Notes under the pieces: generated by a model
What the model was told of the DNA's origin: nothing
The model's input: only the letters and a program-made list of their open reading frames with translations
Databases searched by the model: none
Source: an uncultured Eubacteriales bacterium
GTDB taxonomy: Bacteria; Bacillota; Clostridia; Lachnospirales; CAMVHY01
DNA length: 64,000 nucleotides
Assembly: GCA_948543815.1 (NCBI GenBank)
Contig: CAOVHW010000001.1
Coordinates: forward strand, 138,413-202,412
Direction: 5' to 3'
Made by a program: the position numbers and the translations under genes
Part shown: piece by piece, positions 1-64,000 of the stretch
How positions within the stretch are numbered: position 1 is the stretch's first letter
Layout: the number at the start of each line of letters is the position of its first letter

Positions 1-569
1 CTGAATTATTTTTAAATGTCGTAGTAACAATGATAGCCGCATTTTTTTTCGTTAAAGATAAAATTTTGATACGAGAATTTTGCCAACATATTGTACCAAA
101 AAAAATTTTAGTTACATTTGGGCAATTAAAAAAAGGATGCCTACAAGGATTAATCGCTTATATTAAAGCTGAATTTATAATGATGAGTGTTACGGCTGCT
201 ATATGTACGATTGGTTTTTGCATTATAAAATATCCATACGCATTATTCTTAGGATTGGTAAGTGCAATTGTCGACGCACTTCCAATTTTCGGAACTGGAT
301 TTATTATTTGGCCATGGGCCGCTTATTGTTTTTTAAATGAAAATTTTAATCGCGCAATTATTTTACTTATAACATATTTATCAACGCGAATGATGCGTCA
401 TATTCTTTCGCCAAAACTTATTGGAAAACAAATTGGTGTTCATCCATTATTAATGCTCGCTGCAATTTATATCGGCTTGAAAATTTTTGGATTACTTGGT
501 GTAATTTTCGGCCCGATTATGATTATCACTGGAAAAATTATTTTGGAAGATTATTCAAAGAAAAATTAA
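1..569 (+). CDS. AI-2E (UPF0118/PerM) family membrane protein, YtvI-like; 5' end lies upstream of the window
   Basis: The frame is open from base 3 to TAA 567-569. Hydrophobic helices plus family-typical segments DALPIFGTG, SPKLIGKQIGVHPL and GLLGVIFGP. Confidence 0.7.
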   Translation, partial: ELFLNVVVTMIAAFFFVKDKILIREFCQHIVPKKILVTFGQLKKGCLQGLIAYIKAEFIMMSVTAAICTIGFCIIKYPYALFLGLVSAIVDALPIFGTGFIIWPWAAYCFLNENFNRAIILLITYLSTRMMRHILSPKLIGKQIGVHPLLMLAAIYIGLKIFGLLGVIFGPIMIITGKIILEDYSKKN

Positions 570-594
570 ATTGAAGAATAAAAACGTAACACGC

Positions 595-623
595 TTGACA
601 TAATATTAAAATATTATTACAAT
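595..623 (+). promoter_or_regulatory. Sigma-A type promoter, leader cassette copy 1
   Basis: TTGACA 595-600, 17-nt spacer, TACAAT 618-623, then AAGGAG 639-644. A near-identical block recurs at 2064-2092 and 4232-4260. Confidence 0.6.
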
Positions 624-653
624 AATAATATTATGCGCAAGGAGATGATTGTG

Positions 654-1859
654 ATGGCGAACGAAAATTTTAATTTAGAAAATCTTTTAAATGGTTTTTC
701 TAACCAAAATTTTGAAAATTACCAAGAGTTTGTTGATGAATCAGATGAATCAGATGAATCAACTCAAGATGAAGACTTCCAAGAATTTTTTAGTGAATTA
801 GACGAACCAACTTAAGATAAAATAACTAATATTTTAGAGAATTTACCGAATATAGAAGGTTATATCGAAAGGTTTAAAAATAGTTTAACAGAATGTTATA
901 GATTGATGCCGTTTAATATGTATAGTAATGGGGTATTTTCTGAGGATATTGATATAATTATTGCTGGAGAGCTTATTTTGATAGAGTTACGAAATAGAGG
1001 ATATATTTCTCCTGAGGAGTCTAATAGATTAAGTCAAATTATAAACGAATTGTTAAATAATGATCTATCTAATACAAGAAATAATAATGCAAAAGAATTT
1101 ATTGATTTTTTGAAAGAAAATTTTAATAATGATTCGCTAATAAAAGATAATTCTTTTCTTTTTGAGGTAGGAGAAAAGCTCTTAGAAAAAAATTCTTCAG
1201 AAATTTTAGAAGATAGGCTTAATTATATTTTAAAAATTTTAAAAGAAAGCCAACCCAACCAATATAATCAAGTTTTAAAAATTCTAAATGATGCAAAATT
1301 AAAAGAGAGATATGAAGAATTTAGAAATGCTTTAATAGAAATTTATGAAAGAGATGAAATAAACGGAACTGAAATTTTTGCTAAAGTTCTTGATGGGATT
1401 ACTGATAGAGGTGTAGAACAAATCGAAGATATTTTGTCCCTTATTGATGAAGGTGAAAAAGGAAAGCATGAAGAACAGGAAACTTTTATATCAGATGATG
1501 AAAATCCAAATGAATTAAATGAAGATTCTGATAGTGATTTTTTTCAAATATTAATGGCTCGAGAAGATATTACCGTAAGCGATATTAAGAGATTAAAGCA
1601 AGTTATTGTGAAATTAAGCCCTGACGAAGTAGTAAAATTGGTTGATGATTTAAAAAAAAATGTTGAAAGTAACGCGCCAAGGAAAAAAATCATTTCACTT
1701 ATTAAAACTGCAGAAAATTATTTAGAAGGGAAAGCACCAAATAGGCCACAGCAACCGATTAAAAAAAGACGTGAGCCTAAAAAGCCACAAATATTTTATA
1801 AAATAACTAACAAATCAAATAAGTTGAAAGCGCAGCGTAAAGGGAAAATGGTCAAGTAA
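654..1859 (+). pseudogene. Modular-repeat orphan protein, paralog 1, split by a single in-frame TAA (813-815)
   Basis: Track ORFs 633-815 and 903-1859 are in the same frame with only one stop between them. The read-through text ...FFSELDEPT*DKITNILENLP... parallels paralog 2 ...FFSKLDEPTQEKIIYILENL.... The SD AAGGAG favours a GTG 651 / ATG 654 start over ATG 633. Confidence 0.6.
735..761 (+). repeat. 3 x 9-bp perfect tandem repeat GATGAATCA (encodes DES-DES-DES)
   Basis: Read directly: gatgaatca gatgaatca gatgaatca, in frame within paralog 1. Confidence 0.9.
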
Positions 1860-1940
1860 TTTAAAACATAAAAAGATAGCTAAAAGTATGCGATAAAAAT
1901 AATTTTTAAAATCAAAATTTATACTAATTTGTCATAAATT

Positions 1941-2039
1941 TATATCGGGTTGAAAATTTTCGGATTAATTTCGATAGTTTTTAGCTTAATTATTATTACA
2001 GAGAAAATTATTTTGGAGGATTATTCAAAGAAAAATTAA
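1941..2039 (+). pseudogene. Relic copy of the last 32 codons of the YtvI-like gene (duplication scar)
   Basis: Translates in frame as YIGLKIFGLISIVFSLIIITEKIILEDYSKKN*, against the genuine 3' end YIGLKIFGLLGVIFGPIMIITGKIILEDYSKKN* at 468-569. No upstream coding body. Confidence 0.75.
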
Positions 2040-2063
2040 ATTGAGAATAAAAACGTAACATAC

Positions 2064-2092
2064 TTGACATAATATTAAAACATTGTTACAAT
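2064..2092 (+). promoter_or_regulatory. Sigma-A type promoter, leader cassette copy 2
   Basis: TTGACA 2064-2069, 17-nt spacer, TACAAT 2087-2092, followed by AAGGAGATGATTGTGATGG exactly as in copy 1. Confidence 0.6.
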
Positions 2093-2122
2093 AATGATAT
2101 TATGTACAAGGAGATGATTGTG

Positions 2123-4159
2123 ATGGCCAAGGGAAATATTAATTTAGCAAATCGTTTGAATGATTTTAAGGATCGTATACCAAATTTTGAAAAATTTAAC
2201 GAGATTTTTAATGAATTAGATGTGGACAGAAAAACTGATATAATTAATATTTTAGAAAATTTACCTAATAGGAGATATGTAGGGAAAATTACGGATGAGA
2301 TAATGCAATATTGTAGAACAGCAGATGAAACTGAAGATGGTTTCTTTACCGTAGACATAAAACTGGATATAGTTATTGAGAGAGAAATTTTATTACAGAA
2401 GTTAAATTCAAAAGGTATTGCAGAAATAGACTGCAACCAATTGAGGCAATATATAAATTATTTGGAGAATAAAGAGGCATTTAAAGTTATTAACAATTTA
2501 AGTAAAAGTTTAGATAATAGCCAATTAAGTAATAAAGTTTTTTCTACAATCGAGAAATTAAAAAAAAATATTGAAATGGTACATATAAATCGTTTAAATA
2601 ATTTTAAGGATCGCATACCAAATTTTGAAATATTCCGAAAGTTTTTTAGTAAATTAGATGAACCAACTCAAGAAAAAATAATTTATATTTTAGAGAATTT
2701 GCATAATAATAAATCTGCAAGTGAAATTACGGATAAGATAATGCAATATTGTAGAATAGTAAATGAATGTGACGATGATTTCTTTACTTTTTTAAACATA
2801 AAACACTATATAGATTTTGATATAGAGATTTTGTTAAATAAACTAATTTCAAGAGGTATTGAAAAAACGGACTGTTACCAATTGAGGTACTATATGAAGT
2901 GTTTGAATAATAAAGAGGCAAATAGAGTTATTGAAAATTTAAACAAAAATTTAAATAATAAACGATTAAGCAATATAGTTTCTTCTACAATCAAGGAACT
3001 TGAAAAAAATATTATAAAGCGTTTAAATAATTTTAAGAATCGCATACCAAATTTTGAAGAATTTAAAGAGATTTTTAATGGATTAGATGTGAAAAGAAAA
3101 AGTAATATAATTAATATTTTAGAATGTTTGTGTGGTAGGGGATATGTAAGTAAAATTGCGGATGAGATAATGCAAAATTGTAGAAAAGCAGATAAAGATG
3201 GTTCCTTTACTATAGACCCAAATCTGGATATAGTTATTGATAGAGAGGTTTTGTTAAATGAAATATTTTTTAAAGGTGTTATTAATAAAAAATACTCCAA
3301 CCTATTGATAAAATATATGAATGCTTTGGTTTTGACTAATAAAGGGCTAAATAAAGCTATTAAAAAATTAAACGAAGATTTATATAATGACAAATTACGC
3401 TATACAATTTTTTCTATAATCCAAAAAAGCCAAAAATCAGTTATAATAACTCTTTTAAACAATTTTAAGGATGACATACCAGATTTTGAAAAAGTTAAAG
3501 ATATTGTTGATAAATTAAATATATCAACCAAAGAAAGATTAATTGAAATTTTAATTCAGCCACTTAAACAAAGATATTTCAAAAATTTTGTAACTGAATT
3601 AATAAAGTTGTATGAAGAAAGCAACATGGAAAGATTTTATATAGTTATTGACAGAGAAATTTTGTTACAACGATTACGTGATCGAGAAGACTTTACACAC
3701 GATGAGCGTAAAAGGTTTAGTCAAGTTATAAATACACTAAGTAATGAGTCTGCAAAATTATTTATTGAAGATATAAAAAGTATTTTAAGCAGTAGAACAC
3801 AAAAAGAAGTAATTCTTGAAAGAATTAATGATGGGGAAAATAAGATAGAAGAAGAAAAAGATAATTTTTGTAGAGAATTAAAGAAGAAAGCTGATATTAC
3901 CGTAAGCGATACTAAACAAATAAGGAAAGTTATAGATGGTTTACCTTATGATGAATGGGACAAATCTTGTAATGCTTTGAGAGAGAATGCATTAAATGGT
4001 AAGTCAAGAAGAGAAATCCCTTCGCTTATTAATGTAAAAGAGACAAACAATTCAAATAATCCACTTCAGAAAGTTGACCAAGCAAATAAGTCAAAAATGC
4101 CGCATAAAAAGAAAATTGCTCAAATGATTTCAAAACGCTCAAAGGAAGATATACTATAA
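2123..4159 (+). CDS. Modular-repeat orphan protein, paralog 2 (four ~144-aa modules plus a C-terminal tail)
   Basis: Long ORF. The module start LN(D/N)FK(D/N)RIPNFE recurs at nt 2153, 2591, 3020 and 3452. The SD supports ATG 2123 (track start 2102 lies in the leader). No signal peptide or TM segment. Confidence 0.8.
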   Translation: MAKGNINLANRLNDFKDRIPNFEKFNEIFNELDVDRKTDIINILENLPNRRYVGKITDEIMQYCRTADETEDGFFTVDIKLDIVIEREILLQKLNSKGIAEIDCNQLRQYINYLENKEAFKVINNLSKSLDNSQLSNKVFSTIEKLKKNIEMVHINRLNNFKDRIPNFEIFRKFFSKLDEPTQEKIIYILENLHNNKSASEITDKIMQYCRIVNECDDDFFTFLNIKHYIDFDIEILLNKLISRGIEKTDCYQLRYYMKCLNNKEANRVIENLNKNLNNKRLSNIVSSTIKELEKNIIKRLNNFKNRIPNFEEFKEIFNGLDVKRKSNIINILECLCGRGYVSKIADEIMQNCRKADKDGSFTIDPNLDIVIDREVLLNEIFFKGVINKKYSNLLIKYMNALVLTNKGLNKAIKKLNEDLYNDKLRYTIFSIIQKSQKSVIITLLNNFKDDIPDFEKVKDIVDKLNISTKERLIEILIQPLKQRYFKNFVTELIKLYEESNMERFYIVIDREILLQRLRDREDFTHDERKRFSQVINTLSNESAKLFIEDIKSILSSRTQKEVILERINDGENKIEEEKDNFCRELKKKADITVSDTKQIRKVIDGLPYDEWDKSCNALRENALNGKSRREIPSLINVKETNNSNNPLQKVDQANKSKMPHKKKIAQMISKRSKEDIL

Positions 4160-4171
4160 AAATAATTTTCA

Positions 4172-4199
4172 AAATCAAATCTTTGAATTTGATTTTTTT
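4172..4199 (+). terminator. Intrinsic terminator after paralog 2
   Basis: AAATCAAAT-CTTTGA-ATTTGATTT hairpin followed by a T-run. Nearly the same hairpin follows paralog 3. Confidence 0.65.
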
Positions 4200-4231
4200 G
4201 TAAAAATTAAGGAGATAAAAAAGTAACAAAC

Positions 4232-4260
4232 TTGATATAATATTAAAATGATGTTACAAT
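4232..4260 (+). promoter_or_regulatory. Sigma-A type promoter, leader cassette copy 3
   Basis: TTGATA 4232-4237, 17-nt spacer, TACAAT 4255-4260, then GAGGAGATGATTATTATGG. Confidence 0.55.
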
Positions 4261-4290
4261 AATAATATTAAATTTGAGGAGATGATTATT

Positions 4291-4884
4291 ATGGAAACTG
4301 GACAACATTTAATTGTAGATTGGCAAAACAAATTGAAATATATTTTGACTTCAGCGGGTTATGAAAAATATTGGCCAGAAATAAATGATATTTTACAAAG
4401 TTTAGATTCACAAAGGAAAGAAAAATTAATGAATTTTTTATCGGTTAGTGAAGGTGTTATAGGAGGATTTAAATCAGCAGATTTATCAACTGTGTTAAAT
4501 GTTTTTAAAAAATTAAATTTTAATTATAGAATAGGATTAATTGATGTTTTAAACAATGGGGATAATGGTAAACAATTAAATCTTTACGAACAAGGAGACT
4601 TAATTAATGTTTTAGATAGATTAGATGAAACTGACAAATGCAATTTGATTAATGTTTTATATCAATCAAGTTTAGATAAAAAAAAGGAATACATTAGTCA
4701 ATTAAATAGGATTGGAAATGAACAGTCAAAATTAAAAGAATCAATTAATTCTATTAATGTGGGTTTTTATAAAACACAACAGGAATCTAAGGAGATGCAA
4801 CGACCAATTCAACTGGTAAATCAAAATAATTCTCAAAGTAAAAATGAAAATTATAAAAAGCAGCAGCCGCAAACTAATAGGTAA
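4291..4884 (+). CDS. Orphan protein, paralog 3 (short, divergent member of the array)
   Basis: Shares the leader cassette and LD...K..LIN(V/I)L-type segments (ILQSLDSQRKEKLMNFL, VLDRLDETDKCNLINVL). N/Q-rich tail. Confidence 0.7.
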   Translation: METGQHLIVDWQNKLKYILTSAGYEKYWPEINDILQSLDSQRKEKLMNFLSVSEGVIGGFKSADLSTVLNVFKKLNFNYRIGLIDVLNNGDNGKQLNLYEQGDLINVLDRLDETDKCNLINVLYQSSLDKKKEYISQLNRIGNEQSKLKESINSINVGFYKTQQESKEMQRPIQLVNQNNSQSKNENYKKQQPQTNR

Positions 4885-4911
4885 TCTCTACAGCAAACTT
4901 AAAAAAATTTG

Positions 4912-4939
4912 AAATCAAATCTTCGGATTTGATTTTTTT
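4912..4939 (+). terminator. Intrinsic terminator after paralog 3
   Basis: AAATCAAATC-TTCG-GATTTGATTT hairpin plus a T-run. Confidence 0.65.
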
Positions 4940-4998
4940 GTTGTAAAAATGCGGATGATTTTGATAATCTAATAATAAAATTATTTTTTGAGGTTAAG

Positions 4999-5454
4999 AT
5001 GAATAACAAAGGTTTTACTTTGATTGAATTAATAATTTCGTTGGCAATTAGTGTAATAATTTTGAGCTTAGGTTCAATTTCTTTTAATGTTGTTGAGCGC
5101 CATCGAATTGTTCAATCCGCAAATATTTTACGTTCAAATTTAAGATATTGTCAGAAAAATGCTGTCGATGAAAAAAGGAAATATGTTTTAACTTTTGATT
5201 CAAATAAAAATTTATATTATGTGCGGCGTGCGGATGATAGTGGTTTACTGCGCAAAGTTTCGCAAGTTAATTTGCCATTGGGGATAAATATTTTTACGAA
5301 TGCCAAAGAAAATTCAGTAGCTTATACTTTGCGTGGAACAACTGGAAGTGCGTGTACAATAAATTTGCGCGGTCAAAAATATTTTTTGAAAATGACAGTT
5401 AATGTTGGCTGCGGCCGCGTAAAAATTAATCCTGTTCAAAAACTTTATTCATAA
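4999..5454 (+). CDS. Prepilin-type N-terminal cleavage/methylation domain protein (minor pseudopilin-like)
   Basis: N-terminus MNNKGFTLIELIISLAISVIILSL matches the G/FTLIE class III signal followed by a hydrophobic helix. Confidence 0.65.
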   Translation: MNNKGFTLIELIISLAISVIILSLGSISFNVVERHRIVQSANILRSNLRYCQKNAVDEKRKYVLTFDSNKNLYYVRRADDSGLLRKVSQVNLPLGINIFTNAKENSVAYTLRGTTGSACTINLRGQKYFLKMTVNVGCGRVKINPVQKLYS

Positions 5455-5526
5455 AAATAATTTTGCGCATTAATTTTATTTTTGTTAAACTATTATGCGT
5501 GAAATTATTTTTTTTTGGAGGCAATT

Positions 5527-8091
5527 ATGAGTTTCTTGACAAAATTATTTGGCAATTATAGTGAAAAAGAAATTAAACGAATTCTTCCACTAGCTAAAAA
5601 AATTGAAGGTCTTGATGAACAAATGCAAGAATTATCTGACGATGAATTAAAAAATAAAACGCTTGAATTTAAAAATATGCTTGCAAATGGTAAAACTCTT
5701 GACGATATTTTACCAGAAGCTTTTGCAGTTGTACGTGAGGCAGCATTTCGTACGCTTGAAATGAAACATTTTCATGTGCAAATTATTGGCGGAATCGTTT
5801 TGCATCAAGGTCGTATCGCAGAAATGAAAACCGGTGAAGGTAAAACTTTGGTTGCAACTTTACCAGCATATCTTAATGCGCTTGAAGGCAAAGGCGTTCA
5901 TATCGTTACTGTAAATGATTATTTAGCGCAACGTGATGCAAAATGGATGGGACAAATTTTTGAATTTCTCGGCTTAACGGTTGGTGTTGTTTTAAATTCA
6001 ATGTCGGCTGATGAACGTAAACAGGCTTATAATTGTGATATAACCTATGCGACAAATAATGAGTTGGGTTTCGATTATTTGCGCGATAATATGGTTATTT
6101 ATAAAGAACAAATGGTTCAGCGTGGTTTGAATTATGCGATAATAGATGAAGTCGATTCTGTTTTGATTGATGAGGCACGCACGCCGCTTATTATTTCCGG
6201 AAGCGGCACGAAATCTACTCAGCTTTATAATATTGCCGATTCATTTGTAAAAACTTTGACACGTGGTCGAATTTTAAATGAGGACGAGGCGTTAAATCCG
6301 ATTACAAAAACAGAATTGATTGAAGAAGGCGATTTTGTCGTTGACGAAAAGGCTAAGAGCGTTACGTTGACTCAGGAAGGAATTAAAAAGGCAGAAAAAT
6401 TTTTTCGTATCGAAAATTTATCTGACCCCGCAAATCTTGAACTGCAGCATCATATTAATAATGCGCTTAAGGCAAATTATAATATGGCGGCCGATAAAGA
6501 TTATGTTGTCAAGGAAAATGAAATAATAATTGTTGACGAATTTACCGGACGACTTATGCCCGGCCGCAGATATTCTGATGGTTTACATCAAGCTATTGAG
6601 GCAAAAGAAGGTGTAAAAGTAAATCGCGAAAGTAAAACTTTAGCGACAATTACTTTCCAAAACTTTTTCAATAAATATGCGAAAAAAGCCGGAATGACAG
6701 GAACTGCTGTTACTGAAGAGAATGAGTTTCGACAAATTTATGGCTTGGATGTTGTCGAGATTAGTCCAAATAAACCTGTCATTCGTATTGATTATCCTGA
6801 TTCAGTTTATCGAACTGAAGCTGCAAAGTTTCGAGCTGTTGTGAAAGAAATTAAACAATCGTATGAAAAAGGTCAACCGGTTTTGGTTGGCACGATTACT
6901 ATTGACAAGTCGGAAAAACTTAGCCAAATGTTAAAGCGCGAGGGAATTCCTCATCAAGTTTTGAATGCAAAATATCATGAGAAAGAAGCTGAAATTATTT
7001 CCAAAGCTGGAAATAAAAATGCGGTTACGATTGCGACAAATATGGCGGGGCGCGGTACTGACATAAAACTCGGTGATGGCGTAAAAGAATTAGGTGGATT
7101 AAAAATAATTGGAACGGAACGCCATGAATCGCGACGCATTGATAATCAATTACGTGGGCGTTCGGGCCGTCAGGGTGATCCCGGTGAGTCACGATTTTTT
7201 ATTTCACTTGAAGATGATTTGATGCGATTGTTTGGCTCAGAAAAAATGATGAAGATTGTTGACGTTTTGGGTTTGCCTGAAGACGAAGCAATTGAACATA
7301 AAATTTTATCTAAAGCGATTGAAAATGCGCAGAAAAAAGTTGAGGGCAATAACTTTGCAATACGTAAACATCTTTTGGAATACGATAAAGTTATGAATGA
7401 GCAGCGCGAAATTATTTATGCTGAGCGATTGAAAGTTTTACAAGGTGAAAATATCAAAGATAACATAATGAAAATGTTAAAAGAAGTTATCACGCGCAAT
7501 GTTAATTTGTATTCAGGTGAATCCGATTTCTCCGAAGATTGGGATATCAATAATCTCAATGAATTTTTGCTGCCGATTTTCCATGAGGTCGCCGTAGTTT
7601 TGAGTGATGATGACAAAGAAGTTTTAAAAAAGTCGGATTTAATTGACCAATTATTTGTGCGTGCACAGAAAATTTATGATGAAAAAGAAAATGAGTTTGG
7701 TGCTGAGCATATGCGCGAAATTGAGCGGATTATAACTTTGCGCATGGTTGACCAGCATTGGACTGATCATATTGACAATATGGACCAAATGCGGCAGGGA
7801 ATTTCGCTGCGCGCTTACGCACAACGTGATCCGTTAGTTGAATATAAATTTTTGAGCTACGATATGTTCGAGGAAATGAGCAATAATATTCAACTTGATA
7901 CAATTCGTGGATTATTTAATGTTCGACTTGAAACGCCGCCGGAACGCGAACAAGTTGTAAAAGAAGTTTCAACAAATGTTGAATCAACCGAAAAAAAAAC
8001 GATTCAACGTAAAGAATCTAAAATCGGTAGAAATGACCCATGCCCATGCGGCAGTGGCAAAAAATATAAGCAATGTTGTGGGAAAAAATAA
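5527..8091 (+). CDS. secA: Preprotein translocase ATPase SecA
   Basis: Motifs [32 protein letters not shown] and [14 protein letters not shown]-terminal zinc motif [19 protein letters not shown] 5517-5521 precedes ATG 5527. Confidence 0.97.
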
Positions 8092-8103
8092 GAGGTGAAA
8101 ATT

Positions 8104-9205
8104 TTGTTTGAACTCGATGAAATCTACACACAAATGAATGAGTATAAAAAAAAATTAGATGATATGGGGCGATCTCTTTGACATCGATACGCTTAAATTA
8201 AAATTGCAAAATCTTGAAACTGAATTATGTCAGCCGGAAATTTGGAGTGATATAAAAAAGTCGCAAGTGATTACAAAACAAAAAAAACAGCTCGAAATTA
8301 AAGTTTTAAATTTTGAATCACTTTATAATCAATGTCAAGATATTTTTGTATTTATTGAATTGGCCGAACAGGAAAATGATTTGAGTCTTTTGTCCGAAAT
8401 TAAATCCGCTAAAAATAAATTTGTCAGTGAATTTGAATCTTTTCGTATCTCAAATTTGTTGAGCGGTGAATATGATTTCAATAATGCAATTGTTTCTTTA
8501 CATTCCGGTGCGGGTGGAACTGAAGCATGTGATTGGGTTGATATGCTCTTTCGAATGTATGGCAAGTGGTGCGACAAAAATAATTTTTCATTTAAAGTTA
8601 TGGATTATTTGCCGGGCGAGGAAGCTGGTATTAAATCAGTGACGTTTGAGGTTAAAGGCGACAATGCGTATGGATATTTGAAAAGTGAGCGTGGTGTGCA
8701 TCGACTTATCCGAATTTCACCATTTGATGCGTCGGGGCGTCGGCATACATCATTTGCTTCATGCGAAGTTATGCCGGAAATAAATGATGAAATTGAAATA
8801 AAAATTGCGGAAGATGAGATACGTGTTGATACTTACCGTTCGAGTGGTGCGGGTGGTCAGCATGTAAATACAACTGATTCCGCAATTCGTATTACACATT
8901 TGCCAACCGGAATTGTTGTTCAGTGTCAAAATGAGCGCTCGCAAATACAAAATCGTGAATTCGCAATGAATATGCTTAGGGCAAAATTATTGTCAATGAA
9001 AATTGATGAACAGCGCGCAAAATTGGAAGGCATACGTGGCCAGCAAAAAGAAATTGCGTGGGGAAGTCAAATTCGTACTTACGTATTTCATCCGTATAAT
9101 TTAGTCAAAGACCATCGTACAAATGTTGAAACGGGTAACGTTCGCGCGGTTATGGACGGCGATATCAATTTGTTTATAAATGCTTATTTAACTTTATTTG
9201 CTTAA
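8104..9205 (+). CDS. prfB: Peptide chain release factor 2, requires a programmed +1 frameshift at 8176-8182
   Basis: Frame 0 (TTG 8104, RBS AAGAGG 8090-8095) reads MFELDEIYTQMNEYKKKLDDMGRSL then TGA. The +1 frame continues DIDTLKLKLQ... with the SPF motif (RISPFDASGRRHTSFA) and the GGQ motif (SGAGGQHVNTTDSA). Confidence 0.93.
8164..8182 (+). other. RF2 autoregulatory +1 frameshift site (CTT TGA C with an upstream SD-like GGGG)
   Basis: atg ggg cga tct CTT TGA C. Classic slippery Leu codon plus a UGA stop in poor context. Confidence 0.9.
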
Positions 9206-9220
9206 AATAAAAAAGAAAAA

Positions 9221-9340
9221 CCGTTCTTTTTTTTGAAAAAAAAAGAACCAAAAAAAACTTTAATATAAAAATCTTTACGCATTCGCGTAAAGATTTTTTG
9301 TTAAAGTTCTTTTGTTACTTTTCTTACAAGAAAAGTAAGG
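9221..9340. repeat. Composite three-hairpin intergenic element, copy A (order H1-H2-H3)
   Basis: H1 GTTCTTTTTTTTGAAAAAAAAAGAAC 9223-9248. H2 ATCTTTACGC-ATTC-GCGTAAAGAT 9271-9294. Linker TTGTTAAAGTTCTT. H3 TTACTTTTCTT-ACAA-GAAAAGTAA 9315-9338. Lies between convergent prfB and glgB. Confidence 0.8.
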
Positions 9341-9355
9341 TTTTAAAATTTATTT

Positions 9356-11551
9356 TCAGCAAAGTTTTATAATTGAAACGCCGAGCGGCGGAATTTTTAA
9401 TCCAATACTATTTTGCCGCCAATTCCATTCTATTTTTTCACTTTGAATTATGTTTGAATTAACTATTCCGCCGCCGCCGTATTTTAAATCATCGCTGTTT
9501 AAAATTTCTTTATATATTCCCGGAAATGGAACGCCGATTCGATGAGTTAAAAGTGGAACGGGTGTGAAATTGCAAACGAAAATTATTATATCGTTTGGAT
9601 TTTTACCTTTACGCATAAAAGATACAACACTACGGTCGGAATCATTACAGTCAATCCATTCAAATCCATTGTTAGTAAAATCGTCGTACGACAAAGTTTT
9701 TTCATTGCAATAAATTTCGTTCAAATCTTTTATATATGTTTGAAATTTTTCATGGCTCTCAAAATTTAATAGATGCCAATCCAAACTCTTATTCTCATTC
9801 CATTCATCAAATTGTGCGAATTCATTCCCCATAAATGATAATTTTTTACCTGGATGCCCTATCATAAATCCAAATGCAACGCGTAAGTTCGCAAATTTTT
9901 GCCATAAATCTCCCGGCATTTTACTTATAAGTGAACCTTTGCCGTGTACAACTTCATCGTGCGAAAGTACCAAAATAAAATTTTCAGTATAGGCATAAAT
10001 CATACTGAATGTCAAATTGTTATGATGAAATTTTCTGTGAATCGGGTCTTTTTGCATATACGTAAGAAAGTCATTCATCCAACCCATATTCCATTTTAAA
10101 TTAAAGCCTAAACCATTTTGTTCGACAGGTCGTGAAACACCAGGCCAAGCCGTTGATTCTTCTGCAATCATTAAAATTTCAGGATATTTTCCACAAATAA
10201 CGGAATTCATATGTTTCATAAATTCGATTGCATCGAGATTTTCATTTCCGCCAAATTTATTTGGCAACCATTGTCCTTCTTTTTTACTGTAATCCAAATA
10301 AATCATGGAAGCGACAGCGTCAACGCGCAATCCATCAATATGAAATTTTTCAATCCAAAAAAGTGCATTTGCAATCAAAAAGTTTTTAACTTCACAGCGT
10401 CCGTAATTAAAAATTAATGTTCCCCAATCGGGATGTTCACCCATACGTGGGTCAGAATGTTCATACAATGCAGTGCCATCAAAACGTGCTAAACCGTGTT
10501 CATCTTTTGGGAAATGTGCGGGAACCCAATCGAGAATGACGCCAATATTATTTTGATGGCATTTGTCAACTAAATACATAAAATCTTCTGGTGTTCCATA
10601 TCGACTTGTAACGGCATAGTAACCTGTAACTTGGTAGCCCCACGAGCCATCGAATGGATGTTCAGCGATTGGCATTAATTCGATATGAGTGTAGTTCATT
10701 TTTTTTATGTACGGTACGATTTCATCGGCAAATTCTCTATACGTCAAGAAGCGATTATCTTCCTCGACGATTCTTTTCCACGAACCCAAATGAACTTCGT
10801 AGATATTTATTGGGCCGGAAGTTGGCGGATTTTTTGTACGTAAACTACGCCATGTGGCGTCATTCCATTTATATTTATTGATATCAAATATCACTGACGC
10901 ATTATCGGGACGAAGTTGTGCAAAATTTCCGTATGGGTCAGATTTTTTCAAAATATAATTTTCCTGTGTTTTGATTTCAAATTTATATTTATCGAAATTT
11001 TTTAGGCCAGGAATAAATAATTCCCAAACACCAGAATTTTTACGTGCACGCATTGGATTTTGACGGCCATCCCAATTATTAAAATCGCCGATGACACTGA
11101 CACGTTTTGCATTAGGCGCCCACACTGCAAAATTTACGCCGCTCACATTTTTTATTTGCAATGGATGTGCGCCAAGTTTGTCAAAAATTTTGTAATGATT
11201 ACCCTCGCCGAACAAAAATAAATCGAAATTAGAAATTACTGGTTCAAATGAATATGGGTCAAAAATTTTTTGTGTATTGCCATCGTAATCGGTAACTTCA
11301 AGTTGATAGTCAAAAATTTTTTTATTACCGATATTAACTTGAAAAACTCCGGCGTCATCTATTTTTTCCATTGGATATTTTTTTAAATTTATATCAATGA
11401 CGGAAACTTTTTGCGCACGTGGTAAAAAACATCTTACGATTACTAATGGTTTTGAGTTCAAAATTTCTTGATGCATTCCTAAAAAATTATGTGGATTATA
11501 ATGCTCAGAGTCCACTATTTTTTTGAGTTCATTTTCTTCCACGTCAAACAC
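9356..11551 (-). CDS. glgB: 1,4-alpha-glucan branching enzyme
   Basis: GH13 motifs GVILDWVPAHF, HIDGLRVDAVASM, MIAEEST and LSHDEVVHGK. The SD AGAGG fits GTG 11542 slightly better than the track start 11551. Confidence 0.93.
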   Translation of the reverse strand: MFDVEENELKKIVDSEHYNPHNFLGMHQEILNSKPLVIVRCFLPRAQKVSVIDINLKKYPMEKIDDAGVFQVNIGNKKIFDYQLEVTDYDGNTQKIFDPYSFEPVISNFDLFLFGEGNHYKIFDKLGAHPLQIKNVSGVNFAVWAPNAKRVSVIGDFNNWDGRQNPMRARKNSGVWELFIPGLKNFDKYKFEIKTQENYILKKSDPYGNFAQLRPDNASVIFDINKYKWNDATWRSLRTKNPPTSGPINIYEVHLGSWKRIVEEDNRFLTYREFADEIVPYIKKMNYTHIELMPIAEHPFDGSWGYQVTGYYAVTSRYGTPEDFMYLVDKCHQNNIGVILDWVPAHFPKDEHGLARFDGTALYEHSDPRMGEHPDWGTLIFNYGRCEVKNFLIANALFWIEKFHIDGLRVDAVASMIYLDYSKKEGQWLPNKFGGNENLDAIEFMKHMNSVICGKYPEILMIAEESTAWPGVSRPVEQNGLGFNLKWNMGWMNDFLTYMQKDPIHRKFHHNNLTFSMIYAYTENFILVLSHDEVVHGKGSLISKMPGDLWQKFANLRVAFGFMIGHPGKKLSFMGNEFAQFDEWNENKSLDWHLLNFESHEKFQTYIKDLNEIYCNEKTLSYDDFTNNGFEWIDCNDSDRSVVSFMRKGKNPNDIIIFVCNFTPVPLLTHRIGVPFPGIYKEILNSDDLKYGGGGIVNSNIIQSEKIEWNWRQNSIGLKIPPLGVSIIKLC

Positions 11552-11756
11552 CTCTAAATTTTTTTTAATTGAATTATAACAAAAGTTTTCTACCGAAATA
11601 AAACTTTTTTTGCAAAATTAATTGTAAAATTTTTTTCACGTATTTTTTAATCAGCATTAATTTTTTTATTGACATAAAAAATTTTGTTGACTATTTCTTT
11701 TTTTAAGTATATAATTGCTCCGTAAAATTTATAAATATTTTTAAGGTGGGATTATT

Positions 11757-12218
11757 ATGAAACTTCTTGACAAAGTTTATAATTACATTCGTGGTGAGGA
11801 ATTTGATGAAGAAGACGAAATAACTGAAACTGTTGACGAGGCCCCAAAAGAATTTGGTAATATTGCAACCTTTCGTCCTAAACGCAACAACTCAAAAGTT
11901 GTTAGCATTAATACAAATATCCAAATGCAAGTCGTAATAACTTATCCAACTGATGTCGATGATGCAGCTTCTGCTTGCGACTATATCAAACAAAATAAAA
12001 CTTGTATCATTAATCTTGAAGGTGTTGACCGTGCTAATGCCCAACGTATTGCAGATTTTCTTGGTGGCGCAGCTTATGCAATTGATGGCGATATACAACG
12101 TGTCTCTACTGATATTTTTATTGTTGCACCTGCAAATGTAAATATAACTGGCGAGTTTAAGGAAGAATTAAAGGCTAACGGTTTAATTTTGCCATGGGTT
12201 TCATCTTCTTTTAAGTAA
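11757..12218 (+). CDS. sepF: Cell division protein SepF
   Basis: Acidic N-terminal linker plus a DUF552-type core (VVITYPTDVDDAASACDYIKQNKTCIINLEGVDRANAQRIADFLGGAAYA). Followed by yggT, as in Firmicutes division clusters. Confidence 0.85.
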   Translation: MKLLDKVYNYIRGEEFDEEDEITETVDEAPKEFGNIATFRPKRNNSKVVSINTNIQMQVVITYPTDVDDAASACDYIKQNKTCIINLEGVDRANAQRIADFLGGAAYAIDGDIQRVSTDIFIVAPANVNITGEFKEELKANGLILPWVSSSFK

Positions 12219-12230
12219 AGGTGTTTTGTA

Positions 12231-12512
12231 ATGGCATTTACTTTTTTACGTTCAATATTATTTTTCTTAAGGCTACTCGAATTTTTAATATTTATTCGAG
12301 TTATAATGTCATGGCTTTTAGTCCTTGGAAGTACGAATTCTTTTTCAAATATTATCTATGAGCTAACGGAATTTTTACTCGCACCTGCTCGAAATTTATT
12401 AAATAAAACATTTCTTGGTAAAACTTTTATTGATTTCTCTCCTATCTTAGTTTGTTTTGTAATAGAAATTTTAAAAAATGTTGTTGTAAAACTTTTTTTA
12501 AGATTTTTGTAA
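12231..12512 (+). CDS. YggT family membrane protein
   Basis: ~90 aa with two hydrophobic helices and the IRVIMSWLL segment. Position after sepF. Confidence 0.7.
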   Translation: MAFTFLRSILFFLRLLEFLIFIRVIMSWLLVLGSTNSFSNIIYELTEFLLAPARNLLNKTFLGKTFIDFSPILVCFVIEILKNVVVKLFLRFL

Positions 12513-12530
12513 TGCAAGGAGGATTTCTTT

Positions 12531-13406
12531 ATGAATAATTTTAAAATATTGGCTGACAGTTGCTGTGATATCCCTAACGATTTATTAAAACAAATTGATG
12601 TCGATATTATTCCTTTCTATACGTGTCTCGATGGTAAAAATCATTTACGTGAACGTATCGATATTTCAGTTGATGATTTCTACGATCGACTTATAGCCAA
12701 TAAAAATTTATTCCCTAAAACTTCATTCCCTACTATGATTGAGTTTGAGAACTTTTTCCGTAGCTATCTCGAAAAAAATTTGGATATCATTTATATTGCA
12801 ATGACGGCTAAATTTAGTGGCGTCTTCGCAATGGTTAGCAATTTAGTTGAGGATTTAAAAAAAGAGTTCCCTCATTCTAATATCATTCTTATCGATTCAA
12901 TGCAGGTAACAATGGGTGAGGGACTTTTGATATTAGAAGCATATAAGATGAAAGAAGCCGGCTACTCAATTTTTGAAATAGCCGACTTCATTAATAGTAC
13001 TAAATCAGATTCAAAATTATTTGTTACTGTAAACTCACTTGAATATTTACAAAAAGGTGGACGTATTGGGAAAGTTTCATCAATTCTCGGTGGACTTTTA
13101 AATATTAAACCGATAATTGAATTAAAAAATGGTGAACTTTATCCGCATTCAAAAGTTCGTGGCCGTAAGAAAGCTGTCGAGGAAATTACTAGATTAATTG
13201 CTGAGCAAACTCAAAAAGATGAGTATGAATATGTTGTCGTGCATTCATGCGCGTATGATGAAGCAGTTGAAATAATAAATAATTTGCAAAATAATTTTGG
13301 CATAAAAATAAATTTACCGCCAATAAAAATTGGAGTTATTATTGGTTCGCATATTGGTCCGACAGTTTTAGCAGTAGCAGCGGTAAAAAAATTTAAAGCG
13401 AATTAA
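12531..13406 (+). CDS. DegV family fatty-acid-binding protein
   Basis: N-terminal KILADSCCDIP, central GGRIGK (LQKGGRIGKVSSILG), size ~290 aa. Confidence 0.85.
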   Translation: MNNFKILADSCCDIPNDLLKQIDVDIIPFYTCLDGKNHLRERIDISVDDFYDRLIANKNLFPKTSFPTMIEFENFFRSYLEKNLDIIYIAMTAKFSGVFAMVSNLVEDLKKEFPHSNIILIDSMQVTMGEGLLILEAYKMKEAGYSIFEIADFINSTKSDSKLFVTVNSLEYLQKGGRIGKVSSILGGLLNIKPIIELKNGELYPHSKVRGRKKAVEEITRLIAEQTQKDEYEYVVVHSCAYDEAVEIINNLQNNFGIKINLPPIKIGVIIGSHIGPTVLAVAAVKKFKAN

Positions 13407-13557
13407 CGACGTCATTCATTACGTCGGAAGTTTTGTTTAATAATTTACTACTTTTATTTTCGAAGTTAGCGCGACTTTTTTTATCACTTAGCATTAACAT
13501 TAAACCGGTCGCGCTTAGAATTGTACCCATCATTAAACCGGTAGAAAATTTACTCAT
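13393..13557 (-). CDS. Small membrane protein (54 aa), YtxH-like in outline; absent from the ORF track
   Basis: GAGGTG SD 8 nt before ATG 13557. Translation MSKFSTGLMMGTILSATGLMLMLSDKKSRANFENKSSKLLNKTSDVMNDVVNSL. The 3' end overlaps the degV stop by 14 nt. Confidence 0.45.
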   Translation of the reverse strand: MSKFSTGLMMGTILSATGLMLMLSDKKSRANFENKSSKLLNKTSDVMNDVVNSL

Positions 13558-13632
13558 AATTAACACCTCACTTTTTCTATATTATTAGCCGTATCTATTT
13601 TTTTTATACGTTTAAGTTGGAGCTGAAGAACA

Positions 13633-15258
13633 GTGGACGGAATAGTTATATCTTCATTAATTAGTGAGTTAAGGGGAAAGATTCTTGGTAGTGCGATAAA
13701 TAAAATTCATCAGCCGGAAAGTTACGAAATTATTTTGAGTATCGGTAAAAATAAATTATTGCTATCGGCAAATCCATCATGTCCACGAGTAAATTTAACA
13801 ATGAGAAAAAAAATTAGTGCGCAAAATCCACAAAGATTTTGTATGGTTTTACGCAAACATATTCAAAATGCACGGATAATAAATATAATTCAGCCAAATT
13901 TTGACCGAATAATTGTTTTTGAAATTAAAGCAGTGAATGGAATTGGCGACACTGCTTTTTATAAATTAATTGTTGAAATAATGGGCAAGCATAGCAATAT
14001 AATTTTGGTTGACGATAAAAATTTAATTGTCGACGCGATAAAACATATACCGCCGGAAAAAAGTTCAGTACGCCAAATTTTACCGAATGTTAAATATGAA
14101 ATGCCGCCGAATAAAAATAAATTTGACCCGACAAAAATTTCTGACGAACAATTTTTTAGTTGCGGTGAGCTGTTATATAAATTTTTGAATGGAATAAGCC
14201 CGGTTGTTAGCGAAGAAATTGCGGCCGACAAAAATATTTTTTTTGAAATTCGCCGCGTTATCGCAAATGAAAATTATGTGAACGAAATCATTTTTGACGA
14301 AAAAAATAAGCCGATTATTTTGTCGGCAATTGATTTGAAAAAATATGACAAAAAAGTAAAATATGCTAGCATATCGCAAGCGATTGAAGATTTTTATGCC
14401 GAAAAAAATAAAATTCAAACTGGAGATTTGCAGAAAATTATCTTAAATAATATTGCGCGCTGTGAAAAAAAAATTAAGCTTCAGTCACAAACACTTGACC
14501 AAACAAAAAATAAAGATATGTTAAAACTTTGCGGTGAATTGTTAATGGCAAATGCTTATCAAATTCCCAAAGGCTGCGATTCTTTCGTCGCAGAAAATTA
14601 TTATGACAATAATTCAAAAATGGAAATAAAACTTGATAAAAATTTGACGGCGGTTGAAAATGCACAAGTTTATTTCAAAAAATATAATCGTCAAAAACGA
14701 ACACAAGTTGCTGTGATTGAACAGCTTGACAAAAATAATGCACAATTGAAATATCTTGAAACCGTTTTGCAAAATTTACGTCTTTGTCAAAATAAAGCTG
14801 ACCTCGATGAAATACGTTTGGAATTGTATCAGCAAAAAATTTTGCATAAGCCAAAAAAGTCAAAGCAAACTCAAAAATCTTTACCGCTACATTTTGTTTC
14901 GTCTGACAGATTTGATATTTATGTCGGCAAAAATAATATTCAAAATGATTTTTTGACGTTTAAATTTGCACGGCCAAATGATTTTTGGTTACATGTTAAA
15001 AATATTCCCGGCTCGCATGTCATAATTAAGTGCGAAAAAAATGATGTGACTGAAAAAACTTTGAGTGAGGCCGCAAACATTTGTGCGTTTTACAGCAAAG
15101 CATTTGAATCGAGCAATGTTGCTGTCGATTATACGAAAAAAAAGTTTGTCAAAAAAACTTCTGGCGCGAAACCTGGAATGGTTATTTATGAGCATTACAA
15201 AACGATTTTTGCGTCGCCAAATCAAAAATTAATTGAAGAATTGAAAAAGGATGACTAA
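13633..15258 (+). CDS. rqcH: Ribosome quality control protein RqcH / fibronectin-binding protein A family (NFACT)
   Basis: N-terminal MDGIVISSLISELRGKILGSAINKIHQP (NFACT-N). C-terminal FWLHVKNIPGSHVII (NFACT-R). ~540 aa. Confidence 0.85.
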   Translation: MDGIVISSLISELRGKILGSAINKIHQPESYEIILSIGKNKLLLSANPSCPRVNLTMRKKISAQNPQRFCMVLRKHIQNARIINIIQPNFDRIIVFEIKAVNGIGDTAFYKLIVEIMGKHSNIILVDDKNLIVDAIKHIPPEKSSVRQILPNVKYEMPPNKNKFDPTKISDEQFFSCGELLYKFLNGISPVVSEEIAADKNIFFEIRRVIANENYVNEIIFDEKNKPIILSAIDLKKYDKKVKYASISQAIEDFYAEKNKIQTGDLQKIILNNIARCEKKIKLQSQTLDQTKNKDMLKLCGELLMANAYQIPKGCDSFVAENYYDNNSKMEIKLDKNLTAVENAQVYFKKYNRQKRTQVAVIEQLDKNNAQLKYLETVLQNLRLCQNKADLDEIRLELYQQKILHKPKKSKQTQKSLPLHFVSSDRFDIYVGKNNIQNDFLTFKFARPNDFWLHVKNIPGSHVIIKCEKNDVTEKTLSEAANICAFYSKAFESSNVAVDYTKKKFVKKTSGAKPGMVIYEHYKTIFASPNQKLIEELKKDD

Positions 15259-15260
15259 AT

Positions 15261-15956
15261 TTGAACAAATTTATTCGAACCGAGCTGTTAATTGGCAAAA
15301 AAAATATGGAGCTGCTGAAAAACAGCTCCATTATTATATTTGGAATTGGCGGCGTCGGTTCATATGTTGCCGAAGCACTTGTGCGCTGTCAAATCTCCAA
15401 CCTTACATTCGTAGACAATGACAAAATTGATGTGAGCAACATAAATCGTCATATTTGTGCAAATGTAAATACTGTTGGGCAATTTAAAATTGATGTGATG
15501 AAGCGACGTGTGCTGGAAATAAATCCTGACGCAAAAGTTACGGTTATAAATAAATTTGTCAATGCCGAAAATATTTTTGAGATATTTGATAAAAATTTTA
15601 CTTATGCCGTTGATGCGGTAGATACTGTTTCGTCAAAAATTCAAATCATTCTTACGGCAAAAAAATTAAAAATCCCCATAATAAGCTGTATGGGGACGGG
15701 AAATAAAATTAATCCGTTGTCGCTAAAACTTGATGATATTTATAAAACTAAATATTGTCCGCTTGCGAAAATTATGCGGCGTGAATTAAAAAAATATGGC
15801 GTGAAAAGTTTACAAGTTTGCTATTCAACCGAGCAGCCTAAAAAAATTTTTACTTCAGAAAAAAAATTAATTTCTAGCATATCTTTTGTTCCATCCGTTG
15901 CCGGACTCTTTATCGCTTCAGCAATTGTAAATCAAATAATTGATTATGAAACATAA
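15261..15956 (+). CDS. tcdA: tRNA threonylcarbamoyladenosine dehydratase (ThiF/MoeB-like E1 fold)
   Basis: IIFGIGGVGSYVAEALVRCQISNLTFVDNDKIDVSNINRH nucleotide-binding motif. ~230 aa. Confidence 0.8.
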   Translation: MNKFIRTELLIGKKNMELLKNSSIIIFGIGGVGSYVAEALVRCQISNLTFVDNDKIDVSNINRHICANVNTVGQFKIDVMKRRVLEINPDAKVTVINKFVNAENIFEIFDKNFTYAVDAVDTVSSKIQIILTAKKLKIPIISCMGTGNKINPLSLKLDDIYKTKYCPLAKIMRRELKKYGVKSLQVCYSTEQPKKIFTSEKKLISSISFVPSVAGLFIASAIVNQIIDYET

Positions 15957-15960
15957 ATTC

Positions 15961-16096
15961 TTTTTTTTCTTGAAAGAAAAGAAATAAAAGAACTTTAACA
16001 AAAGAACTTCGCGGTACGCGAAATTTTTTATAAAGTTTTTTCATGAAACAGCTTCGAAGAAGCTGATTATGCGTTCTTTTTTTATAAAAAAAACGG
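15961..16096. repeat. Composite intergenic element, copy B (inverted order, extra hairpin)
   Basis: TTTCTTGAAAGAAA hairpin, linker AAAAGAACTTTAACAAAAG, central TTCGCG-GTA-CGCGAA hairpin, extra CAGCTTC-GAA-GAAGCTG hairpin, then H1-type CGTTCTTTTTTTATAAAAAAAACG. Lies between convergent tcdA and sigG. Confidence 0.7.
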
Positions 16097-16112
16097 TTTT
16101 AAAGTTATTTAA

Positions 16113-16889
16113 CTATGAAATATTTTTTTTGATATTAAGCAATGCGTTTTTTTCTAATCGTGAAATTTGTGCTTGACTTATCCCAATTTCTTCTGCAACT
16201 TCTGTTTGTGTCTTGCCTTCAAAAAATCTTAGATGTAAAATCAATTTTTCACGCAATCCTAATTTTTTTATTCCTTCATTTAATGAAAGATTATCTAGCC
16301 AATTCTCATCCGAATTTTTCATATCACTTAATTGATCCATGACAAAAATTGTGTCGCCGCCATCTTTATAAACTGGCTCAAAAAGTGATAGTGGTTCTTG
16401 TATCGCCTCAATCGCATGAATTATTTCATCTTTTGGGAGATTACACTCTTTTGCAATTTCATTTATTGTTGGTTCTTTTGAATCTTTTTTTGTCAACATT
16501 TCTTTTGCCTGTAGCGCTTTATATGCAATATCTTTGAGGGAACGACTAACACGAATTGAATTATTATCACGGAGATGGCGGCGAATTTCACCGATAATCA
16601 TTGGGACTGCATAAGTTGAGAATTGTACGCCAAGATTAATATCGAAATTATCGATAGCTTTAATCAAACCGACGCATCCTATTTGGAAAATATCGTCTAA
16701 AGTTTCACGACGATTAGTAAAACGTTGGATAACGCTTAGGACTAACCGGAGGTTACAGTATATAAATTTTTCACGAGCTAATTTATCACCGGCTAAAATT
16801 TTTTGCAGAAGTACATTTTTTTCATGAGCGGAAAGAATAGGGATATCAGCGGTATTTAAGCCGCATATCTCAACTTTATAATTGAACAA
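16113..16889 (-). CDS. sigG: Sporulation sigma factor SigG
   Basis: KVEICG, NLRLVLSVIQRF, FSTYAVPMIIGEIRRHLRDNNSIRVSRSL, LSLFEPVYKDGGD and EIGISQAQISRLEK closely track B. subtilis SigG. GGAGG precedes TTG 16889 (MFNYKVEICG). Confidence 0.88.
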   Translation of the reverse strand: MFNYKVEICGLNTADIPILSAHEKNVLLQKILAGDKLAREKFIYCNLRLVLSVIQRFTNRRETLDDIFQIGCVGLIKAIDNFDINLGVQFSTYAVPMIIGEIRRHLRDNNSIRVSRSLKDIAYKALQAKEMLTKKDSKEPTINEIAKECNLPKDEIIHAIEAIQEPLSLFEPVYKDGGDTIFVMDQLSDMKNSDENWLDNLSLNEGIKKLGLREKLILHLRFFEGKTQTEVAEEIGISQAQISRLEKNALLNIKKNIS

Positions 16890-17230
16890 AATAAATTTCC
16901 TCCGTTTCAAACTATATTAGTAAAATTTTTTCCGCTCATTCTTTTAATTATTCATCTTAAATTTTTATTAATAAAATCGTAATTAAAAAAAATGGATAAG
17001 TATAAAAGTAATGGAAAATGAATAAAAAAAATGTTTGCACAAATAATATTTACTGAAAGTCGAAAAAAAAGTTATATATGACTTTTATTTTTTTTCTTAC
17101 CGCTTTACGGCAAATATTACAATTTATTAAATTTCTTACTTCTATTCTGATTTAATATTTTTTTACTAAAAATAGTGCTTAACCTTGCTTAATTCTTTTA
17201 TTACATTAGTATTAAATCGTTTTTTGCATA

Positions 17231-17260
17231 TTGACTATTGATTTTTCCTACTGCTATAAT
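17231..17260 (+). promoter_or_regulatory. Sigma-A type promoter of the surface-protein gene
   Basis: TTGACT 17231-17236, 18-nt spacer, TATAAT 17255-17260. Confidence 0.5.
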
Positions 17261-17272
17261 AATTTTCGTTGC

Positions 17273-17324
17273 TGAGGAAAATCCTATTCAACATACTGCA
17301 TAAATTTTTTTAGGATAATCCTCA
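17273..17324 (+). promoter_or_regulatory. 5'-UTR stem-loop near the predicted transcript 5' end
   Basis: TGAGGAAAATCCT (17273-17285) pairs with AGGATAATCCTCA (17312-17324): 13 positions, 2 central mismatches, ~26-nt loop. Confidence 0.45.
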
Positions 17325-17362
17325 AATTTTTAAAAATTATTTCTTTAAGGAGGAAATATTTA

Positions 17363-19837
17363 ATGAAGAAAAAAATTGCTTTTCTCATGGCATCCATTAT
17401 GGCTGTTTCTACAGTTACGATGTCAAAAGTTAATTCCTTTGCTTCTTCTGAAAACAAGTTAAGTAATGGGAATATAACTGTTTCTGAAAAAACTTTGTTC
17501 TATGAGCCAGGCGCTGATGTAACAGTTAATGCTTTAATGGACCAAAGTGATGTTAAGTATCTTGCTGAAGCCAATTATTTAAATATTAATTTGGAAGATG
17601 CAATTAAAGCTGATGCTGAATTTAGTATCGAACTTGAAAATGCAAAATTTGCTTTTGATGCTGGAGAGAAATATTTAAAAGATAAATCTCCGTTAAAAGA
17701 TGCTAGTGCATACGATTCAAAAACTGGAGTTTATACAAGAAATGCAAATGCAGATGTTAAACCAGTTGCAGAATTAGGTTACACTTTAACAGTAAACGAT
17801 GAAAATAATGCAACAGTTAAATTAACAAAAGTAGCTAGCGAAAACACAGTTACTGAAGGTACTGAAGCAACAGTAACAGATAGTGCATCAGAAACAGTTA
17901 CTGAAGGCATTATAAAAATTCCGTTGGTAGTTAGAATGGATGAGACTTTAACATCAGGAACTGCAAAGGTAATTGTTAGAGCTGGTAATAGTGGTTTATC
18001 AAGTAATTCACTTGTATTCGCTACAATTTATAAAGGATCTACAACTACTTCTGTACCATCAAGTGACGTACAAACTGGTAAAAACAAAATTGGAATTCCA
18101 AGAATCGTTATCAAAGAAAATGTAGCTGGTTCAATGCGCGTTAGTGATGGTAATGGTTTCTATTTAGAATTGCCAAGTGGTTACTATTTTAGTAAAAAAC
18201 CTGCAACTGAAGATTTCACTTTCGTAAATGTTAGTGTTGCTGATAAAGATGCAGATTTAGTAACTGAACTTACTAGTGGCGGTAGAATATTAAATGTAAA
18301 ATTTAATAAATTCAGTCCTTCTTCAAATGGTTTAATTGGTCAAATTATAATTAAAAATTTAGAAATACTTGCAAATTCTTCAAATGAGTTGAATGGTAGC
18401 GAAGATATTAAAATCACTATCGATAACTTAGGTAGTTCAGAAATGGTAACTTCTCAAGAATTTTTAGCAGGAACTCGTGTAGATTATGGTTTGACTTTCA
18501 AAACTGATGGAACAGTTCCTACTGTTTTAAGTGGTTACTATGATTCTGCAAATTTAATTAATGACAAAACAAAATCAGTTAAAGTAACAGTTTCTGAAGA
18601 AACAGCTGGTTCTTTAATTAATGGTGGTAATTTAATTTTTACTTTATCTGATAGTGTAAAAATTAATGCTGTAAAAATTGAAGACAGAGAAAACATTACT
18701 CAAGCTAACAAAACTTATGCATTAGAAGATAATACTGATGCAAATGTTGAAGTAAAAGCAAACAAAGTAACTTTAAGAAATATTAGATCAACTACTTCAA
18801 CTACTTCAAGCGATAAATCTAAATTCTCAATTTCTTTCTATTTAAGTGTTGAACCTGGTTTTGAAGGAGATGTAAGTGTATCTGTATCTGGAGATGCTAT
18901 TAGAAATAATACTTCTATGGATCCAGTAGTTATTGCAAAAGCTGTTAATCCTTTAGCTGTAACTGTTGCTACAAATTATATTAAACCTGCTCAAACAATT
19001 GAATTATCTGATATAGTTTTAACAGAACAATTAAACAGCAAAGGTTATTCAGCATTAGAAGAAAGCAAAACTGTATCTATTGGATTTGCAAATAATAATC
19101 ATTATTTATCATTTGTTGGAACTCCAACAATAAAAACAGAAAATGGTTTAACAGTAAAAGATGTAAAGACAAGCAACACTTCAAGTGGTTCTATTCTTAC
19201 ATTTACTATCGATGATGCTTCTTCAAAAAATAAAGTTTCTAAGTTAACAATTTCTGGCCTTAAAGTTGCTGCAAGTGCAAGCACTCCACAAGGAACTTAT
19301 GGATTAGTAATGGGGGGAAATGCTGTAGCGGGGAATAGTACCGCAATAGTATCGGGTACGGACAAAGCAACATTTGCAACTGATGGTATGTTAATTGCAA
19401 AATTGCAATACGGTGGAAAAGTTGCAATGAAGATTACAATTGGTGACAAAGTTGCAGTTATAAATGGTCAAGAAGTTGAAATGAAAATGGCTCCATTTAT
19501 TGATGCGGCAACTGGAACAACTTACATGCAAGCAAGTGATATCGTTAAAGCTACAGGAAAAACTTGCACATTCTTTGACAACAGAATTCAAAACGTTGAA
19601 GGAATTGACAAAACATTATTTGTAACATTTGGCGATAGAACTTTTGAAAAAGGAAAATCAATTGTTAAAATTGCTTCTCAAACTCTTCCTGAAACTATGA
19701 CAAATGAGCAAGGAATTGCAGTTAATATGATTATCAAAGATGACTATACTTGCTTACCATTAAGATACTTTGTAGAAAAAGTATTAGGTCAAACAATTGA
19801 CTGGAATGGTACTGACAGTACAGTAACAGTAAATTAA
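17363..19837 (+). CDS. Secreted cell-surface (S-layer-like) protein with a C-terminal copper-amine-oxidase-N-terminal-like (stalk) domain
   Basis: Signal peptide MKKKIAFLMASIMAVSTVTMSKVNSFA. T/S/V-rich beta-type body. C-terminus CLPLRYFVEKVLGQTIDWNGTDSTVTV. Strong SD AAGGAGG and a strong terminator. Confidence 0.7.
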   Translation: MKKKIAFLMASIMAVSTVTMSKVNSFASSENKLSNGNITVSEKTLFYEPGADVTVNALMDQSDVKYLAEANYLNINLEDAIKADAEFSIELENAKFAFDAGEKYLKDKSPLKDASAYDSKTGVYTRNANADVKPVAELGYTLTVNDENNATVKLTKVASENTVTEGTEATVTDSASETVTEGIIKIPLVVRMDETLTSGTAKVIVRAGNSGLSSNSLVFATIYKGSTTTSVPSSDVQTGKNKIGIPRIVIKENVAGSMRVSDGNGFYLELPSGYYFSKKPATEDFTFVNVSVADKDADLVTELTSGGRILNVKFNKFSPSSNGLIGQIIIKNLEILANSSNELNGSEDIKITIDNLGSSEMVTSQEFLAGTRVDYGLTFKTDGTVPTVLSGYYDSANLINDKTKSVKVTVSEETAGSLINGGNLIFTLSDSVKINAVKIEDRENITQANKTYALEDNTDANVEVKANKVTLRNIRSTTSTTSSDKSKFSISFYLSVEPGFEGDVSVSVSGDAIRNNTSMDPVVIAKAVNPLAVTVATNYIKPAQTIELSDIVLTEQLNSKGYSALEESKTVSIGFANNNHYLSFVGTPTIKTENGLTVKDVKTSNTSSGSILTFTIDDASSKNKVSKLTISGLKVAASASTPQGTYGLVMGGNAVAGNSTAIVSGTDKATFATDGMLIAKLQYGGKVAMKITIGDKVAVINGQEVEMKMAPFIDAATGTTYMQASDIVKATGKTCTFFDNRIQNVEGIDKTLFVTFGDRTFEKGKSIVKIASQTLPETMTNEQGIAVNMIIKDDYTCLPLRYFVEKVLGQTIDWNGTDSTVTVN

Positions 19838-19848
19838 TTTTTAAAATA

Positions 19849-19876
19849 AAAAAGCTCCTCAAAAGGGAGCTTTTTT
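19849..19876 (+). terminator. Intrinsic terminator
   Basis: AAAAGCTCC-TCAAAAG-GGAGCTTTT plus a T-run. Confidence 0.8.
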
Positions 19877-19900
19877 AATAAGTATAAGGAGGGAAATTTT

Positions 19901-20590
19901 ATGCATAAAAAATCATTTGTTTCAGGATTTCTTATTGCTTCAGTTATATTTGGTTCACAACAAATTTTTGCGGTTGGCGGAAAAGTTCAAGCTTATTTAT
20001 GTGATAATTGCAATATTGAGGTTGATGAAGTTAAACTTAATTTGCCAGACGGTATGCGAATTTTAAATTTTGGTGACCGAACTTATACTCCCGCACGTTT
20101 AATTGCAGAAGCTATGGGTGGTACAGTTAAGTGGGATGATTCAACTAAAACTGTAAAAATAACTAAGCCTGAGCCTAAAGTTGTTGAAAAAATTATTGAG
20201 AAGATAGTTGAAGTTCCTGTTGAATCTGAAACTTTTTATCAAAATGTTCCACTTAAAATTGTAAAAAATAATTTTATCTTAAAAGTAAATGGCATCAGTT
20301 CGCGTGATAATTTGACATATATTTATTTGGATGCCGAAAATAAATCTGGTGAAGCTGCCGAAGTTGATTACAGTAATGCGAAAATAAAATCGGGTCAAGA
20401 TGTTTACTCAACAAATATTATGTCAGTTACCGATTGGGGCAACAGTATGGATGTCAATGAAAAACGTGAGGGCAAGGTTATGGTATTCGAAAAAATTTCT
20501 GGAGATAAAATTACTTTGACAATTCCCGTCAAATCTTTGAATACAAACAGTTTTTCTGAAACGTTTGAGTTTAATCTGAAAGTAAACTAA
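19901..20590 (+). CDS. Secreted protein with an N-terminal stalk (copper amine oxidase N-terminal-like) domain
   Basis: Signal peptide. FGDRTYTPARLIAEAMGGTVKWDDSTKTVKI. PEPK linker, then a beta-rich C-terminal half. Confidence 0.55.
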   Translation: MHKKSFVSGFLIASVIFGSQQIFAVGGKVQAYLCDNCNIEVDEVKLNLPDGMRILNFGDRTYTPARLIAEAMGGTVKWDDSTKTVKITKPEPKVVEKIIEKIVEVPVESETFYQNVPLKIVKNNFILKVNGISSRDNLTYIYLDAENKSGEAAEVDYSNAKIKSGQDVYSTNIMSVTDWGNSMDVNEKREGKVMVFEKISGDKITLTIPVKSLNTNSFSETFEFNLKVN

Positions 20591-20600
20591 ATTTGCTGAG

Positions 20601-20627
20601 AAAAATTCGCTTTTGCGAATTTTTTTA
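20601..20627 (+). terminator. Intrinsic terminator
   Basis: AAATTCGC-TTTT-GCGAATTT plus a T-run. Confidence 0.7.
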
Positions 20628-20644
20628 TATAAGGAAGTGATTTT

Positions 20645-21109
20645 TTGTTAAAAATTTTATTTGTTTGTACCGGCAATACTTGTCGTAGCCCAATGGCTGA
20701 ATATCTTGCAAAAAATATTTTTGCTAAAAATAATTTATCTGTACAAACAGCTTCAGCTGGAATTGCAGCAAATATTTCTTCGCCAGCCTCTGAGAATGCG
20801 ATAGCAACAATGAAAAATTTTGGTATTGATATTTCAAATCATAAATCGCAACTTATTTCGCAAAAACTTATTGACAAAAATGATTTTATTTTTACAATGA
20901 CGAATGGCCATAAAAATTTTTTATCGGCAAATTTTCCTAATGCCTCCAATAAAATTTTTACTCTCGCTTCTTTTTCTGATAATCAAAATTATGATATAAT
21001 CGATCCATTTGGTGGCGATATTGAAATTTACAAAAAATGTGCTACGGAAATCTCCGCGCTCATTGAAATTATTGCGGCCAAAATAAAATCCGGAGGGATT
21101 GTAAAATGA
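20645..21109 (+). CDS. ywlE: Low-molecular-weight protein arginine/tyrosine phosphatase
   Basis: LFVCTGNTCRSPMAE (CX5R P-loop) and a DP motif (IIDPFGG). Sits upstream of rpiB-upp, as in Bacillus. Confidence 0.8.
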   Translation: MLKILFVCTGNTCRSPMAEYLAKNIFAKNNLSVQTASAGIAANISSPASENAIATMKNFGIDISNHKSQLISQKLIDKNDFIFTMTNGHKNFLSANFPNASNKIFTLASFSDNQNYDIIDPFGGDIEIYKKCATEISALIEIIAAKIKSGGIVK

Positions 21110-21534
21110 TTGCGATTGGTTGTGATCATGCCGGTTTCGATTTGAAAAAATCTATTACGCATTACTTCGCACAAAATAATATAATCTATAAAGATTTTGG
21201 TACATACTCACATGATTCTTGCGATTATCCTATCTTCGCGAAACGTGTCGCTCGTTCGATATTAAGTGGCGAATGTGAAAAAGGTATTCTCGTTTGCGCG
21301 ACCGGTATTGGCATTTCAATTTGCGCCAATAAATTTAAAGGCATTCGTGCTGCGCTTTGCTCTGATACTTTTTCTGCGCATGCAACGCGTGAACACAATG
21401 ATGCAAATATTTTGGCGCTTGGTGCACGTGTTATCGGCAGTGGCCTTGCACTTGATATCGTAAAAATTTTTTTAGAAACGCCGTTCTCAAATGAGTCAAA
21501 ACATATTGCTAGAATTAATCAAATTGAAAATTAG
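21106..21534 (+). CDS. rpiB: Ribose-5-phosphate isomerase B
   Basis: MIAIGCDHAGFDLK, GILVCATGIGISICANK, REHNDANILALGARV. Confidence 0.92.
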   Translation: MIAIGCDHAGFDLKKSITHYFAQNNIIYKDFGTYSHDSCDYPIFAKRVARSILSGECEKGILVCATGIGISICANKFKGIRAALCSDTFSAHATREHNDANILALGARVIGSGLALDIVKIFLETPFSNESKHIARINQIEN

Positions 21535-21546
21535 GGAGGAAATTTT

Positions 21547-22173
21547 ATGGGCAAACTTATTATTATTGACCATCCGTTGATAAAAAACAAAATTTCTTTA
21601 CTCCGCAATATTAATACGGGGGACAAGGAATTTCGTGAGCTTGTTGAAGAAGTCGCAACATTAATTTGCTATGAGGCAACTCGTGATGTACCGCTTATTA
21701 ATGTAGAAATTGAGACACCGCTATGTAAAACTAATTGTTCTATTATCGAAAAAAAATTCGGTGTTGTTCCGATATTACGTGCGGGAATTGGTATGACTAA
21801 CGGAATTTTACGCCTTATTCCTAATGCAAAAGTTGGACACATCGGCTTATATCGTGATCCCGAAACTTTGAAGCCGGTTGAATATTATTGTAAATTGCCA
21901 GTTGATAGTGCGGACCGTGAAATTCTTTTGACAGACCCAATGCTTGCAACAGGTGGAACTGCCTCGGCCGCAATAAAATTTTTGAAAGAACGCAATGTAA
22001 AACATATCAAGTTGCTTTGTCTCATAAGTACTCCCGAAGGTGTAAAAAAAATTAACGATGAACATCCCGATGTTGACATTTATACTGCCGCGCATGATAA
22101 AGGTTTAAATGACCACGGATATATTTTGCCGGGTTTGGGTGATGCCGGTGACAGATTATTTGGCACAAAGTAA
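21547..22173 (+). CDS. upp: Uracil phosphoribosyltransferase
   Basis: [34 protein letters not shown] (PRPP loop), [17 protein letters not shown]. Confidence 0.95.
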
Positions 22174-22184
22174 GGTGATTTTTT

Positions 22185-23105
22185 TTGGGATTCTTCAATA
22201 AAATATTAAGTGGGCTTTCAAAAACTCGTGAAAATTTCTGCAATAGACTCGACGATTTATTTGCCGGCTTCCGTAAAATTGATGACGAACTTTTTGATGA
22301 GCTTGAAGAAATTTTAATTACTTCAGATATTGGTATAGAAATGTCTGAAAATATTGTCAGTGCTGTTAAAAAAATTGCTGCTAAACAAAAATGTAATGAT
22401 GCGTCGCAACTTAAACAAATTTTTATCGACGAAATCAAAAATATTTTAGATGAAAACAATTCTGAGTTCGTTTTGAATTCTCCAGCTGTTATCTTGGTTG
22501 TCGGCGTTAATGGCAGTGGAAAAACTACTTCCATCGCTAAAATAGCAAACTTATTTAAAAATCAAGGTAAAAAAGTTATGCTTGCTGCTGCTGATACTTT
22601 TCGTGCTGCTGCAATCGATCAATTAGAAGTTTGGGCAAAAAAAATTGACGTGCCAATCATTAAACATCAAGAAAATGCTGATCCCGGCGCTGTTATTTTT
22701 GACGCAATACAATCAGCTAAGTCAAAAAAGATTGATGTTTTAATTTGTGATACGGCCGGGCGTCTCCACAATAAAGTTAATTTGATGAATGAGCTGAAAA
22801 AAATATTTAAAATTATCAATGAGGAATATCCGAGTGCGCAGCTCGAAGTTTTTATTTCTATTGATGCAACTATTGGACAAAATGCGCTTCAGCAAGTAAA
22901 ATTATTTAATGAGGCCGCAACGCTTACCGGAATAATTTTGACAAAGCTTGAAAGTAGTGCGAAAGGTGGAATCGTTATTCCTATCCAAAACAAATTGCAA
23001 ATCCCAATAAGATTTGTTGGTATCGGTGAAAAATTGGATGATATTCAGGAATTTAATGCGCAAGATTTCGCTACCGCTTTATTTGAAAATCAGGTGTCAC
23101 AATGA
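22185..23105 (+). CDS. ftsY: Signal recognition particle receptor FtsY
   Basis: GVNGSGKTTSIAKIA, DTFRAAAIDQL, CDTAGRLHNK, LTKLESSAKGG. Confidence 0.95.
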   Translation: MGFFNKILSGLSKTRENFCNRLDDLFAGFRKIDDELFDELEEILITSDIGIEMSENIVSAVKKIAAKQKCNDASQLKQIFIDEIKNILDENNSEFVLNSPAVILVVGVNGSGKTTSIAKIANLFKNQGKKVMLAAADTFRAAAIDQLEVWAKKIDVPIIKHQENADPGAVIFDAIQSAKSKKIDVLICDTAGRLHNKVNLMNELKKIFKIINEEYPSAQLEVFISIDATIGQNALQQVKLFNEAATLTGIILTKLESSAKGGIVIPIQNKLQIPIRFVGIGEKLDDIQEFNAQDFATALFENQVSQ

Positions 23106-23566
23106 AAACCGTTACAATTTTTACCGATGGAGCTTGTTCTGGAAATCCTGGGCCCGGTGGCTTTGGCGCTGTAATTATTTATGGTGAAACGCGTCGCGAA
23201 ATCTCGGACGGTTTTAAACTTACAACTAACAATCGTATGGAAATTTTAGCTGTCATCGAAGCCTTGAAAATTTTACGCCAGCCTTGTAATGTTAATTTGT
23301 ATTCCGATTCAAAATATGTTGTCGATGCAATTAAAAAAGGTTGGCTCCAAAAATGGCAGAAAAATAATTGGCTACGTAATAAATCTCAGCCCGTTTCTAA
23401 TATCGATTTGTGGCAGAATTTGCTACCGTTATTACAATTCCATAACGTAAATTTTATTTGGGTTAAAGGTCATAATGATAATCAGGAAAATGAACGTTGT
23501 GACTATCTCGCACGTTCCGCTATTAACTCTCCCACTCTTAATATCGATTTTAATTATTCTCATTGA
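23102..23566 (+). CDS. rnhA: Ribonuclease HI
   Basis: IFTDGACSGNPGPGGFG, NNRMEILA, YSDSKYV, WVKGHNDNQENERCDYLA. The start overlaps the ftsY stop (ATGA). Confidence 0.92.
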   Translation: MKTVTIFTDGACSGNPGPGGFGAVIIYGETRREISDGFKLTTNNRMEILAVIEALKILRQPCNVNLYSDSKYVVDAIKKGWLQKWQKNNWLRNKSQPVSNIDLWQNLLPLLQFHNVNFIWVKGHNDNQENERCDYLARSAINSPTLNIDFNYSH

Positions 23567-23643
23567 TTCTAAAATTTGTTATTTACTTTTTTTTAAAATG
23601 CGTTTATAATGTTATTAGGAATATCTTTGTGGAGGTGGACAAA

Positions 23644-24240
23644 ATGAGAATAGAAAAAATTAGCGATAGAAAATTAAAAATTTTGTTGACCAATGATGAT
23701 TTGAAAAAACGCGATATCAAAATGACTGAACTCGCTTTTGGTACTGATAAAACTCGTGAGCTATTTAAAGAAATGATGAATATAGCAACAGATGAATATG
23801 ACTTCGATGCTGAGGACTCTCAGCTTATGATAGAAGCTATCCCTATCTCCTTAGAAGCTATTATGATTTTAGTAACTAAAATGGATGACGAACAAAAAGA
23901 AAACTTTACGAAAAAAATTAAGTCTAAAAATTTAAAAAAAGATGACTCCCATCTCTCTATCTACGAATTTAATACGATAGATGATGCATCGCTCGTCGCT
24001 AGAGCTCTATTCGGTAGATTTACCGGTGAAAATTTTTTGATGAAAATGAAAGGTAAATATTATTTGTTACTACAAAATGATAATGAACTCGATGAAATCT
24101 CTGATGACGATTTGGATATTATAATTGGTGAATATGGTAAGAAACGCGCTGTTAATTCTTTATCTCGTGCGTACTTCTTTGAACACGGTGAAATGATTAT
24201 CAATAATCCCGCTATTGATATCTTAAGTGAATATTTATAA
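23644..24240 (+). CDS. mecA: Adaptor protein MecA
   Basis: MRIEKISDRKLKILLTNDDLKKRDI N-terminus and an acidic linker. GGAGGTGG SD before ATG 23644; the track start 23563 is an upstream extension. Confidence 0.8.
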   Translation: MRIEKISDRKLKILLTNDDLKKRDIKMTELAFGTDKTRELFKEMMNIATDEYDFDAEDSQLMIEAIPISLEAIMILVTKMDDEQKENFTKKIKSKNLKKDDSHLSIYEFNTIDDASLVARALFGRFTGENFLMKMKGKYYLLLQNDNELDEISDDDLDIIIGEYGKKRAVNSLSRAYFFEHGEMIINNPAIDILSEYL

Positions 24241-24258
24241 TAAATTTACTAAATAAAA

Positions 24259-24390
24259 CCTTACTTTTCTTGAAAGAAAAGTAACCAAAAGAACTTTAAC
24301 AAAAAAATCTTTGCGTGCAATACGCAAAGATTTTTTTATGAAGTTTCTTATTTTGTTTTACTTTTTTCTTTTCAAAGAAAAAAGTAAAGG
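24259..24390. repeat. Composite intergenic element, copy C (inverted order; ~73 nt near-identical to the reverse complement of copy E)
   Basis: CCTTACTTTTCTTGAAAGAAAAGTAACCAAAAGAACTTTAACAAAAAAATCTTTGCGTGCAATACGCAAAGAT, then TTTATGAAGTTTCTT and a second H3-like hairpin TTTACTTTTTTCTTTTCAAAGAAAAAAGTAAA. Confidence 0.85.
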
Positions 24391-24423
24391 TCTTAAATTA
24401 TAGGGGAAAGATTTTTTTTGGCA

Positions 24424-24744
24424 TTAAATTGCATTATGAGTAAAGCTTGCAATTTTACATATCGGAATTTCTGTTACTGAGCCTAACCAATTATTGTTGC
24501 AATTATAATTTCCAGAACAATTATTATTCCAAAATCCAAATGGGTTATATCGAAATCTACATGTGTTCCCTATTGGACATGATGGTGCCGCACCAATTCG
24601 TGTGATTAATTTGATATTATTATCGCAGACTCCTGCTAAAACTCCTGTAAATCCTGAGCCTGATAATCCACCGCTAGTTGTAAAGATCGTAACAGTTTGA
24701 CCGATATACCTTAGTAAATTATCTAATGCAAAACTTTCTGACAT
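24424..24744 (-). CDS. Small Cys/Asn/Gly-rich protein, paralog A of a divergent pair (function unknown)
   Basis: AGGAGGG SD before ATG 24744. Shares YIGQTVTIFTTSGGLSG.GFTGVL, PSCP.G, LGSV..IPIC.IA.FTHNAI with 24911-25228. Confidence 0.75.
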   Translation of the reverse strand: MSESFALDNLLRYIGQTVTIFTTSGGLSGSGFTGVLAGVCDNNIKLITRIGAAPSCPIGNTCRFRYNPFGFWNNNCSGNYNCNNNWLGSVTEIPICKIASFTHNAI

Positions 24745-24819
24745 TTCTATCCCTCCTTTCATATTTTTTTTAGTAATTCATTTTGAATTACTAGTACATT
24801 TTATGGAATTTTATTTTAA

Positions 24820-24845
24820 TTGTTACAAGCTATAGCTTGTAACAA
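24820..24845. promoter_or_regulatory. Perfect 26-bp palindrome in the divergent promoter region (candidate operator)
   Basis: TTGTTACAAGCTA|TAGCTTGTAACAA, read directly. Lies between the two divergently transcribed paralogs. Confidence 0.5.
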
Positions 24846-24910
24846 AAATCACCTGCTTGTCATAAATTATTTTTGGGGCCCCTAAATTTTTTTATTGGAG
24901 GTGATTAATA

Positions 24911-25228
24911 ATGCCTGCATTAATTGAAAATATGTATCGCTATATCGGACAGACTGTTACTATTTTTACTACAAGTGGTGGATTATCCGGCAGAGGTTTT
25001 ACTGGTGTCCTATTATCCGTCGATAATAACAATGTTAGATTATTATGTAACGTTGGCGCATCACCATCTTGTCCACTTGGTAGTGCATGTACAAATCGTA
25101 TGAATTCTTACGGTACGATACAAAATAATTTCTTCTTCGGTAATAATAATTTTAATGGGAACCCACTTGGTTCCGTCGCAATTATTCCTATTTGTTCAAT
25201 TGCATGCTTTACTCATAATGCAATATAG
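24911..25228 (+). CDS. Small Cys/Asn/Gly-rich protein, paralog B of the divergent pair
   Basis: GGAGGTG SD. See paralog A; the identical C-terminal FTHNAI is followed by a terminator. Confidence 0.75.
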   Translation: MPALIENMYRYIGQTVTIFTTSGGLSGRGFTGVLLSVDNNNVRLLCNVGASPSCPLGSACTNRMNSYGTIQNNFFFGNNNFNGNPLGSVAIIPICSIACFTHNAI

Positions 25229-25233
25229 AAAGA

Positions 25234-25262
25234 AAAAAATCCGTACATACGGATTTTTTTTT
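25234..25262 (+). terminator. Intrinsic terminator
   Basis: AAATCCGT-ACAT-ACGGATTT plus a T-run. Confidence 0.75.
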
Positions 25263-25343
25263 ATGCCACAAAAAAATTTTTTCTCTTACTTACTTATATG
25301 TTATAATATGTTAAATTTTATTTATGTAAAGGGGGAATTTTTT

Positions 25344-25694
25344 TTGCCGAATATTAAAAATGATTTTGGAAATATCTTTATTGATAAAGATGTTATCGCT
25401 CGTATTGCCGGCTTCGCCGCTATGGAATGTTACGGTATCGTCGGTATGGCTTCGAAAAATATGAAAGATGGTTTCGTTCAATTACTTAAAAAAGAAAATC
25501 TTACTAAAGGTATTAAATTATATTCCGTTGATAATTTAATTAATCTCGATATGCATATTATTGTTGAGTTCGGTACCAATATCTCAGCTATTATTGATAC
25601 TTTAATTTCTACTGTAAAGTATAAATTAGAGGAAAATTTGGGCTTTATTGTTGATAAAATAAATGTCTTCGTTGAGGGCGTACGCGTTGACTAA
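25344..25694 (+). CDS. Asp23/Gls24 family envelope stress protein (YloU-like)
   Basis: IFIDKDVIARIAGFAAMECYGIVGM is typical of Asp23. AGGGGGA SD before TTG 25344. Followed by yloV, as in Firmicutes. Confidence 0.8.
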   Translation: MPNIKNDFGNIFIDKDVIARIAGFAAMECYGIVGMASKNMKDGFVQLLKKENLTKGIKLYSVDNLINLDMHIIVEFGTNISAIIDTLISTVKYKLEENLGFIVDKINVFVEGVRVD

Positions 25695-25706
25695 GGAGGT
25701 TGTTCT

Positions 25707-27275
25707 ATGACTATCTTAAATGGTTTTTTACTCTCGAAAATGATTACGGCTGCGGCTAACGAACTTGATATTAATAAAGATTATGTTGACTCATTAAATG
25801 TGTTTCCCGTACCTGATGGCGATACCGGTACGAATATGTCATTAACTGTTTTATCAGCCGCCCATGAAATTGAAAATTTAAATTCGAATGATATTAGCTA
25901 TGTCGCAAAAGTTGCAGCTACCGGTGCATTAAAAGGTGCACGTGGAAACTCAGGCGTAATCCTATCACAATTATTTCGTGGCTTTGCAAAAGGTTTAGAA
26001 AATATTACCGTCGCATCAAATGAAGATATTGCATTAGCACTTATGAAAGCGGCACAGATGGCGTATAAAGCGGTTATGAAACCAAAAGAGGGTACAATTT
26101 TAACTTTAGCACGTGAAATCGCAGAAAAATTTTCTGAGGAAATTTTAAATTATGATGACTTTGAACAAGCTTTAATGTCAACAATTATGTACGGTAAAAA
26201 AGTTTTGAACGATACAATTGATATGCTCCCACAATTGAAACAAGCTGGCGTTGTTGATTCCGGTGCACGTGGTTTATTATTTTTATTTGAGGGCGCATTA
26301 AAATCTTTAAATAGTGAAGTTGTTTTTGAAATTGATGATGACGAACGAGTTTTACCTAAACAATCTCCGCTAGACCCTATTGATTTTAATTACGAAGTTT
26401 TGATAGATGTTAGTGAACCGGATGAGGATGACTTGGAGGATTTTAAAGAGTTCCTTTCAGAAGTTGGCGACTCTTTAGTTGTTACAAATGGCGATGAATT
26501 TACGCGAATCCATGCACATACAAATGTTCCTGATAAAGTTGTAGAAAAGGCGCTGGAATTTTGGACAGTCTTTAATGTCAGATTTGAAAATTTAAAATCA
26601 CAGCACGATGAAATTGTAAAAAATTCAGAGCCACGAAAAAGTTTAGGATTTATCGCGGTTTCATCTGGTAAAGGTTTTAATGAATTATTTAAAAATTTGG
26701 GAGCCGATGAAATTGTCGAAGGTACACCAAGTATTGAAGATTTTTTGAATGCAATCGCGAAAATAAATGCCGACAAAATTATTATTTTGCCTAATAATAA
26801 AAATGTTATCCTCGCCGCTGAACAGGTTGGTGAACTTGTTGAGGATAAGGAGATTGTAGTCTTGCCGACGCGAACTCTTCCGCAAGGAATTTCGGCGTTG
26901 TTGAATTGTGTCCCCGATAGTGATAATATTGAACAAATGCGTGATGCTATTAATCTTGTCAAAACTGGTCAAGTTACTTATGCAGTTCGTGATTCTGAAT
27001 ATGACGGTAATAAAATTGAACAAGGCGATATTTTGGGAATTATCGAAGATGATATTGTGTTGGCGCAAAAAGATTTAGATACTGCCACAAAACAATTAAT
27101 TGATTTGTTGGTGGAGAAAGATGGCGAAGTTTTGACAATTTATTATGGCAAAGATGTAGATTTTGATGCGGCGCAAAGTATTTTTGACTATGCCAAACAA
27201 AAATATCCACAGTTAGAAATTGAAATTTATGATGGCGAACAGTCACTTTATTACTATATAATTTCGATTGAGTAA
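25707..27275 (+). CDS. yloV: DAK2 domain fusion protein YloV
   Basis: LNVFPVPDGDTGTNM (DhaL motif), GARGNSGVILSQ, ~520 aa with a DegV-like C-terminal half. Confidence 0.85.
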   Translation: MTILNGFLLSKMITAAANELDINKDYVDSLNVFPVPDGDTGTNMSLTVLSAAHEIENLNSNDISYVAKVAATGALKGARGNSGVILSQLFRGFAKGLENITVASNEDIALALMKAAQMAYKAVMKPKEGTILTLAREIAEKFSEEILNYDDFEQALMSTIMYGKKVLNDTIDMLPQLKQAGVVDSGARGLLFLFEGALKSLNSEVVFEIDDDERVLPKQSPLDPIDFNYEVLIDVSEPDEDDLEDFKEFLSEVGDSLVVTNGDEFTRIHAHTNVPDKVVEKALEFWTVFNVRFENLKSQHDEIVKNSEPRKSLGFIAVSSGKGFNELFKNLGADEIVEGTPSIEDFLNAIAKINADKIIILPNNKNVILAAEQVGELVEDKEIVVLPTRTLPQGISALLNCVPDSDNIEQMRDAINLVKTGQVTYAVRDSEYDGNKIEQGDILGIIEDDIVLAQKDLDTATKQLIDLLVEKDGEVLTIYYGKDVDFDAAQSIFDYAKQKYPQLEIEIYDGEQSLYYYIISIE

Positions 27276-27306
27276 GTAGAAAAAATTTTGCGGAGGAGGA
27301 TTTGCA

Positions 27307-29277
27307 ATGGAAAATATAGATAATTTGACGGTCAATACGATCCGAATTTTAGCGGCCGAAATGATTCAAAAAGCTAATTCTGGACATCCGGGTTTACCGT
27401 TAGGAGCGGCGCCAGCTGCTTTTACACTTTGGTCGAAGCATATGAAATTTAATCCGCAAAATCCAAATTGGGTTGATAGAGATAGATTTGTTTTGTCGGC
27501 TGGACACGGTTCAGCATTGCTGTATTCATTATTATTTTTATTTGGCTTTGGATTGACGCTTGATGATTTAAAAAAATTTCGTCAATGGGCAAGTTTAACG
27601 CCGGGACATCCTGAATATAAATTGACGCCGGGTGTTGAAGTTACAACGGGTGCATTGGGTCAGGGCTTTGCTAATGCAGTTGGAATGGCGTTAGCCGAAA
27701 GTCATTTAGCTGCAAAATTTAATGAATCGGATTTTAAAATTGTTGACCATTTCACTTATGTTTTGTGCGGTGATGGTTGTTTGATGGAGGGAATTTCAGC
27801 TGAAGCGGCATCTTTGGCTGGGACATTGAAACTTGGCAAGCTTATTGTTTTGTATGATTCAAATGATATAACGATTGAGGGCAGCACGGATTTATGTTTC
27901 AATGAAGATGTGTTAAAAAGATTTGATGCGTACGGTTGGCAAACGATAAAAGTTTTGGACGGAAATAATTTAGACGATATAAATATTGCAATTAAGACTG
28001 CCAAAAATGATTTGACACGGCCTTCAATTATTCAAATAAAAACGCAAATAGGTTATGGTGCACCAAATAAACAAGGAAAAGCTTGTGCACATGGTGAGCC
28101 GTTAGGTGAAAATGAAATTAATGCAATGAAAAAATTTTTTCATTGGCAATATAAAGATTTGTTTTTTATACCTGATGAAGTTTTAAAATATATGAGCGAT
28201 ATCAAAAATGCTTGTCAAAATAATGAAGATAAATGGAATAAATTATTTGAAGAATATGCACAAAAATATCCGCAAAAAGCTGATGAGTGGAAAAATTGGC
28301 ATGATTCAAAAATTGAATTTAATGATGATTTTTGGAAATATGACGGCGATTTGCCAACACGTGTTTCTTCACAAATTGTATTAAATAAATTGAGCAAGTT
28401 CGTTCCAAATTTAATTGGTGGTTCAGCTGATTTGGCTCCATCAACAAAAACTATAATGGAAGACCGTGATTTTTATTCGCCGACAAATCCCGCTGGTTCA
28501 AATTTGCATTTTGGAATACGTGAGCATGCAATGGCAGCAACTGCAAATGGTTTAGCGGTGCACGGCGGTTTACGACCATATGTTGCAGGATTTTTGGTAT
28601 TTAGTGATTATATGAAGCCGGCAATGCGTTTATCAGCGTTGATGGGCTTACCTGTTATAAACGTTTTGACGCATGATAGTATAGGTGTTGGTGAAGATGG
28701 TGCGACACATCAACCAATTGAACAATTGGCGATGCTTCGCAGTATTCCAAATTTTACAGTGTTTCGTCCTTGCGATACGAATGAGACTGCTGCGGCTTGG
28801 AATTATGCTTTGACAAATTTGTCAGGGCCGACTGCAATAATTTTGTCGCGACAAAAATTACCGCTCTTGCGCGAAACTGGAAAGAGTGCTTTAAAAGGAG
28901 CTTGTATTTTACGCGACAGCGATAATCCACAAATTATTATGATGGCGTCTGGTTCAGAAGTTTCGTTGATTTACAAGGTATATGATGAGTTAAATAAATT
29001 AGGCATAAATTCGCGCGTTATCAGTATGGTTTCGTTTGAAGTTTTTGACAAACAATCACATGAGTATAAAGAAAGTTTGTTGCCGGAAAATATTCGAGCA
29101 AGGCTTGCAGTTGAAGCAGCAACAGATTTTGGCTGGCATAAATATGTAGGGCTAGATGGAAAAATTATTTCGATGAATAGATTTGGGGCTTCGGCACCTG
29201 CTGATATTTTATTTGATAAATTTGGATTTACCGTTGAAAATATTGTTAATTGTGCCAAAGAAATTTTAAGTTATTGA
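27307..29277 (+). CDS. tkt: Transketolase
   Basis: SGHPGLPLGAAP, GDGCLMEGIS, GEDGATHQPIEQL, ~655 aa. Confidence 0.96.
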   Translation: MENIDNLTVNTIRILAAEMIQKANSGHPGLPLGAAPAAFTLWSKHMKFNPQNPNWVDRDRFVLSAGHGSALLYSLLFLFGFGLTLDDLKKFRQWASLTPGHPEYKLTPGVEVTTGALGQGFANAVGMALAESHLAAKFNESDFKIVDHFTYVLCGDGCLMEGISAEAASLAGTLKLGKLIVLYDSNDITIEGSTDLCFNEDVLKRFDAYGWQTIKVLDGNNLDDINIAIKTAKNDLTRPSIIQIKTQIGYGAPNKQGKACAHGEPLGENEINAMKKFFHWQYKDLFFIPDEVLKYMSDIKNACQNNEDKWNKLFEEYAQKYPQKADEWKNWHDSKIEFNDDFWKYDGDLPTRVSSQIVLNKLSKFVPNLIGGSADLAPSTKTIMEDRDFYSPTNPAGSNLHFGIREHAMAATANGLAVHGGLRPYVAGFLVFSDYMKPAMRLSALMGLPVINVLTHDSIGVGEDGATHQPIEQLAMLRSIPNFTVFRPCDTNETAAAWNYALTNLSGPTAIILSRQKLPLLRETGKSALKGACILRDSDNPQIIMMASGSEVSLIYKVYDELNKLGINSRVISMVSFEVFDKQSHEYKESLLPENIRARLAVEAATDFGWHKYVGLDGKIISMNRFGASAPADILFDKFGFTVENIVNCAKEILSY

Positions 29278-29295
29278 TTGGAATGGTGATGCTTC

Positions 29296-32200
29296 ATGAA
29301 AAATTCTAATTGGGAAAACTTGCTTGGTGAGGCTAACACAAAAAAAATTAAAGATGCCGGGTTAGATAAACTTGTCGATGTTTCTGAACTGACGCCAGAA
29401 AATTTGGAATACGCGCAAGATTTCTTTGATAATTTTGATGTTGAAAATGTGTCAGATTATCTTGGCGATGAATTTACTTTTTTAGATGTTGTGAAAAAAT
29501 TTTATGATTGCCAATTGCCATTGGATGTAGTTTCATATGGAATGCAGCGTAAAATAATTTTGGATCGCCGTTTCTCATTTGATGTGAAAAAAAAAATTGT
29601 TGATGTTTTAAATTCGTTGGAAGAAATTAATTATGTCCAAAAATTTTGGAAATTGTTAGATTTACTAAAAACTGATGACGAATTTTTGAACGCAGAATTT
29701 TATTTTAAAGAAATTGTTTCATCAGACAAGTTATATGAAGAAATTTTAAATGACAAAAAAAATTTACCATCTGCGGTCAATATTGTCAAATATAATATGC
29801 ATAATTTCAAAAATGAGTTGAGTTTCGACAATCTCGATTGGATTGTTGATGTCTTAATGATTTTACCCGTTGAATCGCAAAATATTGTACGTATTTGGAT
29901 TAATCGTGTTAAATCAGATGATGAATGTAAAAAATTGCAGTCATTGCTAGTTTCAATTATAGATTGTCAAAAGTTGACGGATGATATTTCTTATAAAAAA
30001 TGTTCAGTTTCTGAGGCCATAGAAATTTATAATGATATAAAATCAAAAGTTCATAATAAAAATTTATCATCAAAAAATTTGAATAGCGCTTTTAGTTTGA
30101 TTTTAACTTTGAGTGAAGACGAAAATTTTGATGAAAAAAGCTTGAAAACTGTTGTCAAATTAATTTCACTGATTCGTGATGATTATGAATTTGAGCAGTC
30201 AAAAATTTTTATAAATTTAATTTCTGCTTTCGATACCTTGCCAGATATTTTGACTAAAAATAATTTTACATTAATTGAAGTTTTGCCTGTCATGCTTAAA
30301 ATTTATTTTATGAACGCTGGAAGTATTTTGAAAAAAAATTTTAATTTCGATAATGTCCGTGAAGTTGTCAAAATCCTTGAAAGATGTAACAAAGATGATA
30401 GCCAAATAAACAACGTTTTGGAACTTGTTAACAAAATTCAATCGAATGAAGAGTTTGATTACTGTAAAGATTCTTTGTTTAAATTGGCTAAAAATAAAAA
30501 AATGATGCGTGAAATTCAAAACAACAAAATTTCTTTACATGATCAAGTAAAAAAAATGTATATAGAATATTTTCGTGTTTCGTCCGCGAGTTCATACACT
30601 ATTGAAATTATAAAGTTGCATAAATTTAGTTTCAAAATTATTAAGCAAATGGATAGGCTTATATCTGAGCGGCCGGCAGTTTTACGTAGAGTCATTACGA
30701 ATTTGATTTTGAAGTTAAGCAACGATAATGAATTTAGATTTGCAAAAGAATTTTTGTGTACAAATGATTCGTTTGAATCATATGAGCAATCAAATGACAT
30801 TTTGTCGGATATAATTGATTATTATAAATCGTTGTTGCATATAACATTTGACGATAAAAATGAATTGAATATTGTTCATAACACTAATTTGAGTTTTGAA
30901 AATTTAGCTGATGCAATAAACTTAATATCAAGCGAAAAACAAGCTGATAAGGCAAGTAAACTTTCCGCTTTAGTGTCAATGATTTCTGATGATAATGAAT
31001 ATAAAATTTTACGGCCGTTTTTTTATAAATTAATTGATATTAACAAAATTTTTGAACAAAAAACTAAAATTTTATCTGTGTTTTTTGATATGCTTCATGA
31101 TTTGGCGGAAAAATTAAATGTCAGAAAAATTTTTAATAACAGATTTTTGAGCTTACACTGTAAGTCAAAAGCTTTGGATTTTTTGAAAGAAATTGATGAC
31201 AATGAACAACGTGACCGTATCGCAAATTTGATTTGTATTATTAAAAGCGATGATGATTACGACAAAATTTCATCCTATTTCAATAAATTAATGTTGGCCG
31301 AAAATCTTTCATCTGTGATTTTTAATAGTTCAATAAATGTAAATCAAATTATACAAATTTGTAATTTGGGTATCGATAAAGTTTGGCTTAAAAATGTTAT
31401 AAGTTTTGACAGGTTGAAAAAATTAGCAACTTATCTCGTTAAATTAGATGAAGAAATGTCAAATTTACTTATTGATTTTATTTATATGCTTGAAAGTAAT
31501 GAGGAATTTGATAATATTTTCCCGCATATTGATGATTTATTGAATGATAAAAGAATTTTACAGGCCGTTAAAAATGTTGAAATTTCAATAAATGAAATCG
31601 TCAATTTATATAGTTTGGGCGCCGGAAAAATTTTTGCAAACAAAAAAATCAATTTTATTACGATTAGTCAATTAGAAAAAATTTTAAGCAAAATTACTGA
31701 AAAAGAAAAATTTGATTTTGTAATGAACATTGCAACAAATTTGACTGATAAAGAATTTTCTTATATGAAAGAATTTTTGATATCGGGTAATGTTGAATCG
31801 TCAAATAAATCTTACTTAGAACTTGCACGTGATTTTTATGTTAAAAAATTAGGTGTGCGTTACGCTAAGAAAAATAAAGAAATTTTTTTGCAAATATTAA
31901 AATTGGCTGGAAGCTACAAATTTTCGTATGATACTCTTGATCAAATGTCAAAAGCTTTAAGCGATAATAAAAATGAAAAATCACGTATCGCTTTATTTGA
32001 AAAATTTTTGCAGCTGAAAGACGATGATGATTTTGCAAAAAATTCTTCTCAACTTGATGACTTACAAGTCGAAAATAATGAAGTTGTCAAAGAAAGTTTT
32101 AGTATGCGTATGAAAAAAGCTGAAAAAAATGCTGAAAGCTTTAACAATGACCTTGATTCAGGTTCAGGTGGTAATAATAGTTCGTCATTAGTCTTTGACG

Positions 32201-32553
32201 ATGGTAATTTAGTTGTGAATGTTATCGATGTCAATGCAATTTTGCAATTTAAGGACAAAAAAATTGTTATCATGACGAGTGAAAAAAATACTACTTTGGA
32301 TAAAACTACGCGTGGGAAATTTACGACGCTTTCAATTAAAATAAACGAAGAAATTGACAAGAATCTTAATCTTTTTGAAGACCCACAAGATTATTTTGAT
32401 GAATTTATGGATTATTTAAATGAACATGGGGATTCAGCTTCACTTGAAGATGACCAAGATGATGGTGAAACTTATTGTTGTTTGATAACGTCAAAAAGTT
32501 TGGATGAAATTATTACTGAGCACGAAAATTTTATTGCCGAAATTTCTTCCTAA
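29296..32553 (+). CDS. Large orphan repeat protein (1085 aa; ~11 degenerate ~87-aa repeats)
   Basis: Uninterrupted ORF 18 nt after tkt. The motif h-h-x-[ST]-[DN]-[DNE]-x-E-[FY] recurs at about aa 130, 211, 278, 299, 387, 480, 569, 655, 738, 821 and 913. No signal peptide or TM segment. I recognise no known domain. Confidence 0.8.
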   Translation: MKNSNWENLLGEANTKKIKDAGLDKLVDVSELTPENLEYAQDFFDNFDVENVSDYLGDEFTFLDVVKKFYDCQLPLDVVSYGMQRKIILDRRFSFDVKKKIVDVLNSLEEINYVQKFWKLLDLLKTDDEFLNAEFYFKEIVSSDKLYEEILNDKKNLPSAVNIVKYNMHNFKNELSFDNLDWIVDVLMILPVESQNIVRIWINRVKSDDECKKLQSLLVSIIDCQKLTDDISYKKCSVSEAIEIYNDIKSKVHNKNLSSKNLNSAFSLILTLSEDENFDEKSLKTVVKLISLIRDDYEFEQSKIFINLISAFDTLPDILTKNNFTLIEVLPVMLKIYFMNAGSILKKNFNFDNVREVVKILERCNKDDSQINNVLELVNKIQSNEEFDYCKDSLFKLAKNKKMMREIQNNKISLHDQVKKMYIEYFRVSSASSYTIEIIKLHKFSFKIIKQMDRLISERPAVLRRVITNLILKLSNDNEFRFAKEFLCTNDSFESYEQSNDILSDIIDYYKSLLHITFDDKNELNIVHNTNLSFENLADAINLISSEKQADKASKLSALVSMISDDNEYKILRPFFYKLIDINKIFEQKTKILSVFFDMLHDLAEKLNVRKIFNNRFLSLHCKSKALDFLKEIDDNEQRDRIANLICIIKSDDDYDKISSYFNKLMLAENLSSVIFNSSINVNQIIQICNLGIDKVWLKNVISFDRLKKLATYLVKLDEEMSNLLIDFIYMLESNEEFDNIFPHIDDLLNDKRILQAVKNVEISINEIVNLYSLGAGKIFANKKINFITISQLEKILSKITEKEKFDFVMNIATNLTDKEFSYMKEFLISGNVESSNKSYLELARDFYVKKLGVRYAKKNKEIFLQILKLAGSYKFSYDTLDQMSKALSDNKNEKSRIALFEKFLQLKDDDDFAKNSSQLDDLQVENNEVVKESFSMRMKKAEKNAESFNNDLDSGSGGNNSSSLVFDDGNLVVNVIDVNAILQFKDKKIVIMTSEKNTTLDKTTRGKFTTLSIKINEEIDKNLNLFEDPQDYFDEFMDYLNEHGDSASLEDDQDDGETYCCLITSKSLDEIITEHENFIAEISS

Positions 32554-32555
32554 TA

Positions 32556-32612
32556 AAAAAGAACTTTATCAAAAAAATTGCGAGTGCAGTTTTTTTAGTT
32601 AAAGTTCTTTTT
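32556..32612. repeat. Intergenic element, copy D (minimal long-arm hairpin; bidirectional terminator)
   Basis: AAAAAGAACTTTATCAAAAAAA ... TTTTTTAGTTAAAGTTCTTTTT. The arms carry the family core AAGAACTTTA-CAAAA / TTTT-GTTAAAGTTCTT. Confidence 0.7.
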
Positions 32613-32631
32613 ACATTTATGTAAAATTTAT

Positions 32632-33975
32632 TTATCGTGTTACGTTTTTTATCCAGTTATCATTTCGCAAGCGAAGTATACAAAAAAATGTCCTTACAAT
32701 TACATCCATACGCAAAGCAATGAAAATTATTAAAGTTGGCAAGTGGCAAAAAAGTGCTAAAATTCCTGCCGGTAGTGATACGAGCCAGACAGATAAAATG
32801 TCAATGTACATTGCAAATTTTGTGTCGCCGCCGCCACGTAAAATTCCTACGACAGTTATAATACCGATTGAATCGATGAAAATTAAAATTGATGTAGCAT
32901 CTATGAATTGTAATGTCAAAAATTTTGTTGCTAGCTCAATATTATAAAAATTTACGATTGGGACACGCGACAAAAATAATGCTAAGCCCAAAATAAATCC
33001 AAAAATTATTGCAATAGTAAACAATGTTTGCGCGCATTGTTTCGCGTATTTTTCATCGCCATGTCCAATTTCATTTCCAATTATTATACATGTTGCGTGG
33101 GCAATTGGAAAAATTATTATCGAAAAAAATTGCTCAAGTGTTGAAGTTATATTCGCTGCAACAATTGTTTGCGTCCCCAATTTTGTCAAAACTATTGAAT
33201 AAATTACGACGCCGATTGCCCAAATTGATTCATTTATAAAAACTGGGAAGCCGCAATTAAAAAAATCTTTGAGCAAAATTTTATCTGGTTTAAGTGTGAG
33301 TTTTATTTTGATTCGTTTGTCACAATGATTTGCGTAAAAAATAATTGCAGCAGTTTCAAAAATTCTTGCTATCAATGTTGCTATTGCCGCACCTTCTACT
33401 CGAAGTTGTGGCAGATTTAAATTCCCAAAAATAAATCCCCAATCTAAAATTATATTTATAAAAAATGCGATTGTATTTATTAGCAATGTAAACTTTATTA
33501 TACGAAGATTCCGCAATATCAAAACTAATGTGCTATTTATTCCGTACAATAAATATGTCCAACCAATTATTTTTAAATACCGCACGCCATTCGCTATTAT
33601 CTCACTATTATCTATGAAAATCCGCATTATATATTCTGGAAACGCTAAAATTATATACGTCCATATTAATGTAAAAAATAATGCGAGTGTTACTGTGATA
33701 GAAATAATTTTGTTGATTGCGGTGAAATCATTTTTACCATAATATTGTGCTATTAAAACTGCACTACCACTAACCAATCCAAAAATCATTATTGAAAATA
33801 AAAAAAATGGCTGATTCGCCAGATTTACTGCCGATAATTCAATTTCTGAAAGCATTCCTATCATTATATTATCCGCAAGATTAAGCCCATGTTTTAATAA
33901 ATCTTGAAAAATCATTGGAATAACGAGCCAAAATAGCGCAATATAAAATTTCTTTTCTTTTATCATCTTATACAC
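32632..33975 (-). CDS. MATE family efflux transporter
   Basis: ~447 aa, 12 predicted hydrophobic helices. Typical N-terminus ...ALFWLVIPMIFQDLLKHGLNLADNIMIGML. Confidence 0.8.
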   Translation of the reverse strand: MYKMIKEKKFYIALFWLVIPMIFQDLLKHGLNLADNIMIGMLSEIELSAVNLANQPFFLFSIMIFGLVSGSAVLIAQYYGKNDFTAINKIISITVTLALFFTLIWTYIILAFPEYIMRIFIDNSEIIANGVRYLKIIGWTYLLYGINSTLVLILRNLRIIKFTLLINTIAFFINIILDWGFIFGNLNLPQLRVEGAAIATLIARIFETAAIIFYANHCDKRIKIKLTLKPDKILLKDFFNCGFPVFINESIWAIGVVIYSIVLTKLGTQTIVAANITSTLEQFFSIIIFPIAHATCIIIGNEIGHGDEKYAKQCAQTLFTIAIIFGFILGLALFLSRVPIVNFYNIELATKFLTLQFIDATSILIFIDSIGIITVVGILRGGGDTKFAMYIDILSVWLVSLPAGILALFCHLPTLIIFIALRMDVIVRTFFCILRLRNDNWIKNVTR

Positions 33976-34003
33976 CTTTATTATTTAAATGGGGGCCGCA
34001 TAA

Positions 34004-34441
34004 ATGAAAAATCATGGCTTTTCTTACATAGAAATTATTTTGTCAATGACATTGATAAGTATCTTTAGCATTTGTTTGGTAAATAGATTTGACTTAAAAA
34101 ATTATAAATTTGCTCGCGAAAATTATTTTGCTGATATCGCCGTTGAAAATTTATTAAATATTGCTGAAGCTGAGTTCACTACAAAAAATTCCGTAAGTGA
34201 TATCGAGTTCGATAAATTTAATTTTACCGTGCGTGTCAATGAAATTGAAAAAAATTTTTCCGTGAGTCAAAATGTTTTTACGAGCTGTGGCAATGAAAAT
34301 TTTTTACCAATAAATACTGAAATTTATGCCGATAATGAAAATTTATTTGATGTCTCAAAAAGTTATTTACTAACGGTTGATTTGTTTGACAAAAATCATA
34401 AATTTTTAAAGCGTTTAACTAAAATTATAACGAATTCATAA
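34004..34441 (+). CDS. Pseudopilin-like protein with a degenerate prepilin N-terminus
   Basis: MKNHGFSYIEIILSMTLISIFSICL resembles the G/F(T/S)xIE prepilin signal plus a hydrophobic helix. Confidence 0.45.
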   Translation: MKNHGFSYIEIILSMTLISIFSICLVNRFDLKNYKFARENYFADIAVENLLNIAEAEFTTKNSVSDIEFDKFNFTVRVNEIEKNFSVSQNVFTSCGNENFLPINTEIYADNENLFDVSKSYLLTVDLFDKNHKFLKRLTKIITNS

Positions 34442-34948
34442 AAATTGATTTACAATTTCAAGATAATTTAAAACGTAATTTTTTGACAAATTTATCTCAT
34501 ACTGGAAATCTTCATAAGCAATTGATTTTCTACCGTGTATAGATTTTTCCCATGCTTGTTTTAAATCTTGAAACGGTAAATAAAAATATTTGTCGTTAAA
34601 TAAAAAATGTACAAGTAAAAATGAAATTCCTTTCTGCTGTTCAAATTTCTCCATGAATTCAATTTGATGTTCATGAATATTTTTGAGCGGTAAATTTTTT
34701 TGTGCAGTCTCTTTCGCATCAAAACATATTGCTACTCCCTGCGCTACTCCTATATAATCTACCGTACTTTTTTTCTCAAAATATGCTAGTGATATCGTAT
34801 GATTACTATTATTTAGTTCGATAGGTTTTATTGGCGTCGGTATCTTCTCTATTAATGCTAAATTATTTTTTTCATAAATCTCATTCGTATAATTAATTAA
34901 ATGTTCGAATGAATTTCCTCGTAAACCTCTTCCTTTCCAATATCCCAT
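34436..34948 (-). CDS. recU: Holliday junction resolvase RecU
   Basis: RGLRGNSFEHLINYTNEIY, STVDYIGVAQGVAICFDAKET, HEHQIEFM. AAGGAGG SD before ATG 34948. Confidence 0.88.
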   Translation of the reverse strand: MGYWKGRGLRGNSFEHLINYTNEIYEKNNLALIEKIPTPIKPIELNNSNHTISLAYFEKKSTVDYIGVAQGVAICFDAKETAQKNLPLKNIHEHQIEFMEKFEQQKGISFLLVHFLFNDKYFYLPFQDLKQAWEKSIHGRKSIAYEDFQYEINLSKNYVLNYLEIVNQFL

Positions 34949-35062
34949 TTCTTCCTCCTTTATTTGCATGTTAAATTTTAATTTCATTGTACTTTTTTAA
35001 TAATCTTGTAATTATTTTTGAAACGTTATACGGTAAAATATAAGCAAAGGTAGGTGTAGGCA

Positions 35063-36001
35063 ATGAAAAAATTTATCGGCATGATATTTTTATTATTAAT
35101 GATAATAAAAATTCCGGTATTGGCACAAAAATATTCAAATTATAATTTCGATTTTATAACGCTGCATGAAATTAATACTCGTATTGAAAATGTGAAAGTA
35201 ACCGGTTCATTGCCACATATTGATAAATTTAAAAGTAAAACATTTGAAAATCAATTGAATCAAAAAATAAATTTAATATATGAAAAAAAAATTGCCGAAG
35301 CAATTTCAAAAAATGTTAAATCATTGAAAATAAATTACAAAGTTAAAGCTGAAAAAAATATCATCTCAATTTTATTCAATTTCTTAGGCGATAAAAATGA
35401 CCTCGAGACGATAAATTTTAATCTAAGAACTTGTTCATTTGTTTCTATTTCTGATATTATTGGACCAAATGGAACACAAATTGTAAATAAAATTATACAT
35501 GATGAAACAATAAAAACGCCCGAAAAATATAATTTGAATTTCAATGGTATTGATAATGATCACAATTTTTTTGTTGACGGTGATAATTTAGTTGTGTCAT
35601 TTAATGAATATGAATTATCGTCCGCGATAAAAGGCATTCAAACGTTTACAATAAAAATCAGCGGCGTAAAAAATAAAATTATTAACGCAAAAAATTATTA
35701 TACGACTAAACCGTATGATTTGAAAATGATACCATTACGAAATGTTTGCGAGGCGTTTGATTTCGAAGTCGTTTGGCATGAGCCATCAGCTTCCGTAAAA
35801 ATTTTTAATGATAAATTAACGGCGACAGCTTTAGTGAACAGAAATAATTATATGAAAAATAATGAAGCGCCACAAACTTTAGAAAGTGCGCCGCAAATTA
35901 AAAATAATCAAACGTATGTGCCAATTTCTTTTTTCGTTAAATATGCTAATTTGTTTTACTCAATTTCGGACGATAATAATTTGATTTTTTCCCAATACTA
36001 A
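35063..36001 (+). CDS. Secreted protein: DUF3298/DUF4163-like N-terminal part plus a C-terminal stalk (copper amine oxidase N-terminal-like) domain
   Basis: Signal peptide MKKFIGMIFLLLMIIKIPVLA. C-terminus MIPLRNVCEAFDFEVVWHEPSASVKIF ... NNQTYVPISFF. Confidence 0.5.
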   Translation: MKKFIGMIFLLLMIIKIPVLAQKYSNYNFDFITLHEINTRIENVKVTGSLPHIDKFKSKTFENQLNQKINLIYEKKIAEAISKNVKSLKINYKVKAEKNIISILFNFLGDKNDLETINFNLRTCSFVSISDIIGPNGTQIVNKIIHDETIKTPEKYNLNFNGIDNDHNFFVDGDNLVVSFNEYELSSAIKGIQTFTIKISGVKNKIINAKNYYTTKPYDLKMIPLRNVCEAFDFEVVWHEPSASVKIFNDKLTATALVNRNNYMKNNEAPQTLESAPQIKNNQTYVPISFFVKYANLFYSISDDNNLIFSQY

Positions 36002-36003
36002 AT

Positions 36004-36052
36004 AAAAAAAATAGGCAGGCGATATACTCACCTGCCTACCTAATTATTTTTT
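36004..36052. terminator. Bidirectional intrinsic terminator
   Basis: TAGGCAGG-11 nt-CCTGCCTA flanked by an A-run and a T-run, between convergent genes. Confidence 0.75.
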
Positions 36053-36290
36053 AATAACCTGAAACATCAAAAGTTGTTGTGTCATTTTTGTAAAATGTAA
36101 TTGACTCAATCGCACTTAAATTTCCAACTGATGTTTCTATTGCATTTGCTGTTAAAATATTTCTTGCTGCCGTATTGATACGTGTAACGTTTTCTTGGAC
36201 GTCTGCTTTAAAGTCAAATGCATTTGGTATTGTTAAACTAAATAGTTCGTTATCAGTAGTTCTATAAACAATTTTGAAATAAGGATTCAT
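36051..36290 (-). CDS. DUF2922-like small protein
   Basis: 79 aa with its own SD AAAGGAGG. The pattern ...FSLTIPNA..D....NV...A.NIL..NA... resembles DUF2922. Confidence 0.55.
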   Translation of the reverse strand: MNPYFKIVYRTTDNELFSLTIPNAFDFKADVQENVTRINTAARNILTANAIETSVGNLSAIESITFYKNDTTTFDVSGY

Positions 36291-36302
36291 GTTAACCTCC
36301 TT

Positions 36303-36491
36303 TTACATTATAAATTCATATTTAACAGATTTAATAATTTCTGAAGGCGCAGAAACTTGATATGTCTTCATCATATCTGCAAAATTATATATTGTTTCAT
36401 CTGTCGCCGCATTATTTATATTACTATTTGAATAGGATTGGTCTTCAAATTTTAATGTAAGCTTCGTATCTACTAAATTTAATTCAGCCAT
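36303..36491 (-). CDS. DUF1659-like small protein
   Basis: 62 aa, SD AAGGAGG. LTLKFEDQSYSNSNINNAATDETIYNFADMM..YQ resembles DUF1659. Confidence 0.5.
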   Translation of the reverse strand: MAELNLVDTKLTLKFEDQSYSNSNINNAATDETIYNFADMMKTYQVSAPSEIIKSVKYEFIM

Positions 36492-36504
36492 TATTTAACC
36501 TCCT

Positions 36505-36729
36505 TTAATTTATAGTGACATCAATAATTTGAGGTTCGATATATTTTACATATTTTTTCGCAATAGGTTTAGTACCTGAAGACGTTAAAATTATATTAGA
36601 AGTAATAATAAAATCCATATCTTCAGCAAATTGGTCAATATCATAGTAAGCTTTTGCATTAGGGATTTTTACACTAAGATTTCTCCCAAGGTCATTCATA
36701 AAAACAAATTCATAGTAATTTTTATTCAT
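36505..36729 (-). CDS. DUF2922-like small protein
   Basis: 74 aa, SD AAAGGAGG. GRNLSVKIPNAK......FAEDMDFIITSNIILTSSG. Confidence 0.55.
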   Translation of the reverse strand: MNKNYYEFVFMNDLGRNLSVKIPNAKAYYDIDQFAEDMDFIITSNIILTSSGTKPIAKKYVKYIEPQIIDVTIN

Positions 36730-36743
36730 AACTAATCCTCCTT

Positions 36744-36947
36744 TTATACATTAGTTAATTGTGAGTCAACTATCTTATAAATTTTCTCAGCGCCATATTT
36801 TTGAACGGAAATAAATGCTTGAGCCGTAGCTAAAATATTATCGTTAGTAATACCGCTATTTTTCAAGTTAGAGAAAGTATAAGTTCCATTTTTATCAGTA
36901 TATTTTATTTGAAATTTTGTAGCTTTAATAGTACTAGAAACCGCCAT
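36744..36947 (-). CDS. DUF1659-like small protein
   Basis: 67 aa, SD AAGGAGG. FSNLKNSGITNDNILATAQAFISVQ...IYKIVDSQL. Confidence 0.55.
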   Translation of the reverse strand: MAVSSTIKATKFQIKYTDKNGTYTFSNLKNSGITNDNILATAQAFISVQKYGAEKIYKIVDSQLTNV

Positions 36948-37065
36948 AAAGATTCCTCCTTAAAAAATTATTTACATCCCGGAATGTTATTTTTATAATA
37001 CATGATAAATTTTGATAGTTATATATAAATTTTTAAAAAAATTTTTCATAAAATAGGTGATTATA

Positions 37066-37785
37066 ATGAAAACGACAGCTATTATAGCTGCCGGTGGAAT
37101 TGGTAAACGATTTAATTCAACTCTCCCTAAACAATTTATATTACTCGCCGGTAAACCAATTATTATTCATACTCTCGAAGTCTTTGAAAATTCTTCAGTA
37201 ATTGACGAAATAATTGTCGTTTGTGTCAAGGATTATTTGAATTATTGCCATGAACTAGTAAAAAAGTTTGGACTACAAAAAGTTAAAAAAATAATTGCTG
37301 GCGCTAATGAACGTCAATCCTCTATCTATAACGCTATTAAAAATATTGATGACGCCAATTTTATTTGCGTGCATGATGCCGCACGCCCGTTTGTAAAAAA
37401 TAATTTAATCACCGAAACAATTATTCAGTGCAAAAATAATGACGGCTGTATTTGTGCGTTAAATGCTCGCGACACAATTAAAGTTTGTAATGAATACGTT
37501 GAAAAAACTTTACCACGTGAAAAAATTTTTTTGGCGCAAACTCCTCAAACTTTTAAAGCTGAAATTTTGAAAATGGTTTATGAAAAAGCAATGATGGAAA
37601 ATTTTTTTGGCACTGATGATTCAAGTTTGTTAGAACATTATGGATATAAAATAAAAGTAATAGCGGGGAATACTGAAAATTTTAAAATAACCGAACCGTT
37701 CGATTTATTGCTTGCAGAAAGTTTGTTAACAAAATGTTCGATAAAAGGAGATAAAAATGAAAAATGGAATTCCGTTGGCAACTAG
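37066..37785 (+). CDS. ispD: 2-C-methyl-D-erythritol 4-phosphate cytidylyltransferase
   Basis: AIIAAGGIGKRF, VHDAARPF, AQTPQTF. AGGTGA SD before ATG 37066. Confidence 0.9.
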   Translation: MKTTAIIAAGGIGKRFNSTLPKQFILLAGKPIIIHTLEVFENSSVIDEIIVVCVKDYLNYCHELVKKFGLQKVKKIIAGANERQSSIYNAIKNIDDANFICVHDAARPFVKNNLITETIIQCKNNDGCICALNARDTIKVCNEYVEKTLPREKIFLAQTPQTFKAEILKMVYEKAMMENFFGTDDSSLLEHYGYKIKVIAGNTENFKITEPFDLLLAESLLTKCSIKGDKNEKWNSVGN

Positions 37786-39022
37786 ATTTCGGCCCGATAC
37801 TTTAGACAAATTTGTTGGACAGGAACATATTCTTGCGCCGGATAAAATTTTGTACAAAGCAATTCAAAAAGATAAATTAATGAATATGATTTTGTACGGG
37901 CCGCCCGGTACCGGTAAAACAACTTTGGCAATGATTATCGCTAAAAGTACGAAAAGTAATTTTGTAAAGCTAAATGCAACTTTCGCTGGTATAAAAGAAA
38001 TTCGTGCAGTCGTTGAGAATGTGATGGGCCGCACGATTTTGTTTATCGATGAGATTCATCGTTTCAATAAAAGTCAACAAGATGCACTTTTGCCTTATAC
38101 CGAAGATGGTACGTTGATTTTTATTGGCGCGACAACGGAAAATCCTTTTTTTGAAGTCAATAATGCTTTAATTTCGCGCTCGGTTATTTTTGAATTAAAA
38201 CCGTTGTCGAAGACAAATATTGTTACATTGCTGAAAAATGTTTTGAGCGATTGCGAGAATGGTTTAGGTAAATATGATTTGAATGTCGATAATGCGGCAA
38301 TAGAATTTTTGGCGGAAATTAGTAATGGCGATGCACGAATTGCGTTAAATTATCTTGAACTTTGTGTGATTGCCGCACCTATTGAACAAGATGGAAAGTT
38401 GAAAATAAATTCAGATATTGTCGAAAAAACTTTACAACGTAAAAATATTAGCTATGATAAATCGGGCGATAACCATTATGATGTTATTTCGGCGTTTATA
38501 AAAAGTATGCGAGGTTCTGCCCCTGATGCGGCCGTTCATTATTTGGCGAGAATGATAGAAGCAGGCGAAGACCCGGTTTTTATCGCGCGACGTATTGTAA
38601 TTTGTGCGGCGGAGGATGTTGGAAACGCTGACCCACACGCTTTACAAATTGCAATGGCGGCGGCAAATGCTGTAAAGTTTATTGGATTTCCTGAAGCGCG
38701 TATAATTTTAGCACAGGCTGTGATTTATATTTCTTGCGCGCCAAAAAGCAATGCTTCATATCTTGCGATTGATAAAGCATTGCATGATGTACGAGTAAAA
38801 AATATTGGACACGTTCCAAATCATTTGCAAGATAATCATTACAAAGGTGCGGAAAAATTGTCAAGAGGATTGGACTATAAATATGTTCACGATTTTGAAA
38901 ATCATTATGTGAAGCAGCAATATTTGCCAAATGAATTAGTCGGGACGATTTATTATGAGCCGAGTGAAAACGGCGTGGAAAGAAAAATTAAACAGCGTTT
39001 AGAAAATTTGCGTGCGAATTAA
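37757..39022 (+). CDS. rarA: Replication-associated recombination protein A (MgsA/RarA AAA+ ATPase)
   Basis: LATRFRPDTLDKFVGQEHIL, GPPGTGKTTLA, LFIDEIHRFNKSQQDALLP, GATTENP, GDARIALN. Confidence 0.93.
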   Translation: MKNGIPLATRFRPDTLDKFVGQEHILAPDKILYKAIQKDKLMNMILYGPPGTGKTTLAMIIAKSTKSNFVKLNATFAGIKEIRAVVENVMGRTILFIDEIHRFNKSQQDALLPYTEDGTLIFIGATTENPFFEVNNALISRSVIFELKPLSKTNIVTLLKNVLSDCENGLGKYDLNVDNAAIEFLAEISNGDARIALNYLELCVIAAPIEQDGKLKINSDIVEKTLQRKNISYDKSGDNHYDVISAFIKSMRGSAPDAAVHYLARMIEAGEDPVFIARRIVICAAEDVGNADPHALQIAMAAANAVKFIGFPEARIILAQAVIYISCAPKSNASYLAIDKALHDVRVKNIGHVPNHLQDNHYKGAEKLSRGLDYKYVHDFENHYVKQQYLPNELVGTIYYEPSENGVERKIKQRLENLRAN

Positions 39023-39594
39023 TTTTTTGCGAACATGTTGTAAAGCGTAAGAAATTGTTGACGTTTTTGTGGCGAAACTTTTTTAAGCAGTGCATTTATC
39101 ATTGCAGTTTTTTGCTCATTACTGATATTTATTTTTTTATTGTAATCCATCATAATATTTATGGCGTCCATCGGTGATTTTTGGTCGATATCGCGCATAA
39201 AATTTTCGATTAAATTTTTATCTTTATCGCTTAAATTGCTGAAAGCCGGGTCATTAAAAATATCGTGCATATTGGTGTCATTCCCTTCATTTTTTTTGCT
39301 GACAATGTTTATTGCTTGATTAATCGTGCCAAAAATTTCGTCATTCATATAAATCTTCATGACATTTATGATTGCACTTTCGATATCAAATTTATTTGGC
39401 GCATTCTCTTTTTTTGCATAAAGTTCATTTAACATTTGGATTTCAAAAATTTTTATCATGATGGCAATTTTTTTTTGATATTTAGAATCGATGTAAGGAA
39501 CGATAGCTTTGATAGTTTTAAGTGCGGGCGTATTTATTTCGTCGTCGAAATATTTGACAGTTTTATCGTTCATGATGTGAATTATTTTTTCCAT
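39019..39594 (-). CDS. Hypothetical protein (191 aa), last gene of the ddl-murI transcription unit
   Basis: ORF with SD GAGAGG before ATG 39594. Soluble, N/K/I-rich. No motif I recognise. Confidence 0.55.
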   Translation of the reverse strand: MEKIIHIMNDKTVKYFDDEINTPALKTIKAIVPYIDSKYQKKIAIMIKIFEIQMLNELYAKKENAPNKFDIESAIINVMKIYMNDEIFGTINQAINIVSKKNEGNDTNMHDIFNDPAFSNLSDKDKNLIENFMRDIDQKSPMDAINIMMDYNKKINISNEQKTAMINALLKKVSPQKRQQFLTLYNMFAKN

Positions 39595-39658
39595 AAAAAA
39601 ACCTCTCACATTTTATATATATAAAATATGAGAGAGTTTTCAGTTTGATTCATGAAAG

Positions 39659-40456
39659 TCAAAAATTTTTTTGTTTAAAGTTTTGAGGCGGATAATTTTT
39701 TTTCAATATTTTATTACACATATGCCGAAATTTTTTAGGATTATCACTCGTATAAAAAATTATGTTGGGATTATTTTTGTGACGAAAAATTTTGTGATTC
39801 ATCAAATATTTTTGAACTTTAATTGCAGTAAATTTTGCCGGGTCAATTATTTTTACCGTCGGCAAGATTTTTTTTATGTTATTCATAAACAATGGATAAT
39901 GTGTGCAAGAAAGAATCAGCGTGTCTATTTGCGTTTTTTTGAATTCGTTGAGATAAGTCTTTGCGGCTTCATACGAAATTTTGTTATTAGTCCAATCTTC
40001 TTCGGCAAGCGGAACAAACAATGGACACGCTTTAGTAAAAACTTTGACATTATTATTTTTCTTTGCGATAAATTTTTCGCAAGCATGATTTTGTAATGTA
40101 GCTTCTGTTCCGATTATACCGATAAATTTATTTTGAGTTGCTTTAATTCCAGCGTTAAGACCATTAGTCAAAACTTCAATGATTGGCGTATCAAATTCTT
40201 TTTGCAATTCGTAAAAACAATTTGAACTGACAGTGTTGCATGCGATTACAATTAATTTTACATTTTGTGCAATAAGAAATTTTACAATTTGGCGGCTGAG
40301 ATTTAAAAGTTTTTGTTTGGATTTATTTCCGTATGGTGTGTTTGCAGTGTCGGCGCAATAAATTATGTTTTCGTTTGGCAAAATTCTCATTATTTCTTTT
40401 AAAACTGTGAGGCCGCCAATTCCCGAGTCAAATATTCCTATTGCTCTATCTTCCAT
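39659..40456 (-). CDS. murI: Glutamate racemase
   Basis: IGIFDSGIGGLTV, VIACNTVS and LSCTHYP catalytic Cys motifs. Confidence 0.93.
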   Translation of the reverse strand: MEDRAIGIFDSGIGGLTVLKEIMRILPNENIIYCADTANTPYGNKSKQKLLNLSRQIVKFLIAQNVKLIVIACNTVSSNCFYELQKEFDTPIIEVLTNGLNAGIKATQNKFIGIIGTEATLQNHACEKFIAKKNNNVKVFTKACPLFVPLAEEDWTNNKISYEAAKTYLNEFKKTQIDTLILSCTHYPLFMNNIKKILPTVKIIDPAKFTAIKVQKYLMNHKIFRHKNNPNIIFYTSDNPKKFRHMCNKILKKNYPPQNFKQKNF

Positions 40457-41538
40457 ATTTTTTGTTCACGCCCTACACCTTTTTTCATGGCTAAATCAAT
40501 TAATTTGTCAAGCAAAACTTCCATGCCAATGCCTTCGTTTTCCCACAGTTTTGGATACATACTTATCGAAGTGAAGCCGGGCATTGTATTTATTTCGCTG
40601 AAGTAAACAGTTTTGTCATCGACTAAGAAATCTACGCGTGCTAATCCACTTCCATCAACTGCTTTAAAAATTCGTGCGGAGTAATCACGAATTTGTTCGA
40701 CAACTTCTTTTGGTAAATCGGCCGGAATTACAGTGTAAGAAGATTTGTCAACATATTTTGCATCGTAAGTATAAAATTCTTGTTCAAATTTTAATTCGCC
40801 GACGCCAGAAACATTTATTTCGCCATCGATAGCATTGCCTAAAACTGCGCACTCAAATTCGCGGCCAACAATAGTTTTTTCAACGATAACTTTTTTGTCA
40901 TAGTGAAAAGCGAGTTCGATTCCATTTAACAATTCATTTTTTTTTGTGGCTTTTGACATACCAATTGATGAGCCGCTATTACATGGTTTGATGAAACAAT
41001 TATATCCGATTTTTTTACGAATATTTTTCAAAATTTCTTCACTATTATTTTTAAATTCACATTCACTGAAAGCAATGTAATCTGTTTGATTAAGGCCGGC
41101 AGATGCGGCTATGATACGCATAAAACTTTTGTCCATGCTTACAGCGGAACTAAGGACGCCGCAGCCGACATAAGGTATTCCGGAAATTTCAAATAAGCCT
41201 TGAATTTTTCCGTCTTCACCATATGGGCCATGAAAGACGGGGAAAATTATATCGATACAAATTAATTTAGCCTTATCTTTTACGATACGGAATAAACCTT
41301 TTTGTGAACGATTTACACTTAATGAGACATTCGCACCGATTTTTTCCCATTTCCAATCATTTAAATCACTCGTATAATTATCATACATAATCCACGAGCC
41401 TTCTTTATTGATATAAATAGGGATAATATTATATTTTTCTGTAGATAATTTACTGATAATATTATTAGCGGAAGTTCGTGATATCATATGTTCAGGGGAA
41501 TCACCGCCATAAATTACGGCTACATTTAATTTTTTCAT
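40438..41538 (-). CDS. ddl: D-alanine--D-alanine ligase
   Basis: VIYGGDSPEH, FPVFHGPYGEDGKIQG, KPCNSGSSIG, FSEINTMPGFT. Confidence 0.94.
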   Translation of the reverse strand: MKKLNVAVIYGGDSPEHMISRTSANNIISKLSTEKYNIIPIYINKEGSWIMYDNYTSDLNDWKWEKIGANVSLSVNRSQKGLFRIVKDKAKLICIDIIFPVFHGPYGEDGKIQGLFEISGIPYVGCGVLSSAVSMDKSFMRIIAASAGLNQTDYIAFSECEFKNNSEEILKNIRKKIGYNCFIKPCNSGSSIGMSKATKKNELLNGIELAFHYDKKVIVEKTIVGREFECAVLGNAIDGEINVSGVGELKFEQEFYTYDAKYVDKSSYTVIPADLPKEVVEQIRDYSARIFKAVDGSGLARVDFLVDDKTVYFSEINTMPGFTSISMYPKLWENEGIGMEVLLDKLIDLAMKKGVGREQKIWKIEQ

Positions 41539-41699
41539 TGATAGCTACCTCCACAAATTTTGTTCTCAGTATAGCATTATGCAAAATATGAATTCAAGAT
41601 TACAACTATAAAAAAAATCTTGCAGAAAATATTTCATTCGTGATATAATTTTATTTGTGTGCAAAAAAATTGTGTGTGAAAAAAATTAGGAGGATTATA

Positions 41700-42053
41700 A
41701 TGCAAGCAATAATAAAACAAATTGAGAGTGAGCAGTTAAAACCAAATATCAAAACTTTTAACGTTGGTGATACTGTAAAAGTTCACGCAAAAATTATTGA
41801 GGGTACGAAAGAACGTATCCAAGTTTTTGAGGGAACCGTTATCCGTTTCCAAAATGGTGGCTTGAACGAAGTCTTTACCGTTCGTAAAATCTCTTCAGGT
41901 ATTGGCGTTGAAAAAACTTGGCCGCTTCATTCTCCTAAAATTGTTAAAATTGATGTCGTACGTCGTGGAATAGTTCGCCGTGCAAAACTTTTTTACTTAC
42001 GCAATCGTGTTGGTAAAGCTGCAAAAGTTAAAGAAGCTATTAATAAAAAATAA
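41700..42053 (+). CDS. rplS: 50S ribosomal protein L19
   Basis: [46 protein letters not shown] before ATG 41700. Confidence 0.96.
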
Positions 42054-42075
42054 AAAAAGACTTTAAAAAACAAAA

Positions 42076-42195
42076 TCGTTCTTTTTTTATAAAAAAAGAA
42101 CCAAAAAAATTTTATAAAAAAATCTTTGCGTATTGTACGCAAAGATTTTTTTTGTTAAAGTTCTTTTGGTTACTTTTCTTTCAAGAAAAGTAAGG
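42076..42195. repeat. Composite three-hairpin intergenic element, copy E (order H1-H2-H3)
   Basis: H1 GTTCTTTTTTTATAAAAAAAGAAC 42078-42101. H2 ATCTTTGCGTA-TTG-TACGCAAAGAT 42122-42146. Linker TTGTTAAAGTTCTT. H3 TTACTTTTCTTTCAAGAAAAGTAA 42170-42193. Confidence 0.85.
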
Positions 42196-42197
42196 TT

Positions 42198-43151
42198 TTA
42201 ACTTAATATATGAACTTTTATTTGGCGGCGTCCAAATTTTTTTGCATCATACAAACTTTCATAAAACAAATCAATTTTATTTCCTTTAATTGCGCCGCCG
42301 GTATCGAGTGCTGTCGCATAGCCATAACCTTCGATGAATAATTTACTGCCGAGTGGAATAACTTTTGGGTCAACAGCAACGACACCACGCCGAGCTTTTG
42401 CACCGGTTGCTGTTATGCCGTAACCTTTATCGCCGGGTCTTTTGCCAGTACTTTCGAAACCGGCGGTATATGCACTGGCGTTCATTATCAAAACATTTTT
42501 ACAAGTTCCTCTAGTAATTATTTTTTCGATTGGCTTTTTTATTATTGTTTCATTTTTAGTACGTGAAATTTCATCGTTACCGCTAAAAATTATTTCTTCT
42601 GTAATTAATTTTTCACCGTTGATACCATTTTGTACAATTTGTTCAACATTTTCCAATAATTTATCGGAATAAATAATTTTAGTTTCGAACGGAATTATTT
42701 CAGTTTTTTCAATTAATTCGGTACGCTGTGAATAAAATTTTAATTCGTGGCAATTTCGTAATTTAAAATCATTATTTTGTGCGCATGTAAATTCTTTATC
42801 AAATTCTTTTTGCAAAACTTTTAGGAAATCGCTGACGGTATCATTAAACTTGACATTAAAAATTTTTTCTTTATCGTCAACGAGAACTTTTAAGATAAAA
42901 GGGCGTTCGATTTCGATATTCATTCCATTGAAGATTTGGTCATTCATTTTTTTATTTACGAAATCATTTTTAGAGATGAAAATATTATTTTGCGTAAAGA
43001 ATTCTTTAACGGTTTCGGAGTCAGTTGAAAAATTTGTAATAATTCCGTTATCGATGACAGAGATATTTTTATAGTTCAAAGCTTCGGCTTTACTGCTGAA
43101 TAAAAAGATGAGAAGTAGCATGCAAAATAGCAAAAAAAATTTTTTAAACAT
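42198..43151 (-). CDS. Secreted DUF348-G5-3D domain protein (YabE-like cell-wall-binding/lytic-transglycosylase-like)
   Basis: Signal peptide. G5-like segment (IIPFETKIIYSDKL...GINGEK...). C-terminal 3D domain (VAVDPKVIPLGSKLFIEGYGYATALDTGGAIKGNKIDLF). Confidence 0.8.
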   Translation of the reverse strand: MFKKFFLLFCMLLLIFLFSSKAEALNYKNISVIDNGIITNFSTDSETVKEFFTQNNIFISKNDFVNKKMNDQIFNGMNIEIERPFILKVLVDDKEKIFNVKFNDTVSDFLKVLQKEFDKEFTCAQNNDFKLRNCHELKFYSQRTELIEKTEIIPFETKIIYSDKLLENVEQIVQNGINGEKLITEEIIFSGNDEISRTKNETIIKKPIEKIITRGTCKNVLIMNASAYTAGFESTGKRPGDKGYGITATGAKARRGVVAVDPKVIPLGSKLFIEGYGYATALDTGGAIKGNKIDLFYESLYDAKKFGRRQIKVHILS

Positions 43152-43292
43152 AAATTACACTCCTTAGCATTTTTACTTATATTATATTAACATTTGCTTA
43201 ATAATTATGCAATATATTTATAAAATGTTACACAATTGTTTTTTGCTTTTGGCGCAAAATATTTTACAACGATAAATTTAAGGAGGATATAG

Positions 43293-44042
43293 GTGAAAAT
43301 TCTATTGACAATTTCTTATGATGGAACAAATTATTTTGGATGGCAGCGTCAAAAAAATGTAATAACTGTGCAACAAATTGTCGAAGAAAAAATTTCATTG
43401 CTACTAAAAAAAAATATAAAAATAATCGGTGCCAGTCGCACCGATTCAAAAGTTCATGCACTTGCTCAAAAAGCAATGTTCAATATCGATTATTGCAATA
43501 TACTGCCAGAAAAATTTCCGCTCGCAATAAATAATTTTTTGCCAAACGATATTGTCATAACTGATGCAAAAATTGTTGATGAAAATTTTCATGCGCGCTA
43601 CGATGTGTCAAAAAAAATTTACCAATATAAAATTTTGAATACGCAATTTCCAATTCCGCAATATAGAAATTATTGTTGGCATGTGAAAAATAAATTGGAC
43701 AAACAAAATATGATTGACGCAACAAAAATTTTTATTGGAACGCAAGATTTTGCAAGTTTTTGTGCTAGTGGTTCATCTGTAAAATCTACGATAAGAACTA
43801 TTTATGATTTTTTTATCACGTTCGATAAAAATTTTATTACGTTTGAAATTACTGCTGATGGATTTTTGTACAATATGGTACGAATAATTGTTGCAACAAT
43901 TGTCGATGTTGGAATCGGTAAAATAAATTTGGCAGACATAAAAAAAATAATTGATGACAAAAAAAGAAATCCTAAATGCAAAACGGCGCCGCCTCAAGGT
44001 TTGACATTGATGAATATAATTTATAAAGGAGAAATCAAATGA
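43293..44042 (+). CDS. truA: tRNA pseudouridine(38-40) synthase TruA
   Basis: SYDGTNYFGWQRQ, GASRTDSKVHA, FLYNMVR. AAGGAGG SD before GTG 43293. Confidence 0.93.
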   Translation: MKILLTISYDGTNYFGWQRQKNVITVQQIVEEKISLLLKKNIKIIGASRTDSKVHALAQKAMFNIDYCNILPEKFPLAINNFLPNDIVITDAKIVDENFHARYDVSKKIYQYKILNTQFPIPQYRNYCWHVKNKLDKQNMIDATKIFIGTQDFASFCASGSSVKSTIRTIYDFFITFDKNFITFEITADGFLYNMVRIIVATIVDVGIGKINLADIKKIIDDKKRNPKCKTAPPQGLTLMNIIYKGEIK

Positions 44043-44257
44043 ATAAATTTAAAATTTTAGCTCGAATATGTATGGCAATTGCTATTATTTTATCTGACGT
44101 AATGTGCGCAGTAGTTAGTTATTATTATTGTGCATTAAAATTGTGTGTGGAATGCAGTGCTCCGCCGAGCATTGCATTTTTATATGCAATTCCATTTTTA
44201 TTTGGAATAATAATTTTTTTTATTTTGTCACGAATATTTTATAGAAAATCAAATTAA
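44039..44257 (+). CDS. Small hydrophobic protein (72 aa, two predicted TM helices), unknown function
   Basis: The start overlaps the truA stop (ATGA). Cys-rich hydrophobic sequence. Confidence 0.45.
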   Translation: MNKFKILARICMAIAIILSDVMCAVVSYYYCALKLCVECSAPPSIAFLYAIPFLFGIIIFFILSRIFYRKSN

Positions 44258-44265
44258 AATTTGTA

Positions 44266-44294
44266 CAAAAAAACGGTGGAACAAAGTTCCACCG
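44266..44294. terminator. Hairpin terminator (ends the minus-strand tRNA cluster; possibly bidirectional)
   Basis: CGGTGGAAC-AAA-GTTCCACCG. The T-run is on the minus strand (A-run 44266-44273). Confidence 0.7.
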
Positions 44295-44341
44295 AAAATA
44301 TATTTTAGGAGAAAATGGAAAATGAAACAACAAATGTCATA

Positions 44342-44415
<74 letters not shown>

Positions 44416-44429
44416 AAAATAAAAAAAAG

Positions 44430-44502
44430 TGGGTGTAATAGGGCTCGAACCTATGACCCTCTGCTTGTAAGGCAGATGCTCTCCCAGCTGAGCTATACAC
44501 CC
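44430..44502 (-). tRNA. tRNA-Val (anticodon TAC)
   Basis: GGGTGTA/TA/GCTC-AGCTGGGA-GAGC/A/TCTGC-CTTACAA-GCAGA/GGGTC/ATAGG-TTCGAGC-CCTAT/TACACCC/A. No encoded CCA. Confidence 0.9.
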
Positions 44503-44505
44503 TAA

Positions 44506-44582
44506 TGGCGACTCAAAAGGGACTTGAACCCTCGACCTCTGGCGTGACAGGCCAGCGCTCTAACCAACTGAGCTATTGAGCC
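44506..44582 (-). tRNA. tRNA-Asp (anticodon GTC), CCA encoded
   Basis: GGCTCAA/TA/GCTC-AGTTGGTTA-GAGC/G/CTGGC-CTGTCAC-GCCAG/AGGTC/GAGGG-TTCAAGT-CCCTT/TTGAGTC/G/CCA. Confidence 0.9.
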
Positions 44583-44635
44583 AACTTTTTTATTTTAGCA
44601 CGTAAAAAAAAATCTGTCAAGTACAAATCAAAAAT

Positions 44636-45148
44636 TTATTTAACGGTAAATAATTTTTCAGCAATTAAATCGAGTGAGAGGTTATTGCAATTTAAAACGT
44701 AGTCACAGCAATTCAAATAAATTTGATAACGTTTTTGGTACAAGAATTTTATATTTGACAAATTTTTTTTAACTAATGGACGTACGTAGTCTAAATTTTT
44801 ATAAATTTGATTTGGCCGGGAAAATAAATATATGACACGGCCAAGATTTTTTATCAGTGGCAAATTTTTTTTGAAAGTAACACAACCGCCGCCCAATGCA
44901 ATTATAAATTTTTGATTGGCGGCAATTTTTTTAATGACATTGTGTTCGCACTGCCGAAAATATTTTTCACCGTATTCATTAAAAATAGCGGGAATATTTT
45001 TGTTGGCGGCCTTTTCAATTTCGTCATCAGTATCAATTAAATTGTAGGAAAATTTTTGAGCAAAAATTTTTGCGACAGATGATTTACCACTACCGGGCAT
45101 TCCGATTAATAAAATATTTTTCACGGCTATCACCTTTTTATTTGACAA
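44636..45148 (-). CDS. aroK: Shikimate kinase
   Basis: LIGMPGSGKSSVAK P-loop, IDTDDEIE, ALGGG. Confidence 0.88.
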   Translation of the reverse strand: MSNKKVIAVKNILLIGMPGSGKSSVAKIFAQKFSYNLIDTDDEIEKAANKNIPAIFNEYGEKYFRQCEHNVIKKIAANQKFIIALGGGCVTFKKNLPLIKNLGRVIYLFSRPNQIYKNLDYVRPLVKKNLSNIKFLYQKRYQIYLNCCDYVLNCNNLSLDLIAEKLFTVK

Positions 45149-45200
45149 ATTATCTAATTAAGTTTAAAATTTTTTCAAAAAAAATTTTTGGAGAATAAAT

Positions 45201-45659
45201 ATGAATATATTAGTAGATGCAGATGAAGTTTCAGATTTTAAGTACAAAAAAATTATTTGTGACGTTATAGATATGGCGTTGAAAATTGAAAATATTTCTG
45301 CGGAACCACAAGTAAGTGTTTTAATTGTGCATGACGAAAAAATGCGACAGTTGAATAAAAAATTTCGTGGCATCGATAAAACTACGGATGTATTATCTTT
45401 TCCCATCATTGATTTTAACACGTGCGATAAAAATATTTTGACACAGGAAAATATTTTGCTCGGCGACATTGTTATTTGTATTGACAAAGTTTTTTCACAA
45501 GCTACTGAATATATGCACAGCGTGGAACGTGAGATTGGATTTTTAACGGCGCATGGAATTTTACATTTGCTTGGTTACGACCATATTTCGCCGGAAGACG
45601 AAAAAATTATGTTTGCAAAGCAAGATTTAATTTTAGAAAAGGTTGGACTTGAGCGATGA
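45201..45659 (+). CDS. ybeY: Endoribonuclease YbeY (16S rRNA maturation)
   Basis: TDVLSFP and the zinc motif HGILHLLGYDH. Confidence 0.93.
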   Translation: MNILVDADEVSDFKYKKIICDVIDMALKIENISAEPQVSVLIVHDEKMRQLNKKFRGIDKTTDVLSFPIIDFNTCDKNILTQENILLGDIVICIDKVFSQATEYMHSVEREIGFLTAHGILHLLGYDHISPEDEKIMFAKQDLILEKVGLER

Positions 45660-45760
45660 AAAATAAAAATTTTGCCGAGAGTTTGAAAAACATGTTTGAC
45701 GGCTTCATTTATATTTTTAAAAATTTGAAATTGAATAATTACAAAACAGATATGATATGA
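45656..45760 (+). pseudogene. dgkA: 5' remnant (34 codons) of a diacylglycerol/undecaprenol kinase gene
   Basis: The ATG overlaps the ybeY stop (ATGA). MKNKNFAESLKNMFDGFIYIFKN matches the DgkA N-terminus (xFxxSFxxAxxGxxxxxxxExN) and then terminates. The expected ~120-aa TM body is absent. Confidence 0.6.
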
Positions 45761-46022
45761 AGCATATTAATTAGAAAAGTCAATTTGATATTAAAAATGT
45801 GATTTTGTAAGAAAATATTAGGAACAGTTATGAGTTACAGAGCGGACAAATAATGTATTGATAAAAATCAAATGTTTTTAATAAAAAAGATTTTATATAA
45901 AAATCACTTTTTTATTGATCAAAATTTTCAAATAAAGTTGTGTAAATAAATACTAAGTATTATAATTAAATTATAATTATTTTTAAGCAAATAAAAAGTC
46001 TAAAAAGCAAAGATGATTTTAT

Positions 46023-47990
46023 ATGGAAGATCAAATGATAAATCTGGAAGAACAAATGTCCAATTGGCAAAATGTTATTGATGAAATGAAGCGTTCGGAA
46101 AATTTCAACGAAAGTATAGTATTACAAGACAAAGATGAATCTAAATTTACATTTAAAAAAATTGGTGATGATCTTAAATCTAATGCTGGATTTGATCAAG
46201 TAATTCATCCAACACAAATAAGCATAAAAGAGCAAGAAGCAAATATGAATGCATTACTAGACAAAGTTCTTGAATTTAAAAAACAATATTTTGAAGATTT
46301 TGTAAGTCGACATAAAAGTAAGTATCCTAATGCTAATGTTGAACTAACGATGCAAGATATGCTCTTGCAAAAATATACAAGAGCAGTTATGAGTGATGCA
46401 CATGGCGATTTATTTTCATTATTGTCTGCATTATGTACAATTGGATTTGTAAATGTATCAAAAAATCATTTTTTATATTTTAATTTAACAACAAAGCAAT
46501 TTGTAAAAAGAGAAGAATGCTACCGAATATTTACAGAAAAAATGGAAAAAGAATTTGGAACTCCCTTTTTTGTTGATATTTTTTTGGAACATGCAGAATC
46601 TTTTTTTTGTATTATTAATGATAAAAATGAAAAAATGACGAAAAAAATTGAATTATTGAATAAATACATAAGAGAAAAAAATATATCAAATTTGAGTATT
46701 AGTGCAAATAATGATGTGATAAATTTTAATTTTGCAAAAATTACCATACAAGTCAATAAAATTGTTAAAAAATTCGTTTTATTTGGTTCTGATGAGAAAC
46801 AAAAATTTATTATAAATATAAGTAAAAAAAAATATTGTATAAATGTAATTTTTGATGTTAATAAAAATGAATATATATATAAGCTAAAGCAATGTTTTAC
46901 AGAATGGAAAAACAATTTTCTGAAAGAATTTTTTAGTAAAAATATTAATTCAATTTTTTATGTTATACCAATGTTATCTATAAATCCAATTGCTCTTGAG
47001 GCTCCGGAGCTTTTTGGAAAATTTATTGATTTGGGAGATTGTATTGACAGGGGGTCTGAAACTGTAGCCTGTCTTGTAACTTATGCACTTTTATCAAAGG
47101 CGATGCCTGATTCAATAAAATGTATGCTTGGTAATCATGAAGCTATGCAATCAATGCTTAGATGTGACGATGGTAATTGTTTTTTAGATTTTATTAATTT
47201 TTGTATTGAAAATCAATTGCTAAAACCGGGATATATTGAATCCAATAAAATTGGGGATAAAACAATTTGGCGCTCATATTCACATACAATACTTACAAAA
47301 AAGCATTTGCCAAAACTATTTACTCTTTTAGTTATATCGTCATTTATAGCATCAATGAATGAAGAAGTTGTAGAAGTAGAAAAAATATCTGAGAATACAC
47401 AAATAATAATTAAATCATTTAAAAATTGCTCAAAGAGAGACTTTGATCCTTTAAAACGGCATTTAAGAAACAAATGGCCCGAAATATTTAATAATTTAAG
47501 CGAAGAATTGCGAAATAAATTAAAGAATTTTTTTAAAGATGAAGATTTAACAAAATTGCTTTTGAAATTTTTCATAGTTAATAATAAGGGCAAAACAATT
47601 TTTTATCAGGAATGGCAAAGTTTTTATTCAAAATTAATGGAGTTTGGGTTTACGAATAATGAATTTTTTGAATTGAAATTTGCTATGTGTAGTATTTTTT
47701 ATAATGAATATTATAAAACTGCCAATATTATTTGGAAAAATGTTTTTTTGGGTTTAGCCGAAGAAGATGCAAGATTTATGGGTTGGCTTTTTGGTGAAAG
47801 ATATGTTCCAGAAAATAAATGTGAGCTTTTTGATGATGTAATACAATATCTTGGTCATGATCACGCAAATTTCATATTAATGCCAGAAAACTTAGGCGGT
47901 CTTGTAATATATTTAGATACTTGTAGGAGCGCGGGGTATAGGACGGATAAAGAAGGATTGAATAATGAATCAAGATTAAATTTACTTTAA
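46023..47990 (+). CDS. Orphan 655-aa protein with split PPP/calcineurin-like metallophosphatase motifs
   Basis: SDAHGD (aa 124-129, nt 46392-46409), GDCIDRG (aa 338-344, nt 47034-), GNHE (aa 370-373, nt 47130-), GHDH (aa 611-614, nt 47853-), LDT near the C-terminus. The order is canonical but the motif I-II spacing is ~214 aa instead of ~25-30. Confidence 0.75.
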   Translation: MEDQMINLEEQMSNWQNVIDEMKRSENFNESIVLQDKDESKFTFKKIGDDLKSNAGFDQVIHPTQISIKEQEANMNALLDKVLEFKKQYFEDFVSRHKSKYPNANVELTMQDMLLQKYTRAVMSDAHGDLFSLLSALCTIGFVNVSKNHFLYFNLTTKQFVKREECYRIFTEKMEKEFGTPFFVDIFLEHAESFFCIINDKNEKMTKKIELLNKYIREKNISNLSISANNDVINFNFAKITIQVNKIVKKFVLFGSDEKQKFIINISKKKYCINVIFDVNKNEYIYKLKQCFTEWKNNFLKEFFSKNINSIFYVIPMLSINPIALEAPELFGKFIDLGDCIDRGSETVACLVTYALLSKAMPDSIKCMLGNHEAMQSMLRCDDGNCFLDFINFCIENQLLKPGYIESNKIGDKTIWRSYSHTILTKKHLPKLFTLLVISSFIASMNEEVVEVEKISENTQIIIKSFKNCSKRDFDPLKRHLRNKWPEIFNNLSEELRNKLKNFFKDEDLTKLLLKFFIVNNKGKTIFYQEWQSFYSKLMEFGFTNNEFFELKFAMCSIFYNEYYKTANIIWKNVFLGLAEEDARFMGWLFGERYVPENKCELFDDVIQYLGHDHANFILMPENLGGLVIYLDTCRSAGYRTDKEGLNNESRLNLL

Positions 47991-48096
47991 TTTAAAAACA
48001 AATTATGTAGCTTTAGGGGGAAATTCTATAATCCAAAAAACAAAGAAAAACGAAGTAGGTGAAAAAAGATTTTCTTCAACAAAATTAATTCAAAAT

Positions 48097-48714
48097 ATGT
48101 TATTTGAAAGTAGTGAAATTAGGAACTTAAAATCTATTGTTAGCACCAAAATTATAGAAACAAATCAATTAAAAAAAGGACTTACCGAACAAAATCGAGA
48201 AAATGAGACAATTCAAACACAATTGAAAGAAGCAAATGAAAATATTAAAAATAAAGAAGAAGAGCTTAAAGCCAAACAAGAAGAATTTAACAATCAAAAT
48301 GAAGAAATAAATCAATTAAAATCAAAATTTAAAGAACAAAAAGAAATAATGAAAAAATTTCAAGAAAAAAATTTAGCTAAAAAAATTACTAAGGGAACAA
48401 TTGTTTTAAGTATTTTTTCCTTCGCTATCGCAATAAGTTTAGGAATACTTGCTCCAATAGGCGTAGGTGTAATAGCTTCTTTATCTATGTTGAGTACGAT
48501 ATTTTTAGTTGGAACACCAACTCTTGTAGGAACGATATTAGCTATTTGTAGTTGTATTTTCTATAAAAAATCAAAACAAAAAGATAATTACAATCAACTA
48601 AATTCATCAAATATCAAATCAAACGATAATCAAAAAAATTTTACAACAGTACCACAAAAAAATTCCGTTCCATTACAACAAAGAGATAAAGTTAACTATC
48701 AAACAAAATTTTAA
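48097..48714 (+). CDS. Coiled-coil protein with a C-terminal hydrophobic (2-3 TM) block and an N/Q-rich tail
   Basis: aa ~20-95 are K/E/Q/N-rich with heptad character (KEANENIKNKEEELKAKQEEFNNQNEEINQLKSKFKEQKEIMKKFQEK). Then ITKGTIVLSIFSFAIAISLGILAPIGVGVIASLSMLSTIFLVGTPTLVGTILAICSCIFY. Confidence 0.65.
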   Translation: MLFESSEIRNLKSIVSTKIIETNQLKKGLTEQNRENETIQTQLKEANENIKNKEEELKAKQEEFNNQNEEINQLKSKFKEQKEIMKKFQEKNLAKKITKGTIVLSIFSFAIAISLGILAPIGVGVIASLSMLSTIFLVGTPTLVGTILAICSCIFYKKSKQKDNYNQLNSSNIKSNDNQKNFTTVPQKNSVPLQQRDKVNYQTKF

Positions 48715-48728
48715 ATAACCAAATAAAA

Positions 48729-48758
48729 AAGATTGAGCACGAAACTCAATCTTTTTTT
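48729..48758 (+). terminator. Intrinsic terminator
   Basis: AGATTGAG-CACGAAA-CTCAATCT plus a T-run. Confidence 0.8.
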
Positions 48759-49108
48759 ATGGAAAAATTTATTTAACAAAACATAAAGCAAATGTAAAAA
48801 TAAAATATAAACCAGCTGAAATATAATTTTTTTTTTTAATTAAAGTTGATAATATCAATATTTGCAAAAAAATATATTTTGAATAGTGTTTCGTAAGTTT
48901 AATTATTTTGATGAATATGTCATTAAAGATGTGGTTTATTAACATTAAGTTGTTTTATTTAAGAATTTTACTTTATTCAATAATTGGATTTTAATATTAA
49001 ATTATATATCTATTATTATAATGATAAATCATAAAAAATAATTCAAATAGTTTTATTATATAAATATATAATATATTAATGTTTATTATTTGTTTAATAT
49101 TTTTTTGT

Positions 49109-49548
49109 CTAGATTTTTGGATTACATTCAATTAATTCTGCTGTTACTTTATAAGCAAAAGGTGAAAGAAGATTAAAATTAGTTTCACTTATATTAATCC
49201 AACAAGCACCAAGTGAATCTAACCCATCACCGTCTAATTTTAAATTTGTAAAATTATTTGATATAACTTCATAAATAATACCGACATGATGTAAATTTTC
49301 AATTTCTCCATTATTATCCCATTCAATATTATATGTATAAACATTGTGTAATTTAGCTTTTTCTGTATTAAGACCTGTTTCTTCTTTTATCTCACGTTTT
49401 AAACATTGTATTATATCTTCACCATGTTCAAGTCCTCCACCTGGCAAATCAAATTTTCCAATATATGCACCTCTGCTTTTTTTATCAGTAATATTTTATT
49501 GTTTTTAATTATTATTCCATATACGCTTAAATGTCTATGATTTTTCAT
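49109..49548 (-). pseudogene. Nudix hydrolase gene disrupted by a frameshift in a homopolymer (T7 on the + strand, 49477-49483)
   Basis: SD AGGTGA plus ATG 49548 opens MKNHRHLSVYGIIIKNNKILLIKK. One extra A would join it in frame to SRGAYIGKFDLPGGGLEHGEDIIQCLKREIKEETGL (Nudix box GX5EX7REUXEEXGU). Confidence 0.75.
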
Positions 49549-49775
49549 TTTATATCACCTGTTTTTTATTAATGTTCAAATTGATATTCATCTAATATTT
49601 CTTGTTGAGGTATTTTTTACGAATTTGTAGTAATAACTTGTATGTTAAAAATTTTGAAGTTATTCTCAAGGTAAAATGTGAGATTTGTACGCATTAAAGT
49701 TTTCAAAATCTTAACCAACGTATTTTAAATTGTTGCTTTTATATCAATAAATAAAAATATAGGAAGATTGTTTGT

Positions 49776-50595
49776 ATGAAAAAAATAATTAAAAATGATG
49801 ACTTTAATACAAATTCAAACAATAACCCAACTAAATATACACAACCAAGTTTACCTCCGTTTGTGATTAGTCGAGCAAAATCAATTGGAACTATCGGTGA
49901 AGTATGGCTTGATAACCTTGACAGTATGATATTTGAGATGGAAAAGATGTGGAATATTTCTGTTGGGAAAGTTTTATCAGGTAGTACGCACGCTTTTGTT
50001 GATTATGCAGATGGACAGAATGGTGAAAAGTATGTTCTGAAATTAGATATGCCTGAAAATCTCGGCAATAAATTTTATAATATAGAATGTTCTGTTTTTG
50101 AACAACTACAGATTGTCTGCTTTGTACTACAAAAGGTTTGGGAAATTTCTATTACAAATGTTGATTTGCTAAGTGAAAAAGAAGGTATATCGCAGTTTAG
50201 AGAGCATATTAAAAAAACATGGAAAAAATTAAAACGGCCATGTTTGCGTGAAGTAAGTGAAAGAGCATTTTTTATTTAAAATCAAGAGAAGAAGCTATCA
50301 ATCCAGCAGAATTTGGATTTATTTATGGTGATGTCTATAGTGGAAATACAATCAAAGAACAATCAGTTGAAAGGTTTAAAGTGATTGATCCAGATAATAT
50401 TATTTATGAAAAGCCTATGGTTTAGGTGTTTTTATGAGAGAATGGATTAAACCATTAAAGAAGGAAAAGAAACGCTGCAGGTACTTATACCAACTGACAG
50501 GTATTTCTGAAAAAGTAATTTTGGAATGGGAATATTTACAAACTGTTTCTAATGCTTTTATATTATTGCAAATTAAGCAAGAGGCATTTGGCTGA
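49776..50595 (+). pseudogene. APH(6)/streptomycin-6-kinase-family aminoglycoside phosphotransferase pseudogene
   Basis: The N-terminal part is intact (AKSIGTIGEVWLDNLDSMIFEMEKMWNISVGKVLSGSTHAFVDYADGQNGEKYVLKLDMPE). Stop at 50277. The homology continues in two other frames (FIYGDVYSGN...FKVIDPDNIIYE; YGLGVFMREWIKPL...ILEWEYLQTVSNAF). The catalytic HGDLH motif is degraded to YGDVY. Confidence 0.65.
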
Positions 50596-50661
50596 GTATT
50601 GGGTTGATGTATAAGTGAAATTGGAATACAATTATTTTGCAATGATTTTACGTTTTCATTT

Positions 50662-50943
50662 TTAATTTTTTGGTAAATCTTTTTTGTAACGTTTAACTGT
50701 ACATAATACAAATAAAAAAATGTGACATTTTATGACAGTTTCAGCGCTGCCATGCTGTATCATAGCTAAGATTGCTAAAATTGCGAGACCAACATCAGCG
50801 ATAAAATAAAAAATGAAACCCAGAGTCCATAATTTTCCGGATTGAAGGCCGAGATAAGGTGGAAAAATTACATTACCAGCGCCAAAAAACATTGCAAAGA
50901 GTGCGAAACCTATAACTATTACATCATTTAAATTACGTTTCAT
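50662..50943 (-). pseudogene. brnQ: 5' stub of a branched-chain amino acid transporter (LIVCS/BrnQ) gene
   Basis: The first ~70 aa match BrnQ (GFALFAMFFGAGNVIFPPYLGLQSG...GLAILAILAM). The ORF then runs into unrelated sequence and stops. A full BrnQ is ~440 aa. Confidence 0.65.
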
Positions 50944-51032
50944 TAAAAATCTCCTTTTAAAATTTTACAATTTATTATAGCATAATAAAGGAATTTTTAA
51001 AATTCAAATGCGGTATGAAAAAGAATACTAAA

Positions 51033-51082
51033 TAAAAAAAATAACCTCTTTTATTAAACCGAAAAATTTAATAAAAGAGGTT
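51033..51082 (-). terminator. Intrinsic terminator of the methyltransferase gene
   Basis: 14-bp stem AACCTCTTTTATTA / TAATAAAAGAGGTT. The T-run is on the minus strand. Confidence 0.7.
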
Positions 51083-51090
51083 GATTTATA

Positions 51091-51816
51091 TTACAAAATA
51101 CATTCATATAAAAACATTTTAGCTTGATTATTTATAGCAATTGACTTATCAAAATCAGAATATACAGTAATTTTGTTAAAATGTATTTGACGCAAAATAT
51201 TTTCCATTTCTCCGAATTCATAAAGATGTGTTTGGAAATCCATTTGTTCAGATTGTAATAAATTTTTGCCATCATATAATTCATAAATGCCTGGAGAAAA
51301 TTGTGTATGTGTTTGCGCGTCATAATGATTTTTAGTTTTTAGAATCAAATCATAATTTTCTTTTGTTTTTACGGCTAATACGGTATCATCTTCACAACAA
51401 TTTGCTATTGTATCAACAGCGAAAATAAATTTCCCATTTGTTTTTAATAAATTTTTCATTTTTTGAAGAATATTTTGACATAATTTCATATCTGTAAACA
51501 AAGATACTGAGCCAGAAGTAATAAAAATATAATCAAATTTTTCATCTGTTTGATAATGTTCAATATTCAATTGAATAATTTTAGCGTTAGGAGATTTTTG
51601 TTTTAATTTAGAAATCATTTCAGCAGAATTATCTATTCCTTTAATGTCAAATCCTTTTTTTAAAAATGGGACGAGAAATCTACCGCTTCCACATAATGCT
51701 TCTAAAATATTTTCATTTTTTTTAGCGTATGACAAATAAAATTTCAATTCATCTTGCGGAGGATTCTTATGCAATATTTCATACATTTCGGTGCATAAAC
51801 TACCATAATAATTCAT
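51091..51816 (-). CDS. Class I SAM-dependent methyltransferase
   Basis: Motif I ILEALCGSGRF, followed by GIDNSAEMI. ATG 51816 (MNYYGSLCTEMYE) is preferred over the track start 51879. Confidence 0.7.
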   Translation of the reverse strand: MNYYGSLCTEMYEILHKNPPQDELKFYLSYAKKNENILEALCGSGRFLVPFLKKGFDIKGIDNSAEMISKLKQKSPNAKIIQLNIEHYQTDEKFDYIFITSGSVSLFTDMKLCQNILQKMKNLLKTNGKFIFAVDTIANCCEDDTVLAVKTKENYDLILKTKNHYDAQTHTQFSPGIYELYDGKNLLQSEQMDFQTHLYEFGEMENILRQIHFNKITVYSDFDKSIAINNQAKMFLYECIL

Positions 51817-51920
51817 GATAATCACTTTTTTCCTAAAAATTATATTTGTGATGAAATAATTTTTTGTAACGTTTAACATTTTTGCACATAAATTATAAAT
51901 AAAAAAAAGGTGACGGTTTT

Positions 51921-52511
51921 ATGAATGAAATTTGTTATGTAAGATTTTTAAATGCTTCAGCAAATTCACCCGCTTTTGATATTTATGTTAATGATAAACT
52001 TTTTGCGAGTGCACTAAGTTATAAAAACTTTACGGAATATTTTAAAGGAAATATGGGTGAGTACAACATAAAAATTTATAAAGCTGGCGATAAAAAAAAT
52101 ATTATTTTACAGGAAAATGTTGAACTATTTATGAACAATATTTATACGATAGCGATAATAGATATTTCAAACGGTTTGACATTAAATTTAATAGGTGACC
52201 ATTTACGTAGTCTTGATAAAAATTATGCGTATATAAGATTTATAAATTTATCGCCAAGTTTACGAAATTTAGATATCGTTATAAATAACGTACTTGTAAT
52301 TTCAGATTTAGAGTATGGTGTTGAGTCAAATTATCTTAAAATTTTACCCGGCACTTATAATTTTAAAGCTATTTCGTATGGGGAATTAGTTCTCGAAAAT
52401 CCACGATTAGTTTTAGATGCTGGTAAAATTTATTCGGGATATATTGTAGGCAATGAGGGTGATATAAAAATTTTATTACCGCTTGAGGGTGCAACTTATT
52501 TGAAATTCTAA
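51921..52511 (+). CDS. DUF4397 domain protein
   Basis: Two repeats of the pattern (V/I)RF(L/I)N(A/L)SP...(D/L)DI(Y/V)(V/I)N, typical of DUF4397. Confidence 0.55.
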   Translation: MNEICYVRFLNASANSPAFDIYVNDKLFASALSYKNFTEYFKGNMGEYNIKIYKAGDKKNIILQENVELFMNNIYTIAIIDISNGLTLNLIGDHLRSLDKNYAYIRFINLSPSLRNLDIVINNVLVISDLEYGVESNYLKILPGTYNFKAISYGELVLENPRLVLDAGKIYSGYIVGNEGDIKILLPLEGATYLKF

Positions 52512-53176
52512 ACTAAATTATTTATCGCGTAAATTGCTGCTTCTTGTTCTGCTTCCTTTTTTGAATGGCCATGCCCTTTCCCAAGAATTTTATTTTCATG
52601 TGAAACTTGTGCAACATAAATTTTTTCATGTGCCGGCCCTGATTCATCAATTATCTCATATACTAATGGAATTTCACTTTTCTCTTGAAATATTTCTTGG
52701 AGGCGACTTTTTGCGTCAACAATATTATTTGTGTCCATTATTTCTTTCGTATTTGTAATGAGATTTAAAATAAAATTTTTCGCAGTAGCAAAATTACTAT
52801 CGAGAAATATTGCGGCAAATAAAGCTTCAGTTGCATCAGAAAGTATGGAATTTTTCTCACGGCCGCCATTAATTTCTTCACCATGACTTAATTTTAAAAA
52901 CTTACCCAGATTTATTTTTTTAGCAATGATAGCTAAACTTGTTTCACAAACTATTTTTGAACGGAAGCGGCTTAAATTCCCCTCATCCATTTTTTTATAA
53001 TTTTTAAATAAAAATTCACTAATTATTAGCTCTAAGACTGCGTCACCTAAAAATTCGAGACGCTCATTATTATCAGACGTATCGGATTTTTTTGTATATG
53101 AACTATGAGTTAATGCGCGCTCTAAAATTTTCTTATCGTTAAACTTATAGCCAATAATTTTTTCTAATTCCTGCAC
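52508..53176 (-). CDS. rnc: Ribonuclease III
   Basis: ERLEFLGDAVLEL signature and a C-terminal dsRBD (GPAHEKIYVAQV...GHGHSKKEAEQEAA). Confidence 0.94.
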   Translation of the reverse strand: MQELEKIIGYKFNDKKILERALTHSSYTKKSDTSDNNERLEFLGDAVLELIISEFLFKNYKKMDEGNLSRFRSKIVCETSLAIIAKKINLGKFLKLSHGEEINGGREKNSILSDATEALFAAIFLDSNFATAKNFILNLITNTKEIMDTNNIVDAKSRLQEIFQEKSEIPLVYEIIDESGPAHEKIYVAQVSHENKILGKGHGHSKKEAEQEAAIYAINNLV

Positions 53177-53179
53177 TAT

Positions 53180-53407
53180 TTATCCCTTCTTATTTTTTAT
53201 GTATTCAACTGCATCGCCAATTGTTTTTATTTTATCTGCATCATCATTTGAAAATTCGATACCAAATACGTCTTCAAGTTCTGTAATAATTTGAAATAAA
53301 TCAAGTGAGTCCGCATTTAAATCGTTATAAAATGATGTCTCTAATGTAATATTTTCTTTTTTGATATTAAATTGTTCGGCAATAATTTCACGTATCTTAT
53401 CAAACAT
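53180..53407 (-). CDS. acpP: Acyl carrier protein
   Basis: LNADSLDLFQIITELEDVFGIEF (DSL phosphopantetheine site). AAGGAGGTG SD before ATG 53407. Confidence 0.92.
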   Translation of the reverse strand: MFDKIREIIAEQFNIKKENITLETSFYNDLNADSLDLFQIITELEDVFGIEFSNDDADKIKTIGDAVEYIKNKKG

Positions 53408-53420
53408 TCCTATCACCTCC

Positions 53421-54281
53421 TTAGACTTTTAGCTCACGAAATCCACTACCTAAAACTTCATGTGCATCAGTAACAATAATAAAAGCATTCGGGTCAATTT
53501 CCTTCATCATTATTTTTAAGTTAAAAACTTCTTTATTATTCATAACACAAAATAAAATATCTTTTTCCTTTTTCGTATACATTCCTCGTCCAATTAAACT
53601 AGTAACACCACGATTCATCTGATTCAAAATTTTATCAGCTATCTCATCTGTTCTCTCAGAAATAATAAAAACAGATTTAGAGAATAAGAATCCCTCTAGC
53701 ATCATATCTAATACACGACTCGTAATAAATTCAGCAATAATTGCATACATCGCATTAGCCGCACCAAATGTAACAAATCCAGTCGCAATAATACAAGCGT
53801 CGATAGAGAACATAATTAATGCAACGGAGAATTGTTTGTACTTACTTTTTATAATGTTTGCAGCTAAATCGGTACCGCCAGTTGTTGAGTTATTACGAAA
53901 AACTAAACCGATTCCGATTCCAGTTAAAAATCCACCATAAATTGCACTAATAGTCAAGTCAAGTTCATCAACTTTAAAATTTTTTGTTAGTGCTAACATT
54001 GTCGAGAGAAAAATTATTGAGATAATTGTACGTAAAATAAATTTGAAACCATTTATACGCATTCCTAAAATTAAAAGTGGGATATTTAAAACGATTGTAG
54101 TGAGCCATAATGGAACGGGGAAATTAAAAAATTTTGCACCTAAAAATTGAATAACAATACTTAATCCGGTTATGCCGCCAGTAACTAAATTGTTTGACTC
54201 AAAAAAAATATTTGTTGCGGCAGCCATACAGAAAGTTCCGAGAAAAATAAAAAAATATTCTTTTATAACATTTTTTTTCAT
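53421..54281 (-). CDS. YitT family membrane protein (DUF2179 C-terminal domain)
   Basis: Five N-terminal hydrophobic helices with GGITG / GGTD motifs. Soluble C-terminus ...IIVTDAHEVLGSGF. Confidence 0.8.
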   Translation of the reverse strand: MKKNVIKEYFFIFLGTFCMAAATNIFFESNNLVTGGITGLSIVIQFLGAKFFNFPVPLWLTTIVLNIPLLILGMRINGFKFILRTIISIIFLSTMLALTKNFKVDELDLTISAIYGGFLTGIGIGLVFRNNSTTGGTDLAANIIKSKYKQFSVALIMFSIDACIIATGFVTFGAANAMYAIIAEFITSRVLDMMLEGFLFSKSVFIISERTDEIADKILNQMNRGVTSLIGRGMYTKKEKDILFCVMNNKEVFNLKIMMKEIDPNAFIIVTDAHEVLGSGFRELKV

Positions 54282-54304
54282 TGATATCTCCTAAGTTCTA
54301 AAGA

Positions 54305-54352
54305 CTGTTCTTTTTTTGAAAAAAAAGAACCAAAAAAACTTTAGCAAAAATA
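54305..54352. repeat. Intergenic element, copy F (H1 plus left linker only), followed by two GC-rich hairpins (54355-54400)
   Basis: GTTCTTTTTTTGAAAAAAAAGAACCAAAAAAACTTTAGCAAAAA matches the left half of copy A. Then CAAGGGA-TGAA-ATCCCTTG and TTGGG-TAGAG-CCCAA. Confidence 0.65.
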
Positions 54353-54406
54353 AATGGGTCAAGGGATGAAATCCCTTGCGGGTTTGGGTAGAGCCCAAGA
54401 GAAAAA

Positions 54407-56179
54407 TTATTTTAATTCATATTGACCGCTGCAAAGTTGATAGTAACGACCGTGTTCATTAATTAAATCATTATGACTACCGTGTTCAATTATTTCACCA
54501 TTTTCTATTACAAGAATAGTATTTGCATTTTTAATCGTAGATAATCGATGGGCAATGACAAAAGTTGTACACTTGCTCATTAATTTATTCATTCCGTTTT
54601 CAATTAATTCTTCAGTGCGTGTATCAACGGAACTTGTTGCTTCATCAAATATTAAAATTGCGGGTGAACTTACGGCCACACGCGCGATATTTAACAATTG
54701 TCGTTGGCCTTGACTTAAATTATTGCCATCTTCATGGATAACTGTATTATATCCATGCGGCAATCGTTTTATAAATGAATCAGCATTTGATAATTTTGCC
54801 GCTTCGATACATTCTTCATCAGTTGCATCTAATCGTCCATAGCGAATGTTTTCAATTATTGTTCCGTCAAACAAATGTGTATCTTGTAAAACCATTCCAA
54901 TTAGTGCACGAAGATTTTTTAACGAGAATTCTTTTATATTAATTCCATTGATTTCAATTGAGCCGTCAATTGTATCATAAAAGCGTGTGATTAAGTTTGC
55001 AATTGTAGTTTTACCGGCGCCGGTTGAACCGACAAGTGCAATTTTCTCACCGGGTTTCGCAGTGAATGAAATATTTTTAAGCACAATTTTATCTGGCAAA
55101 TATCCAAATGTAACGTTTGAAAATTTTACATCGTGTAAAATATTTTTGTCGAGCTCCACTTGACTCTCAATATTTTGATTTTCTTGTTGCTCATTCATGA
55201 TTTCAAAAATTCGTTCTGCGCCTGCTAATGCGGATTGAACCGTAGTAAATTGACTTGAAAGGTCGGCAACAGGTCGTGCAAATTGTCGCGCAAGTTGTAA
55301 AAATGATGTGAGGCGGCCAATCGTAAGTTGATTGAGTAAAATTAAAACCGCACCGATTGCTGTCGAGAGTGCATAATTTATATTATTTATGTTAAACATT
55401 ATTGGCATAATTATTCCTGAATAGATTTGAGATTTTGCAGCGGCGCTCCGATAATTTTCATTACACTCATCAAATTTTGCTTTGATATTTTTTTCGTAGC
55501 AAAAAGCTTTGACGACTTTTTGTCCTTCCATCGTTTCTTCAATAAATCCGTTTAAAATGCCAAGATTTTTTTGTTGGTCACGAAAACTTTGCCGACTCAT
55601 GTTTAATATCATTGACGAAGATTTCAACATTAATGGCAACATCAAACAAGTTACCAATACTAAAATTGGACTCAGATAAATCATTACGGCGAGTGTTCCG
55701 ATTAAAGTTATAAAACTTGAAATCAATTGCGGCAAACTATTATTTAATGCGTCGCTGATATTATCCATATCATTTGTGAAGCGGCTCATGATTTCGCCGT
55801 GCGCAATCGAATCAAAATATCTGATGGGCAAATATTTCATTCGTGCAAATAAATCTTTACGAATGCGATTGACAGTTTTTTGCGAAAGTTTTAGCGCCAA
55901 AAAATTATATGCGTAATTCGATATAACGCCAATAAGCGCAATAACAGCGAGAATGATTATATATTTTATCAATGTATTTATCGCTAGATCTTTAAAATTT
56001 TTCACCGCAACAAGTTCATCAATGAGTGGTGCAGTAATCATTGATGGAGCAAATGAAGCCAACGAATTTATAATGAGAAAGATGATGAAAGAAAACATTA
56101 ATTTTTTTTCAGTGCCAAGATATTTCAAAAGCATGTTAAAAGTATTTTTCATATCCTTAGGTTTTGAAAAATTTTTCAT
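54407..56179 (-). CDS. ABC exporter subunit (TMD-NBD), canonical ATPase site
   Basis: Walker A GSTGAGKTT, signature LSQGQRQ (degenerate), Walker B ILIFDEATSSVD, H-loop IAHRLS. GGAGGA SD before ATG 56179. Confidence 0.88.
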   Translation of the reverse strand: MKNFSKPKDMKNTFNMLLKYLGTEKKLMFSFIIFLIINSLASFAPSMITAPLIDELVAVKNFKDLAINTLIKYIIILAVIALIGVISNYAYNFLALKLSQKTVNRIRKDLFARMKYLPIRYFDSIAHGEIMSRFTNDMDNISDALNNSLPQLISSFITLIGTLAVMIYLSPILVLVTCLMLPLMLKSSSMILNMSRQSFRDQQKNLGILNGFIEETMEGQKVVKAFCYEKNIKAKFDECNENYRSAAAKSQIYSGIIMPIMFNINNINYALSTAIGAVLILLNQLTIGRLTSFLQLARQFARPVADLSSQFTTVQSALAGAERIFEIMNEQQENQNIESQVELDKNILHDVKFSNVTFGYLPDKIVLKNISFTAKPGEKIALVGSTGAGKTTIANLITRFYDTIDGSIEINGINIKEFSLKNLRALIGMVLQDTHLFDGTIIENIRYGRLDATDEECIEAAKLSNADSFIKRLPHGYNTVIHEDGNNLSQGQRQLLNIARVAVSSPAILIFDEATSSVDTRTEELIENGMNKLMSKCTTFVIAHRLSTIKNANTILVIENGEIIEHGSHNDLINEHGRYYQLCSGQYELK

Positions 56180-56193
56180 GACTTCACTTCCTC

Positions 56194-57927
56194 CTAATTT
56201 ATTGAACGATTTTGTGAGCGGCAAATAGATTGATAAATTTGATTTGAATTTAATAAATCGTGATGCGAGCCGCTTCCCACAATCTCACCGTTATCAAGTA
56301 CAATAATTTTGTCAGCATTTTTGATAGAACTAATTCGTTGCGCAATAATTATTTTTATTGTATCTTTTAAATCGTGGCGGAAACTCTCATAAATTTTAGC
56401 TTCAGTAGTTGAGTCAACAGCGCTCGTACTATCATCAAGTATCAAAATTTCCGGACATTTAATGATAGCGCGCGCGATACATAATCGTTGTTTTTGGCCG
56501 CCTGAAACATTTGCACCCATTTGACTTAATTGAGTTTGATATTTATCGGGGAAAGACATTATAAAATCATGAGCCTGTGCGGATTTACAAGCATTTATAA
56601 TTTCATCGTGTGTCGCATTTGTTTTACCCCAACGAATATTTTCTTCAATTGTTCCCGAAAATAAAATATTTTTTTGCATAACAAATCCGACAGAATTTCT
56701 TAGTGTTTCCAAATCATAATCATTGATATTTATATTGTTGATTAAAATTTCGCCGCTGGTAACGTTAAAAAATCTTGGAATAAGTTGAACGAGAGTTGAT
56801 TTGGCTGAACTTGTTGCGCCAATTATTGCAATAGTTTGGCCGCGTTCAGCAGTGAAATTTATATTTTTTAATGCGAATTCTTTTGCATTGATATCGTATT
56901 TGAAGCTAACGTTATGGAATTCGAGTGAATTTATATTTATTTTTTTAGTGATAGCGGAAATTTTATTAAATACGTCAGGTTTTTCATTTAAAACTTCTTT
57001 AATACGTTGAAGGGAAGCTTTTGAGCGGACAATTAATAAAAATACGAAAGAGAGAGTCATAATTGCGAAAAGAATGTTAAAAATATAAGTTATGAAGGCG
57101 ACGAGCTCACCAATTTCAATTTGTCCGATAATAAATTTATTACCGCCGAGCCACCATACTGATAATGTTGTCATATTTAAAAGGAAAATCATAATAGGCA
57201 TAATAAGAATAGCGAGACTAAAAGCGTTAATAGTTTTTTCCATTAATTCATCGGCAACTTTATCAAATTTATTTTGCTCGAAATCTTCACGTACAAATGA
57301 TTTTATAACGCGAATATTTGTCAAATCTTCCTGAACGGTAATATTAATTTTATCAAGCATAGTTTGCATATTTAAAAATCGTGGCATTGCTTTTGTCATT
57401 ACTAAATAAATTACTAATGCAAATATTGGGATTACGGCTAAAACAATAAGTGAGAGATTAGGGTCAATTAATATAATCATTGCAAAAGTAAAAATTAAAG
57501 TTACGGGCGCACGTAAAAACATTCTTAAAAACATCATAAATGTCATCTGTAAAGTATTTACGTCATTCGTTATCCTTGTTATTAATGATGATGATGAAAA
57601 TTTATCAATATTTGTAAATGAAAAATCTTGAATGTGCTTAAAAATTTCTTTACGTAATTCAAATGCAAATCCTTGTGAGGAAATCGCTGACGAATAAATA
57701 TTTGATATCCCCAGTCCCATTGCAATAAGTGCTAAAAAAATCATTAGTAATCCATAAGTTATAATGTATTTGAAATCTAAATTAGCGACTCCGATATCAA
57801 TTATATTTGACATAAGAGTTGGTTGAAGCATTTCAGCAATAACGGACAGAATTATTGTTATTATGGCTATAATTAAATGCTTGAGATGATTTTTGCTATA
57901 ATTCCAAAAAAAATTCATATCGCTCAC
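56194..57927 (-). CDS. ABC exporter subunit (TMD-NBD), degenerate ATPase site
   Basis: Walker A GATSSAKST, signature VSGGQKQ (canonical), Walker B ILILDDSTSAVD (Glu replaced by Asp), H-loop IAQRIS (His replaced by Gln). Confidence 0.88.
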   Translation of the reverse strand: MSDMNFFWNYSKNHLKHLIIAIITIILSVIAEMLQPTLMSNIIDIGVANLDFKYIITYGLLMIFLALIAMGLGISNIYSSAISSQGFAFELRKEIFKHIQDFSFTNIDKFSSSSLITRITNDVNTLQMTFMMFLRMFLRAPVTLIFTFAMIILIDPNLSLIVLAVIPIFALVIYLVMTKAMPRFLNMQTMLDKINITVQEDLTNIRVIKSFVREDFEQNKFDKVADELMEKTINAFSLAILIMPIMIFLLNMTTLSVWWLGGNKFIIGQIEIGELVAFITYIFNILFAIMTLSFVFLLIVRSKASLQRIKEVLNEKPDVFNKISAITKKININSLEFHNVSFKYDINAKEFALKNINFTAERGQTIAIIGATSSAKSTLVQLIPRFFNVTSGEILINNININDYDLETLRNSVGFVMQKNILFSGTIEENIRWGKTNATHDEIINACKSAQAHDFIMSFPDKYQTQLSQMGANVSGGQKQRLCIARAIIKCPEILILDDSTSAVDSTTEAKIYESFRHDLKDTIKIIIAQRISSIKNADKIIVLDNGEIVGSGSHHDLLNSNQIYQSICRSQNRSIN

Positions 57928-58144
57928 TCTCTTCTATAAATATTATCGCTTATAATAACTTATTTTTTTTTGCATTGCAATTTTTTCTTGAATATTTCAT
58001 TCCTATAACAAATATATTTGTTGAAAAAGTTTTAAACGTGTATTATTCTTTACATTGTGGTCATAAAAAATTTATAATTATTTGCCTTTGTGTAATGTTT
58101 TATGTATAATGTTCGTGAATAATTTAAAGTGAGGTTATATTTCG

Positions 58145-58831
58145 ATGAAAAAATTTCTTGTTCTTGTAGCTGATGACGAACAAAGTATTACCGATATAAT
58201 TGCGTTTAACTTACAAAAAGATAATCTTGATGTAATATGTGCATATGATGGTGAGCAGGCTTTAGAATTATTTAAGTCAAGTAGACCTGATTTAATTCTC
58301 CTCGATATTATGATGCCTAAAATGAATGGCTTTGATGTTTGTAAAAAAATTCGTGAATTCTCTCAAGTCCCGATTATTATGCTTACTGCTTGCGCTGAGG
58401 AATCCGATAAAGTTTTAGGTTTGGAACTTGGTGCTGATGATTATGTCACAAAACCTTTTAGCGTTAATGAATTAATGGCTAGAGTAAAAGCAAACCTTAG
58501 ACGTATTGAAAAAGATGTTGAACCTAAAATTGTTGAGTATGGTGGTTTGAAAATAGATTTTAATCGCTATGAAGTTTTTCGTGGCGACAAAATTATTTTA
58601 CTTACACCAAAAGAGTTTGATTTGCTAAAATTTATGGCAATGCATGCGAATAAAGTTTTTACACGTGAAGAATTATTGAGTAAAGTGTGGGGCTTTGAAT
58701 ATTTTGGGGACGCACGAACTGTTGACGTAACGGTTAGAAGATTACGGATGAAGATAGAGGAATTCCCAGATAATCCAGAATATATTTTAACGAGACGTGG
58801 AGTTGGCTATTACTTTTATCTTGATAAATAA
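58145..58831 (+). CDS. walR: OmpR-family response regulator, WalR/YycF-like
   Basis: VADDEQSI, DLILLDIMMPKMNG, IIMLTA, LGADDYVTKPFSVNELMARVKANLRR, and a winged-helix C-terminus (RRGVGYYF). Confidence 0.7.
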   Translation: MKKFLVLVADDEQSITDIIAFNLQKDNLDVICAYDGEQALELFKSSRPDLILLDIMMPKMNGFDVCKKIREFSQVPIIMLTACAEESDKVLGLELGADDYVTKPFSVNELMARVKANLRRIEKDVEPKIVEYGGLKIDFNRYEVFRGDKIILLTPKEFDLLKFMAMHANKVFTREELLSKVWGFEYFGDARTVDVTVRRLRMKIEEFPDNPEYILTRRGVGYYFYLDK

Positions 58832-58846
58832 TTGGTGATATAAAAA

Positions 58847-60601
58847 ATGAAGAGTATAAAAATAAAACTAATGTTTCTTTACTTGACATTAGTTTTTATT
58901 GTAATGATTATTATTGGTACATATATTTTGTCGTCACTAAAAAATTACGAGCAAACTAAAATTAATTCTGACATTATAAATTATGCAAATTACGTTGACG
59001 AACAAATTATAAATAATCTAAAGACGCCACAAAATTTTCAGCATGGCCTTGAAAATATTTTGTATAGTGCGAAAAATGATATGCAATGTAGCATATTAAA
59101 TTCGCGTGGCACAACAATTGCGTCAACTTCATTGCCATATGAAAATTTTAATAATCAATCGATAATTCAAGCAATGACGGGCGTAGAAAATTTTTCATAC
59201 CTCAAAGAAAAAAATGATGGAAAGATAAAAATTTGGTATAACTATGCACGGCCGTCAGAATTTTATCCTGATTCCTATATTATATTTATAAGAGTAAATT
59301 CAGCAGATTTTTTAGATAATATGTCAAAGATGACATTTACATTAATTCTTTCATTGCTATTAGCTTTGACATTAGCGGGCATAATTGGATTTTTATTTGC
59401 GGGAACGTTGACTGGACCAATAAGAAATTTAACAAAAAAGGCAAAGCAAATAGCTAATGGAAATTTTGAACAAAAAATAGTTATAAATAGTAATGATGAA
59501 ATTGGAGAACTGACGGAAAGTTTTAATTACATGACGCAACGGTTGAATAAAGCGATGCACGAGCTTACGATGGAAAATAATAAGCTCGAAATAATTTTGC
59601 AAAATATGAATGACGGCGTAATGTATTTTGATGCTGGTGGGAATTTAGTGCAATATAATTATGCGGCACAAAATTTATTTGATTTTCATATTGATAATTT
59701 GAATTTTGATGCGCTAGCAAAAAAATTAAATTTGAGTAACAATTTGGCGGCATATAAAAATAATATTAGGCAATCTAATGATGAATCGATTAATGTTAAT
59801 CAAAAATATTTGAATACAAATTTTATTCCGTATAAAAATAAAGGTAAGCTCGAAGGAATTTTAATTGTTATTCAAGATATTACTAAGCATAGGAAATTGG
59901 ACGATATGCGTAAAGAATTTGTTGCAAATGTTTCACATGAAATTCGTACGCCGCTAACAACAATAAAATCTTACACTGAAACACTTTTGAACGGTGCGAT
60001 TGACGATAAAAAAACAAGTATGAACTTTTTGACAACGATAAATAATGTAACTGATACAATGTCGCTTTTGGTAAAGGATTTGTTAGAACTTTCGCGTTTC
60101 GATAACAATCAAATGAAATTAGAATTTGCAACAATAAATTTGGTTGATACGATAAATAAAAGTATAGAGCAAAATAAAATTTTAGCGATAAATAAAAATC
60201 AGCAAATTAATTTTACACAGCATAATGAAATTTATCGCATAAGAGCTGATGCAAACAGAATTGTACAGGTCTTTTCAAATATAATTTCTAACGCGATAAA
60301 GTATAGTCCGGAGAATAAATCAATAGATATTAATATTGAGGAAACGGCGAAATATATACGCGTTTATGTAAAAGATTATGGATATGGAATTCCGAAAGAT
60401 GATTTGCACAATATCTTTGAAAGATTTTATCGCGTCGATAAAGCACGGTCGCGAATGATGGGTGGAACAGGACTCGGACTTGCTATCGCAAAAGAAATTA
60501 TTCATGCGCACGATGGGAAAATAGCGGCAAGCAGCAAATTAAATGTTGGGACAACTATGATTGTCAGATTTAAAAAAATGAGTGGCGATGGAAATGAATA
60601 A
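58847..60601 (+). CDS. walK: Sensor histidine kinase, WalK/YycG-like (TM-extracellular-TM-HAMP-PAS-HisKA-HATPase)
   Basis: Two TM helices. HAMP (LTGPIRNLTKKAKQIANGNF). H-box FVANVSHEIRTPLT. N-box NAIKYSP. DYGYGIP. GGTGLGLAIAKEI. Confidence 0.7.
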   Translation: MKSIKIKLMFLYLTLVFIVMIIIGTYILSSLKNYEQTKINSDIINYANYVDEQIINNLKTPQNFQHGLENILYSAKNDMQCSILNSRGTTIASTSLPYENFNNQSIIQAMTGVENFSYLKEKNDGKIKIWYNYARPSEFYPDSYIIFIRVNSADFLDNMSKMTFTLILSLLLALTLAGIIGFLFAGTLTGPIRNLTKKAKQIANGNFEQKIVINSNDEIGELTESFNYMTQRLNKAMHELTMENNKLEIILQNMNDGVMYFDAGGNLVQYNYAAQNLFDFHIDNLNFDALAKKLNLSNNLAAYKNNIRQSNDESINVNQKYLNTNFIPYKNKGKLEGILIVIQDITKHRKLDDMRKEFVANVSHEIRTPLTTIKSYTETLLNGAIDDKKTSMNFLTTINNVTDTMSLLVKDLLELSRFDNNQMKLEFATINLVDTINKSIEQNKILAINKNQQINFTQHNEIYRIRADANRIVQVFSNIISNAIKYSPENKSIDINIEETAKYIRVYVKDYGYGIPKDDLHNIFERFYRVDKARSRMMGGTGLGLAIAKEIIHAHDGKIAASSKLNVGTTMIVRFKKMSGDGNE

Positions 60602-61670
60602 GGTAAAGAATGTTTTAATAATTGTGCTCGCATTTGCTGCGATAATTCAAACAAATATATTGTGGTTAGAAAAAATTTCGCGCCACGATTTTTTTTATGG
60701 CATTAAAAATTGTGAAAAAAAAGTTTTACATTCATTAGCGGAAAATTTCCGTATGATTACAAAAGTTGGCGACAATTTTTCAATTATTTATAAGCCAAAT
60801 GAAGATGAAAAAAAAATTACCGATTTTGTAATTACAAAAGTTTTAGACGAAGGAAAATTTGTTGAGAGCCGCGAATTTAATTTTGAAGATGAATTGAGCC
60901 AAGCCGTTTGTGTTTATGATTATAGTTTTCAAATAAGTGCTGAAAATTTTTCTTATTGCTATGCAAAAAAATCTGGCAATATTTCACGTGTAAAAATGTT
61001 TGATAAAATATTTTTTTACGACAATGGTAAAGTTGCTTTTGCCAACACAACTGAAAATAAATTTTATCAATATCGATTGAAAGATAATTATAGTTTTGAA
61101 AATTTACCTGTTTCGTCAAATCTTTACGACAAAAATTTTATGCGGCAAAATATTTCAGAGTTGGAAATAATTAATCCATATGCGGAGAATGGCGAAATTT
61201 TAATGGATACGATAGCAAAAAAGTTGGATATATTTTTTAATAATTCCGCGACAAAAAATAGTGAGAACATCAATAATATTTTTACATTTTATAATGAATC
61301 GGCTTTGGTGAAGTATTTTCCATCAAATATTTTGGAATACACAAATTATGATACAGGCAATAAAAATTCTGATTTATTGTCAGATTATTTGACGGCAATT
61401 AATTTTATAAGTAAAGATGTTTTGATTACGAACGATTATATTTTGAAAAATTATGAAGAAAATGAAGATGAAAGTAAATTTTACTTCGATTATTTTGTTG
61501 ATAATGTGCCAATTGAAATTAAAAATGATTTTACAAATTTTATATGTGTAACCGTGCGCAATAACTCAGTCGTTAAATATAAAAAGTTTGTGTTTAATTT
61601 CATTCCAACACAAAATAATTTGTCAGGTTATTTTAGCAATTATATCTTCGATGGAAATTCATTATCATAA
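60594..61670 (+). CDS. Putative YycH-like regulator of the two-component system (N-terminal TM anchor)
   Basis: Position directly after the kinase with overlapping stop/start. N-terminus KVKNVLIIVLAFAAIIQTNILW resembles the YycH anchor. The assignment rests on context. Confidence 0.4.
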   Translation: MNKVKNVLIIVLAFAAIIQTNILWLEKISRHDFFYGIKNCEKKVLHSLAENFRMITKVGDNFSIIYKPNEDEKKITDFVITKVLDEGKFVESREFNFEDELSQAVCVYDYSFQISAENFSYCYAKKSGNISRVKMFDKIFFYDNGKVAFANTTENKFYQYRLKDNYSFENLPVSSNLYDKNFMRQNISELEIINPYAENGEILMDTIAKKLDIFFNNSATKNSENINNIFTFYNESALVKYFPSNILEYTNYDTGNKNSDLLSDYLTAINFISKDVLITNDYILKNYEENEDESKFYFDYFVDNVPIEIKNDFTNFICVTVRNNSVVKYKKFVFNFIPTQNNLSGYFSNYIFDGNSLS

Positions 61671-61839
61671 TAATTTTGGTAAATTTTTTTTGATGAAATC
61701 CTATTATTCCAATTTTGATAAATTTTATCCATAATGCCAAATTAATTATTCATTAAAATCTCTTTTTCGTGCAATAATATATTCCATAGAACCGATTTTT
61801 TTCGGTATCTATTTTATTTTTCAAGGAGGAGATTTTTTT

Positions 61840-62061
61840 ATGAATTCTAAACCTTTAGACTGGACCGCGCTTACTATTTTAATTATTGGCGCGATAAATT
61901 GGGGTTTGATCGGTTTCTTCCAATTCGATTTAATTGCCGCTATCTTTGGTGGCGTTACTTCATGGGTTAGCAGAATCCTTTACGCTATTGTCGGCATCGC
62001 CGGTATCTATTCCCTTTGTTTATTTAATAAAGTTGAAGAGGAAGAACTCGCTCATAGCTAA
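61840..62061 (+). CDS. DUF378 family small membrane protein
   Basis: LDWTALTILIIGAINWGLIGFFQFDLIAAIFGG is the DUF378 signature. AAGGAGG SD. Confidence 0.85.
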   Translation: MNSKPLDWTALTILIIGAINWGLIGFFQFDLIAAIFGGVTSWVSRILYAIVGIAGIYSLCLFNKVEEEELAHS

Positions 62062-62069
62062 ATATAAAT

Positions 62070-62104
62070 AAAAAAAACTTTGCACATTCTGCAAAGTTTT
62101 TTTT
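62070..62104. terminator. Bidirectional intrinsic terminator
   Basis: ACTTTGCA-CATTC-TGCAAAGT flanked by an A-run and a T-run, between convergent genes. Confidence 0.75.
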
Positions 62105-64000
62105 ATGTTTCAATTTGTTTAGGATTTTGCGGAATCATTTGTGGGATTTTAGATAATAAATTTGAAGACGATGTGGACCTTGGCATCGGTAAACTTTCTG
62201 ATAAAGTTTTAGTATTATTTAAACTTGTATTTCTTCTTTTTGATTTAGTTGGAACTAAATTAGATGAAGATGAATTTATATTTTTTGTAACGGGAAAATT
62301 TAATTCTGGAAAAAGTAAATCAGAAAATGATTGTCTTATTTTTTTATTTTTTGTTCCAATCGGAATATTTTGTTCAAATTTTGAAATTGTTTCTGGATTA
62401 GATAAATAACATTGTAAATCATCATGTGAATTTGTTAGTTTATAAAAATTTTCTTCACGTCTTGAATATTCTAATATTAATTCTTGTGTTGAAATTTCTA
62501 GTTCTGCAAAACTTATTTCATAATTATCAAAAAACGCCAAAGAAATTTTAGTTAAATTTGCTATTTCAATAATTTGTTGTTCGTACTTTTTTATAGAGTA
62601 TAAAAATATTAAGGCTTGTAAGTTTACAGGTAAATCGTTAAATTTTAAATTTGATATTAAATTTTTTTCTATAGATAAAACATTTGATTTAATACGATCA
62701 TTTAGAACACTATGGCAAGATTTATCAGGTTCTAATATATGTAAAAAAAACTCGGGCTCTTTAATTGCTATTAAAATTAAAATTTTTGTTGTGGGATTTA
62801 AAGATGAAAATTTTATTTCTTCATGATTTTCTGTTTGTATAATTGTTTCAGCATTTATAAAAAAATTTTCTTGTGAATTATGTAAAGAACGTTTTAATAA
62901 AATTATAAAAGAAAAAGCTTGCATTTCATAGGAAAGTTGTTCATAGTTATTTTTATTTTCATTTTTATGAAATACAAAAAATTTTTCTTCGGAATTTAAT
63001 GAAGCTAATTGGAGATTGTCAAAATTTTCGTTCATTAATATATCTGGAATTAAAATCTCTTTATTTTTAAGATTTAATGATTTAATACTACGAATTGCAT
63101 CAGCAGGATATTTTTTACTAAAAAAGTCTATTAATTCATTAATACGATTAAATTTATCTAAAATAATAATCATTTCATTTTTATTATCATTGTTTGTATT
63201 TTCGAGAGAATTATAAAAATATTCTTTTAAATCTTGTGGAAATTCTTCTATATATTCAGCAATAAAAGTAAAAGCTTTATATTCATTAAAAATTAAATCA
63301 AATAAAGAAATTTTTTCTTTATAAGATAAATAATTTTCAGCAAAAAATGATTTAAATATTTGAAGAGTAATATTTACAAATGATTTTCTTTTGTCATTAA
63401 AACAATGATAGAAAATTTTTTTTTGATTTGGAGTAAGATGAGAAAAAATTATTTCACGTAATTTATTTATTTGTGGTTTATTATCCCAGTATTTTAGAAA
63501 AAATATTAAGAAAAAATCATTTTTTGAATTTTGAATTATATTTTTAGTTTCTTCGCTAATTAATATTTCAAAGATAATTGATTTATCTTCATTAGAAATT
63601 TTTCCCCAAGATTTAAAGAAACTTTGCCAAATTCTATGTGCTTCAACAGAATCATCATTAAAATATGGATGATATTTTGCTCCAACTTCAAAAATTATTC
63701 TAAATAAATTTTTTTTTATTGCAATCGTTGGTAAACAAAAAAAATAATCTTGAAAAGAAAATTTTTCTACAAGGTTAAAATAAAAATTTTGTACTTCTTT
63801 TGATTCATTTATTTTTGATAATGCATAAAAAAAATTTTTTCGAAAATCACCGATATTGATTATTTTTTTTCTACCATTACTAAAAAAATTTTGTTCAAAA
63901 TCAACATTTCCATCAAACATTTTAAATAATTGTTGAGAAGAAAATTCGTTTAAAAGATAAATGATTTGATTTTCCTCAAATAATATTAAATATGCAAGTT
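62103..64000 (-). CDS. Large orphan protein (more than 630 aa; 5' end beyond the window)
   Basis: The frame stays open from the track ATG 63920 to the window edge (LAYLILFEENQIIYLLNEFSSQQLFKMFDG...). N/K/F/E/I-rich. S/T/N/P-rich C-terminal tail. No TM segment, and no motif I recognise. Confidence 0.7.
   Translation of the reverse strand, partial: LAYLILFEENQIIYLLNEFSSQQLFKMFDGNVDFEQNFFSNGRKKIINIGDFRKNFFYALSKINESKEVQNFYFNLVEKFSFQDYFFCLPTIAIKKNLFRIIFEVGAKYHPYFNDDSVEAHRIWQSFFKSWGKISNEDKSIIFEILISEETKNIIQNSKNDFFLIFFLKYWDNKPQINKLREIIFSHLTPNQKKIFYHCFNDKRKSFVNITLQIFKSFFAENYLSYKEKISLFDLIFNEYKAFTFIAEYIEEFPQDLKEYFYNSLENTNNDNKNEMIIILDKFNRINELIDFFSKKYPADAIRSIKSLNLKNKEILIPDILMNENFDNLQLASLNSEEKFFVFHKNENKNNYEQLSYEMQAFSFIILLKRSLHNSQENFFINAETIIQTENHEEIKFSSLNPTTKILILIAIKEPEFFLHILEPDKSCHSVLNDRIKSNVLSIEKNLISNLKFNDLPVNLQALIFLYSIKKYEQQIIEIANLTKISLAFFDNYEISFAELEISTQELILEYSRREENFYKLTNSHDDLQCYLSNPETISKFEQNIPIGTKNKKIRQSFSDLLFPELNFPVTKNINSSSSNLVPTKSKRRNTSLNNTKTLSESLPMPRSTSSSNLLSKIPQMIPQNPKQIET

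Follow-up and report, generated by a model that had tools for sequence, protein, structure and literature searches.

Cassettes downstream of ytvI

Downstream of ytvI, the window (the whole 64,000-nucleotide stretch of DNA that was analysed, from an uncultured Eubacteriales bacterium) carries three neighbouring genes which, judged by their sequence, are tandem-duplicated promoter-gene cassettes. Paralog 2 (P2), the gene considered here, is one of the three.

595 to 623, forward strand: promoter of paralog 1
654 to 1859, forward strand: paralog 1 (P1), with one full module (687 to 1175) and a half module
1940 to 2040, forward strand: remnant of the ytvI 3' end (reads ...GLKIFGL...ILEDYSKKN, then stop), left junction of the duplicated cassette
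2064 to 2092, forward strand: Sigma-70-type promoter of P2 (TTGACA, 17 nt, TACAAT, with TG preceding the -10 element)
2108 to 2113, forward strand: ribosome-binding site AAGGAG of P2, as read from the sequence, 9 nt 5' of ATG 2123
2123 to 4159, forward strand: P2 coding sequence, 678 amino acids plus stop
4040 to 4156, forward strand: basic C-terminal tail of P2, motif S-[LI]-I ... P-[LI]-[KQ]-x-V
4171 to 4200, forward strand: terminator-like A+T-rich hairpin 3' of P2 (10-bp stem plus U7)
4232 to 4260, forward strand: promoter block of paralog 3
4291 to 4884, forward strand: paralog 3 (P3), 197 amino acids
4911 to 4940, forward strand: terminator of paralog 3

The P2 promoter agrees with the consensus at 11 of 12 positions and is the tied best match in a promoter scan. 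Translation is likely to begin at ATG 2123 rather than at 2102, given its spacing from AAGGAG, and gene callers run on independent contigs give a product that starts MAKGN and is 678 amino acids long. The reading frame holds no stop codon, whereas the other 2 forward frames have 81 and 110, and the probability of such a frame under the base composition is about 1e-32. Antisense open reading frames at 2086 to 2436 and 2890 to 3393 were read as shadow frames of this K/N/E/I-rich gene, in a frame with only 13 stops. The hairpin 3' of P2 has a predicted energy of −6.1 kcal/mol, which alone is not separable from shuffled sequence (z −0.96, 28/200), and equivalents of it also lie 3' of P3 (−10.3 kcal/mol, z −2.9) and of both L086 cassette genes.

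The N-terminus of P2, MAKGNINLANRLN, is hydrophilic, and hydropathy and sequence inspection revealed no signal peptide, lipobox, membrane segment, or LPXTG-type C-terminal anchor. There is no hydrophobic segment either, the maximum 19-residue Kyte-Doolittle mean being 1.05 (at most 1.5 in all cassette proteins). The product is probably soluble, and neither secreted nor surface-anchored. Its last 40 residues carry a net charge of +6.

The duplication can be followed at the DNA level, where positions 532 to 698 recur at 2001 to 2167 with 80% identity. The promoter and 5' block is conserved at 83% to 91% ahead of all 3 paralogs and is found in other lineages too; remnants of ytvI also lie 5' of the cassette genes in L086 and L084, and the cassette structure with this remnant occurs in 3 lineages. 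The C-terminal tail motif aligns in all 7 cassette proteins, and when a tail HMM was scored on the 3 cassettes without modules, 6/300, 10/300, and 0/300 shuffles reached the observed score, a modest significance for 2 of the 3. P3 has the promoter block, ribosome-binding site, terminator, and tail motif in common with the other cassettes, while BLASTP of its product against P1 and P2 gave no significant match. P1 is broken by TAA at 813 to 815 in the window genome; L001 and L002 have CAA at that codon but are frameshifted near 1652, where A9 is shortened to A8.

Internal modules of paralog 2

The original prediction held that P2 is built from 4 internal modules of about 430 bp, and the repeat analysis bore this out in most particulars. 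A degenerate 39-mer marking the module start has exact forward-strand matches at 2153, 2591, and 3020, and matched none of 100 dinucleotide shuffles; a fourth, diverged start (LLNNFKDDIPDFE) lies at 3452. The predicted periods of 438, 429, and 432 bp were reproduced, all divisible by 3 and in frame with the gene. Tandem Repeats Finder, the kind of statistical check by which the prediction had proposed to be judged, detected a period of 429 with 3.2 copies, 72% matches, and a score of 1184 over 2134 to 3517. A repeat scan returned 5 in-register copies with spacings of 1418, 438, 429, and 432, the first of them within P1.

2153 to 2590, forward strand: module M1, 146 amino acids (HMM match to residues 11 to 152, iE 2e-58)
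2591 to 3019, forward strand: module M2, 143 amino acids (residues 157 to 298, iE 1e-53)
3020 to 3451, forward strand: module M3, 144 amino acids (residues 300 to 441, iE 9e-55)
3452 to 3850, forward strand: module M4, diverged (residues 445 to 576, iE 2e-49)
About 3857 to 4039, forward strand: half module, covering the latter half of the domain and the "DITVSD..." region common to P1 (residues 579 to 639)

A module HMM refined the prediction. The 4 full copies stand, but the HMM adds a fifth, half module corresponding to HMM positions 73 to 133 (iE 7e-6 in P2 and 5e-10 in P1), so that P2 consists of 4.5 modules. M4 begins at 3452 as proposed, although the proposed end at 3880 was not matched, the HMM match stopping at residue 576. 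The neighbours had been described as holding one module (P1) and only fragments of the pattern (P3). P1 does have a single full module, but also a marginal second match and a C-terminal half module like that of P2; P3 has just 3 weak HMM matches to a hairpin motif of about 25 residues, as described.

At the protein level, Smith-Waterman comparisons scored against 300 shuffles place M1 nearest to M2 (56% identity, z 46) and M3 (55%, z 46), with M2 and M3 at 42% (z 25). M4 has 32% to 35% identity to these 3 (z 10 to 13), and the P1 module 36% to 44% to all 4 P2 modules (z 7 to 16). In a neighbor-joining tree M1 to M3 form one clade and M4 groups with the modules of P0002, a relative from another lineage. 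The motifs LD..K..II.ILE.L, ITDEIMQ.CR, DIVIEREILL, and NKEA..VI.NL, which had been picked out by eye, are all seen in the M1 to M3 alignment. Across modules the invariant columns are I, L, I, E, L, L, and N, net charge ranges from −5 to +8, and the indels between P2 modules are all multiples of 3. With 4 adjacent, in-frame, significantly similar units of foldable-domain size, where 2 would suffice, P2 belongs to the descriptive class of tandem domain-repeat proteins formed by intragenic duplication.

Module number and recombination

A module-profile search of 1.84 billion representatives recovered 4 proteins with 1, 2, or 4 modules. The number thus differs among family members, as had been proposed for the neighbours in the window: P0003 (the P1 orthologue) has 1, P0002 has 2, and P2 has 4 full copies. 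The further proposal, that unequal recombination is resizing these genes, held for the past. M1 is a mosaic whose first half resembles M3 (80% to 90% nucleotide identity) and whose second half resembles M2 (76% to 79%), and one stretch of M2 stands out by its identity contrast.

2633 to 2713, forward strand: probable gene-conversion tract in M2 (81 nt), common to P1 777 to 857

Over this tract M2 agrees with P1 at 66/81 positions, versus 53/81 with M1 and 50/81 with M3 (binomial 6e-6), which makes gene conversion from P1 probable. No ongoing resizing was seen, however. Excluding the genome of the window itself, 6 full-length assemblies (5 sequencing runs, 2 loci coming from one run) carry a 2037-nt gene with 0 to 1 SNP and no indel, 4 further contigs with partial coverage of P2 are 100% identical over the covered part, and no length variant in the number of ~430-bp modules occurs among the available assemblies.

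We consider it unlikely that P2 is an active contingency or size-variation locus, in which unequal recombination would now be producing alleles with differing module numbers. The spread of module numbers in the family, the mosaic module, and the conversion tract are what such a locus would leave behind. Short repeats do vary between strains in P1 and its orthologues (a 9-bp unit present 3 or 2 times, a 33-bp unit present twice or once), as does the A9/A8 tract, and the 39-nt start strings of M2 and M3 agree at 38/39 positions with exact runs of 18 nt and 20 nt. Against this stand the uniform length of the gene and the absence of any signal peptide, lipobox, or anchor. The repeat DNA, moreover, is far from near-identical: M1 to M3 have 73% to 77% nucleotide identity and a dS of 0.17 to 0.30, and the longest exact runs among modules, about 20 nt, are sited at the module start. 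Repeat-number polymorphism is confined to the 9-bp and 33-bp units and does not extend to the ~430-bp modules.

In a sister lineage the flanks are about 96% identical and P2 is absent; pS in flanking genes between the two lineages is 0.11 to 0.18. Module dS is about as large as this value, so the amplification is old, and exchange between modules by homologous recombination is now expected to be infrequent. Together, the lack of length variants, the ~75% DNA identity, and the sister lineage without the gene suggest that resizing is historical rather than ongoing.

Size-variable repeat proteins include the Mycoplasma Vlp/Vsp families and the Rib/alpha-C and SasG-type surface proteins of Gram-positives. 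P2 is like them in its tandem paralogs with a conserved promoter and 5' block, its in-frame repeats, whose number differs from one family member to another, and a homopolymer tract that is polymorphic in one paralog. Unlike them, it has no export or anchoring signal or membrane segment, and its repeats are whole helical domains of ~143 amino acids that have diverged by ~25% in DNA and show no copy-number polymorphism among the available assemblies.

Constraint on the coding sequence

Ratios of dN to dS between P2 modules are 0.9 to 2.3 and pN/pS between P1 alleles is 0.5 to 0.9, compared with corresponding ratios of 0.04 to 0.09 for secA, prfB, comGD, and ytvI; at 25% G+C, these Nei-Gojobori estimates can only be rough. 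By these estimates the cassette coding regions appear about 10 times less constrained than their neighbours, while the promoter and 5' block is 80% to 90% conserved.

A dN/dS near 1 would also fit a decaying gene, and P1 is broken in both allele types, by the nonsense codon in one and the frameshift in the other. The cassette genes might then be functionless recent duplicates drifting to pseudogenes, the open frame of P2 a leftover. The sister lineage does without P2 and no homologues were found outside the lineage, both of which would suit such drift. We nevertheless think decay improbable, as the 678-codon frame has stayed free of stops at 25% G+C through ~25% divergence between modules, the indels between modules all preserve the frame, and promoter, ribosome-binding site, and terminator element are undamaged, with conservation that extends across lineages. 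Invariant core positions and a domain that is predicted to fold point the same way.

Module fold and family searches

An AF2 model of a single module (M1) is a helical domain with a pLDDT of 92 and a pTM of 0.84, although it was built on 8 intra-family sequences only and idealised helices can be predicted over-confidently. The unit is thus predicted to fold as a compact independent domain. A single-sequence AF2 model of the full-length protein reached a pLDDT of 47, which is insufficient for fold searching.

In PDB and BFVD, Foldseek found no structure matching the module model at E < 0.3, the best in PDB having an E of 0.6; matches to rhodopsin and tape-measure proteins, at a TM of 0.2 to 0.35, were set aside as noise. 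PDB held no match to the sequence, the sequence-profile search bringing up designed helical bundles only. These designed helical proteins (8eov, 5cwh, 7jrq, 9cte) are the best matches and share amphipathic helices in a compact bundle, but with E-values of 0.03 to 1.3 and a TM no higher than 0.58 the likeness is a general one between idealised helices, without evolutionary or functional meaning. Among curated families the best Pfam scores were at most 20 bits against cut-offs of 25 to 32, and NCBIfam, PHROG, and PADLOC matches all had E > 0.003. A prophage or defence origin was rejected on the absence of significant PHROGs and PADLOC matches and on the flanks, which are housekeeping genes.

A divergent membership in the MgtE_N/FliG helical-hairpin superfamily, for instance as a flagellar, motor, or Mg-transport accessory protein, seems to us less probable still than decay or active size variation. 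The likeness lies in the all-helical structure and the recurring "h..LD......hh..L" hairpin, at which PF03448 (MgtE_N) weakly matches P3 (E 0.004, 18.1 bits, profile positions 22 to 87), M1 (E 0.013, 16.4 bits, residues 14 to 35, profile positions 29 to 50), and the C-terminal half module of P1 (E 0.14, 13.1 bits). Membership would be indicated by at least 25.9 bits over most of the 102-position profile, but the matches reach 16 to 18 bits over 22 to 66 residues, and only 1 of 8 modules matches at all. No MgtE or FliG chain is among the top 50 Foldseek matches of the module model. The ~143-residue module is a candidate new domain family, apparently unrelated in sequence or structure to anything in the libraries searched.

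Distribution of the family

The distribution of the family rests on the exhaustive profile search described above. In a word-indexed homology search, P2 and P3 as queries each returned only themselves, and an 8-module alignment returned no matches, missing even the query's own protein, so this method is unreliable for low-complexity A+T-rich sequences. GTDB species-representative genomes contained no P2 relative, and the promoter-block DNA pattern had no match in JGI metagenome contigs or IMG/VR. The 80 closest SecA loci, from uncultured Eubacteriales and Clostridia MAGs, do not exceed 73% identity, with Eubacterium sp. CAG:274 reaching 70%; tblastn found no homologue of P1, P2, or P3 at any of them, nor does any have ytvI or comGD upstream of secA, so that none could serve as an outgroup locus. 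As sampled by these searches, P2 belongs to a very small orphan family that seems limited to a single narrow lineage of uncultured gut-type Clostridia.

That a short-read assembler expanded or collapsed the repeats has a negligible probability: the source is a metagenome-assembled genome and tandem repeats are hazardous to assemble, but roughly 1 base in 4 distinguishes the copies, which lets reads be placed uniquely, independent Logan assemblies from 5 sequencing runs give the same full-length gene, and matching cassette sequences are also present in NCBI, ENA, and JGI sources.

Proposed origin and mode of action

We regard P2 as probably a real and seemingly expressed orphan gene that grew by in-frame domain amplification after cassette duplication, and whose helical-domain product, ending in a basic tail, may be a multivalent scaffold. 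A promoter-RBS-gene-terminator cassette directly downstream of ytvI would have been duplicated in tandem, together with ~100 nt from the 3' end of ytvI, and in one copy the domain-coding segment would then have undergone in-frame duplication. M4 and the half module would be old, and M1 to M3 a later triplication specific to P2. Ectopic recombination would afterwards have made M1 a mosaic and transferred a stretch of P1 to M2, and the module count would have stayed constant at least from the time the sampled strains spread.

As only hydrophobic-core positions are invariant and net charge varies so widely, the modules can be read as surface-diversified, structurally equivalent binding domains. 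From the alignment and the predicted fold, we infer that P2 may act as a multivalent scaffold or adaptor made of a string of such domains, its reach or valency depending on module number. The conserved basic C-terminal tail would anchor it, candidate targets being nucleic acid, an anionic membrane, or a partner protein.

P2 offers a clean example of orphan-gene growth, from cassette duplication through in-frame domain amplification to gene conversion, the timing of which is readable against a sister lineage without the gene. It nonetheless matters modestly and has no bearing on a long-standing open question; it is a tidy but unremarkable domain amplification in a fast-evolving orphan gene. The conserved promoter, leader, and tail set against nearly unconstrained bodies hint at selection for diversity.

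It is conceivable, if doubtful, that the ytvI-proximal array holds interchangeable "payload" genes, with a strong promoter and 5' leader, first codons, and basic tail that stay fixed in every cassette across 3 lineages, and with bodies that are hyper-diverged, replaced, or amplified (1, 2, or 4.5 modules). The tail would then be a targeting or export signal for some unrecognised destination (a spore layer or a compartment, or non-classical secretion), and the bodies would be under diversifying selection exerted by the host, by phages, or by competitors. The module itself would then represent a new fold.

Small cytoplasmic helical proteins are also encoded in tandem arrays that vary between strains, an example being the orphan immunity genes of polymorphic toxin systems. 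The cassette array resembles them in being a tandem set of fast-diverging, lineage-specific soluble helical proteins whose content varies between strains with ~96% identical flanks; P3, for example, is replaced by an unrelated 241-aa gene in one such strain. It differs in that no toxin gene or known immunity family turned up within the ~10 kb examined on each side, Pfam and PADLOC being negative, and in that every gene is served by a strong promoter of its own and carries the shared basic tail, which is atypical of immunity arrays.

The sister lineage has a single cassette gene, whose 3' end and terminator are nearer to P2 of the window (82%) than to P1 (~74%). It may be a deletion hybrid of P1 and P2, or, equally, decay of the window's broken P1 could explain these identities.

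Tandem modules in paralog 2

The second of the three tandem cassette genes downstream of ytvI (P1, P2, and P3) contains a real tandem domain repeat within a maintained open reading frame, far beyond what chance would produce. The original prediction had placed a 39-nt degenerate string at 2153, 2591, and 3020, and exact matches occur there on the plus strand, with none in 100 dinucleotide-preserving shuffles. The diverged fourth module start expected at 3452 was also found (LLNNFKDDIPDFE), as were the spacings of 438, 429, and 432 bp, each divisible by 3 and each keeping the reading frame of the long ORF. Tandem Repeats Finder placed a single array between 2134 and 3517, with 3.2 copies of a 429-bp period that match at 72% (score 1184), and a repeat search recovered five in-register copies with spacings of 1418, 438, 429, and 432, copy 1 lying inside P1. 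Protein identities, scored against 300 shuffles, were 56% for modules M1-M2 (z 46), 55% for M1-M3 (z 46), and 42% for M2-M3 (z 25); M4 was 32-35% identical to M1-M3 (z 11-13), and the P1 module 36-44% identical to all four P2 modules (z 7-16).

Although the ORF is listed from 2102, P2 most likely starts at the ATG at 2123. AAGGAG (2108-2113) lies 9 nt upstream of it, and independent contigs were annotated with a 678-aa product whose first residues are MAKGN. The frame has no stops, whereas the other two forward frames have 81 and 110, and the chance of 678 stop-free codons, calculated from base composition (25% G+C), is about 1e-32. Features of the gene, with modules located by an HMM built from an eight-module alignment, are as follows.

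2064-2092: P2 promoter, TTGACA-17-TACAAT with a TG extension (11/12, joint top match of the consensus scan)
2123-4159, plus strand: P2 coding sequence, 678 aa
aa 11-152, 157-298, 300-441, and 445-576: full modules (iE 1e-49 to 1e-58)
aa 579-639: fifth, half module (iE 7e-6; model positions 73-133)
4171-4200: hairpin after P2, 10-bp A+T-rich stem then U7 (−6.1 kcal/mol, z −0.96, alone not separable from shuffles)

P3 is followed by an equivalent and stronger hairpin (−10.3 kcal/mol, z −2.9). The HMM matches, together with a basic tail (net charge +6 across the final 40 residues), therefore define an architecture of 10-residue leader, M1, M2, M3, M4, half module, and tail. On the minus strand, P2 is overlapped by two hydrophobic antisense ORFs (2086-2436, 116 aa; 2890-3393, 167 aa), in a frame with only 13 stops across the gene; these are probably shadow ORFs of the K/N/E/I-rich coding strand.

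A single-sequence AF2 model of full-length P2 was all-helical and unreliable (pLDDT 47). The M1 model, built with the eight-module alignment, is a compact domain in which a one-turn N-terminal helix leads into seven helices of at least 9 residues, with a two-residue beta bridge (mean pLDDT 92, pTM 0.84; five of five models at least 88.9). Foldseek searches with this model gave no relative: PDB hits had E-values of 0.6 or higher and a TM of at most 0.58 (a designed fibre protein), and the best BFVD E-value was 0.3. Invariant alignment columns (I, L, I, E, L, L, N) are mostly core-type residues, and net charge per module ranges from −5 to +8. Taken with the model, these features make the repeat unit a folding unit of domain size whose core is conserved and whose surface varies.

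The cassette array and its neighbors

P2 sits in an array built by tandem duplication, with the following neighbors.

30-569: ytvI (TIGR02872, E 8e-45; 153.7 bits, below the 198-bit cutoff because the window start cuts the gene)
654-1859: P1, cassette gene
4291-4884: P3, cassette gene
4999-5454: ComGD-like pilin with an N_methyl motif (NF040982, E 4e-17, 62.8 bits, cutoff 70)
5515-8091: secA, downstream of the pilin gene
8159-9205: prfB, downstream of secA

A block of roughly 80-110 nt precedes each of P1, P2, and P3 with 83-91% identity. The segment 532-698, which carries the final ytvI codons (ILEDYSKKN*), recurs at 2001-2167 with 80% identity, and about 100 nt of the ytvI 3′ end is recognizable at 1940-2040. 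From this upstream block and ytvI remnant, the duplicated unit comprised the ytvI 3′ end, promoter, gene, and terminator. Neither the family nor the promoter block has a further copy in the 64-kb window. The alignment of P1 to P2 spans 382 residues at 27% identity (E 7e-15). The prediction that P1 has one module and P3 only fragments of the pattern agrees with the HMM results: P1 carries a single full module, the same half module as P2 (iE 5e-10), and a further, marginal match (iE 0.008), and P3 has only three weak matches to a hairpin of about 25 residues, 'F..LD......II.IL..L'. By BLASTP, P3 is not significantly similar to either P1 or P2. The ComGD-like minor pilin gene is solitary, directly 5′ of secA, with no other com or pil genes nearby, and is strongly constrained (pN/pS 0.05).

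Neighbor-joining unites M1-M3 in one clade, places M4 loosely beside the two modules of P0002 (a two-module protein of a distant lineage), and joins the P1 module to that of P0003, the P1 orthologue of a sister lineage. Synonymous divergence is 0.17-0.30 among M1-M3, 0.64-0.78 between M4 and M1-M3, and 0.66-1.24 between the P1 module and M1-M3. From the tree and the divergences, the cassette duplication and M4 are old, and M1-M3 arose by later triplication. Recombination has also occurred among the copies: the first 240 aligned nt of M1 are M3-like (80-90%) and the remainder is M2-like (76-79%, versus 61-72% to M3), and an M2 patch at 2633-2713 matches P1 777-857 at 66 of 81 positions, compared with 53 for M1 and 50 for M3 (binomial 6e-6).

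On the P0002 contig (L084), a partial K-rich cassette gene with a KPLKKV tail and a ytvI 3′ remnant precede P0002 (1-330), and a second ytvI 3′ remnant follows it (1508-1570). By this arrangement, the cassette array and its duplication junction are older than the split of these lineages.

Distribution of the family

The family is lineage-restricted and without known relatives. Among 1.84 billion representative proteins, a module profile matched only four: P2 itself (P0001), the window's truncated P1 (P0004), P0003 (327 aa, one module), and P0002 (321 aa, two modules, from two short Logan contigs). None has a name in any source, and their clusters hold 1-4 members each. No significant hit came from Pfam, NCBIfam, PHROGs, or PADLOC, and a PDB sequence-profile search gave only designed helical bundles; MgtE_N matches were weak (E 0.004-0.14), below threshold, and confined to the hairpin motif. 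P2 belongs to a new small domain family that follows a familiar course, the amplification of a domain inside one gene of a tandem paralog array.

The window is 100% identical to NCBI MAG GCA_948506575.1 (contig CAOPUI010000001.1), and the scanned GTDB r232 collection holds no close species representative of the organism. SecA identity to its species representatives is 73% at most, the nearest relatives being uncultured Eubacteriales/Clostridia MAGs and Eubacterium sp. CAG:274; the 80 nearest SecA loci contain neither relatives of P1, P2, or P3 nor the ytvI-comGD-secA arrangement.

The sister lineage, sampled as NCBI GCA_949423105.1 and more than 20 Logan contigs, is 96.3% identical to the window over 7 kb of downstream flank and 92% over the ytvI-P1 stretch. 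Its locus (L086) lacks P2 and runs ytvI, P0003, an unrelated 241-aa gene, comGD, secA. The 241-aa gene (L086 11276-12001) occupies the last cassette, where the window has the 197-aa P3, and shares with P3 only the promoter/RBS block, terminator, and tail motif, a pattern that amounts to either whole-cassette replacement or extreme divergence.

Variation among strains

Full-length P2 was present in six loci besides the window's own MAG, from five sequencing runs in total (L001 and L097 are one SRR7227843 contig). P2 is identical to the window in L098 (SRR34342995) and L100 (SRR27143622), and differs by one SNP, D35 to N, in L001, L002, L003, and L097 (SRR7227843, SRR7227845, SRR7227875). None of the six has a P2 indel, and partial contigs (L099, GCA_948930515.1; L102, SRR7227841; L103, GCA_948656495.1; L104, SRR25373273) are 100% identical where present. 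Assembly collapse is implausible because the P2 copies are about 25% diverged. The sampled assemblies thus show no resizing of the 430-bp modules and no current length polymorphism; the proposal that unequal recombination is resizing these genes holds for the origin of the modules and, with no indel in the full-length loci, is wrong or at least unsupported for present-day dynamics.

P1 does vary. Among the same strains, position 813 begins TAA or CAA: the window allele carries a TAA nonsense codon at 813-815, and the allele of L001, L002, L097, L098, and L100 has CAA and an A9-to-A8 frameshift (1650-1658, near 1652), giving a 353-aa product. These two disruptions in near-identical strains could reflect independent pseudogenization or homopolymer phase variation. 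A 9-bp perfect tandem repeat, GATGAATCA, at 735-761 (DES DES DES) is present three times in the window and twice in L001, L002, and L086. The window and L001/L002 are otherwise 100% identical over 9.3 kb, except for the P2 SNP, yet 25 SNPs cluster at 855-1075 in the P1 module region (also 585-593); about two-thirds of the variant bases agree with L086, and the cluster has the look of a tract imported by recombination. The sister lineage has an 11-residue unit with consensus (A/E)QEII(D/A)KYEKQ (33 bp), twice in P0003 and once in P0008, a 316-aa P1 orthologue like P0003. Slippage of short units and conversion thus continue in the family.

Selection and possible function

Nei-Gojobori dN/dS between modules is 0.9-2.3 within M1-M3 and 0.5-1.2 for older pairs, and pN/pS between orthologous P1 alleles is 0.5-0.9, compared with 0.04-0.09 for secA, prfB, comGD, and ytvI in the same genomes. 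By these ratios, the coding bodies experience either weak constraint or selection for diversity. Identity in the non-coding promoter/leader block stays at 80-90%, the distant P0002 lineage included.

Kyte-Doolittle means stay at or below 1.5 in every 19-residue stretch, and the P2 product is accordingly predicted to be cytoplasmic and soluble. It may act as a chain of binding domains that are equivalent in structure and diversified at their surfaces, tethered or targeted through its basic C-terminal tail. The tail motif S-[LI]-I ... P-[LI]-[KQ]-x-V occurs in 7 of 7 cassette proteins, non-homologous ones included, and in a tail-HMM test 6, 10, and 0 of 300 shuffles reached the observed score. 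We give only a slim chance to a broader scheme in which the conserved promoter, start, and tail would frame interchangeable, diversifying payload proteins bound for some destination.

Other features of the window

Very low G+C (21-26%), comparable to that of the cassette array, also occurs at 46001-50000 and 62001-64000, stretches that hold the following ORFs.

46023-47990: 655-aa ORF
62103-63920, minus strand: 605-aa ORF

Three adjacent tRNA genes lie on the minus strand at 44342-44582 (Rfam RF00005, 65-72 bits).

Follow-up and report, generated by a model that had tools for sequence, protein, structure and literature searches.

Six intergenic sites in an uncultured Clostridia genome are probably copies of a dispersed inverted-repeat element with a terminator-like central hairpin

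Introduction

SPRITE is an A/T-rich Firmicute repeat of ~100 nt in which a long duplex is followed by a U-rich tract, and it is located within 200 nt of CDS ends with its strongest enrichment between convergent genes (PMC3049150). Neither a target-site duplication nor an empty site has been established for SPRITE and a mobilizing enzyme is not reported, while co-option as a terminator has been suggested (PMC3049150). The repeat forms one long hairpin whose ends are minimal (AAAA/TTTT) and has 30 copies, in S. pneumoniae and S. mitis only. BOX elements of S. pneumoniae (boxA-boxB-boxC) are also intergenic and over-represented between convergent genes (PMC3049150); target-site duplications have been reported for them and mobilization by an IS has been suggested (PMC3184786). 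BOX modules, which are blocks of 45–60 nt, always follow the order A-B(n)-C and do not resemble terminators.

The REP/BIME/REPIN systems of Enterobacteria and Pseudomonas occupy gene 3' ends and the spaces between convergent genes, with hundreds of copies per genome. REPs have effects on mRNA stability and are recombination hotspots (PMC3184786, PMC5581495). They are G+C-rich, have a conserved GTAG (CTAC) at the foot of the palindrome and are accompanied by a single-copy RAYT gene between REPs. Another group consists of MITEs such as RUP and Correia/NEMIS; Correia elements have terminator activity and protein-binding sites too.

Clostridia and Firmicutes are unmentioned in the bacterial repeat reviews searched, and a literature search found no publication with the core sequences of the element described here or with such a repeat family in Clostridia. 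The family is previously undescribed, while its kind, dispersed palindromic intergenic repeats with a bidirectional terminator, is already known. Judged by analogy, its closest counterparts are SPRITE in function and genomic behaviour, BOX in modular build, and REP/BIME/REPIN in having inverted palindromic units at the ends of genes.

Results

Architecture of the element and its six copies

The window, meaning the whole 64 kb stretch of DNA analysed, is chromosomal, has a G+C content of ~30 % and comes from an uncultured spore-forming member of the Clostridia. It encodes SigG, MecA, RecU, SecA, RF2, GlgB, L19 and other housekeeping proteins. The window was an exact match to CAOPUI010000001.1 (MAG GCA_948506575.1) over the 21.6 kb and 3.8 kb compared, and the GTDB representative of the same species, CANEHT01, had 96 % identity to it across the 8 kb of orthologous sequence compared.

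A preliminary description of this DNA had listed six intergenic sites with a shared modular architecture, and the described motifs are present in all six. The element has two inverted ends around a common centre. Each end consists of a perfect A/T-rich hairpin and an A-rich box (AAAAGAACTTTAAC), and the centre is a hairpin, H2, with an A-tract on one side and a T-tract on the other. One end has an exact box and the other a degenerate, AAAAAACTTTATAA-like one, while the end hairpins have a conserved upper stem and loop (CTTTTCTT-GAA-AGAAAAG) above a variable lower stem. Three systematic mismatches separate the arms, with one box exact and the other having its own consensus, indicating that the element is asymmetric and not a decayed perfect palindrome. 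In the canonical order, TAA(A/G)ACC is followed by outer hairpin X (TTACTTTTCTT-gaa-AGAAAAGTAA), cc, the box AAAAGAACTTTAACAAAA, H2 between its A-tract and T-tract, the degenerate arm TTTTTTATAAAGTTT(T/C)TT, a second outer hairpin that is either Y (GTTCTTTTTTT-ata-AAAAAAGAAC) or Y' (TTTTACTTTTTTCTTT-tc-AAAGAAAAAAGTAAA), and finally GGT(C/T)TTA. The hairpins first described as separate units H1 and H3 do exist, and are the two outer hairpins of this one asymmetric element. An optional extra hairpin, Z (CATGAAACAGCTTCgaaGAAGCTGATTATG), can be inserted on either side between an outer hairpin and its box. The heptamer GTTCTTT occurs three to four times per element.

Copies are non-coding, all intergenic in the window and present at a density of ~one per 10 kb (six in 64 kb), with sizes of 70–145 nt in the window and ~480 nt in one metagenome contig (L155), and with inverted ends made of TAA(A/G)ACC, hairpin and box. 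The list of six copies was right, with the correction that A and E are oriented opposite to B and C; overall, the canonical orientation is plus for three copies and minus for three. A replication-linked orientation was rejected as GC skew is positive throughout the window, yet the copies are evenly divided between strands.

Copy A (9216–9345, minus strand) is a complete element scoring 89.3 bits with R1, the covariance model described below. In plus-strand order it comprises AAAACC to 9222, Y (9223–9248), the degenerate box (9249–9270), H2 (9271–9294), a T-tract with the perfect-box complement (9295–9314), X (9315–9338) and GGTTTT (9339–9344), and it lies between the stop codons of prfB (9205) and glgB (9356). 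Folding of this copy gave dG values of -48.7/-49.4 and z-scores of -8.5/-9.1 for the two strands. Copy E (42072–42200, minus strand; 93.8 bits) is also complete, with Y at 42078–42101, the degenerate box at 42102–42121, the H2 core at 42122–42146, the perfect-box complement at 42147–42168, X at 42170–42193 and GGTTTTA at 42194–42200; the flanking stops are those of rplS (42053) and of a G5/3D-domain gene (42198). Copy C (24254–24395, plus strand; 100.6 bits) consists of AAAACC to 24260, X (24261–24284), the perfect box (24285–24304), the H2 core (24307–24331), the degenerate arm (24332–24349), Y' (24356–24388) and GGTCTTA (24389–24395), between the stops of mecA (24240) and of a gene for a 112-aa product (24424).

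Copy B (15957–16101, plus strand; 78.2 bits) lies between the stops of a tcdA-like gene (15956) and sigG (16113) and contains an X-like hairpin (15958–15983), a perfect box (15986–16003), an H2 core of the GAACTTCGCG subtype (16008–16022), the degenerate arm (16024–16041), Y (16073–16094) and GGTTTTA (16095–16101). Its site had been correctly located, and module Z at 16042–16071, which this copy carries in addition, had not been separated out. Copy D (32554–32626, plus strand; 33 bits, E about 0.0015) is a short version between the stops of a 1085-aa gene (32553) and a MATE gene (32632), with a box carrying one mismatch (32557–32574), a weak H2 within A7/T7 tracts (32575–32596) and an arm with one mismatch (32594–32609). 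The site had likewise been placed correctly, with an extent of 32556–32612 that overlooked a small outer hairpin, TTTTACAT..ATGTAAAA, at 32609–32626. Copy F (54305–54400, minus strand; 36.3 bits) is a half element located between a co-directional gene pair. It consists of Y (54307–54330) and the degenerate box (54331–54349), and is neighboured by unrelated GC hairpins at 54360–54378 and 54384–54398, which follow the stop of an ABC transporter gene (54407); on its other flank is the start of a YitT-like gene (54281).

Motif counts, covariance model and database searches

The 16-mer AAGAACTTTAACAAAA had 18 matches in the window at ≤3 mismatches against 8.5 expected, a count that none of 100 dinucleotide shuffles reached, and its exact matches were confined to copies A, B, C and E. 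Similarly, TTACTTTTCTT had 15 matches against 6.9 expected (0 of 100 dinucleotide shuffles as high), with exact matches confined to copies A, C and E. The preliminary description had proposed a covariance model built from the copies. This model, R1 (93 positions, 33 pairs), was applied unfiltered to both strands of the window and returned exactly six sites, the six copies, at E<0.02, with the next best match at E=0.15. The second-best non-element score (E=0.2) was that of an ordinary terminator at 62077–62097, ACTTTGCAcattcTGCAAAGT between A8/T8, whose stem resembles the commonest H2 stem (ATCTTTGCG...); this terminator could be a stripped-down relative of the element or a coincidence.

An exact 18-mer scan over 185,579 species genomes returned mostly chance matches, which were reused as controls. 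R1 had zero matches in ~85 unrelated control loci having just the 18-mer and none in 17 chance 18-mer loci from viral contigs. Across 693 kb of loci, R1 matched Clostridia MAGs only, namely every CANEHT01 locus and four other Clostridia MAGs. At least 13 further copies were present on other contigs of the same species, and copies at non-homologous sites had 75–92 % identity over about 95–175 nt.

A scan of the window against Rfam, at gathering and permissive E-value thresholds, detected just three tRNAs at gathering score, with the elements at chance level (E about 1 or higher), and a gathering scan of 18 metagenome loci gave no match on the elements. No blastn match was found to annotated phages, and only two plasmids had matches, to short A/T hairpins. 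The plasmid NC_014633.1 from Ilyobacter polytropus (Fusobacteria) has five 94 % matches of 32–34 nt to the X hairpin region (e.g. 609740–609773), which may be distantly related to the element or belong to a separate family of A/T-rich palindromes.

Compensatory changes and strand symmetry

An earlier claim that both halves of the H2 stem change together was borne out in an alignment of 23 non-orthologous copies with 38 pairs. Standard pairs accounted for 88 % of pair cells and both-side changes were detected in 21 of the 38 pairs (67 cells). None of 500 shuffles reached the observed values; since shuffles ignore kinship between copies, the stronger control is provided by slid registers, in which displacement of the partner by 1–3 columns left only 46–61 % paired. 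RNAalifold and pair counts supported the outer hairpin and the long central hairpin. The predicted fold of either strand was a junction of three hairpins that AAAACC/GGUUUU closes (z-scores -4.3 to -9.1). On the canonical strand, counts of G.U versus A.C were 8/5 for the outer hairpin, 28/23 for the arms and 7/8 for H2, with no strand asymmetry of wobble pairs in any of these three. The equal frequency of G.U and A.C indicates that pairing is kept on both strands.

Central hairpin and position relative to genes

H2 stems have predicted stabilities of -11.6 to -12.4 kcal/mol in copies A, C and E, -5.7 in copy B and -1.9 in copy D, where the stem is weak. On both strands H2 is preceded by an A-tract and has 6–8 T within the next 9 nt, an anatomy equal to that of ordinary terminators at element-free gene ends in the window, and a terminator scan flagged H2 of copy B in both directions. 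H2 has, as far as its sequence can tell, the anatomy of a bidirectional intrinsic terminator and we infer, in agreement with the preliminary description, that it terminates transcription from both adjoining genes. At the sigG site H2 is degenerate in one strain (CANEHT), indicating that the central hairpin is not always maintained.

Convergent junctions in the window were occupied by a copy in 5 of 13 cases as compared to 1 of 53 other junctions (Fisher P=7.7e-4), confirming that five of the six copies lie between convergent genes. These five are 0–31 nt from the nearest stop codon and nearly fill the space between the codons. Proximity to a stop codon, at first ascribed to every copy, therefore holds for five of six; the exception is the half element, copy F, which is 54 nt from the nearest stop and 23 nt upstream of a start codon. 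Among copies in tandem gene contexts, two were co-directional and four antisense, such that orientation relative to genes is not fixed. A promoter composed of loop TTGAAA and TTTAAC was considered and rejected by eye on the 18–19 nt spacer and poor -10 hexamer.

Variation between strains and relatives

Copy A has the same sequence in the strain at 96 % ANI, and sites D and F are invariant among the strains retrieved. Modules differ at other sites. The rplS site (copy E) has the arrangement Y-core-X in the window and in L122, while CANEHT/L121 has a swapped outer hairpin (Y'-core-X). In two further MAGs (L120/L123), the last 31 nt of rplS are duplicated in tandem together with the element, and Z has been added to the first copy. 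At the sigG site (copy B), Z is on the opposite side of the core in CANEHT/L128, and strain L126 has lost 14 nt including the box. A check for presence/absence polymorphism had been proposed. Exact-protein look-ups at five sites within the species uncovered only module-level differences, namely module swaps, a duplication and a deletion, and no clean filled/empty pair. A search for target-site duplications, also proposed, yielded none that was convincing; no consistent duplication surrounds the copies, whose ends, TAA(A/G)ACC...GGT(C/T)TTA, lie within A/T-rich flanks that could hide TA or TTAA.

Copies C and E contain contig ends from several independent assemblies, with breaks inside these copies at window position 24366 and in L003, L004, L007, L008, L123–L125 and L133–L135. 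The repeats are thus a systematic source of fragmentation in the short-read MAGs of this species.

More distant relatives were also compared. L115, whose L19 is 87 % identical, carries two copies that have diverged but keep the module order, and its rplS and G5/3D-domain genes are each followed by a plain terminator. No copy was found in relatives L117–L119 (20 kb each). The junction between the ABC transporter and YitT genes is 17 nt in relative L118 versus 125 nt in the window, a difference that corresponds to copy F and its neighbouring hairpins. In the window (41655–43151), rplS is followed by copy E and then by the convergent G5/3D-domain gene. In L115, L117, L118 and L119, ylqF is in tandem after rplS, and in L115 the G5/3D-domain gene is ~9.5 kb further along. 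This contrast in neighbours places copy E at a synteny breakpoint, which has possibly arisen from deletion or rearrangement between repeats.

Distribution in Clostridia

JGI metagenomes were scanned with a query of 31 specified bases consisting of the X upper stem and loop plus the box. The exact 31-nt A/T-rich core was detected in 18 contigs, most of which have a G+C content of 46–64 %. The lower hairpin stem varies from contig to contig and is fully compensated. In the GC-rich contigs, ordinary genes precede the hairpin, which lies 0–40 nt beyond their stop codons and is itself followed by a G+C-rich terminator-like hairpin; examples are the genes for a ClpC-like ATPase, triosephosphate isomerase, SpoVAC and a HIT protein. 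A second, Y'-type hairpin with a box-like sequence is frequently present on the other strand (L156, L162, L168). In one contig (L155) the element reaches 480 nt, its inverted ends measuring ~70 nt, and the flanks are shared by a sister locus from the same metagenome. Apparent co-orientation with the upstream gene (~14/14 in GC-rich contigs) was discarded as uninformative since most contexts are convergent and the tandem cases comprise two co-directional and four antisense copies.

Strict copies number ~one per contig in the GC-rich genomes, and the variants found across other Clostridia are specific to their lineages. Within a genome, lower stems and flanks are similar, and they differ between genomes, which is the signature of copying within genomes, and the universal hairpin-plus-box is presumably recognized by the copying machinery or by a host factor. 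An exact 31-nt core at 46–64 % GC suggests selection on sequence beyond the needs of a terminator. This conservation is poorly explained by a selfish repeat or a plain terminator and would be equally consistent with a function involving a host protein or RNA.

One Clostridia MAG (HGM12650; L086 7238–7440) has the box and an imperfect hairpin in three head-to-tail repeats with a 50-nt period. No other locus examined shares this three-fold tandem.

Discussion

The six sites probably represent copies of a dispersed DNA element that is non-coding and has two inverted-repeat ends. This is in line with the REP/BOX/MITE-like repeat suggested in the preliminary description, as copies at non-homologous sites are 75–92 % identical, convergent junctions are enriched, modules are rearranged and assemblies break at copies. 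In the mechanism we propose, H2 would stop transcription arriving from either flanking gene, and the outer hairpins, each with GGTTTT after it on the outgoing strand, would act as back-up terminators and/or protect 3' ends. Copies would spread at the DNA level, by transposition through a putative enzyme recognizing the hairpin-plus-box ends or, alternatively, by recombination and gene conversion between copies, and would survive mainly where a terminator is harmless or useful. Transposase or HUH genes were absent from the 30 window proteins checked and from the positions adjoining copies in the loci examined, the 64-kb window has no RAYT gene, and no copy pairs flanking a gene were seen in the contigs examined.

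Compared with SPRITE by description, the element similarly combines a duplex with a T-rich tract, is enriched between convergent genes and lies close to CDS ends (PMC3049150). Unlike SPRITE, it has three to four hairpin modules, ends of ~45 nt each with a hairpin, an asymmetric box pair and a distribution over several Clostridia lineages; a common origin with SPRITE is unlikely because the hosts here are Clostridia. BOX and the element both have modules that can be absent, repeated or exchanged and both have extensive predicted secondary structure, but neither a target-site duplication nor a mobilizing IS was found here. Inverted palindromic pairs, short linkers and mosaic combinations are shared with REP/BIME/REPIN, the mosaic being formed in this family by X, Y, Y' and Z hairpins variously combined around the core. 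The family differs from REPs in lacking GTAG, in having A/T-rich stems (CTTTTCTT/AAGAAAAG) and in using a terminator hairpin as its linker. Membership of the REP/RAYT class was rejected on the GTAG and G+C-rich stem features. With MITEs such as RUP and Correia/NEMIS, the element shares a length of 70–480 nt, terminal inverted repeats, a non-coding and dispersed nature and genome-specific subfamilies. Neither the target-site duplication that defines MITEs nor, in the window and the loci examined, a parent IS sharing these ends was found, and inverted ends that are perfect hairpins with co-varying lower stems would be unusual for a DDE transposase. Integron attC sites, oriT/nic sites and DNA uptake sequences were considered and rejected on copy number, housekeeping context and low density in GC-rich genomes.

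The hairpin-plus-box ends (CTTTTCTTGAAAGAAAAG, a co-varying lower stem and AAAAGAACTTTAAC) might, as a speculative extension that we consider doubtful, be recognition sites for one conserved protein. By analogy, candidates may be a domesticated HUH/tyrosine transposase, as in REP-RAYT, or an RNA- or ssDNA-binding factor. If true, the system would be a class-wide Clostridial counterpart of REPIN-RAYT that supplies host terminators.

A different explanation is that the sites carry a conserved RNA motif of gene 3' ends, in which a hairpin and AAAAGAACTTTAAC are transcribed immediately downstream of the stop codon as a target for a conserved Clostridial RNA-binding protein or nuclease, with a role in stability, processing or termination efficiency. 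The palindromic look would then arise from two units serving two convergent genes that have one common terminator, and a similar hairpin with a box-like sequence on the other strand at the opposite end fits this arrangement. We regard this explanation as unlikely, even though the core is exact from about 30 % to 64 % GC with a compensated lower stem and is located 0–40 nt after housekeeping-gene stops in GC-rich contigs. Tandem contexts split into two co-directional and four antisense copies, and co-orientation in the other contexts, which are mostly convergent, carries no information; wobble-pair counts are symmetric across strands; the within-genome likeness of lower stems and flanks fits copying and not independent maintenance; modules are shuffled among strains; and no Rfam family matched the window or the 18 metagenome loci. 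A structured 3'-UTR RNA was accordingly the least supported of the readings in the preliminary description, given that both strands fold equally, wobble is symmetric and orientation is unfixed in tandem contexts.

The sites could also be arrays of binding sites for a host protein on double-stranded or extruded DNA, kept for chromosome organization and not for transcription, with a nucleoid-associated protein, an XRE/SinR-type regulator or a topoisomerase as the bound factor. There is a precedent in E. coli, where IHF and gyrase act at BIMEs. Conservation of box and upper stem in sequence, beyond pairing, is consistent with protein binding, as are the symmetric structure on both strands and the three to four occurrences per element of GTTCTTT, which resembles the Bacillus subtilis SinR half-site GTTCTYT and is a lead only. 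Compensation in the lower stem is unexpected for a protein reading duplex DNA, the density of ~one copy per 10 kb here contrasts with ~one strict copy per GC-rich contig, and no candidate protein was identified, so that binding-site arrays appear highly improbable. Ordinary independent intrinsic terminators, alike merely through the A/T-rich genome, are refuted even though H2 is built like other terminators of the window and A/T-rich hairpins are common at 30 % GC, because motif counts exceed all shuffle controls, R1 separates the six sites from other window terminators (next E=0.15), identity at non-homologous sites is 75–92 % over about 95–175 nt, and the same core is present in GC-rich contigs.

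As a dispersed two-ended DNA element, the family would show, in a group other than streptococci and proteobacteria, a repeat bringing ready-made bidirectional terminators to the ends of convergent genes. It marks strain-level rearrangement hotspots and breaks short-read MAG assemblies, and annotation of terminators, small RNAs and synteny in uncultured gut Clostridia should mask or model it. The lead that most deserves follow-up is the conservation of the A/T-rich hairpin-plus-box across varied base composition, and this conserved core is a concrete bait for an enzyme or host factor that recognizes it.

Other features of the window

Three further regions of the window were noted. The prfB gene for RF2 contains a classic programmed +1 frameshift site (8105–8185), in which the TTG 8105 frame enters CTT TGA C at 8175–8181, with GGGGCGATCT just before, and then passes to the +1 frame; prfB was listed as an ORF only from 8159 because the long ORF continues in the +1 frame. 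A region of 25–28 % G+C at 903–5454 has three ORFs (318, 685 and 200 aa) without a Pfam match and, after them, a pseudopilin-like protein that has a methylation motif at its N-terminus, and may be a type IV pilus or competence-type locus. Finally, a plain bidirectional terminator at 36012–36038 has downstream of it four small tandem minus-strand genes of 62–79 aa (36051–36947), encoding DUF1659, DUF2922, DUF1659 and one product without a match.

Follow-up and report, generated by a model that had tools for sequence, protein, structure and literature searches.

Why do two intergenic spacers some 18 kb apart, flanked by unrelated genes, carry almost the same non-coding sequence in opposite orientations? 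Both lie in a stretch of 64,000 nucleotides (the window) from an uncultured, spore-forming Clostridia gut bacterium of about 31% G+C. The original prediction took their likeness as a mark of recent copying, by mobility or gene conversion, as opposed to the independent evolution of two terminators. Our analysis of the two spacers (copies C and E), of their counterparts in other strains, and of related sequences in metagenomes indicates that C and E are probably copies of a dispersed family of modular, terminator-like palindromes that spread by duplication and recombination. The window has a G+C content near 31%, uses the standard genetic code, and includes genes for SigG, a MecA-like adaptor, GlgB, PrfB, SecA, SepF, RNase III, and L19.

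Copies C and E share a nearly identical inverted block

Alignment found 85 of 87 positions to be the same between 24254-24339 on the forward strand (copy C) and 42200-42114 on the reverse strand (copy E). It had been predicted that 24259-24331 equals the reverse complement of 42122-42195 apart from two differences; direct reading and a MAFFT alignment agree on this, and the block proved slightly longer than predicted. The differences are a G/A change at the tip of the central hairpin (G24317 in C, A at 42136 on the reverse strand in E), which is the sole substitution in the block, and one A in a homopolymer that counts seven A in C (24301-24307) and eight in E (42146-42153). A perfect inverted repeat of 54 nt lies inside the block (24254-24307 and 42147-42200). 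The G/A site closes the loop in the predicted folds, with a G.U pair in C and an A-U pair in E; since both can pair, the change preserves the structure. Past the shared block, the right arms of C and E are identical at only 37 of 60 positions, and the genes beside the two copies are, as originally described, unrelated; they are housekeeping genes.

For 25-mers taken from the first hairpin (H1) and from the central hairpin, 100 dinucleotide-preserving shuffles gave an expectation of zero matches, which rules out chance as the source of the identity. An inversion of the 17.8 kb that separate C from E was also considered and was rejected because all strain contigs are colinear with the window.

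Anatomy of the repeat family

Repeat finding, motif searches, and an nhmmer profile identified at least six copies (A to F) of one repeat family in the window, each located where a gene has its 3' end. Its building block is a unit of about 40 nt with an 11-bp hairpin and a 4-nt loop, in which a constant top, CTTTTCTTGAAAGAAAAG, stands on a 4-bp covarying foot and is followed by the tag CAAAAGAAC(TTT). The full element is an inverted doublet consisting of a unit, a central hairpin, and a degenerate inverted unit. Read in its orientation, it runs TAAAACC, H1 (foot-CTTTTCTTGAAAGAAAAG-foot'), CCAAAAGAACTTTAACAAAAAAA, the central hairpin, TTTTTTATAAAGTTTTTTTGG, a third hairpin (H3), and GGTTTT. The terminal inverted repeats extend for only 6-7 nt (TAAAACC/GGTTTTA) and vary between copies.

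The modules occur in several versions. The central hairpin has a G+C core between an A7 and a T7 tract, and it defines two subfamilies, one with TCTTTG..CAAAGA (A, C, E, and most others) and one with GAACTTCGC..GCGAAGTTC (B, L035a, and L045a-c). There are likewise two kinds of H3. In kind 1 (GTTCTTTTTTT..AAAAAAAGAAC), the hairpin together with its arm reads as an inverted copy of H1 and the tag that has degenerated by C-to-T and G-to-A changes, and kind 2 has the form TTTACTTTTTTCTTT..AAAGAAAAAAGTAAA. An optional mini-hairpin of about 30 nt (CATGAA-stem-loop-stem-TTATG) can stand between the outer hairpin and its arm; it is carried by B, L035a and L035b, L016, the strain-specific copy E2 described below, and the L003 version of C.

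Copy C (24254-24396, forward strand) is a full element that begins with TAAAACC and ends with GGTCTT, and it lies between the mecA-like gene (stop codon 24238-24240) and a convergent gene for a 112-aa protein (ending at 24424). Its H1, TTAC-CTTTTCTTGAAAGAAAAG-GTAA (24261-24284), has the 7-bp constant top and 4-bp variable foot of the unit hairpin. The tag and first arm follow at 24285-24307 (CCAAAAGAACTTTAACAAAAAAA), including the near-invariant AAAGAACTTTAAC and the A7 tract, and lead into the central hairpin TCTTTGCGT-GCAAT-ACGCAAAGA (24308-24330), a 9-bp stem with four G-C pairs between A7 and T7 flanks. The T7 tract and a diverged second arm (TTTTTTTATGAAGTTTCTTATTTTG) occupy 24331-24356, and an H3 of kind 2 (TTTACTTTTTTCTTT..AAAGAAAAAAGTAAA), an inverted and diverged H1-like hairpin, occupies 24357-24388, all on the forward strand. 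The diverged second arm and second hairpin that had been read in C are thus present, at 24340-24394, and what had been called a long imperfect palindrome folds as a whole into a palindrome of three hairpins.

Copy E (42071-42200) is a full element in the inverted orientation, on the reverse strand. Its H1 (42170-42193) has the same sequence as that of C, and its central hairpin, TCTTTGCGT-ACAAT-ACGCAAAGA (42123-42145), has A at 42136 and A8/T7 flanks. Unlike the H3 of C, that of E is of kind 1 (GTTCTTTTTTTATAAAAAAAGAAC, 42078-42101) and reads as a degenerate inverted unit; all three hairpins are given on the reverse strand. The element includes, as TAA at 42198-42200, the native stop codon of a gene for a G5/3D-domain protein; the protein has the same length as its homologues despite this overlap and is thus not truncated. 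The other end of copy E lies 17 nt from the rplS stop codon (42053).

The remaining copies in the window vary in completeness. Copy A (9216-9346, reverse strand) is a full element between prfB (stop codon 9203-9205) and glgB (ending at 9356). Copy B (15954-16101, forward strand) is a full element of the second subfamily, with the central hairpin CTTCGCG..CGCGAAA and an extra mini-hairpin, CATGAAACAGCTTCGAAGAAGCTGATTATG; it begins on the TAA stop codon of a tcdA/ThiF-like gene and has sigG as its convergent neighbour. Copy D (32555-32612, no strand assigned) is a core only, in which the first arm, a small central hairpin, and the second arm make a long hairpin flanked by A and T, between a gene for a 1085-aa protein and a MATE transporter gene. 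Copy F (54307-54345, forward strand) is a half element with a degenerate unit, GTTCTTTTTTTGAAAAAAAAGAAC followed by CAAAAAAACTTTAGC, between two reverse-strand genes.

The predicted fold of copy C has a free energy of -47.5 kcal/mol (z = -9.6) and contains three hairpins, and RNA of either strand folds to a closed three-hairpin junction (z from -8 to -9.6). The element nevertheless has a polarity, shown by a profile score of 108 bits on one strand compared with 45 bits on the other. Its two arms are also unequal. All four full copies in the window have a perfect tag arm AAAGAACTTTAAC, whereas the partner arm has 2-4 mismatches. This asymmetry is explained neither by pairing nor by the simple decay of a palindrome; the tag itself may be read as sequence, and the pattern suggests sequence-specific recognition by some factor. 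A purine-motif triplex of the tag with the stem was rejected because the geometry leaves no linker. A small peptide encoded by the unit (LFLKEK..KEL*) was likewise rejected, as the window copies keep neither its frame nor its stop codon and the foot of the stem covaries.

Copies lie at gene ends

We found about 12 more copies in same-species loci (in L016, L019, L043, L044, L089, and L122, with two each in L035 and L037), three copies within 8 kb of a mouse-gut 'Christensenella sp.' MAG (L045), and one in a Firmicutes MAG (L117). The search for further copies thus extended the family beyond C and E to the window at large, to other strains, and to related MAGs. All full copies fill the spacer between gene ends, and on each side their distance to the stop codon is between -5 and +27 nt. 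The five full or core copies in the window (A to E) all lie between convergent genes, and the family supplies most of the convergent-gene spacers there. In tandem-gene contexts, the conserved unit was antisense to transcription in five of five cases. The genes beside the elements have no common functional theme.

Logan short-read contigs of the E locus terminate inside H1, as does a contig from a related species, which is the behaviour of a multi-copy repeat. No transposase domain was found among the window ORFs or the Pfam-annotated flanks of the fetched loci, and neither a mobilising gene nor consistent terminal inverted repeats beyond AAAACC/GGTTTT were found in the window and fetched loci.

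Terminator-like features

The central stem of C, with its 9 bp, four G-C pairs, and A7/T7 flanks, takes the form of a G+C stem followed by a U-tract on both strands. A simple consensus terminator scanner made no call at C or E, likely because the stem is extended through the A7 and T7 tracts and leaves no T tail; termination at these sites is thus argued only from their anatomy. Since the elements occupy nearly the whole of a convergent spacer, each gene has a unit hairpin and then the shared stem. The element would function as a bidirectional intrinsic terminator between two 3'-end hairpins, where the transcript of each convergent gene would run through its stop codon, a unit hairpin within 0-30 nt, and then a shared stem with a U-tract. 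Judged from this arrangement, the elements probably act as two-way transcription stops.

Known bidirectional intrinsic terminators share with these elements a G+C-cored stem, an A-tract upstream, a T-tract downstream, and a position between convergent genes. Ordinary terminators do not have loops, spacers, and flanking hairpins in common across loci and genomes, whereas the hairpin here is a module of a copied element. We see next to no chance that C and E are two bidirectional terminators that evolved independently and converged. Both do lie between convergent genes and combine a stem with A and T tracts, but their 54-nt perfect match spans loops and unpaired spacers, no matches are expected by chance, and the same sequence occurs at many other loci and in other genomes. 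Convergence is refuted by this family-wide conservation outside the stems.

Age of the C/E relationship and variation among strains

The strain loci, from public MAG contigs, ranged from 100% identity to the window (L002, L005, and L006) through 98.3% (L004), about 97% in the flanks (L252-L254), and 94.3% (L003) to 93-96.6% (L001). The L003 contig (126,332 bp) is also CANEHT010000002.1, of the GTDB representative CANEHT01. A stretch of 20.6 kb from assembly GCA_948506575.1 is 100% identical to the window.

When the left arms and centres of 16 independent copies are compared, C and E (96%) are more alike than any other pair (66-89%). The right arm of C is closer to those of other copies (56 of 60 positions in L019 and 54 of 62 in E2) than to that of E, which makes C a mosaic. 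Because C and E share no more than the left arm and centre, partial exchange or gene conversion is a better explanation than the transposition of an entire unit, and on balance recombination among family members is favoured over whole-element transposition. C combines a left arm and centre of the E type with a right arm of another type, and C, E, and the strain-specific E2 may form a young sub-lineage with one common central hairpin.

Several observations bear on how recent this link is. The first 54-58 nt or so of the block is the family consensus and is also identical in L122, an unrelated locus in another strain. Across the C orthologues in L001, L003, and L004 and the E orthologues in L252, the block has a single substitution, while the flanks differ by 1.7-6%. 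Since the block matches the family consensus and is slower to change than its flanks, constraint or homogenisation accounts for part of the identity, which is not a matter of recency alone. Slow evolution of the block could mean a host function under selection, and the identity of C and E need not stem from recent copying. All strains examined carry the G/A difference that separates C from E, so the split between the two copies is older than the divergence of the strains. The original prediction thus holds in part. That the sequence was copied, with recent dynamics, is supported by the multi-copy family, in which loops and unpaired tags are conserved, by the standing of C and E as closest pair, and by the polymorphism of E2; recency alone does not account for the identity.

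The strains also differ in the elements themselves. At locus C, L001 lacks the H3 module (a 53-nt indel with a changed arm) and L003 has gained a mini-hairpin (28 nt). At locus E, L252-L254 carry an extra 228-nt segment that holds a second element, E2, and the window represents the 'empty' state. E2 has the C version of the central hairpin (with G) and a right arm of the C kind, and its left arm and centre match those of C at 85 of 87 positions. Its presence in strains with flanks about 97% identical to the window, which lacks it, indicates that copies are gained or lost within the species.

The E2 segment is flanked by a direct repeat of 29 nt (28 of 29 identical), which consists of the last nine codons of rplS and the first base of the rplS stop codon. 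This repeat is unlike a transposase-type target duplication and fits duplication or deletion by recombination. Around copies A to E, inspection found no short target-site duplication. We infer that copies spread and reshuffle by duplication and by recombination between copies, with an exchange of modules that resembles gene conversion; this spread would not involve a cut-and-paste transposase that leaves short duplications.

Distribution of the unit

In relatives whose MecA or G5/3D proteins are 62-74% identical, the corresponding genes are followed by plain terminators or by no spacer at all. The element was absent from about 43 kb of sequence in these relatives, one of which does carry the unit elsewhere. 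A scan of a genome collection with AAAGAACTTTAACAAAA gave mostly chance matches among the matches listed, and a stricter unit pattern found units only in the loci that bear the family (CANEHT01, L045, and L117) among about 807 kb of loci from the genome scan. A looser scan for any hairpin followed by AAAAGAAC was dropped because unrelated genomes matched as often as family loci.

Metagenomes were scanned with only the 18-nt hairpin top, which leaves no ascertainment bias on the tag. At least 127 matches were found, and (C)AAAAGAACTT followed within a few bases in 94 of the 127 listed. Among the matches listed, units occurred in contigs that range from 31% to 62% G+C and whose flanking genes are unrelated, and in 19 units from 15 distinct contexts the stop codon of a long ORF ended exactly where the stem begins. 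The metagenome units also support the fold: foot bases pair in 63-79 of 84 units at each of the four positions (maximum of 51-65 in shuffles), each position uses all four Watson-Crick pair types, and pairing ends abruptly at the fifth position. G.T pairs are rare in the covarying foot, with about 5 of 298 paired cells.

The contig at the G+C-rich extreme (L135, 62% G+C) encodes an HtpG whose closest relatives among proteins are named Eubacteriales, Clostridia, and Christensenellaceae. Right after its htpG stop codon, 4.6 units follow one another in tandem with a period of 76 nt. None of three loci from relatives whose HtpG is 83-85% identical contains a unit in its 22 kb, and in these loci htpG is followed by an ordinary terminator. 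The wide range of G+C content together with absence from the loci of close relatives is the patchiness typical of invasive repeats.

Two attempts to connect the unit with coding sequence were set aside. Clustering of the ORFs beside units in a search for an associated gene was dominated by spurious ORFs of G+C-rich contigs, and ORFs that close at a TGA or TAG internal to the unit (offsets +14 and +25) may be spurious frames in an A+T-rich insert.

Comparison with known repeat systems

At the Rfam 15 gathering threshold, the window and 20 unit-bearing loci contained only tRNAs and one SAM riboswitch, none overlapping the elements, and E-value searches of copies C and A against Rfam returned only sub-threshold generic hairpins. 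A BLAST search of the unit consensus against plasmid and phage collections gave no match, to which the low-complexity filter may contribute, and a literature search with diagnostic oligonucleotides of the family returned only unrelated papers.

REPs are defined as extragenic hairpins with a stem of 7-20 bp, a loop of 2-5 nt, and GT[AG]G located 0-2 nt 5' of the foot, and they are described as species-specific (PMC6006769). In hairpin size, copy number, doublet and cluster formation, and extragenic position, our family corresponds to this definition (A, B, C, and E are inverted doublets and L135 holds a tandem array). It departs from the definition in two respects: the tag CAAAAGAAC lies 3' of the hairpin and reads as GTTCTTTTG 5' of it on the other strand, in the place of GT[AG]G, and one 18-mer with its tag recurs across contigs of 31-62% G+C. 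The family resembles the REP/BIME type but is not a canonical REP. With the REP, BIME, and REPIN sequences of Proteobacteria it shares a hairpin with a foot tag, single, inverted-doublet, and tandem forms, many copies, mosaics with other motifs, and a location at the 3' ends of transcription units. It differs in its Gram-positive Clostridia host, in a doublet that encloses a hairpin of A-tract, stem, and T-tract, and in that no RAYT was found in the loci examined.

Next to the REP, BIME, and REPIN elements, the pneumococcal BOX repeats (with RUP and SPRITE) are the closest known kind. BOX elements are Firmicute intergenic repeats built of modules (boxA-boxB(n)-boxC) with strong predicted secondary structure that are co-transcribed with their neighbours (Croucher et al., 2011, PMC3049150), and they are found in few related species, turn over slowly among strains, and have no known dedicated transposase (PMC3049150). 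Both families are modular and strongly structured, are limited in their distribution, and turn over slowly with no transposase known for them. Unlike BOX, the unit is far more widely spread across Clostridia, abuts stop codons, and forms a near-palindrome around a terminator-like hairpin; no sequence relationship to BOX was apparent.

Uptake signal sequences offer another parallel. Kingsford et al. reportedly described in 2007 that inverted pairs of DUS or USS form terminators in Neisseria and Pasteurellaceae. In those pairs, as in our family, a conserved oligonucleotide occurs in inverted pairs that give stem-loops downstream of genes. The motif of our family differs in that it stands beside the terminator stem and does not form it, with one arm much better conserved than the other, and we know of no evidence for sequence-specific DNA uptake in Clostridia. 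Integron attC sites were rejected on the grounds of the convergent housekeeping flanks (prfB, glgB, sigG, mecA, rplS) and of CTTTAAC/GTTAAAG, which is off the RYYYAAC/GTTRRRY core. From these sequence comparisons, our verdict is that the elements appear to be a new REP/BIME- or BOX-like family of small interspersed palindromic repeats with a built-in terminator-like hairpin.

Mobilisation, host function, or recognition site

How such a family spreads is a separate question, on which the same features can be read in several ways. The unit might be the recognition site of a REPIN/RAYT-type system, in which a single-copy HUH/Y1 tyrosine transposase copies doublets via single-stranded DNA. The foot tag, inverted doublets, L135 tandem array, extragenic position, and many copies agree with that architecture, the near-absence of G.T pairs from the foot fits a structure that is needed on both DNA strands, and Y1/RAYT-group proteins have been reported in Clostridia (PMC5581495, PMC6006769). 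We nevertheless regard this as unlikely, given the missing GT[AG]G, a unit that is the same in hosts of 31-62% G+C where REPs are species-specific (PMC6006769), the lack of a Y1 domain among the ORFs of the 64-kb window and the annotated flanks of the fetched loci, and the 29-nt direct repeat at the sole polymorphic insertion. A classical MITE, a non-autonomous deletion derivative of an IS that is mobilised in trans and has terminal inverted repeats and a short target duplication, is less plausible still and in our judgement improbable. It would account for the size of 125-160 bp, the palindromic shape, the short inverted termini, the presence/absence polymorphism among strains, and the patchy occurrence among related species. 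However, neither A to E nor E2 has a short target duplication of fixed length that is consistent between sites, the copies are mosaics of swappable modules and do not look like a single master in various states of decay, terminal repeats are missing from single units and tandem arrays, and neither the fetched loci nor a match in the plasmid and phage collections revealed a parent IS.

An alternative that does without mobility is a cis-acting RNA element of the host, a 3'-UTR signal bound by a conserved Clostridial protein or RNase, whose likeness among copies is kept by purifying selection. Roles such as protection of mRNA 3' ends or a coupling to translation termination would suit the 19 units placed directly after a stop codon, the overlap of E and B with native stop codons without a change in protein length, an unpaired tag and loop that are conserved in sequence across hosts of very different G+C content, and a block that evolves more slowly than its flanks. 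We consider this quite unlikely because, across 22-30 kb, close relatives of unit-bearing genomes have no unit and end the corresponding genes with plain terminators, the genes served share no functional theme, the unit is antisense in all five tandem-gene contexts, the tandem arrays and strain-polymorphic copies resemble repeat dynamics, and no Rfam family matches. We propose only tentatively, and with more doubt than confidence, that the unit NNTN-CTTTTCTTGAAAGAAAAG-NANN-CAAAAGAAC is the cis-site of an undescribed Clostridia-wide system, of which the window elements would be the doublet form with a terminator. Candidates for the reader of such a site could be a domesticated HUH-type ssDNA enzyme or an RNA-binding or termination factor that recognises the hairpin and tag directly behind stop codons. 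The site would differ from REPs in being conserved across genera of 31-62% G+C. The reading we favour for C and E themselves is still that of a dispersed family of modular palindromes spread by duplication and recombination between copies.

Implications for gut Clostridia

Small palindromic repeats are well studied in Proteobacteria (REP, BIME, and REPIN) and in pneumococci (BOX, RUP, and SPRITE) and much less so in the gut Clostridia that dominate metagenomes. The family described here has a practical side, as it breaks short-read assemblies at the first hairpin and thus affects the contiguity of MAGs, and its copies vary between strains of about 97% identity. The conservation of the unit across base compositions and its frequent start exactly at the stop codon are unusual for REP-like repeats and suggest a conserved factor that recognises it. 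To us, the most interesting lead is the wide and patchy spread of a sequence-conserved unit that abuts stop codons. If our interpretation is correct, the family would offer a handle on termination and 3'-end formation in uncultured Clostridia and a marker for strain typing, and it may represent a candidate for a new repeat-mobilising system in Gram-positive bacteria.

Modules and rearrangements of the element

Some elements carry an additional mini-hairpin module of ~30 nt, found in the window (16042-16071), in other strains of the same species (L003:10645-10672 and L252:4239-4269), and at other loci of that species (L016, L035). Its layout, CATGAA-stem-loop-stem-TTATG with a covarying stem, is separate from that of the unit, the ~40-nt building block made up of an 11-bp hairpin and a conserved tag. 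The module is variably present or absent within elements and can occupy either arm, and it always has the outer hairpin on one side and the AAAGAAC motif on the other.

The strain-specific copy E2, located beside copy E in strains L252-L254, is flanked by a 29-nt direct repeat (L252:4097-4125 and 4325-4353) that corresponds to the 3' end of rplS (window 42025-42053). This repeat contains the heptamer CTTTAAC, which is also found, identically, in the tag of the element. Microhomology between the rplS 3' end and the tag at CTTTAAC might have guided the E2 rearrangement.

Genes and local repeats in the window

A divergent gene pair beside copy C (24424-24762 on the minus strand, 24911-25228 on the plus strand) encodes two short proteins rich in Gly, Cys, and Asn (112 and 105 aa, respectively), which are paralogues with 62% identity. 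No NCBIfam match was found for the 112-aa protein, and neither gene had a match in the Pfam records of the strain loci. The inverted repeat I3 (24413-24483 / 25169-25239) is explained by the 3' ends of these paralogous genes. Large plus-strand ORFs of 1085 aa (29296-32553) and 655 aa (46023-47990) had no NCBIfam or Pfam match; the length of the 1085-aa product differs by 1-2 residues among strains.

Near the window start (530-4300), paralogous genes without a Pfam match are clustered, and ~430-nt repeats (families D1-D7) lie inside the ORF at 2102-4159. A conserved ~80-nt upstream block occurs three times (578-657, 2047-2126, and 4215-4294) and combines a promoter-like TTGACA..TACAAT with a start region, GGAGATGATTGTGATGG. 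Downstream of neighboring paralogous genes are two simple terminator-like hairpins, AAATCAAATCTT..GATTTGATTTTTTTGT (4161-4201 and 4901-4941; repeat D20), which share 83% identity with each other and are unrelated to the main palindromic family.

The unit in G+C-rich hosts and in assemblies

On L135, a Eubacteriales contig with 62% G+C, a tandem array of the A+T-rich unit (6521-6884), in which two variants alternate over 4.6 copies with a period of 76 nt, begins immediately 3' of the htpG stop codon, where relatives have a plain terminator. Other G+C-rich hosts, represented by human-gut and other contigs (L142, L171, L174, L176, L207, L209, L247, and L248), have the unit followed by a second conserved hairpin (e.g., GTGCGAAACTTCGTTTCGCC) and then a recurrent terminator hairpin, GGGAGCGAC..GTCGCTCCC, with a T-run. 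This arrangement resembles a distinct composite element that has the same unit as its base.

Logan short-read contigs (L007-L011, L128, and L129) end exactly within the H1 hairpin, the unit hairpin of the full element, and the repeat is therefore a systematic source of assembly breaks in these genomes.

Follow-up and report, generated by a model that had tools for sequence, protein, structure and literature searches.

A divergent pair of small cysteine-rich paralogs

Within the 64-kb stretch of DNA analyzed here (the window), two short genes stand head to head, transcribed divergently and encoding proteins of 106 and 105 aa (Table 1), as the sequence-only reading had proposed. Both products are rich in Cys, Gly and Asn, again as claimed beforehand, with 5–6 Cys, 12 Gly and 14–15 Asn per ~105 aa. 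The longest ORF of the minus gene spans 24424–24762 and would encode 112 aa, starting at ATG 24762 (MKGGIE...); this upstream codon is probably not the start, and we selected ATG 24744 instead because AGGAGGG lies 6 nt ahead of it. Strong ribosome-binding sites had been expected for both genes and can be read directly from the DNA, AGGAGGG for the minus gene and GGAGGTG for the plus gene.

Table 1. Features of the divergent gene pair and its flanks, in window coordinates
Feature	Position	Strand	Details
Type-B paralog, CDS	24424–24744	-	106 aa + stop; ORF, start chosen by Shine-Dalgarno spacing
Shine-Dalgarno, minus gene	24751–24757	-	AGGAGGG, 6 nt ahead of ATG 24744; sequence reading
Type-B hallmarks, minus gene			KLIT past strand 3; C-terminal NWLGSVTEIPICKIASFTHNAI
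5'-UTR stem-loop, minus gene	24771–24793	-	10-bp stem, 3-nt loop; 3 nt past the -10 box
Sigma-K-type promoter, minus gene	24797–24826	-	-35 GTAACA at 24821–24826; spacer 15 nt
-10 box, minus gene	24797–24805	-	CATAAAATG
Perfect 26-nt palindrome	24820–24845		TTGTTACAAGCTATAGCTTGTAACAA; both back-to-back -35 boxes and flanks
Sigma-K-type promoter, plus gene	24839–24869	+	-35 GTAACA at 24839–24844; spacer 16 nt
-10 box, plus gene	24861–24869	+	CATAAATTA
Shine-Dalgarno, plus gene	24897–24903	+	GGAGGTG, 7 nt ahead of ATG 24911; sequence reading
Type-A paralog, CDS	24911–25228	+	105 aa + stop; ORF
Type-A hallmarks, plus gene			VRLLC past strand 3; C-terminal NPLGSVAIIPICSIACFTHNAI
Intrinsic terminator, plus gene	25231–25262	+	14-bp stem including A/U-run pairs, then U-run
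AU-rich hairpin	24357–24388	-	no U-run; directly 3' of the minus-gene stop
Hairpin with A and T runs on its flanks	24299–24339		between mecA and the minus gene

A Clostridia-specific family with two ancient subfamilies

The two proteins belong to a family that is confined to Clostridia and encompasses at least 296 GTDB species and ~300 clusters at 50% identity. The hosts with names are Clostridium species and other Clostridia, including the cultured carriers Clostridium swellfunianum, Clostridium sp. YIM B02515, Clostridium sp. USBA 49 and Clostridiales oral taxon 876 F0540, and every named member is annotated as hypothetical, 'hypothetical protein' being the only name among cluster members. 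A family HMM recovers the minus-strand protein with an E-value of 1e-47 and the plus-strand protein with 3e-52; identical copies of the latter (P0001) occur on 47 contigs. Pfam and NCBIfam hold no model for the family; scanning both proteins and 38 members produced sub-threshold noise only (RimP C-terminal SH3, lustrin Cys-rich repeats, CCCH finger), among which the RimP C-terminal SH3 domain was the sole recurrent Pfam match (13/38 members, best E 0.008, sub-threshold). A family profile searched against all PDB sequences retrieved nothing relevant, and the literature on DUF2642, Sm-like coat proteins and the Mnx cryo-EM structure yielded no description of the family. The suggested link to DUF2642 finds no support: hmmscan with PF10842 matched neither the two paralogs nor any of the 38 members at E≤10, in a search where HMMER filters may hide matches with E above ~0.1. 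We also looked for a clear database family with a known non-spore function, which would contradict the spore-related role proposed at the outset; none emerged, because no database model covers the family. A mobile-element origin was considered and discarded, phage and plasmid collections containing no match.

Two ancient subfamilies, A and B, make up the family, and each gene of the pair stands for one of them, the minus protein falling in the B clade of an NJ tree and the plus protein in the A clade. All adjacent pairs that we found (13/13) combine an A and a B gene head-to-head; in 4 further genomes the A and B genes lie apart, each at its own locus, and many genomes have a single family gene only, within the loci fetched. 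Family medians are 6 Cys and a pI of 5.3; Gly makes up 15% and basic residues ~4%, with 4–6 K+R per protein. Two cysteines are invariant; an invariant C-P-x-G-S-x-C motif stands just ahead of an insert of variable length (12 to 67 residues, rich in G/N/R/D), and a His close to the C-terminus shows complete or almost complete conservation, with F-T-H-N-A-I at the extreme C-terminus.

The A and B paralogs of the window align end to end, as had been noted, at an identity of 62% (74% positives; E 8e-36). Half of the identical residues (32/64) share a codon, third-position identity is 46%, and the NG86 method gives a dN of 0.34 and a dS of 1.81, the latter near saturation, for a dN/dS of ~0.19. From codon use, third-position identity and dN/dS, it follows that the pair consists of ancient duplicates under strong purifying selection, which agrees with the age and constraint first read from the DNA.

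Sigma-K-type promoters upstream of the family genes

The family genes share an upstream consensus of the sigma-K type, GTAACA-N15/16-CATAnnnT(A/G). The promoters that sigma-E and sigma-K use in C. difficile have a common -10 box and are distinguished by the -35 element, ATA for sigma-E versus AC for sigma-K (PMC3789822), and from the same source we took the sigma-K test consensus, that is, -35 AC and -10 CATAnnnTA at a spacing of 16–17 nt. Promoters of this description were found: the plus gene matches AC-N17-CATAnnnTA exactly (24842–24869), and the minus-gene promoter matches 11/12 motif positions. Across both strands of the 64 kb, only two sites satisfy the strict motif (A or G as its last base), one ahead of each gene. 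The -35 hexamer GTAACA is also identical to the sigma-A box TTGACA at 4/6 positions, and in a generic sigma-70 scan the minus-gene promoter scores 9/12.

Enrichment across the family was measured against 693 neighboring genes from the same loci. AC-N16/17-CATAnnnTA was present within 220 nt upstream for 44/97 family genes and 8/693 controls, and the extended form GT[AC]AC[AC]-N15/16-CATAnnnTA matched at 11–12 of 12 positions for 77/97 family genes and 4/693 controls (79% vs 0.6%). Anchoring on the -35 box alone placed CATA at the correct spacing in 71/93 sites. The promoter motif, in the form GTAACA-N15/16-CATAnTAT, is of practical use for probing uncultured Clostridia for late mother-cell genes.

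The perfect palindrome between the two genes was examined as a possible operator for a regulator and dropped. It consists of the two back-to-back -35 boxes, and the same TGTTAC...GTAACA arrangement recurs with variable spacing at most of the 13 loci that have a pair, so that the palindrome need not be a separate operator.

Terminators and RNA hairpins

The sequence-only reading assigned each gene its own terminator, and this holds for the plus gene, whose terminator hairpin folds at -13.9 kcal/mol (z -6.1). On the other side of the pair, mecA, encoded on the plus strand, ends at 24240, convergent with the minus gene, and the 128-nt segment containing the hairpin between the two genes folds at -32.4 kcal/mol (z -7.4). 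This hairpin is probably a bidirectional terminator; because it lies between the two genes and looks bidirectional, the minus gene apparently shares it with mecA rather than having one strictly of its own.

The stem-loop in the 5'-UTR of the minus gene (-8.7 kcal/mol and z -6.0, for a 45-nt folded segment) has a homologous counterpart at another locus (L006) in which bases have changed and pairing is kept, and it may stabilize the 5' end of the mRNA. Hairpins of this kind (z below -1.5) accompany only ~30% of promoters; we therefore regard the stem-loop as a lineage feature and rejected it as a family-wide one. Searching Rfam with the window and the locus gave, apart from three tRNAs located elsewhere, only terminator-like noise below threshold, and the idea of a riboswitch or sRNA behind the intergenic hairpins was abandoned for want of any such match.

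Host and genomic neighborhood

The window encodes SigG at 16113–16910 (425.6 bits; cut-off 372), which points to machinery for endospore formation in the host; a sigK gene was not found within the 64 kb. The neighbors of the pair in the window are mecA, asp23, a Dak2/FakA-like gene and a transketolase, and this mecA and asp23/dak2 neighborhood is specific to the lineage of the host. Clustering of the neighbors within 6 kb across 79 loci and the window revealed no recurrent neighbor except for the pairing of A with B. With no conserved neighborhood, we did not transfer function by operon, and such an absence is expected if the genes are scattered and monocistronic.

A predicted Sm-like fold and the readings it invites

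For both paralogs, AlphaFold predicted a helix followed by five strands (in one paralog, H2–9, E15–20, E30–37, E41–46, E88–93 and E97–101; the other has the same layout). The loop from strand 3 to strand 4 contains the variable insert, which is disordered and rich in Gly, Asn, Cys and aromatic residues. Confidence was moderate (mean pLDDT 65, pTM 0.53), reaching pLDDT 80–88 in the core and staying below 50 in the region of the invariant cysteines. At this mean pLDDT, the prediction displays the N-terminal α-helix and five-stranded, markedly bent antiparallel sheet by which the Sm/LSm/Hfq fold is recognized. In Foldseek searches of the PDB, MnxE and MnxF were the best matches of both models (E 2e-3 to 2.8e-2, TM 0.47–0.63; no match at E≤1e-3), followed by Sm/LSm/Hfq proteins, Gemin6/7 and GerQ filaments. 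Nearly all of the matches listed were Sm/LSm/Hfq-type barrels, MnxE/F or GerQ, and many Sm/LSm/Hfq chains had a probability of 0.9–1.0, with E-values of only 0.04–0.3. The models and structural matches of both paralogs bear out the Sm-like fold proposed from the sequence, and each protein is predicted to form an Sm-like small β-barrel. The Pfam LSM and Hfq models matched none of the two paralogs and 38 members at E≤10.

The top rank of the MnxE and MnxF chains, obtained with two independent models, raises the possibility that A and B form an alternating hetero-hexamer like that of MnxE/MnxF, binding a metal (Cu, Zn or Fe) through Cys-Cys-His and serving as a scaffold or redox partner of a spore-surface enzyme. 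In the Mnx manganese oxidase complex, MnxE and MnxF alternate in a hexamer, and the oxidase subunit MnxG localizes to the exosporium; MnxE carries a disulfide, both small subunits bind Cu, and no homologs of them were known (PMC5622069). The two genes of the window are likewise small paralogs in adjacent positions, and the family's two invariant cysteines and invariant or nearly invariant near-C-terminal His could supply the ligands. We nevertheless consider this reading unlikely. The Foldseek E-values are weak and the sequence identity is 11–19%; the family profile, searched against all PDB sequences, did not retrieve 9bxa at E≤10; and many genomes carry a single family gene in the loci fetched. 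Within 6 kb at 79 loci, there is no multicopper oxidase or other conserved partner, and, with the window included, no recurrent partner gene of the kind that an MnxG operon would provide. Clostridia as a class are generally strict anaerobes, and O2-dependent Mn oxidation is implausible in the gut Clostridia that host the family.

That the proteins are clostridial counterparts of GerQ, adaptors of the inner coat which form rings or filaments and hold a cortex-lytic enzyme, or another enzyme of germination, in place, appears improbable. GerQ is a coat protein that assembles into 9-subunit rings (PMC11405398). The structural search matched its filament chain 8zra_A (for the type-B model, rank 24, TM 0.52 query-normalized and 0.68 target-normalized, E 0.17), and the GerQ core and the family have an N-terminal IEN-x2-R-x3-G-x-T-x-TI pattern in common, found by BLASTP over 44 residues (E 0.007) and in the identical register by hhalign. 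However, the hhalign comparison of a 79-sequence family alignment with a purpose-built 40-sequence GerQ alignment was not significant (E 0.03, probability 1.7%), and we rejected homology with GerQ on this ground. Moreover, Pfam Spore_GerQ (PF09671) matched none of the two paralogs and 38 members, the Cys-rich insert and FTHNAI tail are absent from GerQ, and a cwlJ-like gene is not a conserved neighbor.

The Sm-like fold, with its many Hfq and LSm structural matches and the weak RimP C-terminal SH3 match in 13/38 members, could also indicate an RNA-binding regulator of the Sm/Hfq kind, acting in the mother cell late in sporulation without a structural role. This is very unlikely: basic residues, at 4–6 K+R per protein and a family median pI of 5.3, are too scarce to favor RNA binding, the Pfam LSM and Hfq models remain unmatched, and RNA chaperones are not typically Cys-rich proteins with a hypervariable insert of low complexity. 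A ribosomal peptide precursor or secreted cysteine-rich toxin or bacteriocin, with a conserved leader and variable core, would account for the small size, several Cys and variable middle segment, but we give it hardly any credence, considering that the proteins show neither a signal peptide nor a leader-cleavage motif, their genes have no modification enzyme, transporter or immunity gene as a conserved neighbor, both ends are highly conserved and jointly form the predicted globular barrel, and the family promoter is of the sporulation type.

A probable structural role at the spore surface

Because the promoters match the late mother-cell factor sigma-K, we consider it probable that the pair encodes structural proteins of the spore coat or exosporium. 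A spore-related role, anticipated in the initial reading, is backed by the family-conserved sigma-K-type promoter and by sigG in the window, keeping in mind that non-coat proteins also belong to the sigma-K regulon. Under the coat or exosporium interpretation, the two genes, which represent the A and B types of an undescribed Clostridia-specific family with products of ~11 kDa, would be monocistronic, each transcribed from its own sigma-K-type promoter, with the promoters back to back. We infer that expression depends on sigma-K in vivo, and, given these promoters, the proteins would be synthesized in the mother cell, late in sporulation. Since they have no signal peptide, both would reach the developing spore from the cytoplasm of the mother cell and be deposited there as structural parts of its coat or exosporium. 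Judging by analogy to other Sm-fold proteins, MnxE/MnxF and GerQ, the family proteins probably assemble into rings, which are possibly mixed A/B, and the conserved cysteines could lock such rings via disulfides or bound metal.

A far-reaching extension of this model, which we offer as speculation and hold to be rather doubtful, is that alternating A/B Sm-like hetero-rings, cross-linked through Cys-Cys-His by disulfide or metal, are tiled into a major outer spore layer of many gut and termite-gut Clostridia. The family, GerQ and MnxE/F would then constitute an unrecognized Sm-fold superfamily of spore-surface proteins, and the hypervariable loop would be displayed and would set species-specific surface properties.

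Little is understood of the spore coats and exosporia of Clostridia, whose proteins seldom recur in Bacillus. The family is well defined and widespread, with at least 296 species, strict motifs, a promoter signature and a predicted fold, and its role is testable in a cultured Clostridium. If the proposal is true, spore-surface biology gains a structural unit that is new to it, GerQ, MnxE/F and the family are joined by a common small-barrel ring architecture, and an exposed hypervariable loop could be used for spore display and for typing uncultured gut spore formers.

Comparison with known systems

Like the Sm/LSm/Hfq proteins, the family members are predicted to have an N-terminal helix and five bent strands, and the variable segment falls between strands 3 and 4, as in Sm proteins, and the structural matches to this superfamily number in the dozens; unlike them, the family is acidic to neutral, Cys-rich and without a match to Sm/Hfq sequence models.

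CsxA of C. sporogenes, CotY/ExsY, and CdeC/CdeM of C. difficile, self-assembling proteins from the spore surface of Clostridia and Bacilli, are synthesized late in the mother cell and form disulfide-stabilized arrays, and none of them is known to have an Sm-like fold. They resemble the family in being small to medium-sized and Cys-rich, a likeness that is functional only. CsxA is described as cysteine-rich in work on how the spore surfaces of C. sporogenes and C. botulinum are built and self-assemble (PMC7333573).

GerQ (YwdL; Bacillus inner coat; PF09671; PDB 8zra), which forms rings, may be similar in its small-barrel core and has the short N-terminal pattern in common with the family. It differs in being confined to Bacilli among the matches listed and in bearing a long Gln/Pro-rich N-terminal extension, whereas the family has an internal Cys/Gly/Asn insert.

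In contrast to MnxE and MnxF of Bacillus sp. PL-12 (PDB 9bxa chains B and E), the family genes are divergent and monocistronic rather than arranged in an operon, have no adjacent multicopper oxidase, reside in Clostridia, and encode a long variable insert and the invariant FTHNAI C-terminus. The two groups are nonetheless alike in size (~11–12 kDa), in their encoding as adjacent paralogs, in their status as orphans without database homologs, and in coming from spore formers with an association with the spore surface, which for the family is predicted.

A divergent pair of old paralogs

The locus consists of two ORFs in divergent orientation, here called the plus gene and the minus gene, in a window of 30% G+C. 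The minus ORF is also readable from an upstream ATG at 24762 (112 aa); given the spacing of its AGGAGGG to the ATG at 24744, and since the extra 'MKGGIE' of the longer reading is the ribosome-binding site translated, the true product is the 106-aa protein quoted in the sequence-only reading. The two proteins align over their full length with 62% identity (E 8e-36). Half of the residues identical in both are specified by different codons, third-position identity is 46%, and divergence (NG86) amounts to dN 0.34 and dS 1.81, bearing out the earlier proposal of an old duplication under purifying selection.

Features of the divergent gene pair and its flanks
Feature	Position	Strand	Remark
Plus gene	24911-25228	+	105-aa ORF
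Shine-Dalgarno, plus gene	24897-24903	+	GGAGGTG
Promoter, plus gene	24839-24869	+	GTAACA-N16-CATAAATTA
Hairpin and U-run ending plus gene	25231-25262	+	clean
Minus gene	24424-24744	-	106 aa
Shine-Dalgarno, minus gene	24751-24757	-	AGGAGGG, 6 nt before ATG at 24744
Promoter, minus gene	24826-24797	-	GTAACA-N15-CATAAAATG
First hairpin after minus gene	24357-24388	-	AU-rich
Hairpin between A and U runs	24299-24339		faces convergent mecA

The same reading gave each gene a terminator of its own, which holds for the plus gene, whereas that of the minus gene looks bidirectional, shared with mecA. Three successive hairpins (24258-24388), none with an Rfam match, take up the 183 nt that separate mecA from the minus gene; the outer two, similar and AU-rich (the one nearer mecA at ~24258-24288), flank the central terminator with its symmetrical A/T runs. 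On the other side of the minus gene, a stable stem-loop (24771-24793, minus strand; z -6) begins 3 nt past the -10 box, and its counterpart at L006, a family locus from another genome, is kept through compensatory changes. In many type-A genes (see below) of Defluviitaleaceae, the 5' UTR likewise opens with a hairpin, in which covarying stems carry a conserved GTACA loop (e.g. GGAGTGTACAACTCC); such hairpins accompany just ~30% of family promoters.

A family restricted to Clostridia, with two co-retained subfamilies

Pfam and NCBIfam scans gave no match above noise for either paralog or for 38 relatives, so that no known database family with a non-spore function accounts for them, and the DUF2642 link suggested earlier found no match in any of these proteins. 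The family is undescribed, all members being named 'hypothetical' or 'uncharacterized' at source, and widespread: the plus protein as query retrieved 470 clusters at 90% identity, a Clostridium-type member 747, an exhaustive HMMER scan 309 clusters at 50% identity, and GTDB, with one genome per species, at least 296 loci. Hosts among the matches are Clostridia without exception, including many termite-gut Defluviitaleaceae, mouse, human and rabbit gut MAGs, Tyzzerella, Ruminiclostridium, Anaerovoracaceae, and cultured organisms such as Clostridium sp. YIM B02515, C. swellfunianum, Clostridium sp. USBA 49 and Clostridiales oral taxon 876 F0540; the window itself matches the gut 'uncultured Clostridia' MAG GCA_948506575.1. 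Phage and plasmid collections yielded no family match.

Conservation is extreme for a protein this small. Between a first block, (R)YIGQTVTIFTTSGGLSGSGFTGVL...V(R/K)LL...G-x2-P-x-C-P-x-G-S-x-C, and a C-terminal block, N-P/W-L-G-x-V-x2-IP-x3-IA-x-FTHNAI, lies an insert of 12-67 residues in which Gly, Asn, Arg/Asp, Phe, Cys and Tyr abound. Most members end exactly at the motif F-[TV]-H-N-A-[IV]; those of the Clostridium sensu stricto branch continue beyond it with GSGW-type tails.

In a neighbour-joining tree built on 95 members from the fetched loci, the plus gene falls in an A clade (hallmarks VRLL..., NPLGAV-x-VIP) that is separate from the B clade of the minus gene (KLIT..., NWLGSVTEIPICKIASFTHNAI). 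Adjacent pairs occur at 13 loci including the window, and all 13 are divergent A+B pairs; in four more genomes A and B lie on different contigs. This pairing across loci places the duplication before the split of several Clostridia lineages, with both copies kept, and the co-retention argues for non-redundant, possibly cooperating products. Apart from the A/B partner, family genes have no conserved neighbours.

A third branch (FVHNAV...) often forms tandem multi-copy arrays. Four same-strand copies lie at 4331-6330 of locus L071 (Clostridiales oral taxon 876 F0540), and Clostridium sp. YIM B02515 carries at least four family genes, the Clostridium sensu stricto branch having expanded into arrays whose copies bear FVHNAV-GSGW tails and have inserts that are charged and Arg/Asp/Glu-rich rather than Gly/Asn-rich. 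In an Anaerovoracaceae MAG (locus L067, 5506-5847, plus strand), a very divergent paralog (HMM E 8e-8), which lacks the SGGxSGxG loop, lies directly upstream of a normal member.

A sigma-K-type promoter precedes family genes

The exact motif AC-N16/17-CATAnnnTA occurs within 220 nt upstream of 44/97 family genes, compared with 8/693 same-locus controls and a background density of 0.014 per 220 nt; with a 12-position motif and one mismatch allowed, the counts are 77/97 and 4/693. When sites were chosen by the -35 box alone, CATA was correctly spaced in 71/93, making the result independent of the site-picking method. Spacer sequences are not conserved, which indicates that the two boxes are what is under selection. 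[quoted passage not shown] As a caveat, GTAACA matches the sigma-A -35 box at 4/6 positions, and a generic sigma-70 scan scores the minus promoter 9/12.

Across the 64 kb of the window, the strict motif is found just twice, once before each gene. At pair loci the -35 boxes stand back to back (TGTTAC...GTAACA) at varying distance, producing in the window a perfect 26-nt palindrome (24820-24845). A SigG gene (16113-16910, minus strand; 425.6 bits, above the 372 cut-off of the PRK08215 SigG model NF006071 and below that of TIGR02850) indicates that the organism has endospore-formation machinery.

Other genes in the window

The sole other near-match to the promoter, GTAACG-N15-CATAAATTA (51866-51895, plus strand), precedes by 55 nt the gene for a 196-aa DUF4397 protein (51921-52511, plus strand; Pfam E 2e-39), which may likewise be expressed late in the mother cell. 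No NCBIfam match was obtained for four ORFs of 318-1085 aa, 29296-32553 (+), 46023-47990 (+), 62103-63920 (-) and 903-1859 (+), and the first three, which were also scanned against Pfam, have none there; the 1085-aa ORF lies downstream of transketolase in all related contigs. Two adjacent small proteins of 79 and 74 aa (36051-36290 and 36505-36729, both minus strand) comprise one matching DUF2922 and one without a match. Copper amine oxidase N-terminal-like domains occur in the products of 17363-19837 (+) and 19901-20590 (+), probably cell-envelope proteins, one of which (824 aa) has a signal-peptide-like start. Three tRNA genes cluster at 44342-44582 (-).

A predicted Sm-like fold

Two independent AlphaFold runs on different paralogs, with alignments of 38 and 79 sequences, returned the same topology, in which an N-terminal helix and three strands are separated from two C-terminal strands by ~36 disordered residues (pLDDT <50); this stretch contains the variable insert as well as the CPxGSxC motif. 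In core blocks pLDDT rises to 83-88, against an overall mean of 65. Foldseek against the PDB retrieved mainly Sm-type small barrels, plus a diheme cytochrome c and a small number of unrelated chains. The best matches of both models were MnxE and MnxF from the Mnx complex of Bacillus sp. PL-12 (E 2.1e-3 to 2.8e-2, TM 0.47-0.63), with LSm/Sm proteins, Hfq, Gemin6/7 and the GerQ filament 8zra next; no match reached E 1e-3, so the assignment is at the fold level only. The insert is predicted to fall between strands 3 and 4, a position at which variation is tolerated in Sm proteins. At this level, the models support the Sm-like impression of the N-terminal half.

A proposed role at the spore surface

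As their sequences show, both paralogs lack a signal peptide or hydrophobic segment (GRAVY 0.1-0.3), and they carry few charges. Across the family, the median pI is 5.3 and the median number of cysteines 6, and members contain a low-complexity loop. Together with the observed promoter, fold prediction and A/B co-retention, these features make it probable that the family is a late mother-cell structural protein of the spore coat or exosporium. The proteins would be made late, in the mother cell, from the sigma-K-type promoter, and deposited as oligomeric structural units in the coat or exosporium; this is the most economical account of the missing signal peptide, the composition, the promoter, the scattered monocistronic genes and the ring-prone fold. 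A and B might form mixed rings, with the invariant Cys pair and the C-terminal His stabilising them, a detail that we regard as tentative and rather doubtful. The earlier spore-surface interpretation is thus largely borne out, the pair and its duplication being confirmed and the promoter and predicted fold sharpening it; the coat or exosporium location is what we infer.

Among the alternatives, a metal-binding accessory scaffold is unlikely. MnxE and MnxF, the best structural matches, are orphan proteins of ~12 kDa; they alternate in an E3F3 hexamer, which is bound to the manganese oxidase MnxG, the subunit that has been localised to the exosporium, and both are copper-binding, MnxE containing a disulfide as well (PMC5622069). 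However, no partner enzyme gene is conserved near family genes. A GerQ-like adaptor serving a germination enzyme is quite unlikely: the GerQ core (sequence from the PDB) has IEN-x2-R-x3-G-x-T-x-TI in common with the family (pairwise BLASTP E 0.007), but profile-profile comparison with a 40-sequence GerQ alignment was not significant (E 0.03, probability 1.7%). An RNA-binding regulator would fit the Hfq matches, but protein composition speaks against it and makes it improbable. A peptide precursor or toxin is highly implausible, as no processing or export genes are conserved nearby and both termini are predicted to build a globular fold.

A structural protein of the spore surface is directly testable in the cultured Clostridium species. 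We adopted membership in none of GerQ, MnxE/F, Sm/Hfq or DUF2642, to all of which the family is similar in predicted fold. With MnxE/F and with GerQ, a Bacillus coat protein whose nine-subunit rings stack into filaments (PMC11405398), it also has its biological setting in common, and it adds to an already known category, that of small cysteine-rich proteins at the spore surface, rather than constituting a categorically new system.
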